From an uncultured Planctomycetaceae bacterium (lineage in GTDB: Bacteria > Planctomycetota > UBA1135 > GCA-002686595), in the NCBI GenBank assembly GCA_964467985.1, contig CAYXTP010000004.1:152874-216873 (forward strand): a stretch of DNA of 64,000 nt, given 5' to 3'. The translations under genes were made by a program, and so were the position numbers. Of this stretch, positions 1 to 64,000 are shown one piece after another (the first letter of the stretch is position 1; each line of letters opens with the position of its first letter). The notes under the pieces are model-generated. The model made no database searches. It worked only from the letters and a program-made list of their open reading frames with translations, and was not told the origin of the DNA.

Positions 1-2136
1 AAGCTGGCCCTCGGCCGCGGCGAGTACGACGCCGCCATCGCGGAGCTCACCTTGACCTTGACTTTCATCCGCAACGCCCCCTACACCATCGAGTGGAACG
101 GCCTGGACGAAGAGGCGGAGACCCTGCTGGCGCGCGCCAAGAGCGACCGCACCGAGAGCGTCGAGCGCGACCGCGAGGCCGCCCAACGGGCCGCCCACAG
201 CGAACTCCAGGCGGCCGAGCAGAATGAGCGCGAGCGCCGCGAAGCGATCACCGCCAATATCATTGCGCAGGCCATTACGGCTTTCGAGCGCGCCGATTAC
301 GACGGCGCCATGGAGTACACGGATCAGGCCCTGCGCCGTTCCCCCCGCAATGAGCAGGCCGTCAGCATCCAAGACGCTGCCTACCGGGCAGGTCGCGACA
401 AGGTGCGCGAAGACTACATCGAGGACAAGCGCGAAGAGTTCGCCCGCTGGCGTGAGCACCTGCAGGAGCTGCAAGTGCCCTGGACCGACGTCATCACCTT
501 GCCCGATCCCGAAGAGTGGCGCGCCTTGACCGAGCTGCGGGCTGGCCGCCAGGGCATCGACATGTCGCGCTCGGTCTCCCCCGCCGAGGTGCAGTTGGAA
601 GCCCAGCTGGATCAAACCATGGTGCGCCTGCCGGGCATCGAGGAAGAGGAGAGTCTGCGCGCCGTGATCAACATCGTGCGCGACTACACCGGCCTACCCT
701 TGGTCGTGGACCCCGCCGCCGAGAACGCGGTGCTCGACGAAGCGATCTCCTTCAACCTCGACCTCGAGAATGAAGTCACGGCCCGCCAAGCGCTGAACCT
801 GATCACCAAGCAAGCTGGCGAAGAGGTCACCTGGACCCTGCGCTACGACGCCGTGTTGGTCACGACCCGTGAGCGTGCGCGTGGCAAGCCCATGGTGCGC
901 AACCACGACGTGCAAGACCTCATCATGGGTCTCACGGACTTCACTGGCCCGCGCATCGGGCGCCTGCGCCTGTTGGAAGATCTGGAAGACGACGACGGTG
1001 GCGGCCCCTTCGGTGGCATCCTCGAAGCACGTCGCATGATGGAAATCGAAGACCTGGCGACCCTCATTCAGGAGAATGTCGCCGTGGGTTCCTGGGAAGA
1101 CGATGGCATCACCATCGAGCCGGGCGAGGGATTCATCCTGATCACGCACTCCGCCGCCGTGCAGGCTGAAGTCGACGCATTCCTCGAGGACTTGCGCCGC
1201 TTCAACTCCTCCATGGTCACCATCGACTCCAAGTTCCTGACCGTCGGCGACAACTGGATCCAGCAGATCGGAATCGACTTCCGTGGTCTGGACAACGTCA
1301 ACGTCTCGGACGTCACGAACGGCCTCGAAGACCAAGCCTCTCGGGGCTTGGACAACGGCGGAACGGGCTCCACGGGTGCCGGTGCCGCTGGCCCGCCCAG
1401 CGCTGGTTTCTACTTCGATGACGAGGGCGACGGTGACTTCCGCGCCACCACCCAGAACTTCTTCGGCACGGCCCTGGGCGACTCCCTGAGCGCCATCGGT
1501 GGTCTGTCCTTCGGGCTGACCCTGATAGACGACGCACAGATTTCCATGCTCATGCGAGCCGTTGAGAAGTCGAGCCAGTTCGAGATCGTCAACAGCCAAA
1601 CCCTCTCGGTGCACGACACCCAGCGGGCCTACGTGATGGTCATCAACCAGAAAGCCTACATCCAGGACTTCGACGTTGAGGTGGCCCAGTTCCAGGCCGT
1701 CGCCGATCCGCAGATCAACGTGCTGCACCAAGGCGTCGTGCTCGACGTGCGGCCCACGATCCACCAGGATCGCAAGTACCTGACCCTGGAGATCCAGCCC
1801 ACCATCGCCAAGGTCGTGGACCTGCGCACGGTCTCCACGACCCTGGGTGGCAACACCTCCCCTGTGGATTTCCAGCTGCCTGAGCTCGAAGTGCAGAGCG
1901 TCAACACCTCCGCCATCATCCCCGACGGCGGCACGATCCTTCTGGGTGGCTTGTCCAGCATTCGCAACATTGAGCGACGCGCAGAAATCCCGTGGATTGC
2001 AAAGGTTCCCGTCCTGGGGCTGTTCTTCAAGGAAGAAGGCTACAGCGACGAGCGTGAGTCCCTGTTGATCATGATTCGGGCCTCCATCCTGGACGTGCGC
2101 GAAGAGGTAGAGCGCAACCTGGAGCGCGGGTACTAA
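1..2136 (+). CDS. Secretin-family outer-membrane channel (GspD/PilQ-like), 5' end outside window
   Basis: Frame 1 is open from base 1 (KLALGRGEYDAAIAEL precedes the tracked ORF at 52), so the gene is 5'-truncated. The C-terminal third carries secretin-type motifs (VLDVRPTIHQDRKYLTLEIQP, IPDGGTILLGGL, IPWIAKVPVLGLFFK, SLLIMIRASIL). The N-terminal part is a charged coiled-coil/TPR-like region. Confidence 0.85.
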   Translation, partial: KLALGRGEYDAAIAELTLTLTFIRNAPYTIEWNGLDEEAETLLARAKSDRTESVERDREAAQRAAHSELQAAEQNERERREAITANIIAQAITAFERADYDGAMEYTDQALRRSPRNEQAVSIQDAAYRAGRDKVREDYIEDKREEFARWREHLQELQVPWTDVITLPDPEEWRALTELRAGRQGIDMSRSVSPAEVQLEAQLDQTMVRLPGIEEEESLRAVINIVRDYTGLPLVVDPAAENAVLDEAISFNLDLENEVTARQALNLITKQAGEEVTWTLRYDAVLVTTRERARGKPMVRNHDVQDLIMGLTDFTGPRIGRLRLLEDLEDDDGGGPFGGILEARRMMEIEDLATLIQENVAVGSWEDDGITIEPGEGFILITHSAAVQAEVDAFLEDLRRFNSSMVTIDSKFLTVGDNWIQQIGIDFRGLDNVNVSDVTNGLEDQASRGLDNGGTGSTGAGAAGPPSAGFYFDDEGDGDFRATTQNFFGTALGDSLSAIGGLSFGLTLIDDAQISMLMRAVEKSSQFEIVNSQTLSVHDTQRAYVMVINQKAYIQDFDVEVAQFQAVADPQINVLHQGVVLDVRPTIHQDRKYLTLEIQPTIAKVVDLRTVSTTLGGNTSPVDFQLPELEVQSVNTSAIIPDGGTILLGGLSSIRNIERRAEIPWIAKVPVLGLFFKEEGYSDERESLLIMIRASILDVREEVERNLERGY

Positions 2137-2187
2137 GTCTGCTCCTGCTGCGTCTGCGCCTGCTGCGTCTGCTCCGGCTGCGTCTGC
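2137..2187. repeat. 15-bp tandem repeat (GTCTGCnCCnGCTGC, about 3.4 copies) immediately after the secretin stop codon
   Basis: Read directly: GCTGCGTCTGC recurs at 2147, 2162 and 2177 with a 15-bp period. Confidence 0.8.
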
Positions 2188-2210
2188 TTGTGGCAAGTCG
2201 CGCCTGAGAC

Positions 2211-2251
2211 ACAAGCCCCGTTGGCCCACGCCGGCGGGGCTTGTTTTCTTT
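2211..2251 (+). terminator. Rho-independent terminator downstream of the secretin gene
   Basis: ACAAGCCCCG (2211-2220) pairs perfectly with CGGGGCTTGT (2235-2244) and is followed by TTTTCTTT. Confidence 0.75.
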
Positions 2252-2299
2252 GAATGCCGGACCCTGGGCTCTCCTCCGAGGGCGTATCCTGATCCGGCC

Positions 2300-3028
2300 A
2301 TGACCGATCTGCGCGCCGTCCTGTTTGACATCGACGACACCCTGTTCTCCACCACGGTGTTCGCTTCGAGGGCTCGTCAGGAGGCAGTACGTGCCATGGT
2401 GCGCATGGGGCTCGCCGCTAGCGAAGAGGAGGTCTTCCGCGAATTGCAGGAGGTCTTGCGCGAGTTCGGCTCCAACTACTCGCAGCACTACCAAAAGCTG
2501 CTCATGCGACTGCCAAGGGCCGTCCTGGGGAACCTCAACGCGGCCTTGGTGGAGAGCGCTGGCGTGGTAGCCTACCACGACACCAAGTTCGGCAGCCTGG
2601 AGCCCTTCCCCGATGTGCTGCCTCTGCTAGCCAAGTTGCAAGGCGTGGGTATACAGACCGGAATCATCACCCACGGCTGGACCATCAAGCAGGCCGAGAA
2701 GCTGATTCGGCTCGGCATCCTGCCCCACGTCGACCCGGAGGCGGTGTTCATTTCCGACCAGGTGGGTATCTCGAAACCCAACCCCAAGCTCTACGCCCTG
2801 GCACTCGAGCGTCTGGGACTCGAACCTCAGCAAGTGATGTACGTAGGCGATAATCTCGAGCATGACATCGCCCCACCGGCCTCATTGGGTATTCACACCG
2901 TCTGGGCTCGCAGGGCAGCCAAGGCAGATCAAGATCTCGAGGCCGCCCAGCCAGACCACGTGGTCGATGACTTCGGGGAGCTGGAGTCTGTGCTGCGAGA
3001 CCACTACGGGGCACTGCCCTCGTCCTGA
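2300..3028 (+). CDS. HAD-superfamily hydrolase
   Basis: HAD motif I LFDIDDTLF near the N-terminus, GIITHG, and motif IV YVGDNLEHDI. Size is 242 aa. Confidence 0.85.
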   Translation: MTDLRAVLFDIDDTLFSTTVFASRARQEAVRAMVRMGLAASEEEVFRELQEVLREFGSNYSQHYQKLLMRLPRAVLGNLNAALVESAGVVAYHDTKFGSLEPFPDVLPLLAKLQGVGIQTGIITHGWTIKQAEKLIRLGILPHVDPEAVFISDQVGISKPNPKLYALALERLGLEPQQVMYVGDNLEHDIAPPASLGIHTVWARRAAKADQDLEAAQPDHVVDDFGELESVLRDHYGALPSS

Positions 3029-3067
3029 GCGGACAGCCAACCCATCACGCCCAAACTCGACCTCCTA

Positions 3068-5416
3068 GTGAACCTGGTGAAGCCCTTGCTCCGGAACCCT
3101 CTCGCCTTGGCGATTCACGGCACCCTCGCCCTGCCCGTCCTGGCGATTCTGTTCGCGACCGGCTCCGCGGCTCAGTCCCCGGTCGTTGCTGGCCTCGAGG
3201 GACAGCACGGTCTCAGCCAACAAGAAATGGGCCAAGTCCTGCTCTCGGAGTTGGGCTGCGCCAACTGCCACGGCACGAGCCGGCCCGCGCGACCGTCGGC
3301 ACCGCGACTCACCGACGTGGGCGGCCGCTTGGCACCCGGCTACATAGAACGTTTCATCGCTGACCCGAACGGGACGCAACCCGGGACTCGCATGCCGGAC
3401 GTGCTGGGGCAGGTGGATGCAACAGAGCGAGCCGCAGTGGCCCGCAGCCTGACCCATTTCCTAGTCTCGCGATCAGAGCATCCATTCGCCACGACCTCCT
3501 TGCTGAGAGATGAATCCCTGCAAGCTAGGGGTAGGATGCTCTTCCGGCGCGTGGGCTGTGTCGCTTGTCACGGACCGGGAATGGCGGCTGAAGGTGAGCC
3601 AGCGGAGCCGCCTGCAGGTCTACGCCACGTGCCCGCCAAGTACAGTCAGGCTTCCCTCGCGGCCTTCTTGTTTCAGCCTCTGCATGTGCGTCCCGGGGGC
3701 CGCATGCCTGACATGGGTCTCAATCAAGGCGAGGCGCAAGCCCTGGCACACTACCTGCTCGACGGCCAACAGCCTTCCTCGGGGAGCTTCGAAGTCGACC
3801 CGCAGCTGGTGCATACCGGCCGCGTGCACTTCGGAGAACTAGGCTGCGCCAACTGCCACACCGACCTGGACGTCGCCCCCCTACCCCCAACGACGCCACT
3901 GAAGGCCTCCGAGACGCTCAGTGGATGCATGGCTGATGCAGGGGCCGCACGGTTCTCTCTGTCTGACGTGCAACGTGACGCTCTGCAGCTCGCCAGCGCC
4001 CACACGGCTGTACCACTTGGGCCCGACCCCGCGCGGACGATTGCCCGCACTCTGGCTGAATTCAACTGCCTCGCCTGCCATGGGCGCGACGGCCATGGCG
4101 GTCCACAGGAAGCCTGGCGGCCGCATTTTCAGACAACAGAATTTGAGTTGGGAGACGAGGCGCGAATTCCCCCGGACTTGACCGGAGTCGGGGCCAAGCT
4201 GACGCGCGCTTGGATGGAGCAGGTGCTCTTCGACGGGGCCAGTGTGCGGGCCTACATGCTGACGCGCATGCCACGCTTCGGGGCGGCCAACCTCGCTCAC
4301 TTACCCCAAGCCTTCGAAGCGGCGGACGAGCCTCGAGAGGTCACCCTGCGCCCGGCCAACAGCAAGTGGAAAGACGGTGAGTGGGCCAAGGTGGCGCGAG
4401 AGGCAGGCAGACAACTGCTGGGAAACGAGGGTCTGGGATGTGTCTTGTGCCACGACTTCAACTCTCACCCCTCCCCGGGCCAACGCGGACTCGACCTGAT
4501 TTCCTCGCCCGATCGGCTGCGGCCCGCCTGGTTCATGGACTTCCTGGTGGCGCCCGAGAAGCTGCGGCCCGGAATCGTCATGCCCCAGTCCTGGCCCGCT
4601 GGTGTGGCCGTGCACGACGGCATCCTGGATGGAGACACCCAGGCACAGCTGGAGGCAATTTGGTTCTACCTATCCTTGGGACGCTCCGCGGCGGACCCGG
4701 TGGGCATTCGAACGCAAGGATCGCACCTGACCGTGGGCGAGCGCGTGCTCACCTACCGCGGTCGCAGTGGAATCGCCGGCTACCGTGGCATTGCCGTTGG
4801 GTTTCCGGAGCACCTCTCGTACGCCTTCAACGCTCAGAACGGAACCCTCAGCGGCCTCTGGAAGGGGGAGTTCGTGTCGGTCAATTGGAACGGTCAAGGA
4901 TCGGGCAACTTCAATCCCAAGGCTAGGGCCGTGACCTTGCCCCAGGACGTAACGTTCTGCCGGCTAGACGATGTCAAACAGGCTTGGCCGCTCGCGCCGA
5001 CGATGAACGACGAGCAGCCGATCAACCCCAACCCGCTCTATGCCCGCAACCTCGGCTACCGTTTCCGAGGGTACTACATGGGCCAGCAGGACCGACCGAC
5101 GTTCATGTACTCGAGTGGCCCCGTCGAGATCGAGGATTCGAGCCAGGTGGTCGAGGTTGCCGGACAGAACCGGCTCCAGCGTTCCCTGGTTTTCACGGCC
5201 ACCGAGGCGGACACCCTTTCCATGCGCGTGCTGACCGGATTGATCGTGAGCCCCTCGCCAGGGGTCTTCGCGACGCCCGATCTGCGCGTGACCTTGCCTG
5301 ACCTGGCCCCCATCCTCCGACCGGGAATCGCAGAGGCTACCCAGGAGCTTCTGCTTCAGATCCATCTGGAGCCTGGCCAGACCTCGATCACACTGAACTA
5401 TGAACTGCTGCGCTAG
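3068..5416 (+). CDS. Secreted multi-heme c-type cytochrome domain protein (five CxxCH motifs)
   Basis: GTG start and a signal-peptide-like N-terminus. Heme motifs are CANCHG, CVACHG, CANCHT, CLACHG and CVLCHD. A C-terminal region of about 250 aa has no heme motif. Confidence 0.8.
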   Translation: MNLVKPLLRNPLALAIHGTLALPVLAILFATGSAAQSPVVAGLEGQHGLSQQEMGQVLLSELGCANCHGTSRPARPSAPRLTDVGGRLAPGYIERFIADPNGTQPGTRMPDVLGQVDATERAAVARSLTHFLVSRSEHPFATTSLLRDESLQARGRMLFRRVGCVACHGPGMAAEGEPAEPPAGLRHVPAKYSQASLAAFLFQPLHVRPGGRMPDMGLNQGEAQALAHYLLDGQQPSSGSFEVDPQLVHTGRVHFGELGCANCHTDLDVAPLPPTTPLKASETLSGCMADAGAARFSLSDVQRDALQLASAHTAVPLGPDPARTIARTLAEFNCLACHGRDGHGGPQEAWRPHFQTTEFELGDEARIPPDLTGVGAKLTRAWMEQVLFDGASVRAYMLTRMPRFGAANLAHLPQAFEAADEPREVTLRPANSKWKDGEWAKVAREAGRQLLGNEGLGCVLCHDFNSHPSPGQRGLDLISSPDRLRPAWFMDFLVAPEKLRPGIVMPQSWPAGVAVHDGILDGDTQAQLEAIWFYLSLGRSAADPVGIRTQGSHLTVGERVLTYRGRSGIAGYRGIAVGFPEHLSYAFNAQNGTLSGLWKGEFVSVNWNGQGSGNFNPKARAVTLPQDVTFCRLDDVKQAWPLAPTMNDEQPINPNPLYARNLGYRFRGYYMGQQDRPTFMYSSGPVEIEDSSQVVEVAGQNRLQRSLVFTATEADTLSMRVLTGLIVSPSPGVFATPDLRVTLPDLAPILRPGIAEATQELLLQIHLEPGQTSITLNYELLR

Positions 5417-6902
5417 ACTGGCGGTCCTAGCCGTCTGGGGGCTGACCGTCTCCAATTCCCCGGGGGCCGTGCCTGCGGGTGGCGAGGACTTGGGAGCGAC
5501 CTGGGGCACGGCGAGCCGCGAACGGGCCTACTACCGAGTGGTCCCCCTGGCCATCCCGGAAGGACTGGTGATCGAGGCCGGAGCGTTTTGCGCCTTGCCG
5601 GATGGCCGCATGGCCGTTGGCACGCGACGCGGAGACATCTACTTGATGGATGGGGTGGACGGGGAGAAGCCCGAACCCTCGTTCCACCTGTTTGCCACAG
5701 GGTTGGATGAGATCTTTGGGTTGGAACAGCGGGATCAAGACCTGTACGTCACTCAGAGCTGCGAGCTCACGCGACTTCGGGACACGAATGGCAACGGCCG
5801 CGCGGACCGCTTCGAGACCGTCTCCGATGAGTGGGGCTACGACAACTACCACGAGTACGCCTTCGGATCCAAGTTCGATGCCGAGGGCAACCTGCACGTG
5901 GCTCTGGGCCTATCGAATTCCTACCACTCGCGCGCCCTGTTCCGGGGTTGGGCGCTGCGTGTCACCCCCGATGGGCAGACCCTGCCCATCGCCAGCGGCA
6001 TGCGCAGTCCGGGCGGCATCGGGGCCAACGAGCACGGAGCTCTGATGTACATCGAGAGCCAGGGGCCCTGGAATTCAGCCTGCAGCCTGAAGGCCATCAC
6101 ACCCGGCGCCTTCCTGGGGCACCCGGCGAGCTACAACTGGTACCCCTACGCGCCCAACCTGGGCGACGCGCCAGAGATGCCCGACTCCGGTTCGCGAGTG
6201 CGCATCGAGAGCCAGCGTTTGCCGGAACTGCAGCCCTACGCGGTTGTCTTTCCCTACATCCGCATGGGTCGCTCCATCACCGGCTTCGGCGTCGATCGCA
6301 GCGGCGGCCGCTTCGGCCCCTTCGAAGACCAGATGTTCCTGGGCGACTTCAGCCTGTCTCTGGTGATGCGCGCCACCACGGAACAAATCGATGGAGTCTG
6401 GCAAGGCGCCTGCTACCCGTTCCGAGAAGGCCTCTCGACGGGCATCTTGAACCTCACCTTCACCGAAGGTGGGCGCCTGCTCACGGGGGGCACCAACCGC
6501 GGCTGGCCCGTGCGCGGCCTGCAGCCGTTCGCCCTCGAACGCCTCGAGTGGACCGGGGTCATGCCCTTCGAGATCCACAGCATCCGCATCACGCACGACG
6601 GTTTCCGCGTTCGATTCACCAAGCCTATCGAACCTCTGACTGGAGAGAACACCGACAGCTACAAGATGGGGACCTTCACCCACATCTACCATGCCGGGTA
6701 CGGCGGTCCCGAAGTGGATCAGACCGTGCCAGAGGTTAGGTCGGTGCACCTGTCGGACGACGGGCTGGAGGCCACGTTGACCTTGAATACTCTGGAGCTC
6801 GGCCACGTGCACGAGTTCGACCTGGGGGCGCTGCGTTCACAAGATGGCGAGACGCTCGTCCACCGCCATGCCTATTACACAGTCAACGCTGTGCCGCGCT
6901 GA
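5400..6902 (+). CDS. Secreted beta-propeller protein, glucose/sorbosone-dehydrogenase-like, with a C-terminal Ig-like domain
   Basis: Signal-like N-terminus. The repeat pattern (DIYLMDG, LYVTQSCELTRLRDTNGNGRADRFE, GNLHVALG) resembles soluble PQQ-type/'membrane-bound dehydrogenase domain' propellers. It overlaps the cytochrome gene by 17 nt. The functional call is tentative. Confidence 0.6.
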   Translation: MNCCARLAVLAVWGLTVSNSPGAVPAGGEDLGATWGTASRERAYYRVVPLAIPEGLVIEAGAFCALPDGRMAVGTRRGDIYLMDGVDGEKPEPSFHLFATGLDEIFGLEQRDQDLYVTQSCELTRLRDTNGNGRADRFETVSDEWGYDNYHEYAFGSKFDAEGNLHVALGLSNSYHSRALFRGWALRVTPDGQTLPIASGMRSPGGIGANEHGALMYIESQGPWNSACSLKAITPGAFLGHPASYNWYPYAPNLGDAPEMPDSGSRVRIESQRLPELQPYAVVFPYIRMGRSITGFGVDRSGGRFGPFEDQMFLGDFSLSLVMRATTEQIDGVWQGACYPFREGLSTGILNLTFTEGGRLLTGGTNRGWPVRGLQPFALERLEWTGVMPFEIHSIRITHDGFRVRFTKPIEPLTGENTDSYKMGTFTHIYHAGYGGPEVDQTVPEVRSVHLSDDGLEATLTLNTLELGHVHEFDLGALRSQDGETLVHRHAYYTVNAVPR

Positions 6903-6911
6903 GGCATCCGG

Positions 6912-7919
6912 CTAGGTGGCTGCGCAAGCCTCAGAGAGGAAGCAGGCTGAATGGTGGCCCGGGCCACAGCTCTTCATGGCCGGAGCTTCCTGGCTGCAGC
7001 GCGCTTCAGCAACTGGACAGCGCGTGTGGAAGTGACAACCTGAGGGAGGTGAGATGGGCGAGGGCACGTCACCTTCCAAGTGGGTGGGCTTGGTGCGGAG
7101 ACTCGGGTCGGGTACTGGAATCGCGGCCAGCAAGGCCTGCGTGTAGGGATGCTGGGGGTTCTCGAAAATTTGCTCGACTGTACCGGTCTCCACAATGCGG
7201 CCCAGGTACATGACGGCCACGCGATCGGAGATGTATTTCACCACCGACAGGTCGTGGGCGATGAAGATGTACGACAGACCGAACTCCTCTTGCAGGTCAC
7301 CCAACAAGTTGATGACCTGGGCTTGAATCGACACGTCCAAGGCGCTGACGGCTTCGTCACAGACGATCAGCTTGGGCTGCAGGGTGAGTGCCCGGGCAAT
7401 GCCAACCCGTTGGCGTTGACCCCCTGAGAACTCGTGCGGGAAGCGGTTGGCCACATCGGGTCGCAGGCCCACCCGACGCAGCAGCTCGCTGACACGGTCT
7501 TCCAATTCGCTGCCCCAGGCTACGCCGTGAACGGCCAGGGATTCTCCAATGGCGTTGCCCACTGTGATACGTGGGTTCAGACTTCCGAAGGGGTCTTGGA
7601 AGATGATCTGCAGGTCCCGTCGCAGGTTGCGCATCTCCTTCTCGGACAACCCAAACAGGTCGACGGGCTCCGAATCCGGCTCGGCGCGGTACAGGGCCTC
7701 GCCGGCAGTGGGCGTCAAGAGGCGCAGCAGGGAGCGACCGGCAGTCGTCTTGCCGCAGCCCGACTCCCCCACCAGGGAGAGGGTCTGCTTGCGCCCTAGG
7801 GTAAAGTCGATACCGTCCACGGCCTTCACATCGCCCACATGCCGAGACAGGATCCCGCGATGGATGGGGAAGTATTTCTTGAGGCCGGTGACCTCCAGCA
7901 GGTTGTCGGGGGCAGTCAT
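6912..7919 (-). CDS. Oligopeptide/dipeptide-type ABC transporter ATP-binding protein (OppF/DppF-like), system 1
   Basis: Walker [10 protein letters not shown], signature [15 protein letters not shown], Walker [13 protein letters not shown], and a Cys-rich C-terminal Opp-type extension. Confidence 0.9.
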
Positions 7920-8944
7920 AGCTTCTCGGCCTCCTCCAGGTTATGGCAGGCCACCGTGTGGCCCGCGCCCGCCTGCAGGGGATCCAGGCGGGGCGTCTCA
8001 CGGGAGCAGAGGTCGGTGGCGATGGGGCAACGTGTCCGGAATCGACAACCGCTGGGGAAGTGCGTGGCACTGGGCACCGTGCCTGGGATGGTCTGCAGAC
8101 GTTGGCCGGGCCCGGCGAGGTCTGGGAGGGAATGGAACAGGCCAATGGCGTAGGGGTGCTTGGGAGTGGCGAACAGTTCCTCCACGGTGGCGTATTCCAC
8201 AACCTTGCCGGCGTACATCACGGCCACGTGGTGGGCCGTTTGCGCCACCACACCCAGGTCGTGGGTGATCAGCAGGACACTCATGCCCTGTTCGCGCTGC
8301 AGATCCGAGATCAGGTCCAGGATCTGCGCCTGAATGGTCACGTCCAATGCCGTCGTGGGCTCGTCGGCGATCAAGAGCGATGGGTTGCACGCCATGGCAA
8401 TGGCAATCATCACCCGCTGGCGCATGCCACCAGAAAGCTGATGGGGATACTCATCCACGCGCGATTCGGGGGAAGGGATGCCGACCTTCTCCAGCATGAG
8501 GATGGCGTGCTCGCGCGCTTCGTCCGCGTCCATGTTTTGGTGCAACATGACCGTCTCCATGATCTGGTTGCCCACGGTGTAGACCGGGTTGAGAGCGGTC
8601 ATGGGCTCCTGGAAGATCATGGCGATCTCGTTGCCGCGCATGGCGCGCAGCTGCCCGGCGCTCTTGTCAAGCAGGTTCTCCCCGCGGAACAGGATCTCGC
8701 CCCCCGCGTTGAGCCCGGGAGGCATGGGAACCAAGCCCATGACCGAGAGGGCCGTCACACTCTTGCCGCATCCCGACTCCCCCACGACACCTAAGGTCTC
8801 GCCTTCGAGAAGTGTGTAGCTCACACCGTCCACTGCCTTGGCCAGGCCCTCGTCCACGCGGAAGTGAGTCTTGAGGTCGCGCAACTCCAGCAGCGGTCGG
8901 CTGCCGTTGGAGGAACTTGACGGCTGGGCAGCGGCGTCACTCAT
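7916..8944 (-). CDS. Oligopeptide/dipeptide-type ABC transporter ATP-binding protein (OppD/DppD-like), system 1
   Basis: Walker A GESGCGKS, signature [12 protein letters not shown], Walker [13 protein letters not shown]. There is a 4-nt overlap with the downstream ATPase gene. Confidence 0.9.
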
Positions 8945-10830
8945 CGCTTCATCTTCGGGTCAAGCGCATCGCGCACCGCGTCTCCGACCAGGTTGTAACA
9001 GGTGACGGTGATAAAGATCAGCACTCCGGGGAAGACCTGAATCCACCAGAACTGCGGGTTCTTGCTCTCGTTGACCAGGGCTCCCCACGAGGCTTCGGGC
9101 GGCCTTGTGCCAAATCCCAAGAAGGAGATGGCCGACTCGGTCAGGATGCCTGCGGCCACGGAGAAAGCCGCCGAGACCAGGACCGGACTCATGGCATTGG
9201 GCAGGACGTGGCGGAAGATCACACGCATGTCTGAGAATCCCAATGAACGGGCAGCTAGAACAAACTCCTGTTCCCGAAGGCGCATGAATTCGCCGCGCAC
9301 CAAACGCGCAGTTCCTGTCCAGCGAATCAAGGCGATAACAACAATGATGGCGAAGATCGGCTTGACGATCTTTGGGTCGGTGAACGCCATGGCCATCAAG
9401 ATCAGGAAGAAGGCCGGTAGAGATTGAATGATCTCGATGGTGCGCATGATGAACACGTCCACGCGTCCGCCAAAGTACCCGGCTATGGAACCGATGACGA
9501 CACCGAGGAAAGTCAGCAGAGCGGCGGACAGGATGCCCACCATCAAACTGACCCGGCCGCCCCACACAATGCGCGTGAACAGATCGCGGCCCAACTCATC
9601 CGTACCGGCGATTCGACGCAGAGGATGATTGACTTCCAGTTCACCGGACTTGACCTCCACGGGGAGGGCGGGCACCACATGTCCGGAGGGATCTCTCTCT
9701 CCGGCCGCTGCGGCTCGCGCCCCGCGCACGTAGCGTCCTTCGGGGTCGATCTCCGCGTCCGGGCGCCAGGTCGGCGGCCGGAAGTTGACCTCCGCGTCGG
9801 AGCGAGTTTCCGCCGAACCAAAGGCCACGGGCGCCCACACAACCGTGTCAGGTTGTTCGGCTTGCATGGGCTCCCCGGCATGAGTCAGCCACATGTCACC
9901 GGCGGCCAATGCACTCTTGTAAGGCGCCGTATCAAATGTGCTGGTCCCCAAATGGAACGGCGAAAGAATCCACATCAAGCTGCTCGCGATCGACACCAGC
10001 AACACGCCATAGAGCTTGTGACGTCGACGGCGTCGGATTCGGTCCCGATCGGAACGCAGCACAACACGGTTCAAGAATCGGTTCCAGGCAGGCCAGGCCA
10101 GGATCAGGAACCAGAACACCATGAAGAAGACTTCCTTCCCCGAGAGAGACTCCGTCAGGGGATGGCTCTTGTGTCCAAGCAATCGGATCCCGGTGGAATC
10201 CGGGTCGGCGGGATCCCAAGCCTTGAGGGATCGTCGGAATCCACGTGCTCGAGTCTTGGCCTCGGTGATCTTGGCCAGTGCCATCTCCGAGTCGTCCGCG
10301 TTGAAGGACTGCAGGCCAGCGGCAACCAGCGCGGCATAGGAATCCAACTCTGCTCGGGGACCCGCAGTTCCAGCATCGGTTCCTGCTTCTGCTACGGCAT
10401 CAGGCGGCAGGTACAGGCGCAGCGTGTCCAGGCGACTCGCTGCTGCGCCGCGTTCTTGCTCCAGGGCCCCAGACCGAGTCTGAGGCACCCCCTCCTTGCC
10501 CAAGGTGCCGGCGGATCGCAGGCGTTCACTGTATTCCTCGTCGGTCTGCTTGATCAGACTGCCCATGCCCGTGGTCACCGCTGAGAGCGAACTGGCGGCA
10601 GTGCGGAACGAGCGCAGGTCCACGGCCTCGATGACATACGGTCGGTCGTTGGCGAGGAAGGGCGCGTAGATCGCAGAAGCGTAGAGTAGCGCCAGCACGC
10701 TCAGCCCAATCTTGAACAGGGTGCGTTTACCCAGCTGCTCAAACACCAGGTCCCAGTAGTCCTTGGAATAGACCTGGGCCTCCAGGGCCTCCAGGGCCTC
10801 GCCCGCAGGCTGACTCTCGGGACTACTCAT
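8941..10830 (-). CDS. ABC importer permease, OppC/DppC-type, with an insertion of about 345 aa after TM1
   Basis: Canonical OppC elements are present ([21 protein letters not shown] and the C-terminal BPD-transporter core ending DALDPKMKR). At 629 aa the protein is about twice the usual length. Confidence 0.85.
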
Positions 10831-12307
10831 TGCGAATGCGGGGGTCGACGAGAGAGTAGGTGATGTCGGAGAGCAAGATCCCCACCTGAGTCATGATGCC
10901 GACGAAGATGGTGACCGCCATGACGATGTAGAAATCCCGACGCAGCAAGCCCTCGAATGCGTACTTGCCCATGCCGGGAATGTCGAAGACCTTTTCCACG
11001 ATGATCGATCCGCCGATCAAGATGGGCAGGATCGAAGCCAACAGAGTCAGCACCGGGATCATCGAGTTGCGCAGAGCGTGCTTGTAGACGACCACTCTTT
11101 CGCTCAATCCCTTGGCCCGCGCCGTACGAATGTAGTCTTGCCGGATCACCTCGAGCATGCCCGCACGCATCTGGCGAGACAGGTAGGCCAGACTCCCGTA
11201 GGTGAGAGTCAGAATCGGGAGTATCGAGTGCTTGACCAGATCCCAGACATAGGCAGCGGACCCTAGGCTCTGTGCATCCTTGTCGTGCAGGCCGAGCACG
11301 GGCAACCAGTCCATGCCCGTCTTCCCGAAGAGCAGGATCAACATCAATCCGGCCCAGAAGGTCGGAATCGAGTAGAGGATGAAGAGCACGATCGTCAGAC
11401 CGCCATCGATCTTGGTGCCTTGCTTGCGCACGGAGAAGATGCCCAGCGGCAGGGCGATCAGGTAGCTCAGCAGGACAGCAACGGTTGAAAGCGGAACGGT
11501 TACCCACAGACGCGCTCCGAGCTCCTTGGCCACAGAAGTGTTGGCTTGCATCTCATTGCCAAGCTCGAGGCACAACAAGCCGCCCCAGGTGTCTTCACCT
11601 GTATTCTGAACTCGTCCGCCACCGCCTTCCTCGTAGTACCACCTGAACCAGCCGCGGATCCTCGCGCCCTGGCCCACTTGCTCCACGCGCGTTTCGTTCA
11701 GGGTGAGTTCAGAGCCAGAGACCTGCTCCAAGACGGCTCCCAGACGCTCGATTGCGGCCCCTCGTTCGTCCGTCTCGAGTCGCAACTCGTGCAGACTTGT
11801 CATCAAGGCAGGCAGACAGGCGTCACCCTTGGCGACCAAACGCCCCTCAGCCTCCTGCCAGGCGGATTCTGCAGCGTTGTCATCAAGCAATACAGCGCGC
11901 AGTTCATCCATCTCGCTGCGCTCACCCGGCGGCGTGTCTGGCAAGTACGCGATCAGGAGAGGCTTGCCTTCGCGGACGCTAGTGCCGTCGGGTAGTTCAA
12001 CCTCCTCTACCTTGCGTTCGCCATAGGGCGATGAGAAGAGCGAACAGCCATCCCGAGAGAGGTTCAGGGGTCCGATGTAATCCAGGAACTGGACTACGGG
12101 ATTGCGGTCGAGCCCGTGCTTGATACGGAACGCATCGATCTTGGACGCCGCATCGGAGTCGGTGGACATCTGCCCACCGGACGCCATGCCCATCATGACG
12201 GTGGCCGGATCCCCAGGCGCGAGGTGATAGATGCCGAAGACGACCGCCGCCACCCCCAGGGTGGTCGGGATCATCAAGAGCAGTCGGCGGAGGATAAAGG
12301 CCAGCAC
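10823..12307 (-). CDS. ABC importer permease, OppB/DppB-type, with an insertion of about 165 aa in the first periplasmic loop
   Basis: The N-terminus MLAFILRRLLLMIPTTLGV and the C-terminus DITYSLVDPRIR are canonical OppB. Size is 494 aa versus a typical ~310-330 aa. Confidence 0.85.
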   Translation of the reverse strand: MLAFILRRLLLMIPTTLGVAAVVFGIYHLAPGDPATVMMGMASGGQMSTDSDAASKIDAFRIKHGLDRNPVVQFLDYIGPLNLSRDGCSLFSSPYGERKVEEVELPDGTSVREGKPLLIAYLPDTPPGERSEMDELRAVLLDDNAAESAWQEAEGRLVAKGDACLPALMTSLHELRLETDERGAAIERLGAVLEQVSGSELTLNETRVEQVGQGARIRGWFRWYYEEGGGGRVQNTGEDTWGGLLCLELGNEMQANTSVAKELGARLWVTVPLSTVAVLLSYLIALPLGIFSVRKQGTKIDGGLTIVLFILYSIPTFWAGLMLILLFGKTGMDWLPVLGLHDKDAQSLGSAAYVWDLVKHSILPILTLTYGSLAYLSRQMRAGMLEVIRQDYIRTARAKGLSERVVVYKHALRNSMIPVLTLLASILPILIGGSIIVEKVFDIPGMGKYAFEGLLRRDFYIVMAVTIFVGIMTQVGILLSDITYSLVDPRIRNE

Positions 12308-12444
12308 GGCAGGTCGGCGAGGGGGAACCGGTTCGCGTCAGGGAATGGGTGCCGAAGATACACGACTCTGGACCACGTGTAGAGACCCGGCCTCTAGGAG
12401 TCTTCCTCCCGAGCTAGGCGAACTTCTGATCCGGGCCGGTGTAT

Positions 12445-14523
12445 CTAGCGGTCCAGCGTCGTGCGAGTCTCGTCTGTCGCCTGCCACAGATACCAGCGTC
12501 GGATCACGTAGCCTGGATCGATCGCCAGAGTCTGGAACCCACGAAAGCGTCGGTGCAACGCGAACTTCTGGGGCACGTTGTACATGAACAGGTAGGGGTG
12601 CACGTTCTCGTAGAGATAGCGGTGCATCTCGCGCCAGATGGCCATGCGCTTGTCATAGTCCAACTCCCGCTGGCCGGCGGCGATCAGGGCGTCCACTCCG
12701 GCATCGACGACCCCCGAGTTATTCGAACCGCGCACGTCATAAGCTCCCCACTTGGAATGCCAGAGCTGCTCCGGGTCACTTTCCAGCTGCGGCACCCAGG
12801 CCAGATTGACGCCGTCGAACTGGCGCGACCTCATCTTCTCCAGGAATGTGGCCCACTCCATCTGAACCATGTTGACCTTGATCTCGATGGCACCCAAGGC
12901 CTCCTGCAACTTCAGCCCAAAGTTCTTGGAAGCGTCGTTGCCCGAGGGCATTAGGAAGTCGATCTCCAGCGGAACACCGTCCTTGTCGCGAATTCCGTCG
13001 CCGTCCCGGTCATACCACTCTGCTTCCTCGAGCAAGTCGATTGCTCCATCGGGATCAAAGGGTAGGGGCTTGACGCTGTGATCGTAGGCATCGGAGTTGT
13101 ACGGGAAGGGCCCCGTCACGCGCCGGGCCAGGCCATTGTAGTTAGAGATTCGATAGGCCTCGTAGTCCATGGCCATCGAGATGGCTTTGCGCACGGCGAT
13201 GTCCTTCAACTGAGGCTTGTACAGGTTCCAGCCCGTGTAGCCGTAGGTCCCGAGGTACTTGTGACCCTTGTAATGGGTCGACTTGAAGTCCTCACCAGCC
13301 GTGCGTGCGCCGAAGTAGTCCGCCGACTTGATGCGCTCAAAGAAATCCAGCTCTCCATTGAGCAGGGCGTTCATGGCCGTTTCGTCGTCGTCGATGTAGC
13401 GCCATCGAATGGTGTCCACATAACCTGCGTTGTCGCGATCGAAGTACAGACAGTGGCCGTTCTCATCCACAAAACGCTCAGCCTGCACCCACTGCTGAGT
13501 CCATTCGGTCACTCGGTAGGGACCCGTACCGACGCAAAGTTGGTTGTGCGGGTTCTCGTTGATGAACTTCCCTTGCTTCTCCAGGGAGGCTGAGAGGTCC
13601 TTCTCGGGATTGTCGGAATCGGCGAGGTTGTAGATGTGACTGGGGATGATGGGCAACTCGATGCCAATGGTCCCGATGGCAAAAGCGTACTGCTCCTCGT
13701 AGAACATGCGCACGGTCAGGTTGTCGACAACCTCTGCCGCGGTGATTTTCTCGAACAGGAAACGGCTCTCGTCACAATCCACACTGGGGTTGGCGTAGAT
13801 TTCCCACGAGAACACGACGTCTTGTGCGTCAACGGTGTGGCGCTGCAGGGCCGCTGCCGCCGCCGGGTACTTGTCGGCGAAGACCAGCGAAGGATGCCAG
13901 AGGACGCCCTCACGCAACTTGAATGTGAACACGGCTCCGCGCTGGACGCTCTCGACGTCGTCCTTGGGAATTTCCTTGGGTTCACTCAGTGCCGAGCCTC
14001 TGGAAACGGGTGTCACGAGCCAAGACTCGCCTGCATCACTGACCTGGCCATAGAAGGCCCCCACCAGCTTGTGAGCGGACTGCCCTTCAACGACTTCTTG
14101 GCGTTTGACTTTGGCTTCAATCACGCCGCTGTCTGGGCCGTAGTTGTCACGAGAGGCGGCCTTGAGAACGACCAAGTCCTCGGTCACATAGCTCTCGGCT
14201 AGGCGCGGCCGGTAGTCGTGCCACTCCCAATCCTGGACGAGCAGGGTCTCACTCACCTCGTAGAGTATGCGTCGGGTGACAGCCGAGTTCTCGATAGGCC
14301 GGCAGATGCTCTCGGGCAATGACGCCAGGTGCACGATCACTCGGCCTCCGTACAGGGCCTCCGCAGGTTGGTCCCGGTCGGGGTGGAACACATCCACGGG
14401 TGCCTCACCAGGCCCCGCGACTTCGACCGTTTCACCGTCCTGTGAGTACGCCGGAGCGAGCAAGAGAGCCAGGGGCAGCAGGCCGGAAAGAACTCGAACG
14501 CGACCGGTCGTGAGACAATTCAT
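12445..14523 (-). CDS. ABC transporter substrate-binding protein, family 5 (peptide/nickel type), system 1
   Basis: Signal peptide, large SBP_bac_5-like sequence, and position at the head of the permease/ATPase operon. Size is 692 aa. Confidence 0.85.
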   Translation of the reverse strand: MNCLTTGRVRVLSGLLPLALLLAPAYSQDGETVEVAGPGEAPVDVFHPDRDQPAEALYGGRVIVHLASLPESICRPIENSAVTRRILYEVSETLLVQDWEWHDYRPRLAESYVTEDLVVLKAASRDNYGPDSGVIEAKVKRQEVVEGQSAHKLVGAFYGQVSDAGESWLVTPVSRGSALSEPKEIPKDDVESVQRGAVFTFKLREGVLWHPSLVFADKYPAAAAALQRHTVDAQDVVFSWEIYANPSVDCDESRFLFEKITAAEVVDNLTVRMFYEEQYAFAIGTIGIELPIIPSHIYNLADSDNPEKDLSASLEKQGKFINENPHNQLCVGTGPYRVTEWTQQWVQAERFVDENGHCLYFDRDNAGYVDTIRWRYIDDDETAMNALLNGELDFFERIKSADYFGARTAGEDFKSTHYKGHKYLGTYGYTGWNLYKPQLKDIAVRKAISMAMDYEAYRISNYNGLARRVTGPFPYNSDAYDHSVKPLPFDPDGAIDLLEEAEWYDRDGDGIRDKDGVPLEIDFLMPSGNDASKNFGLKLQEALGAIEIKVNMVQMEWATFLEKMRSRQFDGVNLAWVPQLESDPEQLWHSKWGAYDVRGSNNSGVVDAGVDALIAAGQRELDYDKRMAIWREMHRYLYENVHPYLFMYNVPQKFALHRRFRGFQTLAIDPGYVIRRWYLWQATDETRTTLDR

Positions 14524-14644
14524 GGTTGTTTTGGGAGGAGGGATCCGAATGACGCAGAGACACTAAGTAGGGACCTTCGGCACCCCAGTTACAGCCCTTG
14601 GCGGGCGACCATTGTTCGGAGAAGGTGAGGGATCGTCAAGCGCA

Positions 14645-14656
14645 CATGGGCCCATG
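14645..14656. promoter_or_regulatory. Perfect 12-bp palindrome CATGGGCCCATG in the divergent promoter region between the two SBP genes; candidate operator
   Basis: Read directly. It sits in the 177-bp gap between start codons at 14523 (-) and 14701 (+). No binding protein is known, so the call is speculative. Confidence 0.25.
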
Positions 14657-14700
14657 GGGTCTACCTTGCGGCGGCCCTGCCCTCTCAGTAGTCTGCTTCG

Positions 14701-16461
14701 ATGCCGACTCCGCAAGGTGCGCGCTTCAGGCGTCAAGGCCTCGCCGCCGCTCTCTTCGTCGGACTGTTCGGCGGGGTGCTGTATTTGGCCAGTGGCGCGC
14801 GCTTGAAGCCCGCGGACTTCACGTTCAATAATGGCACGGAAGTCACGACTCTCGATCCAGCCACGGTCACCGGCGTTCCAGAGGGACGCGTCTTGCGCGC
14901 GATCTTCGAGGGACTGGTGGTCAAGGACCCTCTCACCCTGGCGCCCGAGCCCGGCATGGCCGAGAGCTGGAATATCTCGGAGGACGGGCTGACGTACACC
15001 TTCCAGATTCGCAAGGAAGCCCGCTGGAGCGACGGCCACCCGGTCACCGCAGAGGACTTCTTCTACTCCTTCCAGCGCTTCCTGGACCCGCGCACGGCGG
15101 CCTACTACGCCTACCAACTCTGGTATGTACGGGGGGCAAAGGCCTACACCGAGCAAGTCGACGAGAAGGGTGCCCCGCTGAATGATTTCTCCAGCGTGGG
15201 CATCCGTACAGAGGGCACCCACACGCTGGTCGTCGAGCTCGAAGCTCCCACGCCCTTCTTCATCGACCTGATGGGGTTCTATCCGATCTTTCCCGTCAGC
15301 CGACGCAACATCGAGTCGGCCAAAGAGCAGTGGCCGGACTCCTGGGAGATTCGCTGGCTACGACCGGAGAACATCGTCACCAACGGCCCGTACAAGGTTC
15401 TCCACCGGCGCGTGAACGACCGCATTCGGCTGGTCAAGAATGAGTTCTACTGGGATGCAGACAACGTGGCTTTGGGATCCATCGACGTGTTGGCCATCGA
15501 GCAGGACGCGACGATGCTCAACGTCTACTTGACCGGTGGCGCCGATCTGATCGACCGAGTCAACACCAACGTCGTGCGCGAGATGATGGTGCGTGAGGAC
15601 TTCTCACCGGTCCCCTACTTGGGCACGTATTTCTACCGGGTCAACGTCACCAAGCCTCCCTACGACGACCCCCGGGTGCGCGAGGCCTTGTCCCTCACCA
15701 TCCCGCGCGAGCAGATCTCTCGCGACATCATGAAGATGGGGCAGATCCCCGCCTACGGGTTGGTCCCCCCGGGCATCCCAGGCTACAAGGGCGCCGAATG
15801 CCGCAAGGAAGACAGCGAACGAGCCCGAGCCCTGCTGGCGGAGGCGGGCTTCGCAGACGGTGAGGGGTTCCCGGCCCTCGAAATCCACTACAACACCTCC
15901 GAGGCTCACGCCCAGATCGCTCAAGTGATTGCCCTCTCCTGGCAGCGCGAACTGGGCATCCGTGCCAAGCTGCGCAACGAGGAGTGGAAGGTCTATCTCG
16001 ACACGCAAAACACCCTGAATTTCGATGTCTCCAGAGCGGCTTGGATCGGCGACTATGTGGACCCCAACACGTTTAGCGACATGTTTGTGACTGGGGGCGA
16101 GAACAACAAGACCGGTTGGGGCAACGCTGAGTACGACCAGCTAATCGCCGACGCGGCGGCCACAGTGGACCCGGCCCAGCGCATGGACCTGCTACACCAG
16201 GCGGAGACAATCCTGGTGCGCGAACTACCGATCCTGCCCATCTACTTCTATGTCACTCAGAACGTGGCGGCGCCGCGCTTGGGAGGCTACTTCGAAAACA
16301 TCCAAGACGAGCACTTCCCCAAGCACTGGTACTGGATGGATGACGAGGAACTCGCCGCCAAGCGCGCGGGGTATACGGGGGACAAGGAACTGGTCGATCC
16401 CCACGGTCCCCCGCAGGGCATGTACTCCCCCGCAGAAATGCGCCGGAGAGCAGGACAGTGA
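14701..16461 (+). CDS. ABC transporter substrate-binding protein, family 5 (OppA/DppA-like), system 2
   Basis: Signal/TM N-terminus and typical family-5 SBP sequence (TFNNGTEVTTLDPA, WSDGHPVTAEDF, GWGNAEYDQLI). Confidence 0.9.
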   Translation: MPTPQGARFRRQGLAAALFVGLFGGVLYLASGARLKPADFTFNNGTEVTTLDPATVTGVPEGRVLRAIFEGLVVKDPLTLAPEPGMAESWNISEDGLTYTFQIRKEARWSDGHPVTAEDFFYSFQRFLDPRTAAYYAYQLWYVRGAKAYTEQVDEKGAPLNDFSSVGIRTEGTHTLVVELEAPTPFFIDLMGFYPIFPVSRRNIESAKEQWPDSWEIRWLRPENIVTNGPYKVLHRRVNDRIRLVKNEFYWDADNVALGSIDVLAIEQDATMLNVYLTGGADLIDRVNTNVVREMMVREDFSPVPYLGTYFYRVNVTKPPYDDPRVREALSLTIPREQISRDIMKMGQIPAYGLVPPGIPGYKGAECRKEDSERARALLAEAGFADGEGFPALEIHYNTSEAHAQIAQVIALSWQRELGIRAKLRNEEWKVYLDTQNTLNFDVSRAAWIGDYVDPNTFSDMFVTGGENNKTGWGNAEYDQLIADAAATVDPAQRMDLLHQAETILVRELPILPIYFYVTQNVAAPRLGGYFENIQDEHFPKHWYWMDDEELAAKRAGYTGDKELVDPHGPPQGMYSPAEMRRRAGQ

Positions 16462-17447
16462 CGCGCTTTCTTCTGCGACGGCTGCTGTGGTTTGTGATCA
16501 CCATGTTCGTGGTGATGAGCGTCTCGTTCGTGCTCATGCGTTCGGTCCCCGGCGGGCCCTTCGACCAGGATCGCAATGTGGAGCCGGCGATCGAGCTCAA
16601 CTTGAAACGCAAGTACCACTTGGACTGGCCCATGTGGAAGCAATTCTTGCACTACGTCGGCCCCTTGAACCTCGATGAGCGTGGCATGTTCGGGGAAGGC
16701 GACCGCAAGGGTGAGAAGACCTTTGGCGGAGTCCTGTCGGGCGATTTTGGGCCTTCGTTTCGCTACCGCGACTTCACGGTCAACGACATCATTGGCCAGT
16801 CCCTTCCCATTTCCGCCCTGCTCGGGGTGATCGCGATGATGTGGGCCCTCTCCCTGGGCATCTCCACGGGCATCGCTTCTGCCCTGCGCCGTGGAACCGG
16901 TCTGGACCTGGCGATGCGACTGGCCGCCACCGGCGGCATCGCTCTGCCGAACTTCGTGATTGCTGGGTTCTTGATCATCTGCTTCGTGTTCTTGATACCC
17001 CTTTTCCCGGTGGCCGGTTGGGGTTCGATTCGGACCATGATCTTGCCTGGATTCTGCCTAGGTTTGGTCTTCGCCGCCTACATCTCGCGTCTCACGCGCA
17101 CGGGCATGCTTGAGGCGCTTTCCCAAGAACACATCCGCACAGCCCACGCCAAGGGACTCAGCCCACGCACCGTGGTGATGCGCCACGCGCTCAAGGGCGG
17201 ACTGTTGCCCGTAGTCAGTTACCTGGGCCCGGCAACGGCGGGCATCCTGACCGGTAGTCTGGTCATCGAACGCATCTTCTTCATCCCCGGCACCGGCTCG
17301 CACTTCGTCAACAGTGCCAACAACAGGGACTACACCCTGGCCATGGGAGTGACCATCCTCTACACGGTGCTGGTCTATTCCCTGAACCTGGTGGTGGACC
17401 TGATCTACACCCTGCTCGATCCACGCATCGCATTGGAGGACGAGTGA
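16458..17447 (+). CDS. ABC importer permease, OppB/DppB-type, system 2
   Basis: MTRFLLRRLLWFVITMF and LIYTLLDPRI. The GTGA overlap with the SBP stop is preceded by an SD-like GGAGAG. Confidence 0.9.
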   Translation: MTRFLLRRLLWFVITMFVVMSVSFVLMRSVPGGPFDQDRNVEPAIELNLKRKYHLDWPMWKQFLHYVGPLNLDERGMFGEGDRKGEKTFGGVLSGDFGPSFRYRDFTVNDIIGQSLPISALLGVIAMMWALSLGISTGIASALRRGTGLDLAMRLAATGGIALPNFVIAGFLIICFVFLIPLFPVAGWGSIRTMILPGFCLGLVFAAYISRLTRTGMLEALSQEHIRTAHAKGLSPRTVVMRHALKGGLLPVVSYLGPATAGILTGSLVIERIFFIPGTGSHFVNSANNRDYTLAMGVTILYTVLVYSLNLVVDLIYTLLDPRIALEDE

Positions 17448-18574
17448 GCTCGCCCACCAAGCAGGCGAAGACGCGCTGGGATCTGGGCGGCGGAGACCTC
17501 GATCGACTGCTCGAGGAGGCCAAGGCCAGCAGGGGCGAGAGCCTGTGGAATGACTCCTGGCGCCGGCTCAAGCGCAACAGGCCAGCCTTGTGGTCGCTGT
17601 ACTTCCTAGCGGCCTTCGCCCTGATCTCTGTCCTGGCGCCACTCCTGCCCCTGCGCTCACCAGTGGTGGTGAACACTTCCTTGGGCGCGCAGTCCCCAGC
17701 CTTTGCCTGGGGCGATGGGCAGTACCTGGAGGATGTCCCCCTGGAGGAGGAGATCACGGATCGTCACCTTCAGGATACTTATTGGGACTTGTCGTTCATG
17801 GACAAGGCCCTGGTGCACCTGCGGGTGGGGATCTTTGGCCGCTGGCAGACGGGCCACTGGTTGGGTACGGATCACCTGGGTCGCGACCTCTTGTCACGAC
17901 TGGTCTGGGGCAGCCGCACGTCGATCTTGGTGGCCTTGGCCGCCGCGCTCTGCAGCCTCCTGATCGGGGTCATCTATGGAGCCTTCTCCGGCCTGGCCGG
18001 TGGACGCATTGACAACCTGATGATGCGCATCGTGGACGTGCTCTACTCGATCCCGTTCATCTTCGTCGTGATCTTCCTCATCACGCTGATCTCCGACAAC
18101 CGAGCCCTGCTTGAGGACAAGTTGGGGCTCGATCGCGAGAAGGTGTTCTACTTGGTCATCGGCGCCATCTACTGGCTGACCATGGCGCGCGTCGTGCGTG
18201 GGCAGGTCTTGTCTCTCAAGAACTCCGAGTTCATCGAGGCCTCGCGCGTGATGGGCGCCTCTACCACTCGGATCCTGTTCCAGCACATCGTTCCCAACGT
18301 CCTGTCAATCGTGGTGGTCTACCTGACCTTGACGATCCCCTCGGTCATGCTCTTCGAGGCCTTCCTGTCCTTCCTGGGGCTGGGCATCGAACCGCCTAAG
18401 GTTTCCTGGGGAACCGTTGCCGCGGATGCCGCGACCGCCATCAATCCGCTGAGGATTTTCTGGTGGATGATCGTTTTCCTGTCCTTGGCCATGGGCTCCG
18501 CGCTCTTGGCATTGAACATCCTAGGTGACGGGCTGCGCGATGCCCTCGACCCGCGCATGAGGGGCAAAGACTGA
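17444..18574 (+). CDS. ABC importer permease, OppC/DppC-type, system 2
   Basis: [23 protein letters not shown] and a C-terminal [11 protein letters not shown]. An SD-like GGAGG lies upstream. Confidence 0.9.
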
Positions 18575-19608
18575 TGGCACTGCTCGACGTCAACGACCTA
18601 CGTGTGCGTTTCGAGACCCACCACGGCACGCTTCGCGCCGTGGACGGCGTCAGCTTTACCCTGGACGAGGGGGAGACCCTGGGACTGGTGGGCGAGTCGG
18701 GCTCCGGCAAGTCGGTCACCAACCTCGGCATCATGGGCTTGGTGCCCTCGCCACCGGGTGTGGTCGAGGCGGGCCACGTGCTGCTGGAAGGCCGAGATCT
18801 GGTGCAGATGAGCGAGGAACAGTTGCGCGGGGTTCGGGGCAACGACGTGGCGATGATCTTCCAGGACCCAATGACTTCGCTCAATCCGCTCTTGACCGTC
18901 GAGCGTCAATTGACCGAGGTCCTCGAACTGCACCGCAACATGACACGCGCGGAAGCACGCCGGGCGGCCGCCAAGGGTCTGGATGAAGTGGGGATCCCAG
19001 AGCCCGAGCGACGCCTGGATCAGTACCCCCACGAACTGTCAGGTGGCATGCGGCAACGGGTCATGATCGCCATGGGACTGCTGTGTGAACCCAAACTCCT
19101 GCTTGCGGACGAGCCCACGACGGCCTTGGACGTGACGATCCAGGCCCAGATTCTGGAGCTCATGAAGGACCTGCAGGAACGTCGCGGCACGGCCATTGTG
19201 TTGGTCACCCATGATCTGGGCGTGGTGGCCGGCATGGCCGATCGGGTGCATGTGATGTACGCCGGACGACTGGTAGAAACCGGGCCCATCGGGCCCCTGT
19301 TCAAGGAACCGCGGCACCCCTACACGCGTGGGCTGCTCAAGAGCGTGCCGCGCTTGACTGGCGATCCAGACCGGGCACTGGACTCCATCCAAGGCCAACC
19401 GCCAGACCTGGCCAACCTGCCCGCAGGTTGCGCGTTCGCTCCACGCTGTGGTTTTGTCACGCCCTCGTGTGAGATCGATCGACCCGCACTGATCCAGGCT
19501 CCGGACGCGGGAGACACCAGCAACTCTCGTCGTAGTGCGTGCTTCGAAACCAAAAACCTCCCGCCCGTCGCCACAGATGATCATGCTCAGCAGGGGACAA
19601 CGCGATGA
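18574..19608 (+). CDS. ABC transporter ATP-binding protein (OppD/DppD-like), system 2
   Basis: Walker A GESGSGKS, signature [12 protein letters not shown], Walker [13 protein letters not shown], and a 4-Cys C-terminal extension. Confidence 0.9.
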
Positions 19609-20609
19609 GTGAGCCCCTGCTGCAAGCACGCAACCTGTGCAAGCACTTCCCCGTGGGCAAGAAGGGCTGGCGCGGCAACCAGCAAGAGTGGCTGAAGGCC
19701 GTGGACGGAGTGTCCTTCGACTTGCACGCGGGCCAGACCCTGGGTTTGGTGGGAGAATCGGGCTGCGGCAAGTCCACCTGCGCACGAACGATTGTCGGCC
19801 TTTACCCCCCCACCTCGGGCCAGGTTCTGTTCGAGGGCCAGGACTTGGGCTCCCTGAATGCCTCGGGTTGGGCTCCCTACCGGCGTCGGATTCAGATGAT
19901 TTTCCAGGACCCCTTCGCGTCACTGGATCCGCGCCAAACCGTGGGCTCAATCCTGACCGAACCCATGGCCATCCATAACCTGGGCAAACCACGCGAGCGG
20001 CGGCTGCGCTCCATGCAACTGCTCGAGGCCGTCGGGCTCAACCCACGCCACCTCTACCGCTACCCGCACGAGTTCTCGGGGGGGCAGCGTCAGCGCATCG
20101 GCATTGCCCGTGCACTCGCCCTCGAGCCGGAGGTGATCATCTGCGACGAGCCCGTCTCCGCCCTGGATGTCTCCATCCAGGCCCAGGTCATCAATCTCCT
20201 GGAGGAGTTGCAGGAGCGCTTCAACCTCGCGTACCTGTTCATCGCGCACGACCTGGCGGTGGTACGCCACATCTGTCAGCGGGTTGCAGTCATGTATCTG
20301 GGCCGCGTGGTGGAAGTGGCCGATCGCGACGCGCTCTTCTCGAACCCCTCTCATCCTTACACTCGGTCTCTGATGTCGGCCGTGCCCAATGTGGACCCGG
20401 AATTGGAGCGAACGCGCCAGCGAATCGTTCTCAGCGGGGACGTCCCCTCGCCCCTCGATCCGCCCACGGGCTGCACCTTTCACCCGCGCTGCCCCGAGCG
20501 AGACCAGGTGCCGGGGGACCGCTGCCAAAGGGAGGTTCCAGCCCTCCTGCCCTACGCCGAGGCCGACTCTGGTGGGAGCCGGCAGCGTTCATGCCACCTG
20601 GAGGCCTGA
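19605..20609 (+). CDS. ABC transporter ATP-binding protein (OppF/DppF-like), system 2
   Basis: Walker [10 protein letters not shown], signature [15 protein letters not shown], Walker B VIICDEPVSALD, and a 4-Cys C-terminal extension. Confidence 0.9.
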   Translation: MSEPLLQARNLCKHFPVGKKGWRGNQQEWLKAVDGVSFDLHAGQTLGLVGESGCGKSTCARTIVGLYPPTSGQVLFEGQDLGSLNASGWAPYRRRIQMIFQDPFASLDPRQTVGSILTEPMAIHNLGKPRERRLRSMQLLEAVGLNPRHLYRYPHEFSGGQRQRIGIARALALEPEVIICDEPVSALDVSIQAQVINLLEELQERFNLAYLFIAHDLAVVRHICQRVAVMYLGRVVEVADRDALFSNPSHPYTRSLMSAVPNVDPELERTRQRIVLSGDVPSPLDPPTGCTFHPRCPERDQVPGDRCQREVPALLPYAEADSGGSRQRSCHLEA

Positions 20610-20782
20610 GGCTCTGCAGAGCCCTCTGAGTGCCTCGGGGCAAGGCCTCCGAGTGGGTGCGTAGAACCAACCAGGGGACGAGTTTTACAAAGTTGCGCGT
20701 AACTCTCCTGGACCGCATGCGTAGAGATGGGTGAACGCGTGGGAGCTGGCAGGCACCCCACCGTTCGGAGGATTGCCTCGGA

Positions 20783-20819
20783 GGCACAGCATGTTTCCCA
20801 CGTGCTGTGCCTCTTTTTT
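20783..20819 (+). terminator. Rho-independent terminator of the system-2 opp-type operon
   Basis: GGCACAGCA (20783-20791) pairs with TGCTGTGCC (20803-20811) and is followed by TCTTTTTT. Confidence 0.7.
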
Positions 20820-20847
20820 GTGCCTCTTTTTTGTGCCTCTTTTTTTG
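20808..20847. repeat. 13-bp tandem repeat TGCCTCTTTTTTG x3, reiterating the terminator 3' arm plus T-tract
   Basis: Read directly: copies at 20808-20820, 20821-20833 and 20834-20847. The last copy has 7 T. Confidence 0.8.
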
Positions 20848-20930
20848 GGCCTCCCTAATCCACGGGCGTCACTCTCGTGCCTTCACTTGAACGCACATTC
20901 CAGGGCGGGCTTTGGGAGAGCCGTGCAGGC

Positions 20931-21308
20931 TCAGTTGCTGCCCTGAACCCAGGTCGCGCCCACCCAAACAGCGCTCAATCCGAGGCTGAGGTTGAGGCCC
21001 ACGTACAGCACACCACGTCCAATTTGATTCTGCTCAAACAGAGTCACAATCTCGTGGCCAAAGGTCGAGAAGGTGGTGAACGAACCCAGCAGGCCGACCA
21101 CCACAAATAGACGTGTGGTCTCCGAGAGACTGGGGTGATTTTGGGAAAATCCCAGTAACGCTCCGATGCCTAGGCATCCCAGCACGTTGATAGTGAGCGT
21201 CCCCAAGGGGTGCGCACCGGTCATTGTTGGGCGCAGCATTTGGGAGAGCCCATAACGGGACACGGCACCCAAGAAGCCACCCAGACCCACACACAGGAGG
21301 TTCCACAT
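20931..21308 (-). CDS. crcB: Fluoride ion channel CrcB/FluC
   Basis: 125 aa with four hydrophobic segments. Motifs GGFLGAVSRYGL, GTLTINVLGCLGIG and TTFSTFGHE are typical of CrcB. Confidence 0.9.
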   Translation of the reverse strand: MWNLLCVGLGGFLGAVSRYGLSQMLRPTMTGAHPLGTLTINVLGCLGIGALLGFSQNHPSLSETTRLFVVVGLLGSFTTFSTFGHEIVTLFEQNQIGRGVLYVGLNLSLGLSAVWVGATWVQGSN

Positions 21309-21410
21309 GAACCAAGGTTACACCTGTGGAGCCAGCCCTTGAAGCGCTCTCCAGAAACGCTGCCAAAAACACGGCTGGGGACTCTTACGCCCGGAAGCAC
21401 CGCCCTGGCC

Positions 21411-21455
21411 GCAAAAAAAGGCCGGGCGGGAACGCATGACCACGCTCCCGCCCGG
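21411..21455 (-). terminator. Rho-independent terminator on the minus strand, about 300 nt downstream of the 846-aa gene and upstream of crcB
   Basis: On the minus strand, CCGGGCGGGA, a 14-nt loop and TCCCGCCCGG form a perfect 10-bp stem (plus coordinates 21422-21455). The stem is followed by CCTTTTTTTGC. Confidence 0.65.
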
Positions 21456-21751
21456 ACACGAGTCCTGTCACACCCCGCTGCCCGCAGGGGTCTGAAAGCA
21501 CTCGAAGCGAGCTGTACGGTGAGCGCGTCACTGCCAAGTCCACGCCCGCCCACACAGTCCCGTAGTTCATCAAGTTCCGTGCCAGCCCCTACCTGCCCAG
21601 GGAGACCTGAGAGGGGGCTTGAGGCCTTGTCATGTGCGGTTTTTGCACCGCGGATGTGCGCTCAGCGCACATGCAGCCAGCGTGGCCATCCGCTCCAAAT
21701 CGACTGCAGAGCGCACAGGCCTTGGGCGCGCCGTACACGGCATCTCGACTC

Positions 21752-24292
21752 TCAGTCGTAGGCCACGACCGAGCCCTGGAAGGACCGCTCCAAATAGCCG
21801 CGCGTCACGTGCTCGAGCGCATCTTGCGTCTCGTCCACCTGCCCCCCTAGGCCTAACCAATTGCGTACCAAGAGCTGGGCCCCTCGCAAGCGCGCAAAGA
21901 CCTCATCCTCGGCCGCGGCCGGGGCGGGCAGACCCTGCCGAACAGCATCCGCATAGGCTGCGCAGTAGGCCGCCTCCATGGCCGTACGTTCGTTCCAATC
22001 GTTCCAGGTGGCGAGGTGCAGCCAGTCGGCGTCACTGTATTGAACGGCACGACCACAGGCCGCGAGGAAGTCCACTCCTGGAAGCGCGCCCACACGCACG
22101 GCCAGGGGCAAGCCATCACTGCCGAGCCCGTTCGGAGCGCCCCAACCCGCAACGCCGCTGTCGTCGAACCCAGGCCAGGCCATTGCCACGGAGAAGCGAT
22201 TGGGATCCAGGGCAGCCCAGGAAGTGGCCTCGCGATCGACGGCCGCTGCGAAGTCCTGCACTTCCGCCAGGCCGACCGCCTGCTCAATCCCCGCCAAGAA
22301 GTGAGCGTAGCTCTCGAAACGCATGATCGGTGGACCCACGAGTCGCCAACGCAAGGCCCCCGCGAAGGACTGCGAAGAAGCCGCGGGTGGTTGTCCCGCA
22401 ACGAATTCGGGCACCTCGCCTGTGGCTGCGGTGACCCAGGCCGCGATGTCCTGCCAGTCCGCGTCCTGCATGCACGGGCCAGATGGCATGCAGATCGTTG
22501 GCTCGAATACGAACACCACGGGCCGGCCCTCCCGCCTCCAAAGCGCTCGCCGAGCGGCGTAACGATCCAGGTACCAAATCAAGTCCGAAGCGATTCCACG
22601 CTTGCGGTCGTCGAAGCTCGGCTGACCGCTGACCCACCCCTGCATGTGCACCTTGGGCTCCAACATGAGACCCAGCTTGAAGTCTCCTCCATCGGCTTCG
22701 GCAGCGTCAAACAGAGCCTCCAATGCGCCCGCGTTGGGTGCCGATTCTCCTGGCAGCGCCGTCTGCTGATTCAACGCGTGTCCCAACCAGTCGAAGACAA
22801 AGGAATGCAGTCCGATGGCTCGCGCCTGGTTCACGTGCAGGGCAACGACATCCCGATCGCGTGAATCGTAGGTGCCGACTAGGGGCAGGTAGTTGGAACC
22901 ATCCAAGACACCAACGGCCCCATCTCGTCGGCCCGTGGTGCGCAGGCAGGTGGCGCTGGTCGCACAGTCGGGGTTGTGCGAGAGGGAGGTGTTTCCCGGA
23001 TCGCCATAAGGCGGATCGAGCCAGGCCCAATTGCCCCAAATGGCACGCGGGTCGCTGGGAGCCGCCAAGCTGCTGTCGGATAGCGGAGAGCGGTACCAGG
23101 CCACGTACCCCGCCGTAGCCAACCGCGGCGGGTTGCCGTCCACCGCACCCTCTTCCCCCACCTGGGCGAAGTCCACCGCCAGTTCTCCGGGGAAGTTCTT
23201 GGTCAGCCGCCACTCGAGCAAAGAGTGAGCCCCGATAGAGCGCAACGGATCCGTCTCCAGGTAGATCCAGCGCTGAATTTGACCGGCGACGGGATGGTGA
23301 CGAATGCGCGCCAACTCATCGGTCCCCCCCTGGGGCGAGTGGCCGAGCAGCACCAACTCCAACCACTGACTGTTGTCCTCTGATACGGGCAGGGGCCTAT
23401 CCCCCCGAACCTGGACCCACAATCCCGCTTCCAGTTGGTCCCCGTGCGCCGGCGCATCCAGGCCCGAGCGCAAGTCGAGCGTTTGACTCACTCGACTTGC
23501 GCCCTGCAGCAAGAGCAATCGGTTTCCGTAGTAAGGCACGGCACCCGATTCGATCCCCAGCGCGCGAACCGCACCCAGCGCGTCCCAGCCGGCGGGCAGG
23601 ACACCGGCCTGGTCAAAGCTCGGATTGCGCAGCGGAAAACTGGACTTGGTGCGCGCCCCGCACACAGCACGATCCACCCAAACACGCCCCGGCACTTCAA
23701 CTTCTACGGAGAGTTCCACGTGGCGCGAGTCCCCCTGCAGCCGACCTTGCGTGCCAGCCGAGGGGCGGGTGCGCAAATTGACCCAGCAGCCGCGCGGTAG
23801 GTCCGCACTGGAGACACTTCCCTGGGCTAGCCAGCGCGAGCCGCTGCTGCCATAGCTCTTCAACCCTAGGCGGATCTCGCCCACTCCAGCCTGGGGGTCG
23901 ACCCATACGCGGACCATGGCCTCCAGCCCCTGCCCCAGTTGCCCGAACTGGGGCACTTGCCGAAAGGTACTGCCGTGCGGGCCGACCTTGAAGCGCTGGC
24001 TCAGGCCTGAGCGCAGCGCTCCCGGGAACTGCTCGACTCGGGCGGCAGCACGCCCATCGGGGGCGGGCTGCCCCTGGAAGCTTGGGCCAGGGCCGAAACG
24101 GGTCCAGCCCTCGATGCCGGCCGCGAACTGGGAGTTGACCAGGGGCTGCCGGCGGTCGCTCCGGATGCCCACAGCCAGCGCCATGCAGCACTGCGTCCCC
24201 AAGCAGGAGATCAGAGCCACAAAGGCTGTCAGACGTCCCCCCCGCAAGCGACGAGCCCCACCGCGCTCGCCCCTGGAGAATGAGATCGGCAT
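21752..24292 (-). CDS. Secreted protein: N-terminal CBM4/9-like beta-sandwich region(s) plus a C-terminal GH99/WbsX-like (beta/alpha)8 glycosidase-like domain
   Basis: Signal-like N-terminus. N.FxxG..GW-type motifs (NSQFAAGIEGWTRFG, NPSFDQAGVLPAGWDALG) suggest CBMs. YLPLVGTYDSRDRDVVALHVNQARAIGLHSFVFDWLG and ATWNDWNERTAMEAA resemble the P.lG.Y.S.D..v...H...a...GI..F..sW / NEW.E.T motifs of GH99/WbsX families. The family call is tentative. Confidence 0.6.
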   Translation of the reverse strand: MPISFSRGERGGARRLRGGRLTAFVALISCLGTQCCMALAVGIRSDRRQPLVNSQFAAGIEGWTRFGPGPSFQGQPAPDGRAAARVEQFPGALRSGLSQRFKVGPHGSTFRQVPQFGQLGQGLEAMVRVWVDPQAGVGEIRLGLKSYGSSGSRWLAQGSVSSADLPRGCWVNLRTRPSAGTQGRLQGDSRHVELSVEVEVPGRVWVDRAVCGARTKSSFPLRNPSFDQAGVLPAGWDALGAVRALGIESGAVPYYGNRLLLLQGASRVSQTLDLRSGLDAPAHGDQLEAGLWVQVRGDRPLPVSEDNSQWLELVLLGHSPQGGTDELARIRHHPVAGQIQRWIYLETDPLRSIGAHSLLEWRLTKNFPGELAVDFAQVGEEGAVDGNPPRLATAGYVAWYRSPLSDSSLAAPSDPRAIWGNWAWLDPPYGDPGNTSLSHNPDCATSATCLRTTGRRDGAVGVLDGSNYLPLVGTYDSRDRDVVALHVNQARAIGLHSFVFDWLGHALNQQTALPGESAPNAGALEALFDAAEADGGDFKLGLMLEPKVHMQGWVSGQPSFDDRKRGIASDLIWYLDRYAARRALWRREGRPVVFVFEPTICMPSGPCMQDADWQDIAAWVTAATGEVPEFVAGQPPAASSQSFAGALRWRLVGPPIMRFESYAHFLAGIEQAVGLAEVQDFAAAVDREATSWAALDPNRFSVAMAWPGFDDSGVAGWGAPNGLGSDGLPLAVRVGALPGVDFLAACGRAVQYSDADWLHLATWNDWNERTAMEAAYCAAYADAVRQGLPAPAAAEDEVFARLRGAQLLVRNWLGLGGQVDETQDALEHVTRGYLERSFQGSVVAYD

Positions 24293-24542
24293 GGTCGTTG
24301 TTCGGTGTGCGGAGAACGTGCGTGGAGGCCCGAATCGTGGACCGGGGCATGGTACTCACTCGCGCAACACCGATCACACATTCCTTCTGGAGCCTGGGAA
24401 TTGGCCACAAACTGCCGCTACCCGAGCCTGCTGGGTCGCTGCTCGCGCGCGCCGCCCCAAAATCACAGAGCCCCGGGAACTGCCCCCAGCAGGCATTCCA
24501 GCCGGTCTCGACAGAATGGGGTCTGCTGAGGAGCCTGCGGCG

Positions 24543-26561
24543 TCAACGGGTGAGGCGCAGGATCAGACCGTCGGTCAGATTGCAGGCTGTCCATTCCCGC
24601 TCTCCGGGCCAACGCACATCCACGGCGATCACCGTCGTCCCGGCAGCGATTCCAAATCGCAGGGGCCCTAGGGTCTGAGACACAAAGGACCGATTCTCCG
24701 AACCGTAGCGCGCCACGCGCCGGCATCCGTCGTCGCGCGTCACGCGCACGAGAGTCCCGATTGGCTCGTAGGTTCCATTCGGTCCGGTCTGCGTCAAGTG
24801 CACTTGCAAGCAGCGGTTGTCGTGCTCGCTGCGGTTGTATCCCACGTAGCGCTCTTGGGCCACGAGGATGAGATCACTCTTGCCGTCGCTGTCCATGTCG
24901 GCTGCGGTGACGGCAAAGATCCGGTCATCGGGTTCAGGGCCGGCGGGCAGATCGGGCATCAAGTCCGAAAGGGGCACCCTGTCGAATTTTTGCCCCCCTC
25001 GGTTGCGCAACAGCAGGGGCTTGCGCCCCAGCGCCACCACATCGACGTACCCATCATCATCGACATCGACGCGGACGGTAGCTTCCGTGCCAAGCAGGGT
25101 GTCCAGCCCGAGCTGAGCGGTAGCGTCTTCGAAGACGTCCCCCCTTCTTAGGAACACGCGGTGGAATTTCTTTTGACCGATACTGCTCACCCACAAGTCG
25201 AGCGCACCATCTGCATCAATGTCGAAGACGGATAGTGTCGTCTTGTCGAAGCCCTCTTGTCGCAGCATGTACTGAGAGGGAAGCTTGAGTCCCAGGGGCT
25301 CGCCCGGCTGCACCGTAAACCTCCCAGATTGGGGATTGGTCTGAATGCTCAGTTGTTTCTTCGCGACGAAGATCTGATCCTGCCAGCCGTCCCCGTCGAC
25401 ATCACACCAAGCTGAGGCCTGGCCTTCCCACGAACTCAAGCCATGCAAGCGCGCACGATCGTTGAAACGCCCGCTGTCTGCGAGCCAATCTCCCGTCGCT
25501 ACCCACAGGCCGTTGGGTGAACGCCTGTTGGAGAGGGAGAGTTCCTGGCGGCCGTCGTTGTCCACGTCGACCCACTCCAGGCCGCGCCCGCGCGCAAAAT
25601 CCAGAGGAGTCTTGGACGTGTCCACCTGCTCGAAGATCGTAGGCTCACCCGTGAACGTGTAGATGCGATTCGCCTTGGGCGCGTCGGGATCCTGCAGAGT
25701 GCCGCGGTTGCCCCCGCGCGCGATGACCAGTTCGGGCTCGGGAGATCCGAACACCTGCATCCAGGCCACACCGTGCGGATCACTCTTGCGCAGGTCCAAG
25801 GTCGGCCCCTGGAATGCTGATGCCCTGGGACCTACCCAGTACGGCAAGGGTTCGACGCCGCCTGTGCCCTGCTCGATGCGCAGCCAAGCGCTCGGGTAGT
25901 CGTGCGTCAGTCGCACTTGACGTGCTGGCGCGCCGGATTGCAAGAGCAAAGAGACGCCCTGGTCGTCATCGTGAACCGACTCGCCGGGCAGCAACCCCTG
26001 CACTTCGGTCTCTTCGTTGCAGAACAATTCCAACGAAATCGATTGCCCGTCTTGGGGTGCGACGAGAAACAACGACCAATTGAGACGATGCTCGCACCAG
26101 ACGTGGATTCCAGGCCCACGGCTCTGGGCCCCATCGATCAGATCTCGCTCCCAGTTGGCGGTCAGGGAAGTCAGATCGGGTTGCAGGGTCAACCCCGAAC
26201 GATCGGCACCGCGGGCGTTCGTGATTTCCAGGCGCGGAGGTCTGTTCTCAAATAACTCGATTTCACCCAGGTGCCAGTTGATGAGCACATCCATGTCTCC
26301 GTCGAGATCCATGTCCGTTGCTAACACGTCGAACGCGCTGTACCCCCCCACCCGGCGCGACACCGGTTGGGTAACGGCTTCCCCCACAAAGGGTGTCTGA
26401 AGGTCGAATGCCAGGGGCGCCAGGGGCCGTGCAGCAGGTCCTACCAGCGCCCCGTCTGCCGTCCCGCCAGATTCGTCCGGGGAGTCCGCAGCGCCACAGG
26501 CCGAGATCAGGAGGAGCATCCAGAACGCACTCTGGGCCTTCGACCAGGGGGCGCGGATCAT
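24543..26561 (-). CDS. FG-GAP/VCBS-repeat lipoprotein with a C-terminal ASPIC/UnbV domain (CRTAC1-like)
   Basis: Repeated DxDxDG motifs (DMDLDGDMD, DVDNDGRQE, DVDGDGWQD, DIDADGALD, DVDDDGYVD, DMDSDGKSD). The ASPIC/UnbV-like end reads GPLRFGIAAGTTVIAVDVRWPGE. I place the start at M42 of the tracked ORF (MIRAPW...LLLISAC lipobox); the ORF track extends to 26684. Confidence 0.8.
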   Translation of the reverse strand: MIRAPWSKAQSAFWMLLLISACGAADSPDESGGTADGALVGPAARPLAPLAFDLQTPFVGEAVTQPVSRRVGGYSAFDVLATDMDLDGDMDVLINWHLGEIELFENRPPRLEITNARGADRSGLTLQPDLTSLTANWERDLIDGAQSRGPGIHVWCEHRLNWSLFLVAPQDGQSISLELFCNEETEVQGLLPGESVHDDDQGVSLLLQSGAPARQVRLTHDYPSAWLRIEQGTGGVEPLPYWVGPRASAFQGPTLDLRKSDPHGVAWMQVFGSPEPELVIARGGNRGTLQDPDAPKANRIYTFTGEPTIFEQVDTSKTPLDFARGRGLEWVDVDNDGRQELSLSNRRSPNGLWVATGDWLADSGRFNDRARLHGLSSWEGQASAWCDVDGDGWQDQIFVAKKQLSIQTNPQSGRFTVQPGEPLGLKLPSQYMLRQEGFDKTTLSVFDIDADGALDLWVSSIGQKKFHRVFLRRGDVFEDATAQLGLDTLLGTEATVRVDVDDDGYVDVVALGRKPLLLRNRGGQKFDRVPLSDLMPDLPAGPEPDDRIFAVTAADMDSDGKSDLILVAQERYVGYNRSEHDNRCLQVHLTQTGPNGTYEPIGTLVRVTRDDGCRRVARYGSENRSFVSQTLGPLRFGIAAGTTVIAVDVRWPGEREWTACNLTDGLILRLTR

Positions 26562-26749
26562 GGTTGCACGGGGACGGGCATGGCTGCTAGAAATCCTGCC
26601 AAACCCATCTTGGAGTGGCAACGCCATGGAACTTCGCCAGCGAATCGCGCTCGGCCGCCGGCTCCTTGATCGCGGCAGTTCCATCGAATCTCACAAGGCG
26701 TGTAGGACACCAACCAGATCGCACACTATGCGCCGAGGTTCCGTCGGCC

Positions 26750-27136
26750 CTAGACCCTGGCCACGCAATCGATCTCGACCTTGGCATCCTTGGGCAGGCG
26801 CGAGACTTCAACACAGGCGCGGGCGGGTGGGATTTCACCCTCGAAGGCTCGCGCGTAGACCTCGTTGACGGCGCCGAAGTCTTCGAGGTCTGTCAAATAG
26901 ACGTTGCACTTCAGAACCCGGTCCATGCCTGATCCCGCGGCCTGCAGCACCGCACTCAAATTGGCCAATGCCACCCTTGCCTGTTCAGCTGCTGTGCTTC
27001 CCTGCAACTCACCGCTTAGGGGATCCAGCGCGACTTGCCCAGAGCAATGCACGAGCCCGGCGGCAACGATGGCTTGACTGTAGGAACCGATCGCGGCCGG
27101 AGCTGCAGCGGTTTGGACGGGACGACGATCAGTCAT
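26750..27136 (-). CDS. ridA: RidA/YjgF-family reactive-intermediate deaminase
   Basis: 128 aa from the internal ATG. Motifs are AAPAAIGSYSQAI, CSGQVALDP, VLKCNVYLTDLEDFGAVNEVY and PARACVEVSRLPKDAKVEI. The tracked ORF's 94-aa N-terminal extension overlaps coaD and is rejected. Confidence 0.85.
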   Translation of the reverse strand: MTDRRPVQTAAAPAAIGSYSQAIVAAGLVHCSGQVALDPLSGELQGSTAAEQARVALANLSAVLQAAGSGMDRVLKCNVYLTDLEDFGAVNEVYARAFEGEIPPARACVEVSRLPKDAKVEIDCVARV

Positions 27137-27629
27137 GACTCTTGGACTCGGGAAAGCGCTTGTGCAGAGCTCGCAACACAGGGCCCGGCACAAAAGTGGA
27201 TGCATCTCCGCCCAAGCGCGCGATCTGACGCACCAGCGTGCTACTGATGTGGGCCGTTTCGGAAGCGGGAAGCAAGAAGACGGTCTCGATCTCCGGCGCC
27301 ATGGCTCGGTTGCTGAGGGCCATGGGACGCTCGTACTCCAAGTCGATCGTGCCGCGCAGTCCACGCAGGAGGACCTGCGCCCCCAAACTGCGACAGCCAT
27401 CGACTGCCAAGCCCTCAAAGGTGGTCACGTGTACGCTGTCCAGACCGGCCAGGCTCTCCTCGATCAGGGCGACACGCTCGTGCACGTCGAACAGGCCGTC
27501 CTTGGTGGGATGCTGGGCCACGGCCACCGTGAGTTCGGCGAAGAGGCCGCGGGCCCGACGCACGAGGTCCAGATGACCCAGCGTGAAGGGATCAAAGGTG
27601 CCCGGGAAGACAGCTGACTGGAGACTCAT
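27129..27629 (-). CDS. coaD: Phosphopantetheine adenylyltransferase
   Basis: AVFPGTFDPFTLGHLDLVRRA, LLRGLRGTIDLEYE and ISSTLVRQIARLGGD are classic CoaD motifs. The start is taken at MSLQSAVF, and the gene overlaps the ridA start by 8 nt. Confidence 0.9.
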   Translation of the reverse strand: MSLQSAVFPGTFDPFTLGHLDLVRRARGLFAELTVAVAQHPTKDGLFDVHERVALIEESLAGLDSVHVTTFEGLAVDGCRSLGAQVLLRGLRGTIDLEYERPMALSNRAMAPEIETVFLLPASETAHISSTLVRQIARLGGDASTFVPGPVLRALHKRFPESKSHD

Positions 27630-27714
27630 GCGGGCCATCCTAGCCCAGCGTCGCTGAAGAAGACATGCAACGCCTTGAGCCGTCACCCTCCAGCCGGCCC
27701 CGCGTCAGGTAGAC

Positions 27715-30066
27715 GTGCTGCCAGCCCCTTCACGTTCCTCGAGCGAGTCTCAGGCCCCTCCTCCCACGCGACCGTTCTTCTACCTGGCACTCGCCTGTGC
27801 GGCCGGGTCGGGAGCTGGCTGGACGGACAACACCCTGGTGCGAATCGCTAGCCTGGCCGGCTTGGTGGCAGTGGCTCTCTACGCGCCCATCGTCGCACGC
27901 GCGGGCCTGCGCCCGGGCTGGTTGCTGGTCATCGGTCTGTGTTGCACCCTGCGTTGTGAGTTACTCCGCGGGGCAAACGCACTGCCCACCGGATCGTCAG
28001 GCCGCTGGGTCTCGAGCGACCGGTCAGCCCCAGCCGCGGGTGGGCAACAACACGGGCACTTGGGCTGGCCTACCGACCGCTGGGAGTGCCTGGCTTATTC
28101 AGTTTCCGATGGCGAAGGACTGCTGCGACTCAGTTCGGGAACGGAACTGCGATCCGCGGCCCTGCCCGGCGAAGAAGCTCGCGTGCACAACGTGTTGTTT
28201 CAGGTGGATGAACTGGCGCGTAACGCACCCGCCGCAGCGGCTGTCCAGGTTCCAGGTGCACGCTCTCTCGCCCGCTTGCGTCAGAGCATTGGCCGACGGC
28301 TGCGTGCAGCCGAGGACGCCCTCAGTCCATCGAGCCCACAGCGGGGATTGCTGCCCGCGCTCATCGTGGGTGACCGCGAGGGATTGAGTCCGGCAACCAA
28401 GGACCTCTTTACGCGTACCGGAACCCGGCATCTACTCGCGCTATCTGGGCTCCACGTGGGCTTGATGGCCTGGTGGATCGTCTGGCCCTTGGGCGGTTGG
28501 CTGGCAACCCTTTGGAGCCGTTGGGTCGGGACTCGGGTTGCGGGCTTCCGCCGACTCCCTAGGGCTCAACTTGCTCCGGACGCCTTGCGCGCCTTGCTGG
28601 TACTGACGCTCGTCCCCCTCGGCGGCGGGGGAGCTCCGATCTGGCGCGCGGCCGTGGCCCTGGCACTGGCGGCCCTGGCCAAGATCTTGCCCGCCCCTGG
28701 CTCGCAGGCTGGGAAGCAACCCCGCGGTCGCCCTGCCGATGGACTCTCCCTGTGGGGAATGGCCCTCTGCCTTGAACTCTTCATCGCTCCCGGCTCGATC
28801 GCGGAGCTGGGCTTGCAGCTCTCCTACCTGGCCACGCTCGGATTGATTCTGGGTCTGCCCGCGCTGGGAACGACCTGCCCCCTGCGCCTGCGCGAGGCGG
28901 ACGGATTGGGACGTGCACGCTCTCCATGGTTGCGGGCACCGCTCCAGCGCCTGTTGGACTGGACCTGGCTAGCCGGCGCGACTTCGGTCCTGGCCGTGGT
29001 GGTCACCCTGCCAGTGATCTGGTGCCAGTTTGGGTACATCGCTCTGGTGGGAGTCATCGCCACGCCCTTGGTCATGCTGCCCTTGATGGGACTGCTCGCT
29101 GCAGGCTGGGCGCAAGTCTGCCTGCCCGGATGGCTGCCGCCCAACCTGCTCCATCTTCCTGGTCGCCTGCTGATCGATCTGCTCGAACTCTGTGACCAGC
29201 TGCCTGGAACTCCCTGGCCCCTGCCCCCGCGCCCGTGGCCGTGGATTGTGGCGCTCACCGTTCTATCGTTTCTGTTGCTGACGCGCAGACCCGGACCGCG
29301 GCCGCGTACTTGGATTCTCACCCTCGGCCTCTACGCCCTGCTCATGCGACCGGCGGGCGCCGACAGTCAGGGGGCCCCGGAGTTGGTGCTGCTGGATGTG
29401 GGGCATGGCACTGCCGCTCTGCTGCGGGTGCCCGGCGAAGGAGTGTGGCTCTTCGATGCAGGGTCCAAGGACCGCGTCGGTGTGGCGACCGCCGTAGGAG
29501 AGCAGTTGCGTCGCTGGCAAACGCGGGAGCTTGCCGTAGTCGTGAGTCACCGTGACCGGGACCACTCATCAGCCATGCCTTGGATTCTAGAGCGCTGGCC
29601 CGCACGGCTGGCTGCCGGGGCCCTTGAAGCCACGGCAGGCTGGACGGGTTCGGCGATCGACCTGGAACGGGGTCGCGTGCAGCTGCCAACGCGCGGTCTG
29701 CTGGAGCTGTACCTGCTGCGCGGCACGGCGGCCGAAGGCAACGAGGGTTCGCGTTGTTTGGAGGTGCGCCTGGGGTCCTGGTCGGCCCTCCTGACGGGGG
29801 ATGCGGAGCAGGATGGACTGGCTGGACTGCTACAGGGAGACCTCTTGCGCGGGCCCTACGACCTGCTCCTGCTGCCCCACCACGGATCCCAGACGCCCCA
29901 TCTGCAGGCCTTGTTGGAGCGCTGCACCCCCAGGCGCATCTGGGTCAGCTGTGGGGCGCCCGCAGCCCTGGGTCCGGAGCTCACCAGGAGGGGTCTGAAT
30001 TGGACCTCGACCCGCCTTGAGGGGGGCCTCAGAACCCATCTGGAAGAGCATCTCAGTTTGGATTAG
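27715..30066 (+). CDS. comEC: ComEC/Rec2 DNA-internalisation channel with a C-terminal metallo-beta-lactamase domain
   Basis: Polytopic core with HLLALSGLHVG, and an MBL region LLDVGHGTAALL...SHRDRDHSSA...LLLPHHGS. Size is 783 aa. Confidence 0.85.
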   Translation: MLPAPSRSSSESQAPPPTRPFFYLALACAAGSGAGWTDNTLVRIASLAGLVAVALYAPIVARAGLRPGWLLVIGLCCTLRCELLRGANALPTGSSGRWVSSDRSAPAAGGQQHGHLGWPTDRWECLAYSVSDGEGLLRLSSGTELRSAALPGEEARVHNVLFQVDELARNAPAAAAVQVPGARSLARLRQSIGRRLRAAEDALSPSSPQRGLLPALIVGDREGLSPATKDLFTRTGTRHLLALSGLHVGLMAWWIVWPLGGWLATLWSRWVGTRVAGFRRLPRAQLAPDALRALLVLTLVPLGGGGAPIWRAAVALALAALAKILPAPGSQAGKQPRGRPADGLSLWGMALCLELFIAPGSIAELGLQLSYLATLGLILGLPALGTTCPLRLREADGLGRARSPWLRAPLQRLLDWTWLAGATSVLAVVVTLPVIWCQFGYIALVGVIATPLVMLPLMGLLAAGWAQVCLPGWLPPNLLHLPGRLLIDLLELCDQLPGTPWPLPPRPWPWIVALTVLSFLLLTRRPGPRPRTWILTLGLYALLMRPAGADSQGAPELVLLDVGHGTAALLRVPGEGVWLFDAGSKDRVGVATAVGEQLRRWQTRELAVVVSHRDRDHSSAMPWILERWPARLAAGALEATAGWTGSAIDLERGRVQLPTRGLLELYLLRGTAAEGNEGSRCLEVRLGSWSALLTGDAEQDGLAGLLQGDLLRGPYDLLLLPHHGSQTPHLQALLERCTPRRIWVSCGAPAALGPELTRRGLNWTSTRLEGGLRTHLEEHLSLD

Positions 30067-30111
30067 GTCTAGGGATAGTGACTTGCCGTCCGCGCACCGA
30101 TACTTCATCCC

Positions 30112-31464
30112 ATGCTGCAACTCCCTGCTCTGCTCCTCGCTCTCGCTCCCATCCAAAACACCGCCTCCATTCAAGACTCCGTAGCGATCCAAGACCCCGC
30201 TGCCAATCGAGATCCAGAGGCTCAGGACGTCTCCCAGGAACGACCTCAACACCGAATTCTGTTCTGTCGCGGAGGCGCGGTCATCCGCGGTCTGACGCGA
30301 CCCCTCGGTGCGCAGGGCGCATGGCAGGTGCGCCGTAACGGAAAGTGGACACACGTGCCCGCCGGGCTGGTCCTCTCCACCGAGATGGAGAAGGACTCCG
30401 AGAAAGAGTACGCACGTCAACTCAAAGCCGTGCGCAAACTCGCGCAAGCCAAGCGTCCGCAGGCACTGGCCGCAGCCGCCGCTTGGGCCCTCGAACACGG
30501 ACTGCTCAAGGAGGGGGTCAAGGAACTGGACGCCCTGCTCGCCGAGCACGCGGATCTGCAAGCGGCACGAGAGGCGATGTGTGCCCACGCCAGCCGCTTT
30601 CCGGTGCCTCCTCTGGACACGGACAAGTCCGGCGAGAGCCTGATTGCCTCCCTGGACAAGCTCTTCGCTTGGGGCAGCACGATGGGTCCCGCGCTGCAAG
30701 AACTGACGGTCGTGGAAATGGCCAAGGTGCGCGACCGCAAGGCACTGCTGGAAGGACTGACGGGTGAGTTGGGTGCGCGCGACTCCAAACGTCGCGGTAT
30801 GGCTTCACTCAGTCTGCGTCGGCTCTTCCCGGGCAAGAGTCCCCGAGCCTTGATCTTGCACGCCACCCTGGATCCCAGCCGGGACGTGCGCTCCAGCTCC
30901 GCCCGCACCCTGGGCGCGGCCCATGATTCGGGCGTCATCGTGCCCCTGGTCAAGACCCTCGACAGCACACATCCGACCCTGCGCGAGCGCTCCGCTGAAG
31001 CCCTTGGCAACATGGCCTACCCCGCTGCGGTGGAGCCCCTCGTGCAGCGACTTCGAGCCGTGTCTCAACCGGGTGCGGCCGCAGCCGCCGGGGGCTCCCG
31101 CCCGCCGCACTCCAACATCTACGTGGGCACGCAAATGGCCTACCTGCAGGACTTCGACGTGGAAGTCGCCATGGGCAGTTCTATCGCCGACCCGATCGTC
31201 AATGTGCTGACTTCGGGCTCGGTGTTGGATGTGGGCGTGCTGAGCGTGGTGCAGGTTCACTTCGCCAGGGAGACACGGGCCATCCGTGGCGCTCTGGGGA
31301 AATTGACCGCTGCCGACCCGGGCAACTCCAACCGCGCTTGGTTGCGCTGGTGGGAAAAAAACAGCGAAGATTGGAGAGCGAGTCGGTTCCTGGATACCCC
31401 GGGATCCGCTGTGGGCTCAGCCAAGGGTGGTACCTCAGCCAACGCAACGACGGGCGGAAAGTAG
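30112..31464 (+). CDS. Secreted HEAT/PBS-lyase-like repeat protein, function unknown
   Basis: Signal-like N-terminus. HEAT-like repeats are DPSRDVRSSSARTLGAAHDSGVIVPLVKTLDSTHPTLRERSAEALGNMAYPAAVEPLVQRL. The antisense ORF 29830-30699 is rejected. Confidence 0.6.
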   Translation: MLQLPALLLALAPIQNTASIQDSVAIQDPAANRDPEAQDVSQERPQHRILFCRGGAVIRGLTRPLGAQGAWQVRRNGKWTHVPAGLVLSTEMEKDSEKEYARQLKAVRKLAQAKRPQALAAAAAWALEHGLLKEGVKELDALLAEHADLQAAREAMCAHASRFPVPPLDTDKSGESLIASLDKLFAWGSTMGPALQELTVVEMAKVRDRKALLEGLTGELGARDSKRRGMASLSLRRLFPGKSPRALILHATLDPSRDVRSSSARTLGAAHDSGVIVPLVKTLDSTHPTLRERSAEALGNMAYPAAVEPLVQRLRAVSQPGAAAAAGGSRPPHSNIYVGTQMAYLQDFDVEVAMGSSIADPIVNVLTSGSVLDVGVLSVVQVHFARETRAIRGALGKLTAADPGNSNRAWLRWWEKNSEDWRASRFLDTPGSAVGSAKGGTSANATTGGK

Positions 31465-31629
31465 CCCTCGAAAATGGGCCGGGGTACGACATCTGTTCCC
31501 CCCACGTAAAGGCCCCGAATGAATCTGGATGGGCGCGGGCAATGGTGCCGATGAGTCCATATCGCGGCCCCGGGCAGTGTACCCTTGTCCTAGGTTACCC
31601 CCGGACAGGTCTGCGGCCTGCTGCCATCC

Positions 31630-32793
31630 ATGATTCTGCACACTCCCCTCCTTCTGGCTTGCTTGCTCGTCTCACAAGACGAGCCACAGAAAGCGAGCGT
31701 GGTGCAGGATCAGCTCGCCATCCACGCCCTGCGCAGCGTTTCCCCGCAGACGTGGAATTTCATGCTGCCTGCGCAAGCCTGGCGGCCCCTCGTCTCTCCG
31801 CTGGTGCTGGATGGAACTGAGTTCGCCGTTCAACTCGACGGCCCCGATCTGCTGCACTTGGACACGGACGCCGACGGGCACCCCGACCTGCGCGTCTTGC
31901 CTCAACATCCATTCGTCCGACTGAAGTCCGCAACGGGCGGCAGCCACATGGTGCGACTGCGTCGCAGTGGGGATGCATGGGAGTGGGCCAACGGGACGGT
32001 CATGTCGGGACGCGTCGAGGGTTCCCGCTTGCAGATTATCGACTTGAACGGTGACGGTCGATTCGACGGATTTGGTCAAGACGCCATGGTCGTGGGCGAG
32101 AAGCGAGGCGCTAGTTACCTCTCGCGAGTGACCTCCATTTCCGATCGCCTCTTTCACCTGTCGGTGACGGCCTCCGGAGAACGCGTTTCAACTCGCCCCT
32201 ACGCCGGGCCGACAGCGCAGCTCAACGTCACCAGCGATTTCAACTCGCGGGGCACTCTCGAGTACGCCGTCTTTTCCAGTGGCGAGTCGTCCTTCGAATT
32301 GTCGGATGCCACAGAGGGGCTGAGGGTCCCGGCAGGGTCCTACCGCTTCATCGCCGGCCGAGTCGCAAAGGGCCGAGAGTCGGCGCGCATGGTGGGTGGA
32401 GGCATGGCGCCAATCGTCTTGGCAGCCGACCAGACCCATCAACTTGCTTGGGGAGGTCCCCTGAATGCCCGCTTCCGCTGCGCTGTGCACGACGGAGAAT
32501 TGACTGTCTTCAGCAACTTGCGTTTTACTGGCGTTGGCGGCGAGGAGTACTTCGCTTTCTCTCCGGATGCTCGCCCCCCCACGATCCGAGTCCTGGATGC
32601 TTCCACGGGCAAGGTCGTGCAATACGGCCACATGGGTGGCTGCTGCGGTGGGGGTTTCAGCGCCTACGTGGCACGCGTGCCCTCCTCTGTGAGTCTCGAA
32701 GTACAGCTCGTTCACAAACGCAGTCTGTTCGAAACGATCCGCGGACGGGTCTTGCCCGCGCGCGTGGCTCAGAGCGACAAGACGCCGCACTGA
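31630..32793 (+). CDS. Secreted hypothetical protein with DxDxDG calcium-binding-like motifs
   Basis: Signal-like N-terminus MILHTPLLLACLLV, plus LDTDADGHPDL and DLNGDGRFDGFG. I recognise no family. Confidence 0.55.
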   Translation: MILHTPLLLACLLVSQDEPQKASVVQDQLAIHALRSVSPQTWNFMLPAQAWRPLVSPLVLDGTEFAVQLDGPDLLHLDTDADGHPDLRVLPQHPFVRLKSATGGSHMVRLRRSGDAWEWANGTVMSGRVEGSRLQIIDLNGDGRFDGFGQDAMVVGEKRGASYLSRVTSISDRLFHLSVTASGERVSTRPYAGPTAQLNVTSDFNSRGTLEYAVFSSGESSFELSDATEGLRVPAGSYRFIAGRVAKGRESARMVGGGMAPIVLAADQTHQLAWGGPLNARFRCAVHDGELTVFSNLRFTGVGGEEYFAFSPDARPPTIRVLDASTGKVVQYGHMGGCCGGGFSAYVARVPSSVSLEVQLVHKRSLFETIRGRVLPARVAQSDKTPH

Positions 32794-32859
32794 CACGGGA
32801 AGGCTGACGCAACGAGCTCGGCGAGTCCTATCCCTGCTGCTTGCGCCTGGAAGCGCGAC

Positions 32860-34410
32860 CTACTCCGGGGCCGTATTGTCTCCGAAGCGCGGATCCAGGA
32901 AGCCCTTGAAGCCTTGCAAGGCCGTGCGTTGCATGTAGAACGCGAGCCCCCTTTCGGCGCCCAGTTCTTCCCCCCCACCGGCGCGGCCAGGCCCCCCGTG
33001 GATGGAGGCGGGCAGGACCATTCCCGGTGGAAGGCTCTGGGACACGCTGCGATCACTCGCGATCCACACACGTCCATGCCAAGGGGCAACGCCCACCACG
33101 TAGGCTTCGGTCCAATCCGGGTCATTCGAATAGACGCTCGTCACCAGCCCGCCACCCCCGAGGTTGACCAGGTCCACCGCCTCGTCCACCTCACCGGCGT
33201 AGGGCAGGATGGTCGAGACGGGACCAAAGACCTCGAGCTCGTGCAGAACACTGGCTCGGGAATCGGATGCGACGAGCAGGGTGGGCTGCACGAAACAGCC
33301 TCCGTGCTCGGTGGGTTCGGCTCCCCCTAGGACAACTTCGGAGACCTCCGCCAGACGCCCGATCCCCTGGCGTACGTCTTCCAGCTGTGCCAGGTCCGTG
33401 AGCGGGCCCAATCGATTGGCTCGATCGGCAGGATCGCCCATTTGGATACGGCCGAGCTCGGCGATCAGGTCCTCACGCACCTCGTCCACGCGCTCGGCGG
33501 GAACGAGGATGCGCCGCACCGCTGTGCATTTCTGACCCGCCTTTTGCGTCATGTCGGTGACAAGGTTTGCCAGGAACGCGCCGTAGGTTTCCGAATCGGA
33601 TTCCACGTCCGGGGCCAGCACAGCGGCATTCAGGGAATCGGCCTCAATGTTGATGCGCACGTTGTGCGCCACGACGTTGGGGTGCCCTCGCAGCAGAGCT
33701 CCCGTCTTGGCAGAACCCGTAAAGGCCAGGCAGTCCTGCGGACCAAGGTGATCCAGCAAGCCGCCGGCAGATCCTGCGATGAATTGGAACGCCCCTTCCG
33801 GCAGGAGCCCGGAATCCACAGTGATCTGAGCCAGCCGCCACGCCAATAGGGCAGTGGGCGATCCGGGCTTTTCGATCACAGGCATACCCGCGAGCAGCGC
33901 ACAAGCGGCCTTCTCGAACATGCCCCAGGCAGGGAAGTTGAACGCATTGATATGCACCGCCACACCTGGGCGTGAGCTCAGAATGTGCTGCCCCCAGAAG
34001 CGGGCCGTTCGGCCGAGCTGCACTCCGTCTCCGTCAGCCAAGGTCTTGCGCTCGCCGAGTGAACGGGCGTAGTAGGCGTAGGCCGCAAGGGTTCCGGTCG
34101 CACCATCGATATCAAACTTGGCATCCCCGCGGGTGTTGCCCCCACACACCCGGCCCAGCTCAATCAACTCCTCGCGCGCTTCATGGATGGCCGCGGAGAG
34201 GTCCTTGAGCATCTGGCCCCGTTGGGCAAAGTTCAACGCGCGCAGAGCCGGACCACCCACATCGCGGGCGTGGGCTGTCATGGCGGCCAAGTCCAAGCCA
34301 CCCGAGGGCAATTGGGCCAGCGCAGCTCCGGAAGTGGGGTCGAGCAGGGTCCGAGGCTCGCCCGAGCCTTCCTGCCAGCGGCCGGCCACGTAGCTCGTCA
34401 GAGTGTGCAT
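32860..34410 (-). CDS. Aldehyde dehydrogenase of the PaaN/PaaZ-N type (3,4-dehydroadipyl-CoA semialdehyde dehydrogenase-like)
   Basis: From the internal ATG: [15 protein letters not shown]...[13 protein letters not shown]...[21 protein letters not shown]...DIDGATGTL, which matches the PaaN-type N-terminus. The ALDH core has FTGSAKTG. No other paa genes lie nearby. Confidence 0.8.
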
Positions 34411-34571
34411 GGGAACGTTCTTGGGGAAATCGGGTGAGTCAACTCTGGGCTGAAGGGCGAACAGGGTAGCGCATGGAACACGGGCCGCCCATCCCGACCC
34501 ACCCACCAATCGGGCCACGGATTGAGGGAGCGCATGGACGATCCGGGTCCCGGGCAAGCTACCCTGGCCGC

Positions 34572-35519
34572 ATGGCAACTCCCAGCCCTGTTCAGCCGCC
34601 GGACCGCGGACACCTTAGCACCGAACAGCCCCACGCAGGAGCCAGGGACTTGGACCTGCTCTCCACACGGGATGCCCTGGAGTTGTTCAGCGCTGCAGAC
34701 CAGGAGGCGGTGGCTGCTGTCGAAGCCGCTCGGGGGGATTTGGCCCTGGCCGTCGATCACGTTGCCGAGAAGCTGCGCCTAGGCGGACGACTTGTGCAGA
34801 TCGGTGCGGGGACCAGCGGCCGCCTGGCCGTGCTCGACGCAAGTGAATGTCCACCCACGTTTTGTTCCGATCCCGACACGCTACAAGGAGTGATTGCTGG
34901 CGGGAGCAAGGCGCTCACCCAGGCGGTCGAAGGCGCAGAGGATTCGCGTGAGTTGGGTGTGGCCTGCGTGGACCAGCGCGAATTAGGACCTGGGGACGTT
35001 CTGCTCGGAATCAGTGCCGGAGGCACGACGCCCTTTGTGCATGCGGCCATCGAGCGCGCCAGGCAGCGGGGCGCCACGACCATCTTCATGACCTGCGTAC
35101 CGTCTCAACAGGTCGCGAGCCCGGCCGACCTGACCATCCGGCTACTGACAGGTCCCGAGTTGATCGCCGGCTCGACGCGCCTCAAGGCCGGCAGCGCCAC
35201 GAAACTGGCACTCAATGCACTCTCGACCCTGGTCATGGTACGCCTGGGTAAGGTGCATGGAAACCTGATGGTGGACGTGGACACTTCCGCCAACCTTAAA
35301 CTGGTTGAACGCGGAACCCGCATTCTGATGAGCCTGCTGGAAGTTCCGCGGGATGAGGCCCAACGTGTGCTGAGCGCAGCGGGGGGACGCGTCAAGGTGG
35401 CCGCGCTCATGGGCCGACTGAACGATGATCGCGAGCAAGCACTCGCGAGACTTGAGGCCTGTGGGGGCTCCCTGCGCAGGGCCCTGACGGCCGCAGAGGG
35501 CAGCAGCCCCTCCAGCTGA
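34572..35519 (+). CDS. murQ: N-acetylmuramic acid 6-phosphate etherase
   Basis: SIS domain with GRLVQIGAGTSGRLAVLDASECPPTF and STRLKAGSATKLALN. The start is taken at the internal ATG (MATPSP); the ORF track begins at 34473. Confidence 0.85.
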   Translation: MATPSPVQPPDRGHLSTEQPHAGARDLDLLSTRDALELFSAADQEAVAAVEAARGDLALAVDHVAEKLRLGGRLVQIGAGTSGRLAVLDASECPPTFCSDPDTLQGVIAGGSKALTQAVEGAEDSRELGVACVDQRELGPGDVLLGISAGGTTPFVHAAIERARQRGATTIFMTCVPSQQVASPADLTIRLLTGPELIAGSTRLKAGSATKLALNALSTLVMVRLGKVHGNLMVDVDTSANLKLVERGTRILMSLLEVPRDEAQRVLSAAGGRVKVAALMGRLNDDREQALARLEACGGSLRRALTAAEGSSPSS

Positions 35520-35567
35520 ACGCAGGACTTGCACGCAACCGAGCCCGGTCCCGGACGTCATGGCGGC

Positions 35568-37097
35568 ATGCGTACGATTCGAGTCACCGGCGCTTCGCTC
35601 AGCGCCGGCGGTGCCGAGCGTGTGGTGGTTGAAGGCCAATTCTGCTCGTCCACCTCCAGCCGCACGGAGGTGGTCATCACCGGTTTGCCTGACGCCGTCA
35701 CCCGCGAGAGCCGTGGACGACTCCTGTGCGCCCTGCGCGAAACGCGGCTGCAACGTGGCGGGGGGAAGTTCTTCTTGAACCTGGTGCCTGCTGCCAGACC
35801 CAAAAGCGGAGAGATGCTCGATCTGCCCCTGGTGCTCGCTGGGGCCGGTGCGGTAGGTCACCTGAGTCAGGAAGCCCTCGCGAACACCCTTTTCTTGGGG
35901 GAAGTGGGCATTGACGGCGCCCTGCACAGCGTTCCGGGCGGCTTGGCCGCAGCGCTGGCAGCGAGACAGGCGGGCATGCGGTCGCTGCTCGCGCCGCCGC
36001 GCACGGCGCAGGAAGCCGCCCACGTGCCCGGATTGGAAGTGCTCGAGGCCACACATCTGGCCCAGGTCATCGCCCATCTCAGCCCCGATGGAGTCAAGCT
36101 GGAAGCCTTGGAGAGACCGGACTCGGGAGTCGGCACGCGGCGGCCCAAGCGGCTAGACGCCGTACGCGGTCAGGCCGCGGCCAAGCACGCGTTGGCCGTG
36201 GCTGCGGCGGGAGGGCATGGACTGCTCATGGTCGGGCCCCCGGGTGCGGGCAAGACTCTTCTGGCCCGCAGCTTGGTCGACCTGCTGCCAGCCCTTTCGA
36301 TGGACGAGCGACTCGAGCTGGCCGGTGCCCTGTCTGCCAGCGGACACTGGACCTGCCAGCTGCCCGATCGACGCCCATTCCGCTCCCCCCACCACAGCAC
36401 GACCCACGCAGGTCTGGTTGGCGGCGGCAACCCACTCGCGGCCGGGGAGATCACCCTGGCCCATCACGGCGTCTTGTTCCTCGACGAACTGCCGGAATTC
36501 CGCCGCGATGTACTGGAGTCCCTGCGCCAACCACTGGAAGCGGGAGAAATCTGCTTGTCGCGGGCTGGGCGGCAGACACGGCTACCGGCGCGTTTTCAGT
36601 TGGTCGCCGCCATGAACCCTTGCCCCTGCGGCTATCACGGCCATGCGCGTATCCCCTGTCCCTGCGCGCCCCAGGTGGTCCGCCGGTACCGACAACGCAT
36701 CTCCGGTCCGCTCCTGGATCGGATCGACCTGCGGCTCGAGATACCGCCCACGCCGCTGGAAGCGCTGACCCCAAGTGGAGAACCACGGACGCAGGTCGGC
36801 TCGTCGCCTGCAGCAGACTTGCTGGCGGCCATTGACCGTGCGACTCGTATGCGCCACGGCCGCACACAGAACGCGGCCAATACCGGTCTGGGAGTACGAG
36901 AACTGGACGAGGTTTGCCCCCTTGAAGGCGATGGCCGCCGACTTCTTGCCAGAGCCGTTGAGAAGAGGGGGCTCTCGGCCCGGGCCGTGCAGTCGACGCG
37001 CCGTGTCGCGCGCACTCTGGCCGACCTCGAGGGTCAAACGCAGGTGAGTCCGGATCATCTGGCCGGAGCCCTCGCCCTACGCGCGCCGGTCGATTGA
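35568..37097 (+). CDS. comM: YifB/ComM-family Mg-chelatase-like AAA+ ATPase
   Basis: Lon-protease-like N-domain, Walker A GPPGAGKT, HGVLFLDELPEF, and the zinc-ribbon-like AAMNPCPCGYHGHARIPCPC. An alternative TTG start lies at 35529. Confidence 0.85.
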   Translation: MRTIRVTGASLSAGGAERVVVEGQFCSSTSSRTEVVITGLPDAVTRESRGRLLCALRETRLQRGGGKFFLNLVPAARPKSGEMLDLPLVLAGAGAVGHLSQEALANTLFLGEVGIDGALHSVPGGLAAALAARQAGMRSLLAPPRTAQEAAHVPGLEVLEATHLAQVIAHLSPDGVKLEALERPDSGVGTRRPKRLDAVRGQAAAKHALAVAAAGGHGLLMVGPPGAGKTLLARSLVDLLPALSMDERLELAGALSASGHWTCQLPDRRPFRSPHHSTTHAGLVGGGNPLAAGEITLAHHGVLFLDELPEFRRDVLESLRQPLEAGEICLSRAGRQTRLPARFQLVAAMNPCPCGYHGHARIPCPCAPQVVRRYRQRISGPLLDRIDLRLEIPPTPLEALTPSGEPRTQVGSSPAADLLAAIDRATRMRHGRTQNAANTGLGVRELDEVCPLEGDGRRLLARAVEKRGLSARAVQSTRRVARTLADLEGQTQVSPDHLAGALALRAPVD

Positions 37098-37113
37098 CCG
37101 CAACACCCAGTTT

Positions 37114-38385
37114 CTACTCGTGCCGCAGTGCTTCCACAGGATCCATCGTCGCTGCGCGCCAGGCCGGGTACAGCCCGAAAATCACGCCCGTTGCGACCGA
37201 GATCCCGAAGGCAAAAACGGGCGCCTCGAAGGTCACGATCGTGCGCATGTCCCCGGCCGCTTCAACGATTTTGGGGATGACCAGACCCAAGGCAACTCCC
37301 GCCACACCACCGCAGCCCGACAGGACGACGGTCTCAACCAAGAACTGGGTCACGATATGGTGCCGCTTGGCGCCCAAGGCACGGCGGATGCCGATCTCGC
37401 GGGTGCGCTCCGTCACGGTGGCCAGCATGACGTTCATGATCCCGATGCCACCGACCAGCAGGGAGATACCGGCAATACTGGCTAGGACGATGGAGAAAAT
37501 ACGCTTGGTCTCTTGGGCGCGCAGCAATAACTCGAGTGGCACGATCACCTCGTAGTCTTTCTCGCGGTGACTCTCGGCGAGCATGATGCGACTCGCGTTA
37601 GCAATCATGGACACGTCTTCATCCCGCTCAACGGCGATGATGATCTCGTGCAACTGGACCTCCTGGGCGTCCATGGTGCCACTGCGGATCTTCACTTGCC
37701 GCTCTCCGAACACGCGCTGGCCAGTCTTGAGCGGTATGAAGACTTCGCCGCCCACCTCTGTACCCGCATCGCGTTTGATCGAACCGATGGGAACTCGGGG
37801 GAACATCACCCCCACGACATCGAGGTACTCTGCCCCGACCTTGATGCGCTCCCCCAAGGCGGCCTTGAAGGGAAATAGGTAGCGCGCGACCTCATAGCCC
37901 AACACGCATACCGGTGCCGTAGCGGCGTTATCACGCTCGTGCAAGAAGCGACCAGACATCATGATGCGCCCAGTCACGTCGCGGTAGCTGGGGTCCACGC
38001 ACATCACACGCGGGCGACAACTGAGTTCCCCGGCGCGCACTTCTTCGGGCACCTCCAGGACCGCAACGACATCCTTGACACCGGGATAGGTCTCTGAAAC
38101 GCGTGCGTGGTCCTCATGGGTCAAGCCATAGGCGATGACGCGCGATTCCTGGTCTGAGACCTTGTCCTCGGGGGGTTTCACGCTGCGCAGGATTACGTTG
38201 CGGCTACCGAGCTGCCGTATCTGCTCCTGCGCTTCAACGCTCGCACCTTCGGCGATCGCGAGCATGGCGATCACGCTCGAGACTCCAAAAAGCACGCCCA
38301 GAGTCGTCAGGAATGAGCGCAACTTGTGCAGCAGCAAACTGCTCACACCCAACCGCACGGCCCGCATCAGAGAGGAAGACTGCAT
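37114..38385 (-). CDS. FtsX/MacB-type ABC efflux permease
   Basis: N-terminal TM, a large periplasmic MacB_PCD-like domain, and a C-terminal FtsX core (IGIRRALGAKRHHIVTQFLVE). The start is taken at MQSSSLMRAV. Confidence 0.85.
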   Translation of the reverse strand: MQSSSLMRAVRLGVSSLLLHKLRSFLTTLGVLFGVSSVIAMLAIAEGASVEAQEQIRQLGSRNVILRSVKPPEDKVSDQESRVIAYGLTHEDHARVSETYPGVKDVVAVLEVPEEVRAGELSCRPRVMCVDPSYRDVTGRIMMSGRFLHERDNAATAPVCVLGYEVARYLFPFKAALGERIKVGAEYLDVVGVMFPRVPIGSIKRDAGTEVGGEVFIPLKTGQRVFGERQVKIRSGTMDAQEVQLHEIIIAVERDEDVSMIANASRIMLAESHREKDYEVIVPLELLLRAQETKRIFSIVLASIAGISLLVGGIGIMNVMLATVTERTREIGIRRALGAKRHHIVTQFLVETVVLSGCGGVAGVALGLVIPKIVEAAGDMRTIVTFEAPVFAFGISVATGVIFGLYPAWRAATMDPVEALRHE

Positions 38386-38393
38386 GTGGACGC

Positions 38394-39155
38394 CTAGCGG
38401 CGGTTCTCCTCGACGCCCTCGATGGCCCCGTCCTTCAAGCGCAAGATGCAATCGGCTCGGGCCCCCACAGAGGGCTCATGGGTCACGATCAAAATGGTCT
38501 TGCCCTCGTCATTTAGTTCATCAAACAGCTGCAAGATCTCATCAGCGGTCTTGCTGTCGAGATTGCCGGTAGCCTCGTCCGCTAGAATCAACGCGGGATC
38601 ATTGATCAATGAACGCGCGATGGCCACCCGTTGCTGCTGCCCTCCCGAGAGTTCGGTAGGACGGTGCGTGAGCCGATCCCCCAAACCGACGCGGTCAGCG
38701 AGTTGCCGCGCGCGGTCCTCGGACCCATCGGGAGGGTTTTCCCTGTAGAGCACGGGCATGAGAATGTTCTCGAGCACGTTGAGCTGCGGAATCAGGTTGT
38801 AGGACTGGAAGATGAAACCCAATTCACTTCCGCGCAGTTCCGACAACTGATCGTCGTCGAGTTGACTCACTGCTTTGCCGCGCACCCGGTACTCCCCCGT
38901 GGTGGGTCGATCGATACAACCGAGCAAGTTGAGCAGAGTGGACTTGCCGGAGCCCGAGCTGCCCATGACGGCCCAGTACTCTCCGCTCCGGAAGCTGAAA
39001 CTAAGATTGTCGAGAGCGCGCACCTCGTCTCCACCCATCGGGTACACACGTGAGACGTTCTCGAGCTGGGCTACAACCTGACGCTCTTCGGCGTGCTCAG
39101 CGTCCGGGAGCGCAAAAACGCCCCCGGGCGGTTCCTCCTCGGGGCCTGGGCTCAC
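38394..39155 (-). CDS. ABC transporter ATP-binding protein (MacB/LolD-type)
   Basis: Walker A GSSGSGKST, signature LSGGQQQRVAIARSL, Walker B LILADEATGNLD. Confidence 0.9.
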   Translation of the reverse strand: MSPGPEEEPPGGVFALPDAEHAEERQVVAQLENVSRVYPMGGDEVRALDNLSFSFRSGEYWAVMGSSGSGKSTLLNLLGCIDRPTTGEYRVRGKAVSQLDDDQLSELRGSELGFIFQSYNLIPQLNVLENILMPVLYRENPPDGSEDRARQLADRVGLGDRLTHRPTELSGGQQQRVAIARSLINDPALILADEATGNLDSKTADEILQLFDELNDEGKTILIVTHEPSVGARADCILRLKDGAIEGVEENRR

Positions 39156-40879
39156 TCCTCATCCCCACTCGCTCGAGATCCACGCCGTCCGCCAGCAGCG
39201 CCTTCGCGCATGCGCTGGATGGCCTGCGCGCGCTCCTCCTCGCTCATGCCTTCGAATCGCTTGCGCATCGCCGCGGCCTGCTCCGGTGAGAAACTGCCTG
39301 CACCCTCACCGCCCGACGGGCCCCCAGCGTTGGCCGGTGGGCCTGGAGCTGCAGGCGTGACAGGGGGCTCGGTGGGCTTGGTCGCAGCAACCCTGGAAGC
39401 AGCGGTCTCGGGCGCGGGTTCCGGCTCCCACGATGTGGGCGGGCTCAAGGCGACAATCTCGCCCTCCTGGAGCCCGGAGAGCACATGCACAAACTTGTTG
39501 TTGTCCTGCCCAACCGTGACCTTGCGTTTGTCCAGGCCCTTCTTCGTGTTGACGAAGCAAATCGGCTCACCTGCGTCCAGGAAAACTGACTGGCGCGGGA
39601 TGTAGAGAACGTCCGCCAAGTCCTCAACGAGAATCTCGATGCTACAGGACATGCCGGGTCGCATCTCGGGTACCTCGTCCTCCAGCGCGACCTCCGTGCG
39701 GTACAAGCGTTGGTTGGGGTTGCTCATCCAACTGCCCGAGTCGGCGACTGCGGCCACAGATGAAATCCGACCCTGGAACAGCTCTCCAGGCAAGGCATCC
39801 ACACTCACCAAGCAGGTGAGGCCCACCTGCACCTTGTCCAGCTTGGTCTCGTGCAGGCTCACGTCCGCCACCATTCCGCCAGCCCGCGGAATCGTGACAA
39901 TCGCCTGGCGTTCGTGCACCTCGCCTCCCTCTGTCGGCACCTCATTCGTCCCGTGGCGGCCGCGACTGCGCGCGTAGACCACGAGCCCATCTTCTGGGGC
40001 CAGCAGGATGCCTTTCGAAACTTGGTCCACCAGCTTGTCGTACTTCTCCCTCTGCCGTTCCAGCTCGCGCTTGGTAGAGCTACGCTCGGAGTCAAAATCG
40101 ACAAGCTTGGCGGCAGCCTGCTTGCGCACCACTTCTAGGTCTCGTCTGCGTGATTCCACGGCGGCAGAGAGTTCCTTGCGCTTGGCCTTGTCACCGAAGT
40201 TCTTCTTGAGGTTGCGGTTCCGAACCGCCTGATCGCGGGTGATTCGTTGCGACGTGACAGCCAGTTCATCCCCATCCAGCTCCGTCTTTTGAACAAACCC
40301 CTGGTCGTAGAGTTTGCGGGTCCACTGCAGTGTGTCTTCCGCCTGCTTGATGCGCTCCTCGGCGAGCACGATGGCCTCCTCGGCGGTGGCGAGTTCAACC
40401 TCCCACTCGCCCTCGGTCGCGGCATACGATTCGAGACTCAGCTCTGCCAGGTCGAGAGCCAGCACGGCCTCGGCCTCGTCACTGGCATTTTGAATGACCT
40501 GAATCCCGTACTGCTCTGTTGCTTTTGTCGAGGCAGCCTGCGCACGGTCCACGCTAATCGCCTGGTCGACGAGGCGATCCTGGTGACTGGACGTGTCGAG
40601 TTCGCAGATTACGTCGCCCACCGCGACCCGCGTACCCTCCTCGATCAGGTAGATGATGTTCGCTCGGCCTTCGAGCTCGTTGACCAACTGGGCTGCGTTC
40701 TTCGACTCCAGGTTGCCGCGCGCCAACTCAGAGATGCGCAGATCACCGCGGCGCACCGCAACGCCCTCAATCGCCCCAACTCCTTTGTCACCAAAGAAGC
40801 CGGCCGACGCAACAGCGTAGGTGGATGCAATCACGAGCAGGATTCCCACGAGCAGTTTTTGATTTCCAGTCCAGTTCAT
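39152..40879 (-). CDS. HlyD/MacA-family periplasmic adaptor with a low-complexity, charged C-terminal tail of about 95 aa
   Basis: N-terminal TM, a biotinyl-lipoyl-like segment (GDVICELD), a long coiled coil and a beta-barrel region. The start is taken at MNWTGNQK, 4 nt after the TolC stop. Confidence 0.85.
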   Translation of the reverse strand: MNWTGNQKLLVGILLVIASTYAVASAGFFGDKGVGAIEGVAVRRGDLRISELARGNLESKNAAQLVNELEGRANIIYLIEEGTRVAVGDVICELDTSSHQDRLVDQAISVDRAQAASTKATEQYGIQVIQNASDEAEAVLALDLAELSLESYAATEGEWEVELATAEEAIVLAEERIKQAEDTLQWTRKLYDQGFVQKTELDGDELAVTSQRITRDQAVRNRNLKKNFGDKAKRKELSAAVESRRRDLEVVRKQAAAKLVDFDSERSSTKRELERQREKYDKLVDQVSKGILLAPEDGLVVYARSRGRHGTNEVPTEGGEVHERQAIVTIPRAGGMVADVSLHETKLDKVQVGLTCLVSVDALPGELFQGRISSVAAVADSGSWMSNPNQRLYRTEVALEDEVPEMRPGMSCSIEILVEDLADVLYIPRQSVFLDAGEPICFVNTKKGLDKRKVTVGQDNNKFVHVLSGLQEGEIVALSPPTSWEPEPAPETAASRVAATKPTEPPVTPAAPGPPANAGGPSGGEGAGSFSPEQAAAMRKRFEGMSEEERAQAIQRMREGAAGGRRGSRASGDEE

Positions 40880-40883
40880 CGCT

Positions 40884-42479
40884 TTACTCCAGAGGCTCTT
40901 GAAGAAGATCGGGGTGCACATGGATGCCCCCCTCGTCGACGCGCAGGGTTTCGAGCTCCAAATGGAGATCGAGTCGCGCGAGGTTGAATTGAATCAAGGA
41001 TGCGGTGGCACTGTTTTCGGCTCGCACCAGGTCGGCTTGTGCGTCGAGCAAGGTCACCGTATCGACACGACCGGCCTCCAGGGTGAGCTTGGTGCCGTCC
41101 AGGCGCCGACGGGCCGAGACCACGGCGCCCTTTTGAATCCTCGTGCTCATCTCGGCCTCGCGCACTGCCCGCAGCGCGTCCCGAACACTGGCTCGGATCG
41201 AATCCTGGTCTTGGCCCAAGTTGCGCTCGTCCGTAGCAAGGGTGATTTGGCTAGAGCGCATGGCGTTGCGTTCAGGTAGACGATCGATTGGCAGGTCGAG
41301 AGCGAGACTCGCGGTCCAATCCGTGTCCTGAAAGCGAAAGTCCTGGAGATCCCCCCCATCACTGGGAGGACTGCCCGCGACGTTCATGGAGAGCCCAGCC
41401 CGCAGGGCGTCCTCGGCGATGACCAAGCGTCGCCTGGAATCATCTACGCGGTCGCAAGCCGTCAAGTAGTCCAGGCGGTTATCGAGGGCGTAGGCCACTG
41501 AGACTGTTTCGTCGAGCTGATCCAGACTCGGATCCGACTCGACCAAGCCCTCAAATTCCGAAGGATCGAGCTGCAATTCCACGCCAATGGGAAGGCCCAG
41601 GAAGAGGTTGAATTGGTCCCACTCCCGAGCCAATCCGGCGCGCAACGAGATCAAGCGATCCTCCGAGTCCAACTCCCGTTGCAAAGCCTCGGCAGCTTGG
41701 ATGTCCGACATCCGGCCCGCTGCAGCAAGCGTGCTATTGCGCTCACTCAAGGCCACAAGATCCTGGTAGTTGCGCTCCTCGTTCTTGACCTCGTCAGTTG
41801 ACTGAAGCAAGCCGTAGACGCGCCGGGCCACATCCACCGCATAGGTTCGACGGAAGCGCTCGTAGTTGCGAACCGCGTACACAAGATTGCGTTCCGCTTG
41901 GGTCAGGGGCTCGAGCGCGATGGCTCTGCCCGCGCCACGCATGAGTGGTTGGGTAATCGAAAGAGACAGGTTGACAGCTTCAGACCAGGGGTTGCCACCC
42001 GACACGACCCGAAACAGATTCGATCCCAAGCTGGTGACGATGGACGCCCCTGTTCCGAGAAAGCGGGTGAATCCGACCGATCCGTCGAGAGTCACATCCG
42101 AGGCCTCATCTCCGCTGCCATTGGCCGTGGCGGACGCATCGCCAAAGAACTGAAAGGAGTAACGCCAGCGCTCAAGACTTAGGTCGAGCGCACTGCGGTA
42201 AAGGATCTCGCGCTGGGATTGAATCAGTCGGCTATTCTCGGCTGCGATTTCCAGGCAGTCGACGAGCCCCAGGGCCGGCCCGGATTCCCATTCCCCACTC
42301 AGAATCCGTTGCCGAAGGCTGCCCTCTGCAGGTGCTATCGAAAAGTTGCCCGACTCGCCAAAGAGCTCCTCGCGGCGCTCCAACACCATGGCGTAGACCT
42401 CTTCATCGGCTTCCGCACGATAAGCGTCGGCCGACTTGCACGAGGCCGAGCACAGGGGCAGCGCCAGCAAGAAAGCCAT
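40884..42479 (-). CDS. TolC-family outer-membrane efflux protein
   Basis: Two OEP-type repeats with long coiled-coil segments, and first position in the adaptor/ATPase/permease operon. The start is taken at MAFLLALPL; the ORF track extends to 42548. Confidence 0.8.
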   Translation of the reverse strand: MAFLLALPLCSASCKSADAYRAEADEEVYAMVLERREELFGESGNFSIAPAEGSLRQRILSGEWESGPALGLVDCLEIAAENSRLIQSQREILYRSALDLSLERWRYSFQFFGDASATANGSGDEASDVTLDGSVGFTRFLGTGASIVTSLGSNLFRVVSGGNPWSEAVNLSLSITQPLMRGAGRAIALEPLTQAERNLVYAVRNYERFRRTYAVDVARRVYGLLQSTDEVKNEERNYQDLVALSERNSTLAAAGRMSDIQAAEALQRELDSEDRLISLRAGLAREWDQFNLFLGLPIGVELQLDPSEFEGLVESDPSLDQLDETVSVAYALDNRLDYLTACDRVDDSRRRLVIAEDALRAGLSMNVAGSPPSDGGDLQDFRFQDTDWTASLALDLPIDRLPERNAMRSSQITLATDERNLGQDQDSIRASVRDALRAVREAEMSTRIQKGAVVSARRRLDGTKLTLEAGRVDTVTLLDAQADLVRAENSATASLIQFNLARLDLHLELETLRVDEGGIHVHPDLLQEPLE

Positions 42480-42986
42480 GGAGGCAGAGCGGCCGCCAGG
42501 GATCACACCAAGGGGGCGATGCAGCGAAGAGGGCAGGTAGTTGCGCAAGAAATCAGACCGTGGTCATGGGCCGACCGAAAGTCAGCCAGTGGCATATGAA
42601 CTAAATACTAGCAGTTCCACGCCTACGCAAACTACGTCACGGGCGGGGATGGGAGCCAATTCTCAGCCTGCACTCAGATCTTGCGTGGTCCTTGCATTCC
42701 GCTTGCGACCGGTGGAATGAGTGTTGGGAAGGTGGGTCTTGGTCGGAGAACTTGCTGGACTCTCTTCCGATTAGCATTCCAAGTTTGGGCCTGATTTTGG
42801 CCCTCCAGAATCGAGACAGGTGACGAACTGACCCGCCACACAAAGGAACCGCCTCGAGGCACACGCCAAGCGCACCTCGCGAATCGAGCCGCTTGACCTC
42901 CAGCATCTGTAGCGTGCGCGAGATCCGATTCGCTCTGCATCTCGGCCGCTGAGCCCGCGCGGACTCAAGGGCTTCGCACCTAGCCG

Positions 42987-43748
42987 CTATTCCCTGTGCG
43001 AGCTGGGCTTGCTCGGTTTCTCCGACCAGGCAGCGGAGAGAGACCGATAGCGTTGTTCTGGCACGGTCCGGGCGAAGCGGCCCGACGGCCACTGTCGCTC
43101 AACTAGCTGCGAGCCCTTGAAGGTCCATAGCCCCAGTATCTCTCCGTGCTCGTTCACCATGCGCAAGGCCCGCAGTGAACGCGGCTCGCCCGCCAGGCTT
43201 GCGGATTCGGGAGCCGCTTCCAGCACTACGGACTCCACTCCCATTTGTTGAGGCAACACCACATCGCAAGCGCGATCGGAGCCACTCGGAGCGCGCATCG
43301 ACTCGAGCACTTGCATGGGGAAGAGTGTCGACGGGGAAACCGGCAGGCTCGCCCGTTGGGCGAGTCCGCCGCCCCAGGTCAGGAGGTCCAGGCTATCAGC
43401 TCCCCGAGTGCCCTCGAGGATCCAAGTTTGGCCGCCTTGAATGGGGTGGCCCCACTCGCGCCGAATGAACCTACGTTGCTCTCCGCGCCAGCGTTCAGAC
43501 TCGAATACGCGCACACCGTCGGGGAAGATCAGGTCCTGCTCGAGCAGCATGCCCCCCACGACTGCAGTTCGTCTCAGAGCCATGATGCCCACTGGCTCGG
43601 GAGACTCCGGATCTGTGAGTACGAAGTACTCGCGCAGGTTCTCACGGCCCCCTAGGCCCGGCTCCGCCCCTGGCCCAGTCGCGCTGGCGGAGAGGGTCGA
43701 TGAGAGCAGGCAGGCACTCAGGCAAGCTGAAGTCCAGAATGTAGACAT
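42987..43748 (-). CDS. Secreted hypothetical protein
   Basis: Signal peptide MSTFWTSACLSACLLSSTLSASA from the internal ATG. I recognise no family. The gene lies 58 nt downstream of the polytopic membrane protein pair. Confidence 0.5.
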   Translation of the reverse strand: MSTFWTSACLSACLLSSTLSASATGPGAEPGLGGRENLREYFVLTDPESPEPVGIMALRRTAVVGGMLLEQDLIFPDGVRVFESERWRGEQRRFIRREWGHPIQGGQTWILEGTRGADSLDLLTWGGGLAQRASLPVSPSTLFPMQVLESMRAPSGSDRACDVVLPQQMGVESVVLEAAPESASLAGEPRSLRALRMVNEHGEILGLWTFKGSQLVERQWPSGRFARTVPEQRYRSLSAAWSEKPSKPSSHRE

Positions 43749-43806
43749 GCCAGGACTGCCATCGACCCTTGGTGCCAAATCCTTGAGCAATCGTCCCGCA
43801 ATGGCC

Positions 43807-45531
43807 CTAGGTGCGCATTTCCACCATCCCCTTGAGGGATAGATACAGGCCTAGAATGGCCAGGGCTCCAAGGGCGACGAAGGCGGCCCAGGGTGTGCCC
43901 CCCAGGCGTTGCCGCAGGTCGACCCAAGCCAAGTGACGAAAACCCTCCTGCGCGGGGCGAGAGAGGCTGAGGGGCGCGAGGCCCTGCACTCCGAAGAGCA
44001 CCTGTGCATCGTAGCTTTCGCCCAGACCTGCCGCTCGTTGTCGCACAATACGCCAACGCGCCCAGGGGGCGGCGAAGTCCATTGCCCAATGCAGCGGCTC
44101 CAAATCATCGTTCGCGAGTTCTTCGCCCCCTGCGTTGTTTGAGTCGGACCCAAGACTCGGCTTCGCCTGGAGCGCCAGGTCGAGATGGGTCGCAGTACTG
44201 ACCAAGACTCCGGGCAATTGAATCACTACGCCCAAGACGAACAATCCCATGACCCCTGCGCGGCCCATGGGTCGGCTCTGTGCGTGCCTCAAGCCCAGCG
44301 CCACGGCCAACCAAAGGAAAGGCAGTGCCGGCAGGAGCAGGCGTGGGCCGTAGGTCCAGCCACCGTGCCAGGCCGGGGAGCTTACGGCCGTCAGCAACAT
44401 CCCGCAGAACACGGCTAGCACGACTCGTTCCAGCAAGCGTTCTCCGCGGCGCCGGGCACGGGCCAAGCCGAAGGGCACAATCAGCACGAGAGGCGCCATC
44501 CAGACCAGTCCATGGCCCGGTGAGATCAGGAGTCCAGCGAGCGCAGAAGGCCATGAAGCGAGCGGTGCGAGTCCTTCGGGCCTAGGCGCTGCCCACGATC
44601 CGGTGCGAGTGTGGCCAATCCAACTCAGGACTCCTAGGCCCACGGCCATCGGGAGCAGCAACGCACTCATGAGGGTTCGTCGCGACGGCCCCAGATCCGG
44701 ACCTGGGTCCGACTTCCTGTGATCTGAGCCAACCAGCCCGCGAGTCACGATCACTTCAGTCGCTGCGCACAGGACCAGTACTGCGGGCAGGGTGTCCAGA
44801 CGCGTCAGCCAGGTCAGTGTCAGTGCCAACCCCAGTACGAAGAATTCCCAAGTAGCGGGAGGCTCCAGGCGTGTCAGCCGCGCCCGCACTCGCAGCAGGA
44901 GGTGAAAGGACAGGAACAACAGGAACGTAGCCTGGACATCGGCCAGCCCCGTGCGCGACTGCGACCAGGCGAAGGTCGACAGGCCGTACGAGAAGGCGGC
45001 AAACCATGCATGCGATCGACTGACCCGGAGGCGCCGCGCGGCGAGCACCAGCAAGAACGCCGTGAGGGCCGTGAACAACGGCCCTCTCCAGCACAGCAGC
45101 CAGTGGGCGAAGTACTCAGAAAAGGCCCAATCCGGGTCCTGCGTTTCTTGATGGCGCTGCTCAAGGCGTGGAACCACGGCAGCGATACAGCGTCCAGCCC
45201 AGTAGAACGGCACACCCACCAGGGCCTGTCCAGGGCCGCATTTGGGAAACAGGACCCGATCGCCCGTGCCCACCGATGCCTGAAGAAATCGAGTGCCTGG
45301 AGGAAAGGGGAGGGTCTGTCCCTGTAGCCGCGCAACCTCCTGAGAAGAGGCCAAGGCCCACGTGCCCGTCGTGGCCAATGCCCGAGTGGCCTGGAATTCG
45401 ACCTCACCTCGAGGCCCCTCGGGCAGCCCGCTGAAAGTCAACGTGAACAAGGCCAGCAGCACGCACAACACTCCGCTTGCGAGAACTCGATCTTCTTTGC
45501 GTGCAGGATCCCGGGTGATATAGGGACTCAT
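43807..45531 (-). CDS. Polytopic membrane protein, GT-C-fold glycosyltransferase-like (ArnT/PMT-like); tentative
   Basis: At least 10 hydrophobic segments. The first loop after TM1 carries acidic residues followed by an A..L...G pattern (GEVEFQATRALATTG), resembling the GT-C first-loop motif. Its ATG overlaps the upstream stop as ATGA (plus-strand tcat at 45528-45531). Confidence 0.55.
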   Translation of the reverse strand: MSPYITRDPARKEDRVLASGVLCVLLALFTLTFSGLPEGPRGEVEFQATRALATTGTWALASSQEVARLQGQTLPFPPGTRFLQASVGTGDRVLFPKCGPGQALVGVPFYWAGRCIAAVVPRLEQRHQETQDPDWAFSEYFAHWLLCWRGPLFTALTAFLLVLAARRLRVSRSHAWFAAFSYGLSTFAWSQSRTGLADVQATFLLFLSFHLLLRVRARLTRLEPPATWEFFVLGLALTLTWLTRLDTLPAVLVLCAATEVIVTRGLVGSDHRKSDPGPDLGPSRRTLMSALLLPMAVGLGVLSWIGHTRTGSWAAPRPEGLAPLASWPSALAGLLISPGHGLVWMAPLVLIVPFGLARARRRGERLLERVVLAVFCGMLLTAVSSPAWHGGWTYGPRLLLPALPFLWLAVALGLRHAQSRPMGRAGVMGLFVLGVVIQLPGVLVSTATHLDLALQAKPSLGSDSNNAGGEELANDDLEPLHWAMDFAAPWARWRIVRQRAAGLGESYDAQVLFGVQGLAPLSLSRPAQEGFRHLAWVDLRQRLGGTPWAAFVALGALAILGLYLSLKGMVEMRT

Positions 45532-47609
45532 CGCAGTTTCCGCCCGCCTTGCTCGGGGGACCAACTAAACAGGGCCACGCTGCCGACTCGCAAGCTCTCC
45601 CGCGCTCCCCATCGAACGAGCTCCTTTTCGATGAAGCCCCGGGTCTGCAGACGATCTTGCTCCGTGACGATGAAAATCACCGGGCGGTCCAGACCGACCA
45701 ATTCGCGCATGCGGTTGATCGTCACTCCATCGGTCCGCTTGTACATCGCCTGGGTGGCCTCATGCCGAGCCCTCCAACTGGAAACTCCCAGTGCGACCGC
45801 TTCAAACCGGTCGACCCACAGTGGCATGTCCGCGTAGAGCGTGGCCGGATCGGGCAAGACGGGCCCTTGCGCAGCCTCTTCGACTCTCCGTACAAGAATC
45901 GGACGCAAATCGCGGAGCGGATACTCCTCCCGCAACCAGTGGTAGGCTTGTGCAAGGTGTCGACGTTGCGCGCCCTGGGCGACCCGTTCCTCTTCGCGCG
46001 TTGCCACGACGAGCTTGGGGAGCGTTCCGTCACCAGGGGCCTCGTCAGCGCTCAAGAATGCGGGAGTCACGTGGTGTTTGCCTTCGAGCACCGGCGCAAC
46101 CTCCTGCGCCCAGTCGAGCAACTCTGCAGCCCCATGTGCCTTCGTCCACGCACCACCGCCCAGAGCAAGTAGCGCAAGGGCGACTGAAACTGAACGCCAT
46201 GCGCCACGCCTGTCCCAGGCGCTCACCAGTCCGCCCGCGGCCAGAATGCCGAGCACCAACCCACTGCATCGGCCTAGGGCAATCTCCGACCAAGCGGGCG
46301 CGAAGGCGACGGCCACGAGGGGTACGGCGGCGCAAAGCCATAGCCAGCGCAGTAGAAGCCGTTGGTCTCCAGCTTGGCCAGCGTCCTCACCTCCAAGCCC
46401 CAGGCTCTCGCGCCCAAGAGCGGCGCAAGCGAGCAGCAGCGGTAAGCTCGAGACAACCACAGCCGCCAAGCTACCTGAATCGAGTGCGTTACCCACCTGG
46501 GGACTCGCGGCCAAAGTGAACCGGCTGGCGAGGTAGAGCCCGGGCAGCAAGGCCAGTCCGAGGAAGAGGAGCAGGCGCGTGTGACCGGCTCGCCGCCCAA
46601 TGCCTGCGCCAAGCGCCGTGGCGAGCGCTGCGCAGGCGCCCAGGGGAGGGTGCATGCAGAAGGCAAGCCCGTGGCAAAGCGCGCAGAGCCCCACCCATGG
46701 CCGCATCCCGTGTCGCAAGGCGTGGACAGCGGCCAGCCAGGCGCCGATTGCGAAGAGCAGAGCCGCTGCTCCTCCCCCACCGGGCAGGAAGAGCTTCGTT
46801 TCGACGGGCGTTCCCAATCCCAAGCTGCCTGCGAACACGCCCAGTGCATTCCACCCGACGAGCCCCAAGAAAGAACCCAACAGAGACCGGCGCCACTCCC
46901 CCCACAGCGCCGCGGCCATCAGGTAGAGCATTGTTGGCAGTAAAGCCAAACACCACACGTCAATCAACGCGGCGGCCAGTGTGGGGGCCAGTCGGAGAGC
47001 GCCGGCCACGGTGGCCACGAAAGCCGCCGGTGCCGGGTGGTGCAGCAAGGGACTGCCTGCCAGCCAAGGGTTTTCCAAGCCACCACCACGGAGCAAACTG
47101 CGCGCGACTCCCGCTTGCCAAATGGCGCCGTCTGCCTCAATGCGGATTCCGTTGCCAGCCCCCAACAGCAATGCACTCCAGATGCCGGCCAATGCGAGGG
47201 ATATCCCGAGCGCCCCGATCGCGGCCTTGCCCGCATTCTGTATTCGCAGCTCACCCCGCAGGCCGGTCAGTTGGAGTAGCGCGAGGCACCCCAGGGTCAC
47301 GGGCCAAAGGAGATCCAAGCTCACGAACTGCTGGAGCCCGGCCGCGAGAACACCGACCAGTGGAACGGAAAGCACACTGGAGAACACGAGCAGTTTGAGC
47401 AGTGACGGCTGACCCGGAGTCCACCGCACCAAGATGGGCAGACCGGCACCGCCGAAGACGACAAGTCCGGCCGTCAGCCGTACGACGCTTAGAGGCAGTC
47501 GGTCCAGGTGCCCCAGCGCCGCGAGGCCAGCGCATAGCGCCAGAATCAGTGCCGGCATGGCCATCGAACGGGAAGGTCCAGACTCGTCGGAGGTCATCGG
47601 GACATGCAA
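45528..47609 (-). CDS. Polytopic membrane protein with a soluble C-terminal domain of about 230 aa, function unknown
   Basis: About 450 aa of Ala/Leu/Gly-rich TM segments, then a hydrophilic domain. It is translationally coupled to the downstream membrane protein. The exact start is uncertain (M1, M5 or M16). Confidence 0.55.
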   Translation of the reverse strand: MHVPMTSDESGPSRSMAMPALILALCAGLAALGHLDRLPLSVVRLTAGLVVFGGAGLPILVRWTPGQPSLLKLLVFSSVLSVPLVGVLAAGLQQFVSLDLLWPVTLGCLALLQLTGLRGELRIQNAGKAAIGALGISLALAGIWSALLLGAGNGIRIEADGAIWQAGVARSLLRGGGLENPWLAGSPLLHHPAPAAFVATVAGALRLAPTLAAALIDVWCLALLPTMLYLMAAALWGEWRRSLLGSFLGLVGWNALGVFAGSLGLGTPVETKLFLPGGGGAAALLFAIGAWLAAVHALRHGMRPWVGLCALCHGLAFCMHPPLGACAALATALGAGIGRRAGHTRLLLFLGLALLPGLYLASRFTLAASPQVGNALDSGSLAAVVVSSLPLLLACAALGRESLGLGGEDAGQAGDQRLLLRWLWLCAAVPLVAVAFAPAWSEIALGRCSGLVLGILAAGGLVSAWDRRGAWRSVSVALALLALGGGAWTKAHGAAELLDWAQEVAPVLEGKHHVTPAFLSADEAPGDGTLPKLVVATREEERVAQGAQRRHLAQAYHWLREEYPLRDLRPILVRRVEEAAQGPVLPDPATLYADMPLWVDRFEAVALGVSSWRARHEATQAMYKRTDGVTINRMRELVGLDRPVIFIVTEQDRLQTRGFIEKELVRWGARESLRVGSVALFSWSPEQGGRKLR

Positions 47610-47697
47610 TTGGAACGTCAGTCACGGGTGAAGCGGCATGATCGGGAATGCGTCGGACGATGTCGAGCGAGCACTCGCAGCGACCATCAGGCGCGGC

Positions 47698-49248
47698 TCA
47701 AGGACTCTCGATACCCCATAGCGGGCGCACCCAAAGCTGAAAGACGAGCGTGATCAGCGCTACGGCAAGGAGGTTGATCCAGATCCCCGCGCGCACCATG
47801 GCCGAAATGGGAACGCAGCGGCTCGAGAAAACGACGGCGTTGGGCGGCGTCGCCACGGGCAGCATGAAGGCGGCCGAGGCAGCCATCGTGGCGGGGACCA
47901 TGACGAGTAGTGGGTCCAATCCGGCCGCCACTCCCGCCGAGGCGATGACGGGCAAGAGCACGGCGGTGGTCGCCGTGTTGGAAGTCACCTCGGTCAGCGT
48001 GCTCATGAATAGGGCGATGCCGGGCACGATCCACCAACTGGAAGTGTCGCGCATCAGCGGGGCCAAGCCCGAGCCGAGCAACTCATCGAGCCCGCTCACT
48101 TGAAAGCCTTTGGCCAGACAGAATCCTCCGCCCAGCAGTAACAAGACCTCCCAAGGCAACTTGACCGCCGTTCGCCAGTTCATGAGGAACTTGCCGCGCC
48201 CGACAGGGATTACAAAACAAGCGATGGCCATGAGCGATGCCACCGTGGCATCGGAGATATCGTTCTTGTGCTGAGCGTACCAGCTGGGGTCGTTCGCCTC
48301 TGGCCCCAGGAACAGGCGCGACCAACCACGCATGCTGAGGGCACCGAGCTGCAGATCCGCGCGCGTCACCCACAGCAGCGCCGTACACAGGAACACGCCG
48401 GACATGATCCACTGTGGCCGAGTCACTGGCCCCAGGGCGGCGCGCTCGGCAGAGATGACGTCCGCCTCTCCACTGGCCCCACGCTCGAGGTGAAACACGA
48501 CGCGTGTCAAGATCCACCAGGCGCACGGAACGAACACCACGACGAGTGGTACCCAGCCCAAAAACCACTGGCCAAAACTGATCTTGGGACCGTCCGGAAA
48601 ACGCATTTCGAACTGGCCGAGGAACTCCTGGTTGGGAGCTGTTCCGACTGGGGTGCCCATGCCACCCACCGAGGCCGAATAGGCGACTCCGAGGAGCAGA
48701 CACAGTCCGAACGGAGACGAGGCCATGCGCTCACCCTCGATGCGAGACAACACGGCCACAGCGATGGGCAGCATCAGCAGGGTCGTCGCGGTGTTGTTGA
48801 TCCATAGGGACAGGAAGGCCGCCGCGGCCATGAACCCCAGGACCAAGCTGCGCCGGGAATCGCCCACGCGCGAGATGATCCATAGCGCGATACGGCGGTG
48901 AACACCCCAGCGTTCCAAACCGAGGGCGATGATGAACGCCCCGATGAAAAGCATCACCAGGTCACGCATGTAGACTGGAGCCACATCACGGGCCGGAAGC
49001 ACACCGAGCAGCGGAAAGAGCACGGCGGGCAGCAGTGATGTCGCTCCAATCGGCAGGGCCACTGTGATCCATAGGGTGGCCGTCAGTGCGGTGGTCGCCG
49101 CCACGGCCCGCTGAGCTCCATCCAGCCCAAGTCCAGGCCAGACGAGGAAGAAGGCGAACATTCCCACGCCCAGGCCAAGACCCAGACGCCGGGCGCCTGG
49201 ACTGCCTCGCTCCTCGCCTAGCTGGTCCGTCGAGTGAGGATGACGCAT
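47698..49248 (-). CDS. DASS/SLC13-family anion:sodium symporter
   Basis: Two hairpin SNT motifs (LWINNTATTLLMLPIA and EVTSNTATTAVLLPVI). Polytopic, 516 aa. Confidence 0.85.
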   Translation of the reverse strand: MRHPHSTDQLGEERGSPGARRLGLGLGVGMFAFFLVWPGLGLDGAQRAVAATTALTATLWITVALPIGATSLLPAVLFPLLGVLPARDVAPVYMRDLVMLFIGAFIIALGLERWGVHRRIALWIISRVGDSRRSLVLGFMAAAAFLSLWINNTATTLLMLPIAVAVLSRIEGERMASSPFGLCLLLGVAYSASVGGMGTPVGTAPNQEFLGQFEMRFPDGPKISFGQWFLGWVPLVVVFVPCAWWILTRVVFHLERGASGEADVISAERAALGPVTRPQWIMSGVFLCTALLWVTRADLQLGALSMRGWSRLFLGPEANDPSWYAQHKNDISDATVASLMAIACFVIPVGRGKFLMNWRTAVKLPWEVLLLLGGGFCLAKGFQVSGLDELLGSGLAPLMRDTSSWWIVPGIALFMSTLTEVTSNTATTAVLLPVIASAGVAAGLDPLLVMVPATMAASAAFMLPVATPPNAVVFSSRCVPISAMVRAGIWINLLAVALITLVFQLWVRPLWGIESP

Positions 49249-49257
49249 CGTTGCTAG

Positions 49258-49605
49258 TTACTCTCCAGCCTCAGAATCCGCACCGGTGACTTCGTTTACC
49301 CATTGGGCGTAATGCGACTCCACGTGGGAGGCCGGCAAGGCCACGATTTGGGGGACGTCAAACGGGTGCAAGACGCGCACGCGCTGCTCAAGCTCCGACC
49401 AAGTCTGCTCGCGGGCCTTGAGGATCATGAGCACTTCTGCGGATCGTTCGAGTTGCCCCTGCCACCAGTAGTGGCTGGCAAGGCCGGGGAGAATCTGCAC
49501 GCAGGCAACGAGTCGCTCCTTCAGAAGTGTCTCGGCCATGCTCTGCGCCTGTGCCTCATCGGGTGCAGTCACAAGCACGACCAAGAGGGACATCGCCGAA
49601 TCCAT
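49258..49605 (-). CDS. cutA: Divalent-cation tolerance protein CutA
   Basis: LLVVLVTAPDEAQAQSMAETLLKERLVACVQI...YWWQGQLERSAEVLMILK...HPFDVPQIVALP is the CutA1 fold signature. The start is at MDSAMS (or 49593), and the tracked 191-aa ORF extension is rejected. The gene ends 9 nt before the DASS gene. Confidence 0.8.
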   Translation of the reverse strand: MDSAMSLLVVLVTAPDEAQAQSMAETLLKERLVACVQILPGLASHYWWQGQLERSAEVLMILKAREQTWSELEQRVRVLHPFDVPQIVALPASHVESHYAQWVNEVTGADSEAGE

Positions 49606-49672
49606 GGGCGCAGGATAGCGTCCTTGAGGGCGAGACAACGAGGGCCCCTTCGAACTAGACTGGTCGCTCTCC

Positions 49673-50566
49673 ATGGGAATTCTCCATAGTTGCATCATGG
49701 GCGTCCTGCCCTGGGTCCCGCACACGATCATGCGCCGCCTCTCGGCTCGGTACATCGCCGGGGAGAGTCTGCCTGAGGCCCTGGCAGTCTTGCAGGCCAA
49801 TGCCGCGCGCGGGTTCCCAGGCGTCCTGGACATTCTGGGTGAGGGCGTGGCGGACGAATCGGCCGCGCGTGCGGCATTGGTCGCCTACAAGCGCGATGCC
49901 AGCACCCTGCACGAGGCCGGGCTCGACGCGTATGTCTCGGTCAAACCCACCCACTTCGGCTTGGCCTTGAGCCAGGAACTCGCGTTCGAACTCTACAGCG
50001 ATCTCGCGCAACACTGCCAGGCGCTTGGTCAGACGATGCGCGTGGAAATGGAAGACCACCCCACGACCGATGCGACACTCGAACTGTTCAGGCGCCTGCG
50101 TGCCCAATTCGATCCGGTGGGCATCGTGCTGCAAGCGCGGCTCTTTCGGACACCAGATGACATCGCGGCATTCGACTCCCAGAACGTGGACATCCGCATG
50201 GTGAAGGGCATTTACCTCGAGCCGCCGTCCATCGCGCATTGCGATCGAGCACCGATCCAGGAGGCCTTCATTGAGTGCTGCCGCCAAGCGTGGACCGCCG
50301 GACACCGGGTCGCCTTGGCCACCCATGATGGGGACATGGCTGAGCGCTGCCTGGCCGTGGCTCGAGAACTGCAGGTCCAACCGGACAGGATGGAATTCGA
50401 AGTCCTGCTAGGCGTCCAAGAACCGCTCTGGGATCATTGGCGTCAAGCAGGACATCGCGTGCGCGTCTACGTGCCCTACGGTCCAGAGTGGCGCTCGTAC
50501 TCGGAACGGCGACTGCGCAAGAACCCAGAGATTCTCGGGCACTTGATGCGCAACTTCTTCCGTTAG
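49673..50566 (+). CDS. Proline dehydrogenase family protein
   Basis: ARYIAGESLPEALAVL, LDILGE, VSVKPTHFGL, VRVEMED, GIVLQARL, RMVKGIY and ATHD match monofunctional PRODH. An alternative start lies at 49697. Confidence 0.8.
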   Translation: MGILHSCIMGVLPWVPHTIMRRLSARYIAGESLPEALAVLQANAARGFPGVLDILGEGVADESAARAALVAYKRDASTLHEAGLDAYVSVKPTHFGLALSQELAFELYSDLAQHCQALGQTMRVEMEDHPTTDATLELFRRLRAQFDPVGIVLQARLFRTPDDIAAFDSQNVDIRMVKGIYLEPPSIAHCDRAPIQEAFIECCRQAWTAGHRVALATHDGDMAERCLAVARELQVQPDRMEFEVLLGVQEPLWDHWRQAGHRVRVYVPYGPEWRSYSERRLRKNPEILGHLMRNFFR

Positions 50567-50617
50567 GCGGCCGCGAGCGCATCCGAATCCGCGGCTACTC
50601 GTTCAACCCAAGCAGAC

Positions 50618-51379
50618 CTACTTGCCCATCTGCAGGCGCCGCGCGAGCATCTCGCTGAGCGCCCCCGTGGCCAAGATCTTGTCCATGGTGGCGCGGTAGT
50701 CATAGGGCACCCTGTGCCACGTCACCTGATGCTCTTCCAAGACGGCGTAGCAGGCGCGGTTGTCGTTGTCCCTCGGCTGGCCGACCGAACCGATGTTAAT
50801 AAACGCCTGCCTGCCTTCTGGGAGGGCGATCGTGTGTTGTGCGCGACCACCAAGTCCGGAGAACTGCAGATCTTCCCAAAAGATGCCCGGGTAGTGGGTG
50901 TGCCCGCCCAGAGCCACGCCCTCGAATGAGCCAAACACCGCTCTCAGCTTGTCGGGATTCAACATGCCGTCGGTGGATAAAACGTATTCACGCACCGGGT
51001 CCCTGGGAGACCCGTGCACAAACAGGAAGCGTCCTTCGCGGTAGGTGAAGTCCAAGTCCTGTAGCCACTTCCAACGCGCCTTGCGCTCACTGCTGCTGTA
51101 CCAACGTGGTCGCATGCGCTCGCGCGTGTAGTCAATCGCACCGCGCGCGTGGGGATTGAAGTCTGCCCCCCCGTGAAACAAGGCCTCGTCGTGGTTACCC
51201 ATGAGGGTGACTTCTGCGTGACCCCTGACCAAGTCCACGCAAAACTCGGGTTCGGGGCCGTACCCGACGATGTCCCCCAGACAAAACAGACGCTCGATGC
51301 CTTGCAAGCGGATGTGCTCGAACACGGCTTCGAGAGCCTCCCGATTGGAGTGCAGGTCGGAGATCAGGGCGACTTTCAT
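50618..51379 (-). CDS. Metallophosphoesterase (calcineurin-like, YfcE/MJ0936-type)
   Basis: ISDLHSN, CLGDIVGYGP, GNHD, VHGSP and GHTH metal-ligand motifs appear in canonical order. Confidence 0.85.
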   Translation of the reverse strand: MKVALISDLHSNREALEAVFEHIRLQGIERLFCLGDIVGYGPEPEFCVDLVRGHAEVTLMGNHDEALFHGGADFNPHARGAIDYTRERMRPRWYSSSERKARWKWLQDLDFTYREGRFLFVHGSPRDPVREYVLSTDGMLNPDKLRAVFGSFEGVALGGHTHYPGIFWEDLQFSGLGGRAQHTIALPEGRQAFINIGSVGQPRDNDNRACYAVLEEHQVTWHRVPYDYRATMDKILATGALSEMLARRLQMGK

Positions 51380-52623
51380 AGGCCCCTCATGCTAGCGCCG
51401 TTGGAGGATGTCGCGGGGGGAGAGATGACGAACGGACGGCCGGCCAGGGAGAGGGTGGACACTACGGGACAGCCCGCGGTCAATTCGTCGAGTAGCGCTC
51501 GCGATTGATTGGACTCCACCTCGAGGAGCACCAGATCGGCCCGGGCACCCGGCGCCAAGCAGCCTACCTGCCCCTGCATGCCGATTGCACGTGCGGAGCC
51601 GACGGTCGCCATTCTCCAGACTTCCAGCGGGTCGAGGCCAGGGTAGTCTTGGCGCATGAGAGCCATCTCCACACGCATGTCCAAGGCCGAATTGCTGGCG
51701 AGTGAGTCTGTACCGAGGGCCAGATTGACGCCGGCGCGTCGGAAGTCATCGAGGGCAAACGGCTCTCGCCCAAAGAAGCGATGACTGCCCGGGCAGTGAA
51801 TCAGACTGGTTCCTGAGGCGGCCAGCCGCTCGGGGTCCCCGGGACTGGGGAGGTTCCCGTGGACTAAGCTCGTACGGGGTCCCAGCAGGCCTGCATCCTC
51901 GAGCAGGTCGAGTCCCGAGCGCAGGGGGGATGGGCCTAGGTGCTCGGCCAAGGGGCCTCGCCCGTGCAGCAGGTACTCCTGCTCCTCCTCGCTCTCCGCC
52001 CAGTGCACCGTCACAGGTAAGTCTCGCTGACTGGCCATCGTTGCCAGCTGAGCCCCAAGGCTCGGACTGACGCTGTAGGGGGCGTGGGGCGAAATCGCGC
52101 CGGGAACATCGGTGGCGGCCAAGCGCTGCTCCAAGTCCTCGATTGCGGATCCGGTCCTGTCAGGCTGGCCGGCATCGAGGCACTCGTGATACAGGCGCGC
52201 GGCCATTTCGGTGTGGACGGCCCATTCCGAACTGACACCAAGACTCGAGATCTCGCCCACGCAGGTGCACCCACTGGACAGCAGGGCCTCGGCCCCTTGC
52301 TCGACAGCGCCCCTCAGGTCTTCCTGACTGCACTGAGCTCGTTCTCGAAGCAGATCGGCAATCCAGTCCGCAAAGAGACCGCTGCCCGAGAGGCGCCCGC
52401 CTAGGCCGGTCAACTCCAGGTGCGCGTGCGCATTGACGAGGCCGGGACAGAGGATTCCCTCCCCCAGGTCAAGCACCTCGGAACCCAACTGACTGGCTAG
52501 GCTGCGTAGGGAAGCCTCGCCGAATACGACCTGCACGACCTGCCCACTCTCTACGTGCACGGCGCCGTTGCCCATTGGGCCGCGGTCGTCATCCAAGATC
52601 CACTGGGCACGTATCAGACCCAT
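51376..52623 (-). CDS. Amidohydrolase-superfamily deaminase/chlorohydrolase-like protein (MtaD/SsnA/aminofutalosine-deaminase-like)
   Basis: CPGLVNAHAHLELT metal-binding motif, later HWAESEEE, and LALGTDSLASN. There is a 4-nt overlap with the phosphoesterase gene. Confidence 0.8.
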   Translation of the reverse strand: MGLIRAQWILDDDRGPMGNGAVHVESGQVVQVVFGEASLRSLASQLGSEVLDLGEGILCPGLVNAHAHLELTGLGGRLSGSGLFADWIADLLRERAQCSQEDLRGAVEQGAEALLSSGCTCVGEISSLGVSSEWAVHTEMAARLYHECLDAGQPDRTGSAIEDLEQRLAATDVPGAISPHAPYSVSPSLGAQLATMASQRDLPVTVHWAESEEEQEYLLHGRGPLAEHLGPSPLRSGLDLLEDAGLLGPRTSLVHGNLPSPGDPERLAASGTSLIHCPGSHRFFGREPFALDDFRRAGVNLALGTDSLASNSALDMRVEMALMRQDYPGLDPLEVWRMATVGSARAIGMQGQVGCLAPGARADLVLLEVESNQSRALLDELTAGCPVVSTLSLAGRPFVISPPATSSNGASMRGL

Positions 52624-52660
52624 GCCTTCACCTGCGGGGGAAGGCCCCGCCCTGTGAGCA

Positions 52661-55600
52661 TCAGTCGGGAACCACGCGCACGCGCAAGTTGGTCACCCCG
52701 GCTACATCTGCCAGCACGTCGCCAGGAACATCTGCCCCCTGTGACGTCCCGTCAAAAATGATCGCGAAGCGGATCATGTTGGGAGTCGTGGAGAAGTTGT
52801 TGAACATGTCGGGATGATCCACCCAGGGGGTGACGGAGGCCGGGTCGATTCCGGCGAACAGATCATTGACGTCCCCGTTGCACAGGTCCGTGGTTCCATC
52901 CGTACGCGCTCCCTGGAAGCGAATCACTACGGGAGCTGCGGTGACCGATCCGCCCTGTGTGCCCAGACTGATTCCGAATTCATTCTCCCATGAGTTGCTC
53001 AATAGGCCGTTTGCACCACGGAACGGAATCGTGACCTCCGGCCCACCACCCGGGGTGTACAGGATATCCATATTCCAGCCCATCTTGTCCGGATCGCCGG
53101 TGTTGTCATCCTCTTCGTCAGAGACGAAGAACAGCGAGAAGAACGTGCCGGATGGTTGCAGCCAGCAGGACATGGAAGCCGAGATCGAATCCGGGCGGTG
53201 AGTCGTGGCCGACCATCCGGGCCCGTCGAGAGCGTTCTGACCGTTGTCCACGCTGATCCATGAAAGGGAATCATCAACGGGGTCATAGGGCAGGACGGAT
53301 GAAGCGATGAGTGAGCGCGAGACTCCTCCAGCGACGTCCTCGACGCGCAGGAGTCCGGGACTGCCGGCTCCACCCTGGGAGAGGCTCCATACACCGGCAC
53401 CACCCAGGCCGCCGCTAATGTCGATGGTGCCCGCTAGGGACGCGATGTCGACCACCATGCTCTGCAGCTTGATGGCCCCACCGGATCCCCCCCCACCGGG
53501 AGTTGCGAACTGAGTGAAGTCCACTGTCCACGTGCTCGCGTCACACATGAAGTTGCTTAGAGCGGCACGCGCTTGGCCGCCCTGACCACCAACGGCCTTG
53601 ATCTGGCCATCCACGGCCAGGCGCTTGCCCGCGGTGAGCTGCAGGGCACCGCCACCGCCGCCGCCCATGGCGCCTGAGTGATCGTGCCAGGCCTTGAAGA
53701 AGTTGTTGACGCTGATGCAGCCGATGTCGAGCCCGAGGGGATCCCACGCAAAGGAGCCGTGCGGGTGGTTGCCTCCCCCTCCACCGCCCGAGCCGCCGCG
53801 CAGGAACCCGTCCCACCAATTGAGCAGGCGTTGGCTGTAGCCCACGTTGTCCTCCGCGGGAGCTTCGATGCCGATGGTGGAACTGTCCCCCCCGGGTGTG
53901 TCGGGCGCACCGTTGTCCTGACCTGCGGGAGCGAGAGCGGTTGAGAGGGTCGAATCCGAGGTTCCGATTCCACCATCCAGAGAGTAAGCCCCTCCTGATC
54001 CCACACCGCCGACCATCATGCTACGGCACTCCAGGTTGGAATCGTTCGCGTTGTAGGTATTCACCCGGTTGAAGCCGAGCCCCTGGCTGTTGTTGTCCGC
54101 TGTGGTGTTGGTGTTCACGATGGGGTAGTTCGTCGGGTATTGGACTCCGCCAACCCCGCTGCCCAAACCGACAGAGCGTCCCACACCCATGCCTGCCCGG
54201 CCTTGGGTGTTGGCGCCGAAGTTCGCGATCACGTCGTTTTCGCAGAGCCCCAGGGCCGCCATGGCAGCATTCACGCTCATGTCAAATCGGTCACCGCCAA
54301 AGCCTCCGTCGGCACCCCCAGCAGGAGCCACGGGCACGCTCAGTTGGGTTTCAGGGTCCACGATGCTTGAGTCATGATCTGCAGGCTGCACTCCGCTCAG
54401 GTCCAGAATAGATCCCGAACCAATATTGGCGAAACCCCGCACGTACAAGCGCGCGGGCTGTGATCCGATCAACACCAGCTTGGAACCCGAATCCAACGTC
54501 AGCGACTGGAATTCAAAAGCACCATCCGTGACCGTGATCGAATCAGGGTAGTTGCCCAAGGTGCTGGGAAAGTTCACCGCATCCGCATTGCCGAGGAGGT
54601 CCGGAAGCAAGTCAAGGGCCAAGCCATCCACAATCCCGAGGGGGAAGTTCTGCGAATCGGTGTTCAAGACGAGGGTCTGCCCGCCCTGCACACGCAGATC
54701 TCCCAGTCGACCCGAACCACCACCCACTCCGCGGGTCAAGCGGCCGCCGCCCCAGAAGGCTCCGCTGCGTTGGCCGTCCTCGTTTGAATTCGGGTCCGGC
54801 CACGAAAGCAGGAAATCCTCTCCCCCGTCCGGTACGAGAACCTCGCCCAACTGAGGCAGTTCGGTGATGAAGGAGTGGGTCCCTCCGCCTACGCCGATCG
54901 GATTCGCGACAAGGTCCTGAACGGCCGGCGGCAGGGTCAGCACAATGCGGCGAGGATTGAGGGGCGCGTTGGGACCCGCCGAGGGCAAAGGCACATCGGT
55001 CACAAACAGCAACGTGGTCGTGAGCTGTGCGAGATCCACTGAAAACGAGAATCGCCCCGAGATGGGTGTGCGATCCGGAGTCGCCAAGTCTCCGTCCTCA
55101 TCCACGTCCACGGCGATAGACGGGGAGGCGCCAGTGGAAGGATTCAGAAGAGTGGCGACGTTCATCACATCGTCGAACTCGAAGCGGATCGCGGTTTGAC
55201 GGTAGACGTCGTCGAGCTCAGTGCCCCCGTTGAGCAAGACGTCGGAGACAACGATTGGCGTTCCGTCAGCCTCGTAGCCCACGACCTGATCCACAAACAT
55301 CTGGGCGGACGGCCGCCCGGGCACCGGGTCGATCACACCCTCAGTGGTCTTGATTGTGCACTGCATGCGGCTCTTGTTCCTGATGCCTAGCGTGCTCTGG
55401 ATGAAGGGCCCGAAGTCCGACTGGGCCAGGCCGGGCAGAAAGATCCTGTAGGAGGTCGAGGAGGCAAATCCATGGATCGGCGTGCCGTTCTGATCAAAGG
55501 TCAATGACGGTCGAAAGATCAGGCGGCGCGGGTTCGTAGGGTCGGTAAAGAATTGCCCCGAAGGGGTCGTTCCGTTGGCCACGTCCGTCACCCTGAAGGA

Positions 55601-55846
55601 GCTGGAGTTGACGCTGAACAGGTCAAAGGGCTCCGAGAAGATGATCGAAATCTCCTGGTTCTGATACGTGTTGGCGATGGCGCAATTGACCTCGTTGCTC
55701 GTCACGCCATCTGTGCAACCCAGGGTGCACGAGACGATATAGAAACTGCCTTCGGAGGGAGTGGTGCCACTCTCAGTGGAACAGCCCGACAACAGGGCGA
55801 GGGCCGAGAGAGAGAGGGCGACAGGAGAGATGCGCGGCGTCCACAT
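52661..55846 (-). CDS. Giant lipoprotein A (1,061 aa): N-terminal Ig-like (SbsA/Big_5-like) domains plus a glycine-block region; family unknown
   Basis: Lipobox LLSGC. Ig-like segment NQEISIIFSEPFDLFSVNSSSFRVTDV...RLIFRPS. There are multiple conserved poly-Gly blocks. It is a collinear paralogue of 56231-59440. Confidence 0.85.
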   Translation of the reverse strand: MWTPRISPVALSLSALALLSGCSTESGTTPSEGSFYIVSCTLGCTDGVTSNEVNCAIANTYQNQEISIIFSEPFDLFSVNSSSFRVTDVANGTTPSGQFFTDPTNPRRLIFRPSLTFDQNGTPIHGFASSTSYRIFLPGLAQSDFGPFIQSTLGIRNKSRMQCTIKTTEGVIDPVPGRPSAQMFVDQVVGYEADGTPIVVSDVLLNGGTELDDVYRQTAIRFEFDDVMNVATLLNPSTGASPSIAVDVDEDGDLATPDRTPISGRFSFSVDLAQLTTTLLFVTDVPLPSAGPNAPLNPRRIVLTLPPAVQDLVANPIGVGGGTHSFITELPQLGEVLVPDGGEDFLLSWPDPNSNEDGQRSGAFWGGGRLTRGVGGGSGRLGDLRVQGGQTLVLNTDSQNFPLGIVDGLALDLLPDLLGNADAVNFPSTLGNYPDSITVTDGAFEFQSLTLDSGSKLVLIGSQPARLYVRGFANIGSGSILDLSGVQPADHDSSIVDPETQLSVPVAPAGGADGGFGGDRFDMSVNAAMAALGLCENDVIANFGANTQGRAGMGVGRSVGLGSGVGGVQYPTNYPIVNTNTTADNNSQGLGFNRVNTYNANDSNLECRSMMVGGVGSGGAYSLDGGIGTSDSTLSTALAPAGQDNGAPDTPGGDSSTIGIEAPAEDNVGYSQRLLNWWDGFLRGGSGGGGGGNHPHGSFAWDPLGLDIGCISVNNFFKAWHDHSGAMGGGGGGALQLTAGKRLAVDGQIKAVGGQGGQARAALSNFMCDASTWTVDFTQFATPGGGGSGGAIKLQSMVVDIASLAGTIDISGGLGGAGVWSLSQGGAGSPGLLRVEDVAGGVSRSLIASSVLPYDPVDDSLSWISVDNGQNALDGPGWSATTHRPDSISASMSCWLQPSGTFFSLFFVSDEEDDNTGDPDKMGWNMDILYTPGGGPEVTIPFRGANGLLSNSWENEFGISLGTQGGSVTAAPVVIRFQGARTDGTTDLCNGDVNDLFAGIDPASVTPWVDHPDMFNNFSTTPNMIRFAIIFDGTSQGADVPGDVLADVAGVTNLRVRVVPD

Positions 55847-56120
55847 GGGTCAAACGTCGTTGATTGGGGGACAGGGAAACGGAGCAATTCGCGGCCACGA
55901 TCCTACAGCAAGCACGCCACTTGCACTCCCACCCAACCAGGCTTCTTGGGTGTAATTGCGAAGGCCTGCCCTGGCCCATCGCCAGCCCCGCCCTCTGGCA
56001 GAGCCGGAGTGTCTGGCGCGGCAGAGCGCAGCGGTGTAGCCCCGATCTTGCACCTCCCCCAAGGTGGCAAGCGAGTCAGCACGCCAACACCTTACCCAAG
56101 ATGCAGCACGCCCGAGCCCC

Positions 56121-56161
56121 GCGCGGGACGCGCCTGGTGGGTCCAGCGCGGGACGCGCCTG
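56121..56161. repeat. 16-nt direct repeat GCGCGGGACGCGCCTG x2 (25-bp period) in the spacer between the two giant lipoprotein genes
   Basis: Read directly: copies at 56121-56136 and 56146-56161. Each copy contains the mini-palindrome GCGCG-GGA-CGCGC. Confidence 0.8.
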
Positions 56162-56230
56162 CTAGCACCTGGTCCCGGCCATGTGCAAGGCGGGCCTCGG
56201 CCGAGCTACAGGAACTCCGATTGTGGCCGG

Positions 56231-59200
56231 CTAGTCCGGAAGTACTCGCACCCAGAAATTGTCGATCCCATCCACTTGATCCAGAATCGTGCGCGGGGAA
56301 TCACCGGGCTGGCGCGTGTTGTCGAACACGATCACAAAGCGCATCAGGTTGGGCGGCGGCTGGAACGAATTCAGTAGCGCCGGGTGATCTACCCAAGGGG
56401 TGACCGAACCGGGCACGATAGACGTGGTCGGGTCGTTCAGGTCGAGATTGCAGTAGTCTTCCACCCCGGTCGTGCGTGCGCCCTGGAAGCGAACCACGAT
56501 GGGAGCCGCCGCTAGGGTTCCGCCTTCCGTGCCCAGGGTCTTCCCGAATGTGTTTTCCCAGGATTGCATGAAGAAGCCGTTGCTGCCCCTGAAAGGAATG
56601 GTCACTTGGGGTTGCCCCACCGGACGATACAACAGGTCCATGTTCCAGCCCATCTGGGCGGCGCTGCCTGTGTCTGAATCGGCTTCATCCTGCACGAAGA
56701 ACATGGAGAAGACCGAACTCGATGGCGTCAGCCAACAAGAAGAGGAAGCGCTGATCGCATCCGGACGATGATTCGAAAGAACCCACCCGGGGCCATCAAG
56801 GGGGTTCTGACCGTCGTCGACACTGAGCCAAGACAACGAGTTGTCGCTCGGATCAAAGGGCAAGACGGATGGAGCCGCTAGTGCACGGCTCAGACCAGCG
56901 AGGTCCTCAATCCGAACCAGTCCAGCACCGCCAGCACCGCCAAGGGAGTTGGCCCAGCTCTTGGCCGTTCCACCAATGCCTCCTGACACGTCAATCGTTC
57001 CGGGGTTGGGCGAAAGGTCGACCACAATGCTTTGCAGCTTCACGGCGCCTCCCGAACCACCACCACCGGGGGTCGCGAACTTGCCGTAGTCCACGCTGCA
57101 GAACGGCGGTGGAATGGGGTTGCGCGGCTCGCCGCCCCGACTTCCGCTCGCGTCAATCGAACCGTCCAAAGTGATGCGCTTCCCAGAAGTCAAGTGCAGG
57201 GCACCGCCACCGAAGCCGCCGCGTGCTCCTGAGTGATCCACCCAGGCGTGGAAGTTGGAAAGAGGCCCTACGCACGCATCTAGTTTCGTGCCGTTGTGCC
57301 CATCGGCCCAGGTTCCAAACGGGTGGCCGCCGCCCCCGCCCCCGCCTGATCCACCGCGCAGGTCACCCTTGAACCAGCGTAGCTGGCGACTGTCGTAGCC
57401 CGCGTTGTCCTCCGCAGGAGCCTCAAGCCCCACTTCGGAGGGGTCGCCGCCAGGGGTGTCGGCGGCATTGTTGGTCACGCCAGGAAAGTCCGATGTCGGG
57501 AAGACCGAGGAAGCCACGCCCACGCCGCCCGCGGTCGCATACGAACCGCCCGAACCTGAACCGCCCACCATCATGCTGCGGCACTGAGTGTCGAGAGTGA
57601 TCGGATCGAAGAGGGTGCTTACGTTGAACCCAACCTCCTGCGAACCGGTTGTCAACGTGTCGAGGATTGGATACCGGGTGGGGTACTTGTCCCCGCCCAA
57701 TCCGGCTCCGGCCGAGCCGACACGGCCCACGCCCATGCCCTTGTAGCCGGAGGTGTGGGGTGCGACCACAAGCACAGGGTCGTTCTCACAAGCAAGCAGA
57801 CTCACCATGGGCGAGTTGACCGACATGTCAAAGCGCGAACCACCGAAACCTCCGTCTCCTCCACCGGCCGCGTTGACGGGGGTGCCCAACTGCGCGAGCG
57901 GGTCCAGAATTGTGGAGTCGTGATCGGCCGGGATCGCCCCAGAAAGATCAATCACTGCGCCGGCCTGAATATCAATGGGACCACGCACGTAGACGCGAGC
58001 CGGGTTCAGGCCCTCAAAACGAATGGAACCGCCAGGGGCAACGACCAGTGAGTTGAATTCAAAGACTCCGTCCGTGACGGTAATTGTGTCGGGGAAGTTG
58101 CCGAGAGTGTTCGGAAAGCCGACGGGATCCGGGTTACCTAGTAGGTCGGCGACCTGATCGAGCAGGAACCCATCCGTTGTGGTCAACGGGAAAGTCTGGC
58201 CGTCAGTGTTCAGCACAAGTGTCAGGCCCGCGGGAACGAACAGGTCACCTAGTCGTCCGGAGCCTCCGCCGATGCCGGGCGCCAACCGACCGCCGCCCCA
58301 GAATGCGCCGCCACGATTGCCGTCCTCGTTGGATCCTGCAGAAGGATAGGAAACGGTGAAGTCCTCTCCGCCGGGCGGCAGAAGCGATTCTTGCAGCAAT
58401 GAAATCTCAGGGATGAACGAACGCTGCCCGCCGCCGCTCGTCACCGAATTGGACACCAGATCCTGCACGTTGGCCGGAATCGTCAGCACGATGCGACGTG
58501 AGGATGTTGGCGCGTTGGGACCCGCTGAAGGCAGGGGCAAGGAAGCATCGAAATACAGGAAGGTCTCCAGACGATCGAAGTCGACCCCAAAGCTGAAATC
58601 CCCATCCACGTCGTAACGGTCTAGGGTCGCCAGGTCTCCGTCGTCGTCCACCTCGATGGTGATGTAGGGCGCATTCTTGCTCGCGGGGTCCAGCAGGGTC
58701 GCCACGTTCATCACATCGTCAAAGAAGAAGGTGATACGCGTTTGGCGCCAGACATCTTCGATCTCGGGGGTCGATGTGACGACCACGTCGTAGTCGAACT
58801 GATTGGCGTTTCCGTTGGCGTCGTAGCCCGTGACAACATCTACCGTGGTGACAGCTGTCGGGGCGCCGGGCACGGGATCGATGATGCCCAGGCTCGTGCG
58901 AATGGTGCACTCCATCCGCGATTGGTTGACCTGACCGGACGTGCTCTGAATGAAGGGGCCGAATTCGTCCTGCGCCTTGCCCGGAATACTGATCGCGTAA
59001 GAGGCGTCCTGCTTCAGACCGAAGATCGGGTTGCCGTTCTGATCAAAAGACAGAGAGGGTCTAAAAATCAGCCGCTTGGGGTTGGTGGGATCCCCAAAAA
59101 ACTGTCCGGGGGGCGACGTGCCGTTGGCGACATCTACAACCTGGAAGGTGCTTGAGTTCACCGAGAAGAGATCGACAGGTGCTGAGAACAACAGGGCGAT

Positions 59201-59440
59201 TTCCTGGTTTTGAAATGTGTCGATGATCGAACAAGTGATCTTGTTCCCGGGCGCCCCGTTCGTGCAACCCAGCGTGCAGGTCTCCACGTAGAAGGCGCCG
59301 CCATTGGAACTGCTGCTGCCGGAGCAGCCAGCTAGGCCCAGGGCCCCGATGAAGGCCCCCGCCGCGAGGGCCTTCTGAACGGTCGTCCGCGGGGATTTCT
59401 GCAGGCCGAAGGCCCGGGTGGTGGTGCGCTCAGTTCGCAT
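56231..59440 (-). CDS. Giant lipoprotein B (1,069 aa), paralogue of 52661-55846
   Basis: Lipobox GLAGC. Same domain order, same glycine blocks, and the same 10 Cys positions as lipoprotein A. Confidence 0.85.
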   Translation of the reverse strand: MRTERTTTRAFGLQKSPRTTVQKALAAGAFIGALGLAGCSGSSSSNGGAFYVETCTLGCTNGAPGNKITCSIIDTFQNQEIALLFSAPVDLFSVNSSTFQVVDVANGTSPPGQFFGDPTNPKRLIFRPSLSFDQNGNPIFGLKQDASYAISIPGKAQDEFGPFIQSTSGQVNQSRMECTIRTSLGIIDPVPGAPTAVTTVDVVTGYDANGNANQFDYDVVVTSTPEIEDVWRQTRITFFFDDVMNVATLLDPASKNAPYITIEVDDDGDLATLDRYDVDGDFSFGVDFDRLETFLYFDASLPLPSAGPNAPTSSRRIVLTIPANVQDLVSNSVTSGGGQRSFIPEISLLQESLLPPGGEDFTVSYPSAGSNEDGNRGGAFWGGGRLAPGIGGGSGRLGDLFVPAGLTLVLNTDGQTFPLTTTDGFLLDQVADLLGNPDPVGFPNTLGNFPDTITVTDGVFEFNSLVVAPGGSIRFEGLNPARVYVRGPIDIQAGAVIDLSGAIPADHDSTILDPLAQLGTPVNAAGGGDGGFGGSRFDMSVNSPMVSLLACENDPVLVVAPHTSGYKGMGVGRVGSAGAGLGGDKYPTRYPILDTLTTGSQEVGFNVSTLFDPITLDTQCRSMMVGGSGSGGSYATAGGVGVASSVFPTSDFPGVTNNAADTPGGDPSEVGLEAPAEDNAGYDSRQLRWFKGDLRGGSGGGGGGGHPFGTWADGHNGTKLDACVGPLSNFHAWVDHSGARGGFGGGALHLTSGKRITLDGSIDASGSRGGEPRNPIPPPFCSVDYGKFATPGGGGSGGAVKLQSIVVDLSPNPGTIDVSGGIGGTAKSWANSLGGAGGAGLVRIEDLAGLSRALAAPSVLPFDPSDNSLSWLSVDDGQNPLDGPGWVLSNHRPDAISASSSCWLTPSSSVFSMFFVQDEADSDTGSAAQMGWNMDLLYRPVGQPQVTIPFRGSNGFFMQSWENTFGKTLGTEGGTLAAAPIVVRFQGARTTGVEDYCNLDLNDPTTSIVPGSVTPWVDHPALLNSFQPPPNLMRFVIVFDNTRQPGDSPRTILDQVDGIDNFWVRVLPD

Positions 59441-59523
59441 GGATATCCGTGACAGGCGTGTGGCCGGAGGAGGGCCGCTGCCGTGGCGCTGGGCGCCGGG
59501 AAAAAGGGGGCGGAAGGGGAAAA

Positions 59524-59577
59524 CTCGAGTCGAGGCCTGGGGTAGGACCTACCCGAGCAGCGAAGCAAAGTTGCTTC
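59524..59577. promoter_or_regulatory. Cluster of three short palindromes in the divergent promoter region between lipoprotein B and the helical-repeat lipoprotein gene
   Basis: Read directly: CTCGA-G-TCGAG (59524-59534), GGTAGG-A-CCTACC (59541-59553) and GAAGCAA-AG-TTGCTTC (59562-59577). A regulatory role is inferred only. Confidence 0.25.
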
Positions 59578-59732
59578 CCTGCTGGATGGCTCCTGGAAGG
59601 GCTCGTCAGGGTTCTGGGGGGGCACTATATTGCCGTCTGTGGCCCCAATGCCAAGCCCCTAGGGGAAGAGCCGAGCCACTCAAGCCACTACAGCTCCCAG
59701 TTCGCCACCAAGCCCTCCCGTGCAGCCCGCCT

Positions 59733-60719
59733 ATGCTCCCCGCTGATACCCATCCCGAGCCCGCCAAGGGGTCCCTATTCAACTTCGCCCTCGCTTGCCT
59801 CGGCTGGGCCCTGGTCCTGCTCCCCTCAACAGGTTGCGCCCCGGCAGACCCCGCCGAGGCGGGAGATTCGAGCTCACAGGACCCTGTGGCCTCCGTCGGT
59901 TCGCCGGGAGTCGGCGGTGTGCAACGAGACTCGGCGGGCATCCCCCTTTCCGCGGAGATCAGCGAGGCGGTACGCGCAGAGATCAAGGCTTTTGTAGACG
60001 CGATGATTCCACCACCTATCGAAGCGACCAGCGACCTGCACGACGACTGGCTGCAGGAGACCCGCGCCCTGCGCAAGCAGCTGGAGACCCGCGAGGAAGA
60101 AATCGGAAACGCGGCCCTGCACGCGTTCACGGGTGAAGTCAGCGATCGGACGGTGACGCGCAATGCCTTGCTGACGATCGGTGCGCGTTGCTCACCTCAG
60201 GCCGCCGCACCCCTGCTGCGCGAGTTGATGGTGACCTACGGCTACCGCTACGACGACCGCACCTCGGCTGCGGTGCTGTTGGCTGAAGTCGATCCGGAAA
60301 TGTACATGACAGCGGCCGTGGATCACCTGCGCCGGCGGAAGCGAGCCTCGAAGACGATGCCACCGGACGAATTCCTGATCCGAGGCTGGGTCACCGCCTG
60401 CGAGACTGCGGGCAAGTCTCCGGTCGACATGTTGGCGGATGTGGCCACCAACCTGATCATCGATCCGCCCGCCCGCTACGCAGCCGCCGAGGCGCTGGGC
60501 AGGTACCCTGACGTCAATCTGGGTCGTGAGGCTCTCAAGGCTTGCCTGGTGGAATCCACGGGTGACGCTTATTTGAGACGCAAGGCGGCCCAGGCCATCC
60601 GGGCCTCCTTCAACGCCGAGGAAGCCTGCTCGCTGTTCTCCTATGTCCTTACCCGGGAAGTGGATGCAACTTTTGCCATGTTCCTGGACGACATGTTGCA
60701 GCACCTCGGTTGTAAGTAA
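59733..60719 (+). CDS. Lipoprotein with a HEAT/ARM-like helical-repeat region, function unknown
   Basis: Internal ATG giving MLPADTHPEPAKGSLFNFALACLGWALVLLPSTGC (signal plus lipobox-like). Helical repeats include ARYAAAEALGRYPD and LRRKAAQAIRASF. The tracked 105-aa N-terminal extension is Arg/Gly/Trp-rich and is rejected. Confidence 0.55.
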   Translation: MLPADTHPEPAKGSLFNFALACLGWALVLLPSTGCAPADPAEAGDSSSQDPVASVGSPGVGGVQRDSAGIPLSAEISEAVRAEIKAFVDAMIPPPIEATSDLHDDWLQETRALRKQLETREEEIGNAALHAFTGEVSDRTVTRNALLTIGARCSPQAAAPLLRELMVTYGYRYDDRTSAAVLLAEVDPEMYMTAAVDHLRRRKRASKTMPPDEFLIRGWVTACETAGKSPVDMLADVATNLIIDPPARYAAAEALGRYPDVNLGREALKACLVESTGDAYLRRKAAQAIRASFNAEEACSLFSYVLTREVDATFAMFLDDMLQHLGCK

Positions 60720-60728
60720 GCTGCGACG

Positions 60729-61499
60729 ATGATCGTCGACACCCACTCGCACCTTTTCTGGAAGGACTTTGACAAAGATCGGGCCGAAGTACTCACTCGG
60801 GCGCGGGCCAATGGAGTCGAACACATACTCGTGGTCGGCACCGATGTGGACACGTCTCAGGCGGCCTGGGACCTATGCCTTGACGAACCGGGTCTGTTCC
60901 CCACGGCAGGCATCCACCCGCATGATGCACGGTCCATCGACGAGCCCGAGGCGCAGGCGCGTATCGAGGAACTGTGTCGGCGCGAGGGTTGTGTGGCCGT
61001 GGGTGAATCGGGCCTCGATTTCTTCAAGGAGTATTCACCACGCGAAGCCCAAGAGCGGGCCTTCCGCTGGCATCTTCAACTCGCGTGCGAACTGGACAAG
61101 CCGGTGATCATCCATTGCCGAGAGGCCCATGCTGCCACCCTCGCAGCCGTGCAGGAATTTCCCGGCGTGCGCGGCGTAATGCACTGCTACACCATGGGAC
61201 CCAGCGAACTCTCCGCCTACCTCGAAGCAGGCCTGTACATCTCCTTCTCGGGCGTCGTCACCTTCCCCAAGAACGAGCACAACTTGGCCGCCGCCTGCGC
61301 CGTGCCGCTAGAGCGATTACTCGTCGAAACCGATTGCCCTTTCCTGGCTCCCCAGGGCCACCGAGGCAAACGCAACGAACCCGCACACACGCGAGTCGTC
61401 CTGGAACACATTGCCGAGGCCAGAGCCATTGAGACTGAGGAGTTGGCGGAGGTGACGTCCAGCAACGCCTTCGAGCTCTTCCGACTAGCCAGCCACTAG
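60729..61499 (+). CDS. tatD: TatD-family metal-dependent hydrolase/DNase
   Basis: MIVDTHSHL, GIHPHDA, AVGESGLDF, PVIIHCREA, GVMHCYT, ISFSG and ETDCPFLAP are canonical TatD motifs. Confidence 0.9.
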   Translation: MIVDTHSHLFWKDFDKDRAEVLTRARANGVEHILVVGTDVDTSQAAWDLCLDEPGLFPTAGIHPHDARSIDEPEAQARIEELCRREGCVAVGESGLDFFKEYSPREAQERAFRWHLQLACELDKPVIIHCREAHAATLAAVQEFPGVRGVMHCYTMGPSELSAYLEAGLYISFSGVVTFPKNEHNLAAACAVPLERLLVETDCPFLAPQGHRGKRNEPAHTRVVLEHIAEARAIETEELAEVTSSNAFELFRLASH

Positions 61500-61531
61500 T
61501 CGCAGAGCACTTGGGCAGGGGACCAAAGGCA

Positions 61532-61564
61532 AGGGGCGCCGACACGCAAAGTGTCGACGCCCCT
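61532..61564. terminator. Strong hairpin between convergent tatD and the prepilin gene; likely bidirectional terminator
   Basis: AGGGGCGCCGACAC (61532-61545), a GCAAA loop, and GTGTCGACGCCCCT (61551-61564) form a 14-bp stem with one mismatch. The flanks are only weakly U-rich on both strands. Confidence 0.6.
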
Positions 61565-61588
61565 GTGTGCTAGCTGGTCCTAGGAGGA

Positions 61589-62335
61589 CTAGTTGCCGAC
61601 TGCGGTCCAGGTGTTGGTATCCACGGCGGTCTTGCCCATGATAGCCAAGCCGACTTGGTCACCCATATCGGCGGTGTCGTAGGCAGCGCTGAAGGCGGGG
61701 ACCAGGGTCGTGCCCTCGTAGCGAGCCGCAGTCACCTTGGCGTCCGTCTGAATGATGTCCATGTCCTGGTTGACGAAGAAGCAACGGTTGCCCGTCTTGC
61801 CGGCCTCTTTGGGCCAAGCGTAGGCGCACCACAGGATCTCACAGTTGGCGGAATCCGGAGCGCCACTACCGGTGGTGGCTCCACCACCTGCGGCTTCGGC
61901 AATACCGGCGATCGTTCCGCTGCTCTCGGCGGCGGGCAGGTAGATCTTGAACATGTAGCCTTGCTTCTCAACGACGCTGGTGGCGATGTTGCCAAAGGTC
62001 GTGGCCAAGAACGAGGGGGTCAGCAGTCCACCGGAGAGATCCGGGGGGTTGCCCACGCCGCCCCAGGCGCGCATGGCGTCGGAGCCGGCGAGCTCGCCGA
62101 AGTAACCGTACTCACCACCGCCATCGGCATCCGTGTCGATGGAGCAGGAAGCTTGGAATTGCTGCTGAGCAGCGGCGATCGTACGCAGGGTACCGACGGC
62201 CGCGTTCTCGTTGGCGGACAAGCGAGCACTCATCAGCTTGGGAAGAGCGACGGCTGCCACGATAGCGATAATAGCCACCACGATCATCAGTTCGATGAGC
62301 GTGAAGCCTGACTGTTTGTTGTTGCGGATTCTCAT
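61589..62335 (-). CDS. Prepilin-type N-terminal cleavage/methylation domain protein (type IV pilin / T2SS pseudopilin-like)
   Basis: MRIRNNKQSGFTLIELMIVVAIIAIVAAVALPKL is a class III signal peptide with G-1/F+1/E+5. Size is 248 aa. Confidence 0.85.
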   Translation of the reverse strand: MRIRNNKQSGFTLIELMIVVAIIAIVAAVALPKLMSARLSANENAAVGTLRTIAAAQQQFQASCSIDTDADGGGEYGYFGELAGSDAMRAWGGVGNPPDLSGGLLTPSFLATTFGNIATSVVEKQGYMFKIYLPAAESSGTIAGIAEAAGGGATTGSGAPDSANCEILWCAYAWPKEAGKTGNRCFFVNQDMDIIQTDAKVTAARYEGTTLVPAFSAAYDTADMGDQVGLAIMGKTAVDTNTWTAVGN

Positions 62336-62600
62336 CTGTGGAGTGTCCTGGTAGTGGGCGTCCCGAAGCAGAAGGCTGGGGTTCCCGTTTGACTGTTGCA
62401 GTCGGTTGGTGTGAATTTGAACTCAAGCCCCCTGATGGGAGGCCATGCTTGGGTAGTCGCCGCTGGGGGAATCCCAGCCACATTGACTTCCCCTGTTATC
62501 GACCTGCTGGGGGCTCCGCTTGAGGGCCATGAATCCTTCCCAAGTCACGTTCTCGATTCGAGGCAGGCTTCCCACCCCTTGACGCCCTTCTTGTCGGCGT

Positions 62601-63830
62601 CTACTTACCAACTTGGCCGGCCATGTCCAGAATCGGGATGAAAATGGACAGCACGACGGTGCCGACAACAAATCCCATGACGCAGATCAGCAGGGGTTCA
62701 ATCAAGGAAGTCAGTGCTTTGACCTGGGCCTTGACCTGAGCGTCGTAGAACTCAGAGATCTTCTCCAATAGCGCCTCGAGGGCACCCGTGCGTTCTCCGA
62801 TCGCAATCATGCGCACGACCATGGGAGGGAACACCGGCTCGTTAGAGAGCGGTTCCGAAAGCAGGTTGCCGTTACGCACACTCTCACGCGACTTGGTTAC
62901 GGCTCGCTCCACGACCCCGTTGCCCGCCGTGTTCCCGACGATGTCCAGGGTGGACATGATCGGTACGCCCGAACGAATGAGAGTCGAGAAGGTGCGACTA
63001 AAGCGCGCCAAGCAGACTTTTTTCATCAGCGGTCCGAAGACGGGCACCTTGAGGATCGCGCGGTCCCACAGGAGCGAGCCCCGCGGGGTACGCTTGAACA
63101 TGACAAGCAGACTGGTCAACACGGCCCCGCCCGCAATGAACATGAGTACGTTTTCGCGCAGGGTGTTCGAAAGGTTCAAGACGAACTCTGTAATAGCCGG
63201 CAGCTCCGAGCCCATGGACTCGAACACTCCCTTGAACGTGGGGACAACACCCATCATCAAGAACGCCGTAATCGCCACAACGAGAATCATGGAAATGACC
63301 GGATAGGTCATGGCCAACTTGATTTCGCGGCTAAGTGCCTCGGATTCTTCCTGGTAGTCGGCCAGCCGGGCGAGGATGACGTCCATCTGCCCGGACACTT
63401 CCCCCGCCTTGACCATGTTGATGTACAGGTGGGAGAACACCTTGGGGCAGTTCTCCATGGAATTCGACAAGTCGGAGCCGGCTCGCAGATCGGCCACCAT
63501 GCTCTCACAGCAGGCCTTCATGCCGGGGGACTCGGCCTGGTGACCCAGCACCTCGAGCGATTCAAGCAACGAGAGCCCCGCACCGACCATGGTGGACAGC
63601 TGGCGCGTAAAGATCACCAATTCACCCTTGCGGGCTGTCTTCTTGACCTTACCCCCACCTAGGCTCCAGCGCGCACTGCGCCCGGCTCCCTTGCCCGACT
63701 CACTGAGGCTCAACAGAACGAGATTCTTGCTGCGCAACTGGGCCAGAGCGTCGGCCTTGGTGGTAGCACTGATCGTGCCCTCTAGGTGTTTGCCCTCGGG
63801 ACTCTTGGCTGCGTACTTGAAGTGGTTCAC
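62601..63830 (-). CDS. Type II secretion / type IV pilus platform protein, GspF/PilC family
   Basis: Two T2SSF repeats (FTRQLSTMVGAGLSLLESLEVL and FSRTFSTLIRSGVPIMSTLDIV), three TM segments, 409 aa. Confidence 0.9.
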   Translation of the reverse strand: MNHFKYAAKSPEGKHLEGTISATTKADALAQLRSKNLVLLSLSESGKGAGRSARWSLGGGKVKKTARKGELVIFTRQLSTMVGAGLSLLESLEVLGHQAESPGMKACCESMVADLRAGSDLSNSMENCPKVFSHLYINMVKAGEVSGQMDVILARLADYQEESEALSREIKLAMTYPVISMILVVAITAFLMMGVVPTFKGVFESMGSELPAITEFVLNLSNTLRENVLMFIAGGAVLTSLLVMFKRTPRGSLLWDRAILKVPVFGPLMKKVCLARFSRTFSTLIRSGVPIMSTLDIVGNTAGNGVVERAVTKSRESVRNGNLLSEPLSNEPVFPPMVVRMIAIGERTGALEALLEKISEFYDAQVKAQVKALTSLIEPLLICVMGFVVGTVVLSIFIPILDMAGQVGK

Positions 63831-63855
63831 GGTAGATTGCTTGGAGGAATCGGGC

Positions 63856-64000
63856 TCAGTCGCCCAGGGTCACGCGCAGGACTTCTTCGAGAGCCGTCAC
63901 TCCGCGTGCGGCGTTGAGCATGCCCACGCGGCGCAGGGTGAACATGCCTTCGTCAATGGCCTGGGCTTTGAGTTCTGCTTTGGAGGCGCCTTCGATGATC
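63856..64000 (-). CDS. GspE/PilB-family secretion ATPase, C-terminal 48 codons only (5' part outside the window)
   Basis: My translation of the minus strand gives IIEGASKAELKAQAIDEGMFTLRRVGMLNAARGVTALEEVLRVTLGD*, a typical GspE/PilB C-terminus. The stop lies 25 nt upstream of the gspF-like start. Confidence 0.8.
   Translation of the reverse strand, partial: IIEGASKAELKAQAIDEGMFTLRRVGMLNAARGVTALEEVLRVTLGD

Follow-up and report, generated by a model that had tools for sequence, protein, structure and literature searches.

Tandem paralogous planctomycete lipoproteins combining Ig-like domains with a predicted glycine-rich head outside catalogued families

We describe two adjacent paralogous genes, A and B, in a 64,000-nucleotide window (the whole stretch of DNA that was analysed) from an uncultured Planctomycetaceae bacterium, whose products are most likely lipoproteins acting outside the cytoplasm. 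Residues ~34-334 of A form two Ig-like domains, probably of the Big_5 type, and the rest of the protein, here called the head, is a glycine-rich domain that is predicted with confidence and whose model resembles no solved structure and no catalogued family. For this reason the family is real but functionally unexplained. Our preferred reading, which we hold tentatively and with less than even confidence, is that A and B are lipid-anchored extracytoplasmic proteins whose head would have a binding or structural role, not an enzymatic one, at the envelope, probably at the cell surface.

Gene pair, lipid anchor and copy number

The two genes lie on a common strand and together comprise 6396 bp of coding sequence (Table 1). 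BLASTP aligned their products with 599/1031 identities (58%), 13 gaps and E = 0, collinearly from residue 34 of A and residue 49 of B through the final residue, the C-terminal ends reading NLRVRVVPD in A and NFWVRVLPD in B. An earlier sequence-only reading of this DNA had described adjacent same-strand genes of 1,061 and 1,069 aa as collinear paralogues with ~55-65% identity in the N-terminal part, and our ORF lengths, coordinates and alignment agree with that description: over the first Ig-like domain (A 34-172), the best-conserved region, A and B are 64% identical to each other and 58-64% identical to distant members. A protein identical to A is encoded on 10 public contigs, and the exact B protein was found in public metagenome assemblies. 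The spacer between the genes contains a 16-nt direct repeat, and a consensus scan of its 384 bp found no terminator-like site.

Table 1. Positions of the two lipoprotein genes, their predicted parts and the divergent neighbour within the window
Feature	Coordinates	Strand	Basis
Gene A, downstream copy, lipoprotein paralogue, 1061 aa	52661..55846	(-)	ORF list
Gene A signal peptide and lipobox, aa 1-22, LLSGC, then Ser/Gly/Thr tether aa 23-33	55781..55846	(-)	sequence
Gene A Cys-knot and Ig-like domain 1, aa 34-172, Cys 40, 44, 55, 163	55331..55747	(-)	Big_5 match, Foldseek
Gene A Ig-like domain 2, aa 173-334, acidic loop	54845..55330	(-)	all-beta in AlphaFold2 model
Gene A head, aa 335-1061	52664..54844	(-)	AlphaFold2; homologue conservation/insertion profile
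Spacer between genes B and A, 384 bp	55847..56230	(-)	
Gene B, upstream copy, lipoprotein paralogue, 1069 aa	56231..59440	(-)	ORF list
Gene B signal peptide and lipobox, aa 1-39, GLAGC	59324..59440	(-)	sequence
Gene B putative Ig-like stalk, aa 49-350	58391..59296	(-)	Big_5 match; collinear with gene A
Gene B head, aa 351-1069	56234..58390	(-)	58% identity to gene A head in alignment
HEAT_2-like protein, ~326 aa (start codon unsettled), divergently transcribed	59739..60719	(+)	HEAT_2 E 9.6e-6, just under Pfam cut-off

The lipoboxes and the ten matching cysteines that the earlier reading had noted are also present. Both proteins begin with an N-terminal signal peptide ending in [LVI][ASTVI][GAS]-C, the pattern taken here to define a lipoprotein substrate of Lgt/LspA (ALALLSGC with Cys22 in A, GALGLAGC with Cys39 in B), and residues 1-32 of A were modelled by AlphaFold2 at pLDDT <50. 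The long N-region of B is likewise retained in its orthologue P0009, which has an LASC lipobox. Across the family the lipobox Cys is conserved at 90% or above, and nearly all members with an intact N-terminus have this residue followed by a Ser/Gly-rich tether, a signature which suggests that A and B would be lipidated in vivo. The cysteines after the anchor (40, 44, 55, 163, 535, 607, 710, 768, 894 and 989 in A; 55, 59, 70, 178, 551, 620, 723, 781, 902 and 997 in B) align column for column, and 86% or more of 76 core-family sequences retain eight of the ten. The pair 535/768 (A numbering) occurs in ~8% of these, and Cys 40, 44, 55 and 163 are invariant, the distant clade included; we infer that the conserved cysteines are disulfide-bonded. 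Core-family proteins are strongly acidic, with D+E 111 versus K+R 48-59 and a median acidic excess of ~61. A cell-surface location of A and B is plausible, with a periplasmic location as the alternative.

At 58% identity the duplication is fairly old, and at least one related MAG keeps both copies adjacent (P0003 and P0022, OSB57_06865/06870, on one 18.8-kb contig), in line with the proposal of an old duplication kept in tandem. A crude NJ tree places the A/B duplication as lineage-specific, with other tandem pairs arising independently in several lineages, so that pairs recur in the family without defining it. A single copy occupies the equivalent locus in many genomes (L005, L009-L019), and this, together with the independent origin of other pairs, does not support an obligate heteromer; the suggestion that the tandem arrangement signals a heteromeric function thus did not hold up. 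Retention as a core single-copy gene in nearly every genome of the clade would be explained by housekeeping in the envelope no less well than by adhesion, which weighs against a purely adhesive reading.

Ig-like domains and the glycine-rich head

The Big_5 profile (PF13205) matched residues 59-121 of A (E 6e-4, 20.8 bits) and 77-158 of B (E 1.3e-3, 19.9 bits), both just under the Pfam gathering threshold of 23.6 bits, and PF13205 is precomputed on many homologues. Foldseek matched the Ig-like part of A to the Ig-like domains of LdtMt2/LdtMt5 and to SbsC at E 8e-6 to 4e-4, so that HMM matches near the cut-off and significant Foldseek matches both support the resemblance of the N-terminal ~300 aa to SbsA/Big_5-like Ig domains put forward from the sequence. 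In domain 2 of A, the loop D249-x-D251-G252-[D/N]-x4-D258, which may bind Ca2+, is kept in 74/76 core sequences, and a conserved Cys takes its place in the distant clade.

The AlphaFold2 model of the whole of A has a pLDDT of 89.7 and a pTM of 0.76, and the head (727 residues) was modelled as a single compact unit (pLDDT 93.2, pTM 0.92). It contains 11 Gly-rich motifs conserved family-wide. Along its length, conserved Gly blocks with an entropy of 1.2-1.4 are separated by variable ones at 2.6-3.0, and insertions reach 53-65 aa at positions 398-430 and 494-506; region by region, the heads of A and B are 53-62% identical. Long stretches are modelled at very high confidence as neither helix nor strand, and Gly runs directly precede beta-strands. 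A short solenoid-like repeat was seen by eye in the sequence of A (aa ~727-757 and ~783-816), and the C-terminal part is predicted to be soluble and beta-sandwich-like.

The head gave zero Pfam matches at E<=10 across 12 members and nothing in the PDB by Foldseek at E<=1e-3 (best E 0.078, prob 0.07), and the ~730 aa beyond the Ig-like part had no NCBIfam match and no PDB match by sequence or profile search; PADLOC anti-phage defence models gave zero matches at E<=1. The view that the rest of the protein belongs to no catalogued family, which a profile or fold match to a characterised family would have undone, therefore stands for these databases. Four polar motifs, WHDHSG (aa 720-725), LVRIED, RFQGAR and TPWVDHP, are kept in the core-family head, and no catalytic-looking motif is conserved superfamily-wide. 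The high conservation of WHDHSG in the core family would be compatible with an enzyme confined to that core and lacking a universal catalytic motif.

Locus context and candidate roles

The family comprises at least 173 clusters at 50% identity, counted as representatives at E<=1e-30, and the top matches all share one architecture. Its named sources are Planctomycetota without exception, including the cultured Rohdeia mirabilis (Pla163_28530), and it is confined to an unusual planctomycete group; no sequence relatives were found in phage genomes or IMG/VR contigs. The locus order is pilT-pilB-pilC-pilin / TatD / HEAT-like / one or two lipoprotein genes / amidohydrolase (TRZ/ATZ- or aminofutalosine-deaminase-like) / phosphoesterase / ProDH / CutA, and the lipoprotein gene occupies a fixed position in nearly all of ~40 related loci, including relatives only ~25% identical. 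Of the picture of common singletons without a conserved neighbourhood, which the earlier reading had named as a finding that would remove the novelty, the first half applies, singletons being frequent, and the second does not, the neighbourhood being strongly conserved. However, the flanking genes are of cytoplasmic housekeeping types (amidohydrolase, phosphodiesterase, ProDH, CutA), and the conserved synteny may therefore mirror slow genome rearrangement and not shared function. The lipoprotein gene diverges faster than its neighbours (25-47% identity versus 30-77% for flanking proteins). Its most constant immediate neighbour encodes the HEAT_2-like protein and is read from the opposite strand immediately upstream in nearly all core-family loci whose sequence reaches that far; among the four homologues complete at the N-terminus, three have a hydrophobic stretch that ends in Cys, and this protein is possibly, if uncertainly, an exported partner of the lipoprotein.

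In our preferred reading, the lipoprotein signal peptide would provide an N-terminal lipid anchor followed by a short Ser/Gly tether, and the two Big_5-type domains would form a stalk, with domain 1 locked by the four-Cys knot and the acidic loop of domain 2 perhaps binding Ca2+. This stalk would bear the 727-residue head, in which the eleven Gly-rich motifs would build a rigid scaffold, braced further by conserved cysteines, that displays the hypervariable, insertion-prone segments. The head might bind matrix or polysaccharide, a second cell or some other component of the envelope, and fast divergence with repeated tandem duplication would reflect diversification of what is bound. Both the binding role and the surface exposure are inferred.

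It is also conceivable, if unlikely, that A and B are structural envelope components and not ligand-binding adhesins, either coat- or S-layer-like or acting as a spacer or tether that links the outer membrane to peptidoglycan or matrix and is required for the clade's unusual and plastic envelope. The gene is near-universal, fixed in position and mostly single-copy in the clade, the putative stalk is similar to the S-layer domains of SbsC and to the Ig-like domains of LdtMt2 that lie close to peptidoglycan, and A and B are strongly acidic, as many S-layer proteins are. However, Pfam and NCBIfam revealed no SLH or other wall-binding module, ten cysteines are unusual in S-layer proteins, and hypervariable loops with repeated duplication are likelier in proteins that meet changing ligands. 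In favour of the structural view, the outer membrane of cultured clade members is fragile, and these cells alter their shape and gather in aggregates rich in matrix (10.1101/817700).

We regard it as improbable that the proteins are extracytoplasmic enzymes acting on polysaccharide, peptidoglycan or protein, with the head as a new catalytic fold positioned by the Ig-like domains. The polar motifs kept in the core-family head would suit an enzyme, as would the enzymatic nature of LdtMt2, which gave the best match to the stalk and likewise carries Ig-like spacers, and Foldseek gave a faint likeness to phage tailspike/depolymerase beta-helices and jelly-roll glycosidases/CBMs that is not significant (E 0.07-3). 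Yet 12 members gave zero enzyme-family profile matches at E<=10, neither Foldseek of the head nor the family profile gave a PDB match, WHDHSG, RFQGAR and TPWVDHP are lost, as read from the sequences, in ~25%-identical relatives that retain architecture and locus, and the residues invariant across the superfamily are mostly Gly, Cys, Pro or aromatic.

Less probable still is a tie to the adjacent type IV pilus, the lipoprotein being exported by the pilus machinery or acting as an adhesin or anchor associated with the pilus. A possible precedent by analogy comes from surface lipoproteins of similar size that depend on a T2SS, for example pullulanase PulA. In almost every locus, distant relatives included, the pil genes are found two genes upstream in matching orientation; the pilin is PilA/GspG-like, and, according to 10.1101/817700, the combined presence of PilB and PilT in this clade is unusual for planctomycetes. 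Against this, two opposite-strand genes (TatD, HEAT-like) separate the lipoprotein gene from the pil genes, the conserved block also includes clearly unrelated housekeeping genes, Pfam and NCBIfam showed no likeness to tip adhesins of the PilY1/PilC type or to minor pilins, and one MAG carries a third lipoprotein copy in a quite different context.

Returning to the head as a binding or structural module, a bolder version, to which we give little credence, is that it is a new fold, perhaps a hybrid of ordered polyglycine, short beta-solenoid and beta-sandwich, that evolved only in Saltatorellus-type planctomycetes as their principal surface recognition module. If so, the head would make the contacts between cells, or between cell and matrix, through which these shapeshifting bacteria aggregate in a tissue-like manner and perhaps undergo the reported cell fusion, and tandem paralogues, A and B among them, would either differ in specificity or work together.

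Relation to known protein systems

Several adhesin and secretion types were considered and rejected. An autotransporter or chlamydial Pmp beta-helix adhesin, recognised by GGA[ILV]/FxxN repeats or by a passenger beta-helix with a C-terminal beta-barrel translocator, had no Pfam/NCBIfam match, with only two GGA[LI] motifs and a C-terminus within the compact head; an RTX/T1SS adhesin had no Pfam match (GGxGxD, HemolysinCabind), and the N-terminus bears a Sec/lipoprotein signal in place of a C-terminal T1SS one. A T9SS CTD or PEP-CTERM protein had no NCBIfam/Pfam match, the C-terminus (VRVVPD) being conserved as part of the head, and for a PilY1/PilC-type protein there was neither a Pfam match (PF05567, vWA) nor a propeller in the Foldseek lists.

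Proteins of the polyglycine-II (PGII) type, namely the phage gp38 'PGII sandwich' and the ALK/LTK glycine-rich domain (PF12810), resemble the head in pattern only, with conserved Gly runs alternating with hypervariable segments (for gp38, PMC3157838 and PMC12032242). The head is several times larger than these domains, PF12810 had no match (12 members, E<=10; hhalign probability 4%), the family profile missed the ALK/LTK chains although the PDB library contains both, and neither fold was among the 50 Foldseek matches listed, with no PDB match at E<=1e-3. The only fold-search matches to the head at E<=1e-3 were 10 in BFVD (best 1.9e-11, 400-780 aligned columns), all to glycine-rich proteins without a characterised function from giant viruses, prasinoviruses and phages, such as the Bathycoccus virus 'PA14 domain-containing' A0A7S6NY19 and 'collagen-like' proteins of Orpheovirus and Pandoravirus; given low TM-scores of 0.14-0.37 and rmsd of 8-28 A, these E-values may partly mirror shared Gly-rich local structure.

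Like Klebsiella PulA, A and B are ~110-kDa lipoproteins encoded near an ATPase-platform-pilin cluster, but they share no sequence or fold similarity or enzyme domain with it, and the adjacent system is type IVa pilus-like (PilB and PilT) and not a T2SS. The likeness to Big_5/SbsA-SbsC surface proteins and to the Ig-like (BIg) spacers of LdtMt proteins lies in the two Ig-like beta-sandwiches, probably a stalk here as there. This part makes up only ~30% of A and B, which lack an SLH/S-layer anchor and a YkuD catalytic domain, and the four-Cys knot (SC.LGC...C...C) of the first Ig-like domain is specific to the A/B family.

The lipoprotein pair and its cysteines

Genes A and B belong to a sizeable, clade-restricted family of envelope lipoproteins which combines a stalk of known type with a large head that has no known relative. 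Every checkable detail of the sequence-only reading, namely the two open reading frames, their paralogy, the lipoboxes and the ten matching cysteines, held up in ORF calling, BLASTP and alignment. The two products share 599 of 1031 aligned residues (58%) with 13 gaps and are collinear through the final residue; both carry a lipoprotein signal, ending in LLSGC in A (anchor Cys22) and in GLAGC in B (anchor Cys39). The ten cysteines that follow the anchor pair one to one between the copies (positions 40, 44, 55, 163, 535, 607, 710, 768, 894 and 989 in A). Eight of them are kept in at least 86% of the 76 aligned core-family sequences, and as read from this alignment the family's cysteine pattern is even-numbered and conserved. 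The remaining two, Cys535 and Cys768, occur as a pair in only about 8% of these sequences, which suggests one additional, putative disulfide in the A/B lineage. The whole protein is also strongly acidic, with 111 Asp and Glu against 48-59 Lys and Arg.

Features of the lipoprotein locus and its surroundings
Feature	Coordinates	Strand	Size or remark
Large conserved protein 1	43807-45564	-	~574-585 aa; same syntenic block, downstream
Large conserved protein 2	45528-47609	-	678-693 aa; same syntenic block, downstream
Gene A	52661-55846	-	1061-aa ORF
Ig2 acidic loop of gene A	~55073-55102		D249 to D258
Spacer, gene B to gene A			384 bp
Direct repeat in spacer	~56108-56153		two 16-nt copies
Gene B	56231-59440	-	1069-aa ORF
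HEAT_2-like protein	59739-60719	+	~326 aa; divergent from gene B
PilA/GspG-like prepilin	61589-62335	-	248 aa; within window
PilC	62601-63830	-	within window

Scans for Rfam families, tRNAs and tandem repeats gave no relevant match, and a promoter/terminator scan gave a signal no higher than background. The spacer holds a direct repeat, CAGGCGCGTCCCGCGC, whose two copies lie about 30 nt apart and which may be a candidate regulatory site or a chance occurrence in GC-rich DNA.

A large head on an Ig-like stalk

A full-length AlphaFold2 model of gene A, built from a 59-sequence alignment, reached a mean pLDDT of 89.7 and a pTM of 0.76, with pLDDT below 50 only at residues 1-32, the signal peptide and a Ser/Gly tether. 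In this model residues ~34-334 form two all-beta domains, Ig1 and Ig2. Pfam Big_5 matches residues 59-121 marginally below threshold (20.8 bits against a cut-off of 23.6), and precomputed PF13205 matches exist for many homologues. The four-cysteine motif of Ig1, SC.LGC...C...C, is invariant, including in relatives at about 25% identity. In Ig2, an acidic loop, D249-x-D251-G252-[D/N]-x4-D258, is present in 74 of the 76 core sequences, and a conserved cysteine takes its place in the same loop of a distant clade (loci L034-L044); it is possible that a putative Ca2+ site of the core family was exchanged there for a putative disulfide.

Modelled on its own, the head (residues 335-1061) gives a pLDDT of 93.2 and a pTM of 0.92, which argues for one compact unit, and it is predicted to be a rigid, glycine-scaffolded one. 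Glycine makes up 20% of its residues, and in sizeable stretches DSSP assigns no helix or strand although pLDDT exceeds 95; these overlap eleven glycine-rich motifs conserved in the family, such as GGSGGGGGGNHP, MGGGGGGALQL and PGGGGSGGAIKL. A short solenoid is suggested by a repeated unit of glycine run, long strand and GG.GG, which two of the motifs open (residues ~727-757 and ~783-816). Conserved glycine blocks (entropy 1.2-1.4) are interleaved with hypervariable blocks (2.6-3.0) at residues 520-540, 580-600, 700-720 and 760-780, and insertions of up to 53-65 residues are concentrated at residues 398-430 and 494-506.

The earlier statement that the proteins match no recognisable family is borne out for the head. 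When both full-length proteins were scanned with Pfam, NCBIfam and PADLOC, the sub-threshold Big_5 match was the sole result, and Pfam at E <= 10 matched no family in twelve diverse head sequences. Searches of PDB sequences with phmmer (single protein) and with the family profile found nothing except synthetic GGSGG linkers, and Foldseek with the head alone gave no PDB match at E <= 1e-3 (best E 0.078, probability 0.07), its weak tail consisting of jelly-roll and beta-helix proteins. Since the pattern of glycine runs resembles that of the polyglycine-II domains of ALK/LTK and phage gp38, this resemblance was tested; although the ALK and LTK ectodomains are present in the PDB libraries searched, membership of the ALK/LTK glycine-rich domain is rejected, as the family profile misses it, hhalign gives 4% and it is absent among the Foldseek matches listed. 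Against predicted viral structures (BFVD), the head has ten matches at E <= 1e-3 (best 1.9e-11) with TM-scores of just 0.14-0.37, all to uncharacterised glycine-rich or 'collagen-like' proteins of prasinoviruses, Orpheovirus, Pandoravirus and uncultured phages. We regard this as a weak fold resemblance to which composition may have led; neither 50,697 phage records (tblastn) nor IMG/VR contigs contained a sequence relative, leaving a viral link unsupported. A superfamily-profile search for annotated relatives returned 25 matches, all of the same architecture and none informatively named, and our literature search found no description of such a family.

Distribution, locus and duplication history

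The family is confined to one phylum wherever its members could be placed. A word-indexed search gave 77 relatives, every one from Planctomycetota or an unclassified MAG and annotated as 'hypothetical' or 'Ig-like domain-containing', and a scan of GTDB species genomes yielded 41 loci with the same taxonomic range. A head-only profile, run exhaustively with HMMER, detected 799 representatives (E <= 1e-3; 404 at E <= 1e-10, 173 at E <= 1e-30), and the best 150 all have the same architecture or are fragments of such proteins. More distant lipoproteins of ~850-1010 aa, at 24-28% identity, likewise share the architecture. The sole cultured organism among the 41 loci is Rohdeia mirabilis Pla163, with the orthologue Pla163_28530 (QDU85720.1 / WP_145189590.1 / A0A518D2L5). 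Rohdeia is a member of the 'Saltatorellus' clade of shapeshifting planctomycetes, for which a fragile outer membrane, aggregation and apparent cell fusion have been reported, together with a type IV pilus system containing PilB and PilT that is unusual among planctomycetes (10.1101/817700).

The lipoprotein gene sits in a fixed block, which reads pilT, pilB, pilC and pilin (+), TatD (-), a HEAT-like gene (-), one or two lipoprotein genes (+), amidohydrolase (+), (DHH) (+), metallophosphoesterase (+), ProDH (-), CutA (+) and a Na/sulfate symporter (+). By tblastn across all fetched loci, most or all of this block is found in nearly every sufficiently long locus, distant relatives included. Flanking proteins are 30-77% identical across loci, whereas the lipoprotein falls to 25-47%; the lipoprotein gene is thus orthologous by position and diverges more quickly than the genes around it. 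Of the adjacent genes the HEAT-like one is the most constant, being conserved beside the lipoprotein gene in nearly all core-family loci; its start codon is uncertain (the ORF reaches 59418; the JGI product has 277 aa). Among the four homologues whose N-terminus is complete, three show a hydrophobic stretch that ends in Cys, so the HEAT-like product may be exported, as a putative lipoprotein and candidate partner of the large one. Upstream of pilin and PilC, related contigs (loci L001, L004, L005, L007 and L051) encode a PilB (MshEN+T2SSE) and a 354-aa PilT-like ATPase, and the pil genes here appear to be the PilB and PilT type IV pilus cluster of the Saltatorellota preprint (10.1101/817700).

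Both large conserved proteins on the downstream side have hydrophobic N-terminal stretches. For the first, similarity to membrane glycosyltransferases of the PMT/LA_3751 type is weak and below threshold; no family matches the second. A periplasm-facing glycosyltransferase close to a Ser/Thr-rich envelope lipoprotein would, if real, be noteworthy. AT skew, calculated in 2-kb windows, is unusually high at 46001-50000 (0.28 and 0.16) relative to most of the remaining window.

Copy number varies between loci. Tandem pairs occur at L001, L004, L007, L021 and L032 and, in the distant clade, at L034, L035, L037 and L041, and a related MAG keeps both copies adjacent (OSB57_06865/06870); L005 and L009-L019 hold one copy within +/-10 kb. 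MAG Bpl_4 has the canonical tandem pair (L004) and a third copy (P0025, 1047 aa) outside the canonical locus (JAAELL010000108.1; L050, identical to L009), adjoining genes for a PQQ beta-propeller protein, a Ser/Thr protein kinase and an ECF sigma factor. A crude tree, built by neighbour joining from 82 sequences and 921 columns, places gene A with its orthologues at 78-79% identity and gene B with the homologue P0009; these two groups are sister to each other and nest in a larger clade. Within the pairs P0024/P0026 and L032_1/L032_2 each copy is the other's closest relative, and the L007/L021 and the L034/L035 pairs stem from further separate events, so that tandem duplication recurred at least four to five times. 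The A/B duplication is lineage-specific yet old (58% identity), and the even identity across domains (53-64%) gives no hint of gene conversion in the recent past. The sequence-only reading had proposed one old duplication and a possibly heteromeric function; given the single-copy loci and independent duplications, neither an obligate heteromer nor a single ancient duplication is supported. It had also considered that homologues might be common singletons without a conserved neighbourhood: many loci are indeed single-copy, but the neighbourhood is conserved.

A proposed role at the cell envelope

The lipoprotein signal, cysteines, stalk, glycine scaffold, variable blocks, insertions and loss of polar motifs lead us to a tentative proposal, held at somewhat less than even confidence as a whole. 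The protein would be lipid-anchored, extracytoplasmic and disulfide-bonded; its Ig-like stalk would hold out a non-enzymatic head, the variable loops of which would bind something at the envelope or cell surface, and changing or multiple ligands could account for fast divergence and repeated duplication. The protein might instead serve as a structural coat, tether or spacer, which we consider unlikely. That the compact head is a new enzyme fold is a little less likely still: the core-family polar motifs WHDHSG, RFQGAR and TPWVDHP are lost in distant relatives that retain architecture and locus, and a conserved catalytic motif is accordingly rejected. A functional tie with the neighbouring pilus system is improbable. 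Synteny by itself gives no function, because the flanking genes are of ordinary cytoplasmic types, such as a TRZ/ATZ- or aminofutalosine-deaminase-like hydrolase and a YfcE-like phosphodiesterase.

About 70% of a ~110-kDa protein at a fixed locus in a deep planctomycete lineage is without a Pfam, NCBIfam or PDB relative. This part is nevertheless predicted at very high confidence, which makes it well suited to structure determination and to the definition of a new domain family. Being clade-specific, fast-evolving and lipid-anchored in the envelope, the lipoprotein is a reasonable candidate player in the unexplained envelope biology of the Saltatorellus clade, and Pla163_28530 makes the family experimentally testable in a culturable strain. 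Should the lipoprotein prove an ordinary one of the envelope, the gain would not go beyond annotation for a large family of hypothetical proteins.

Finally, Foldseek matches of the full gene A model are confined to the Ig-like part (E 8e-6 to 4e-4), where the stalk resembles the Ig-like domains of LdtMt5 and LdtMt2 from M. tuberculosis as well as the S-layer protein SbsC, and the family belongs among Ig-stalked, anchored envelope proteins.
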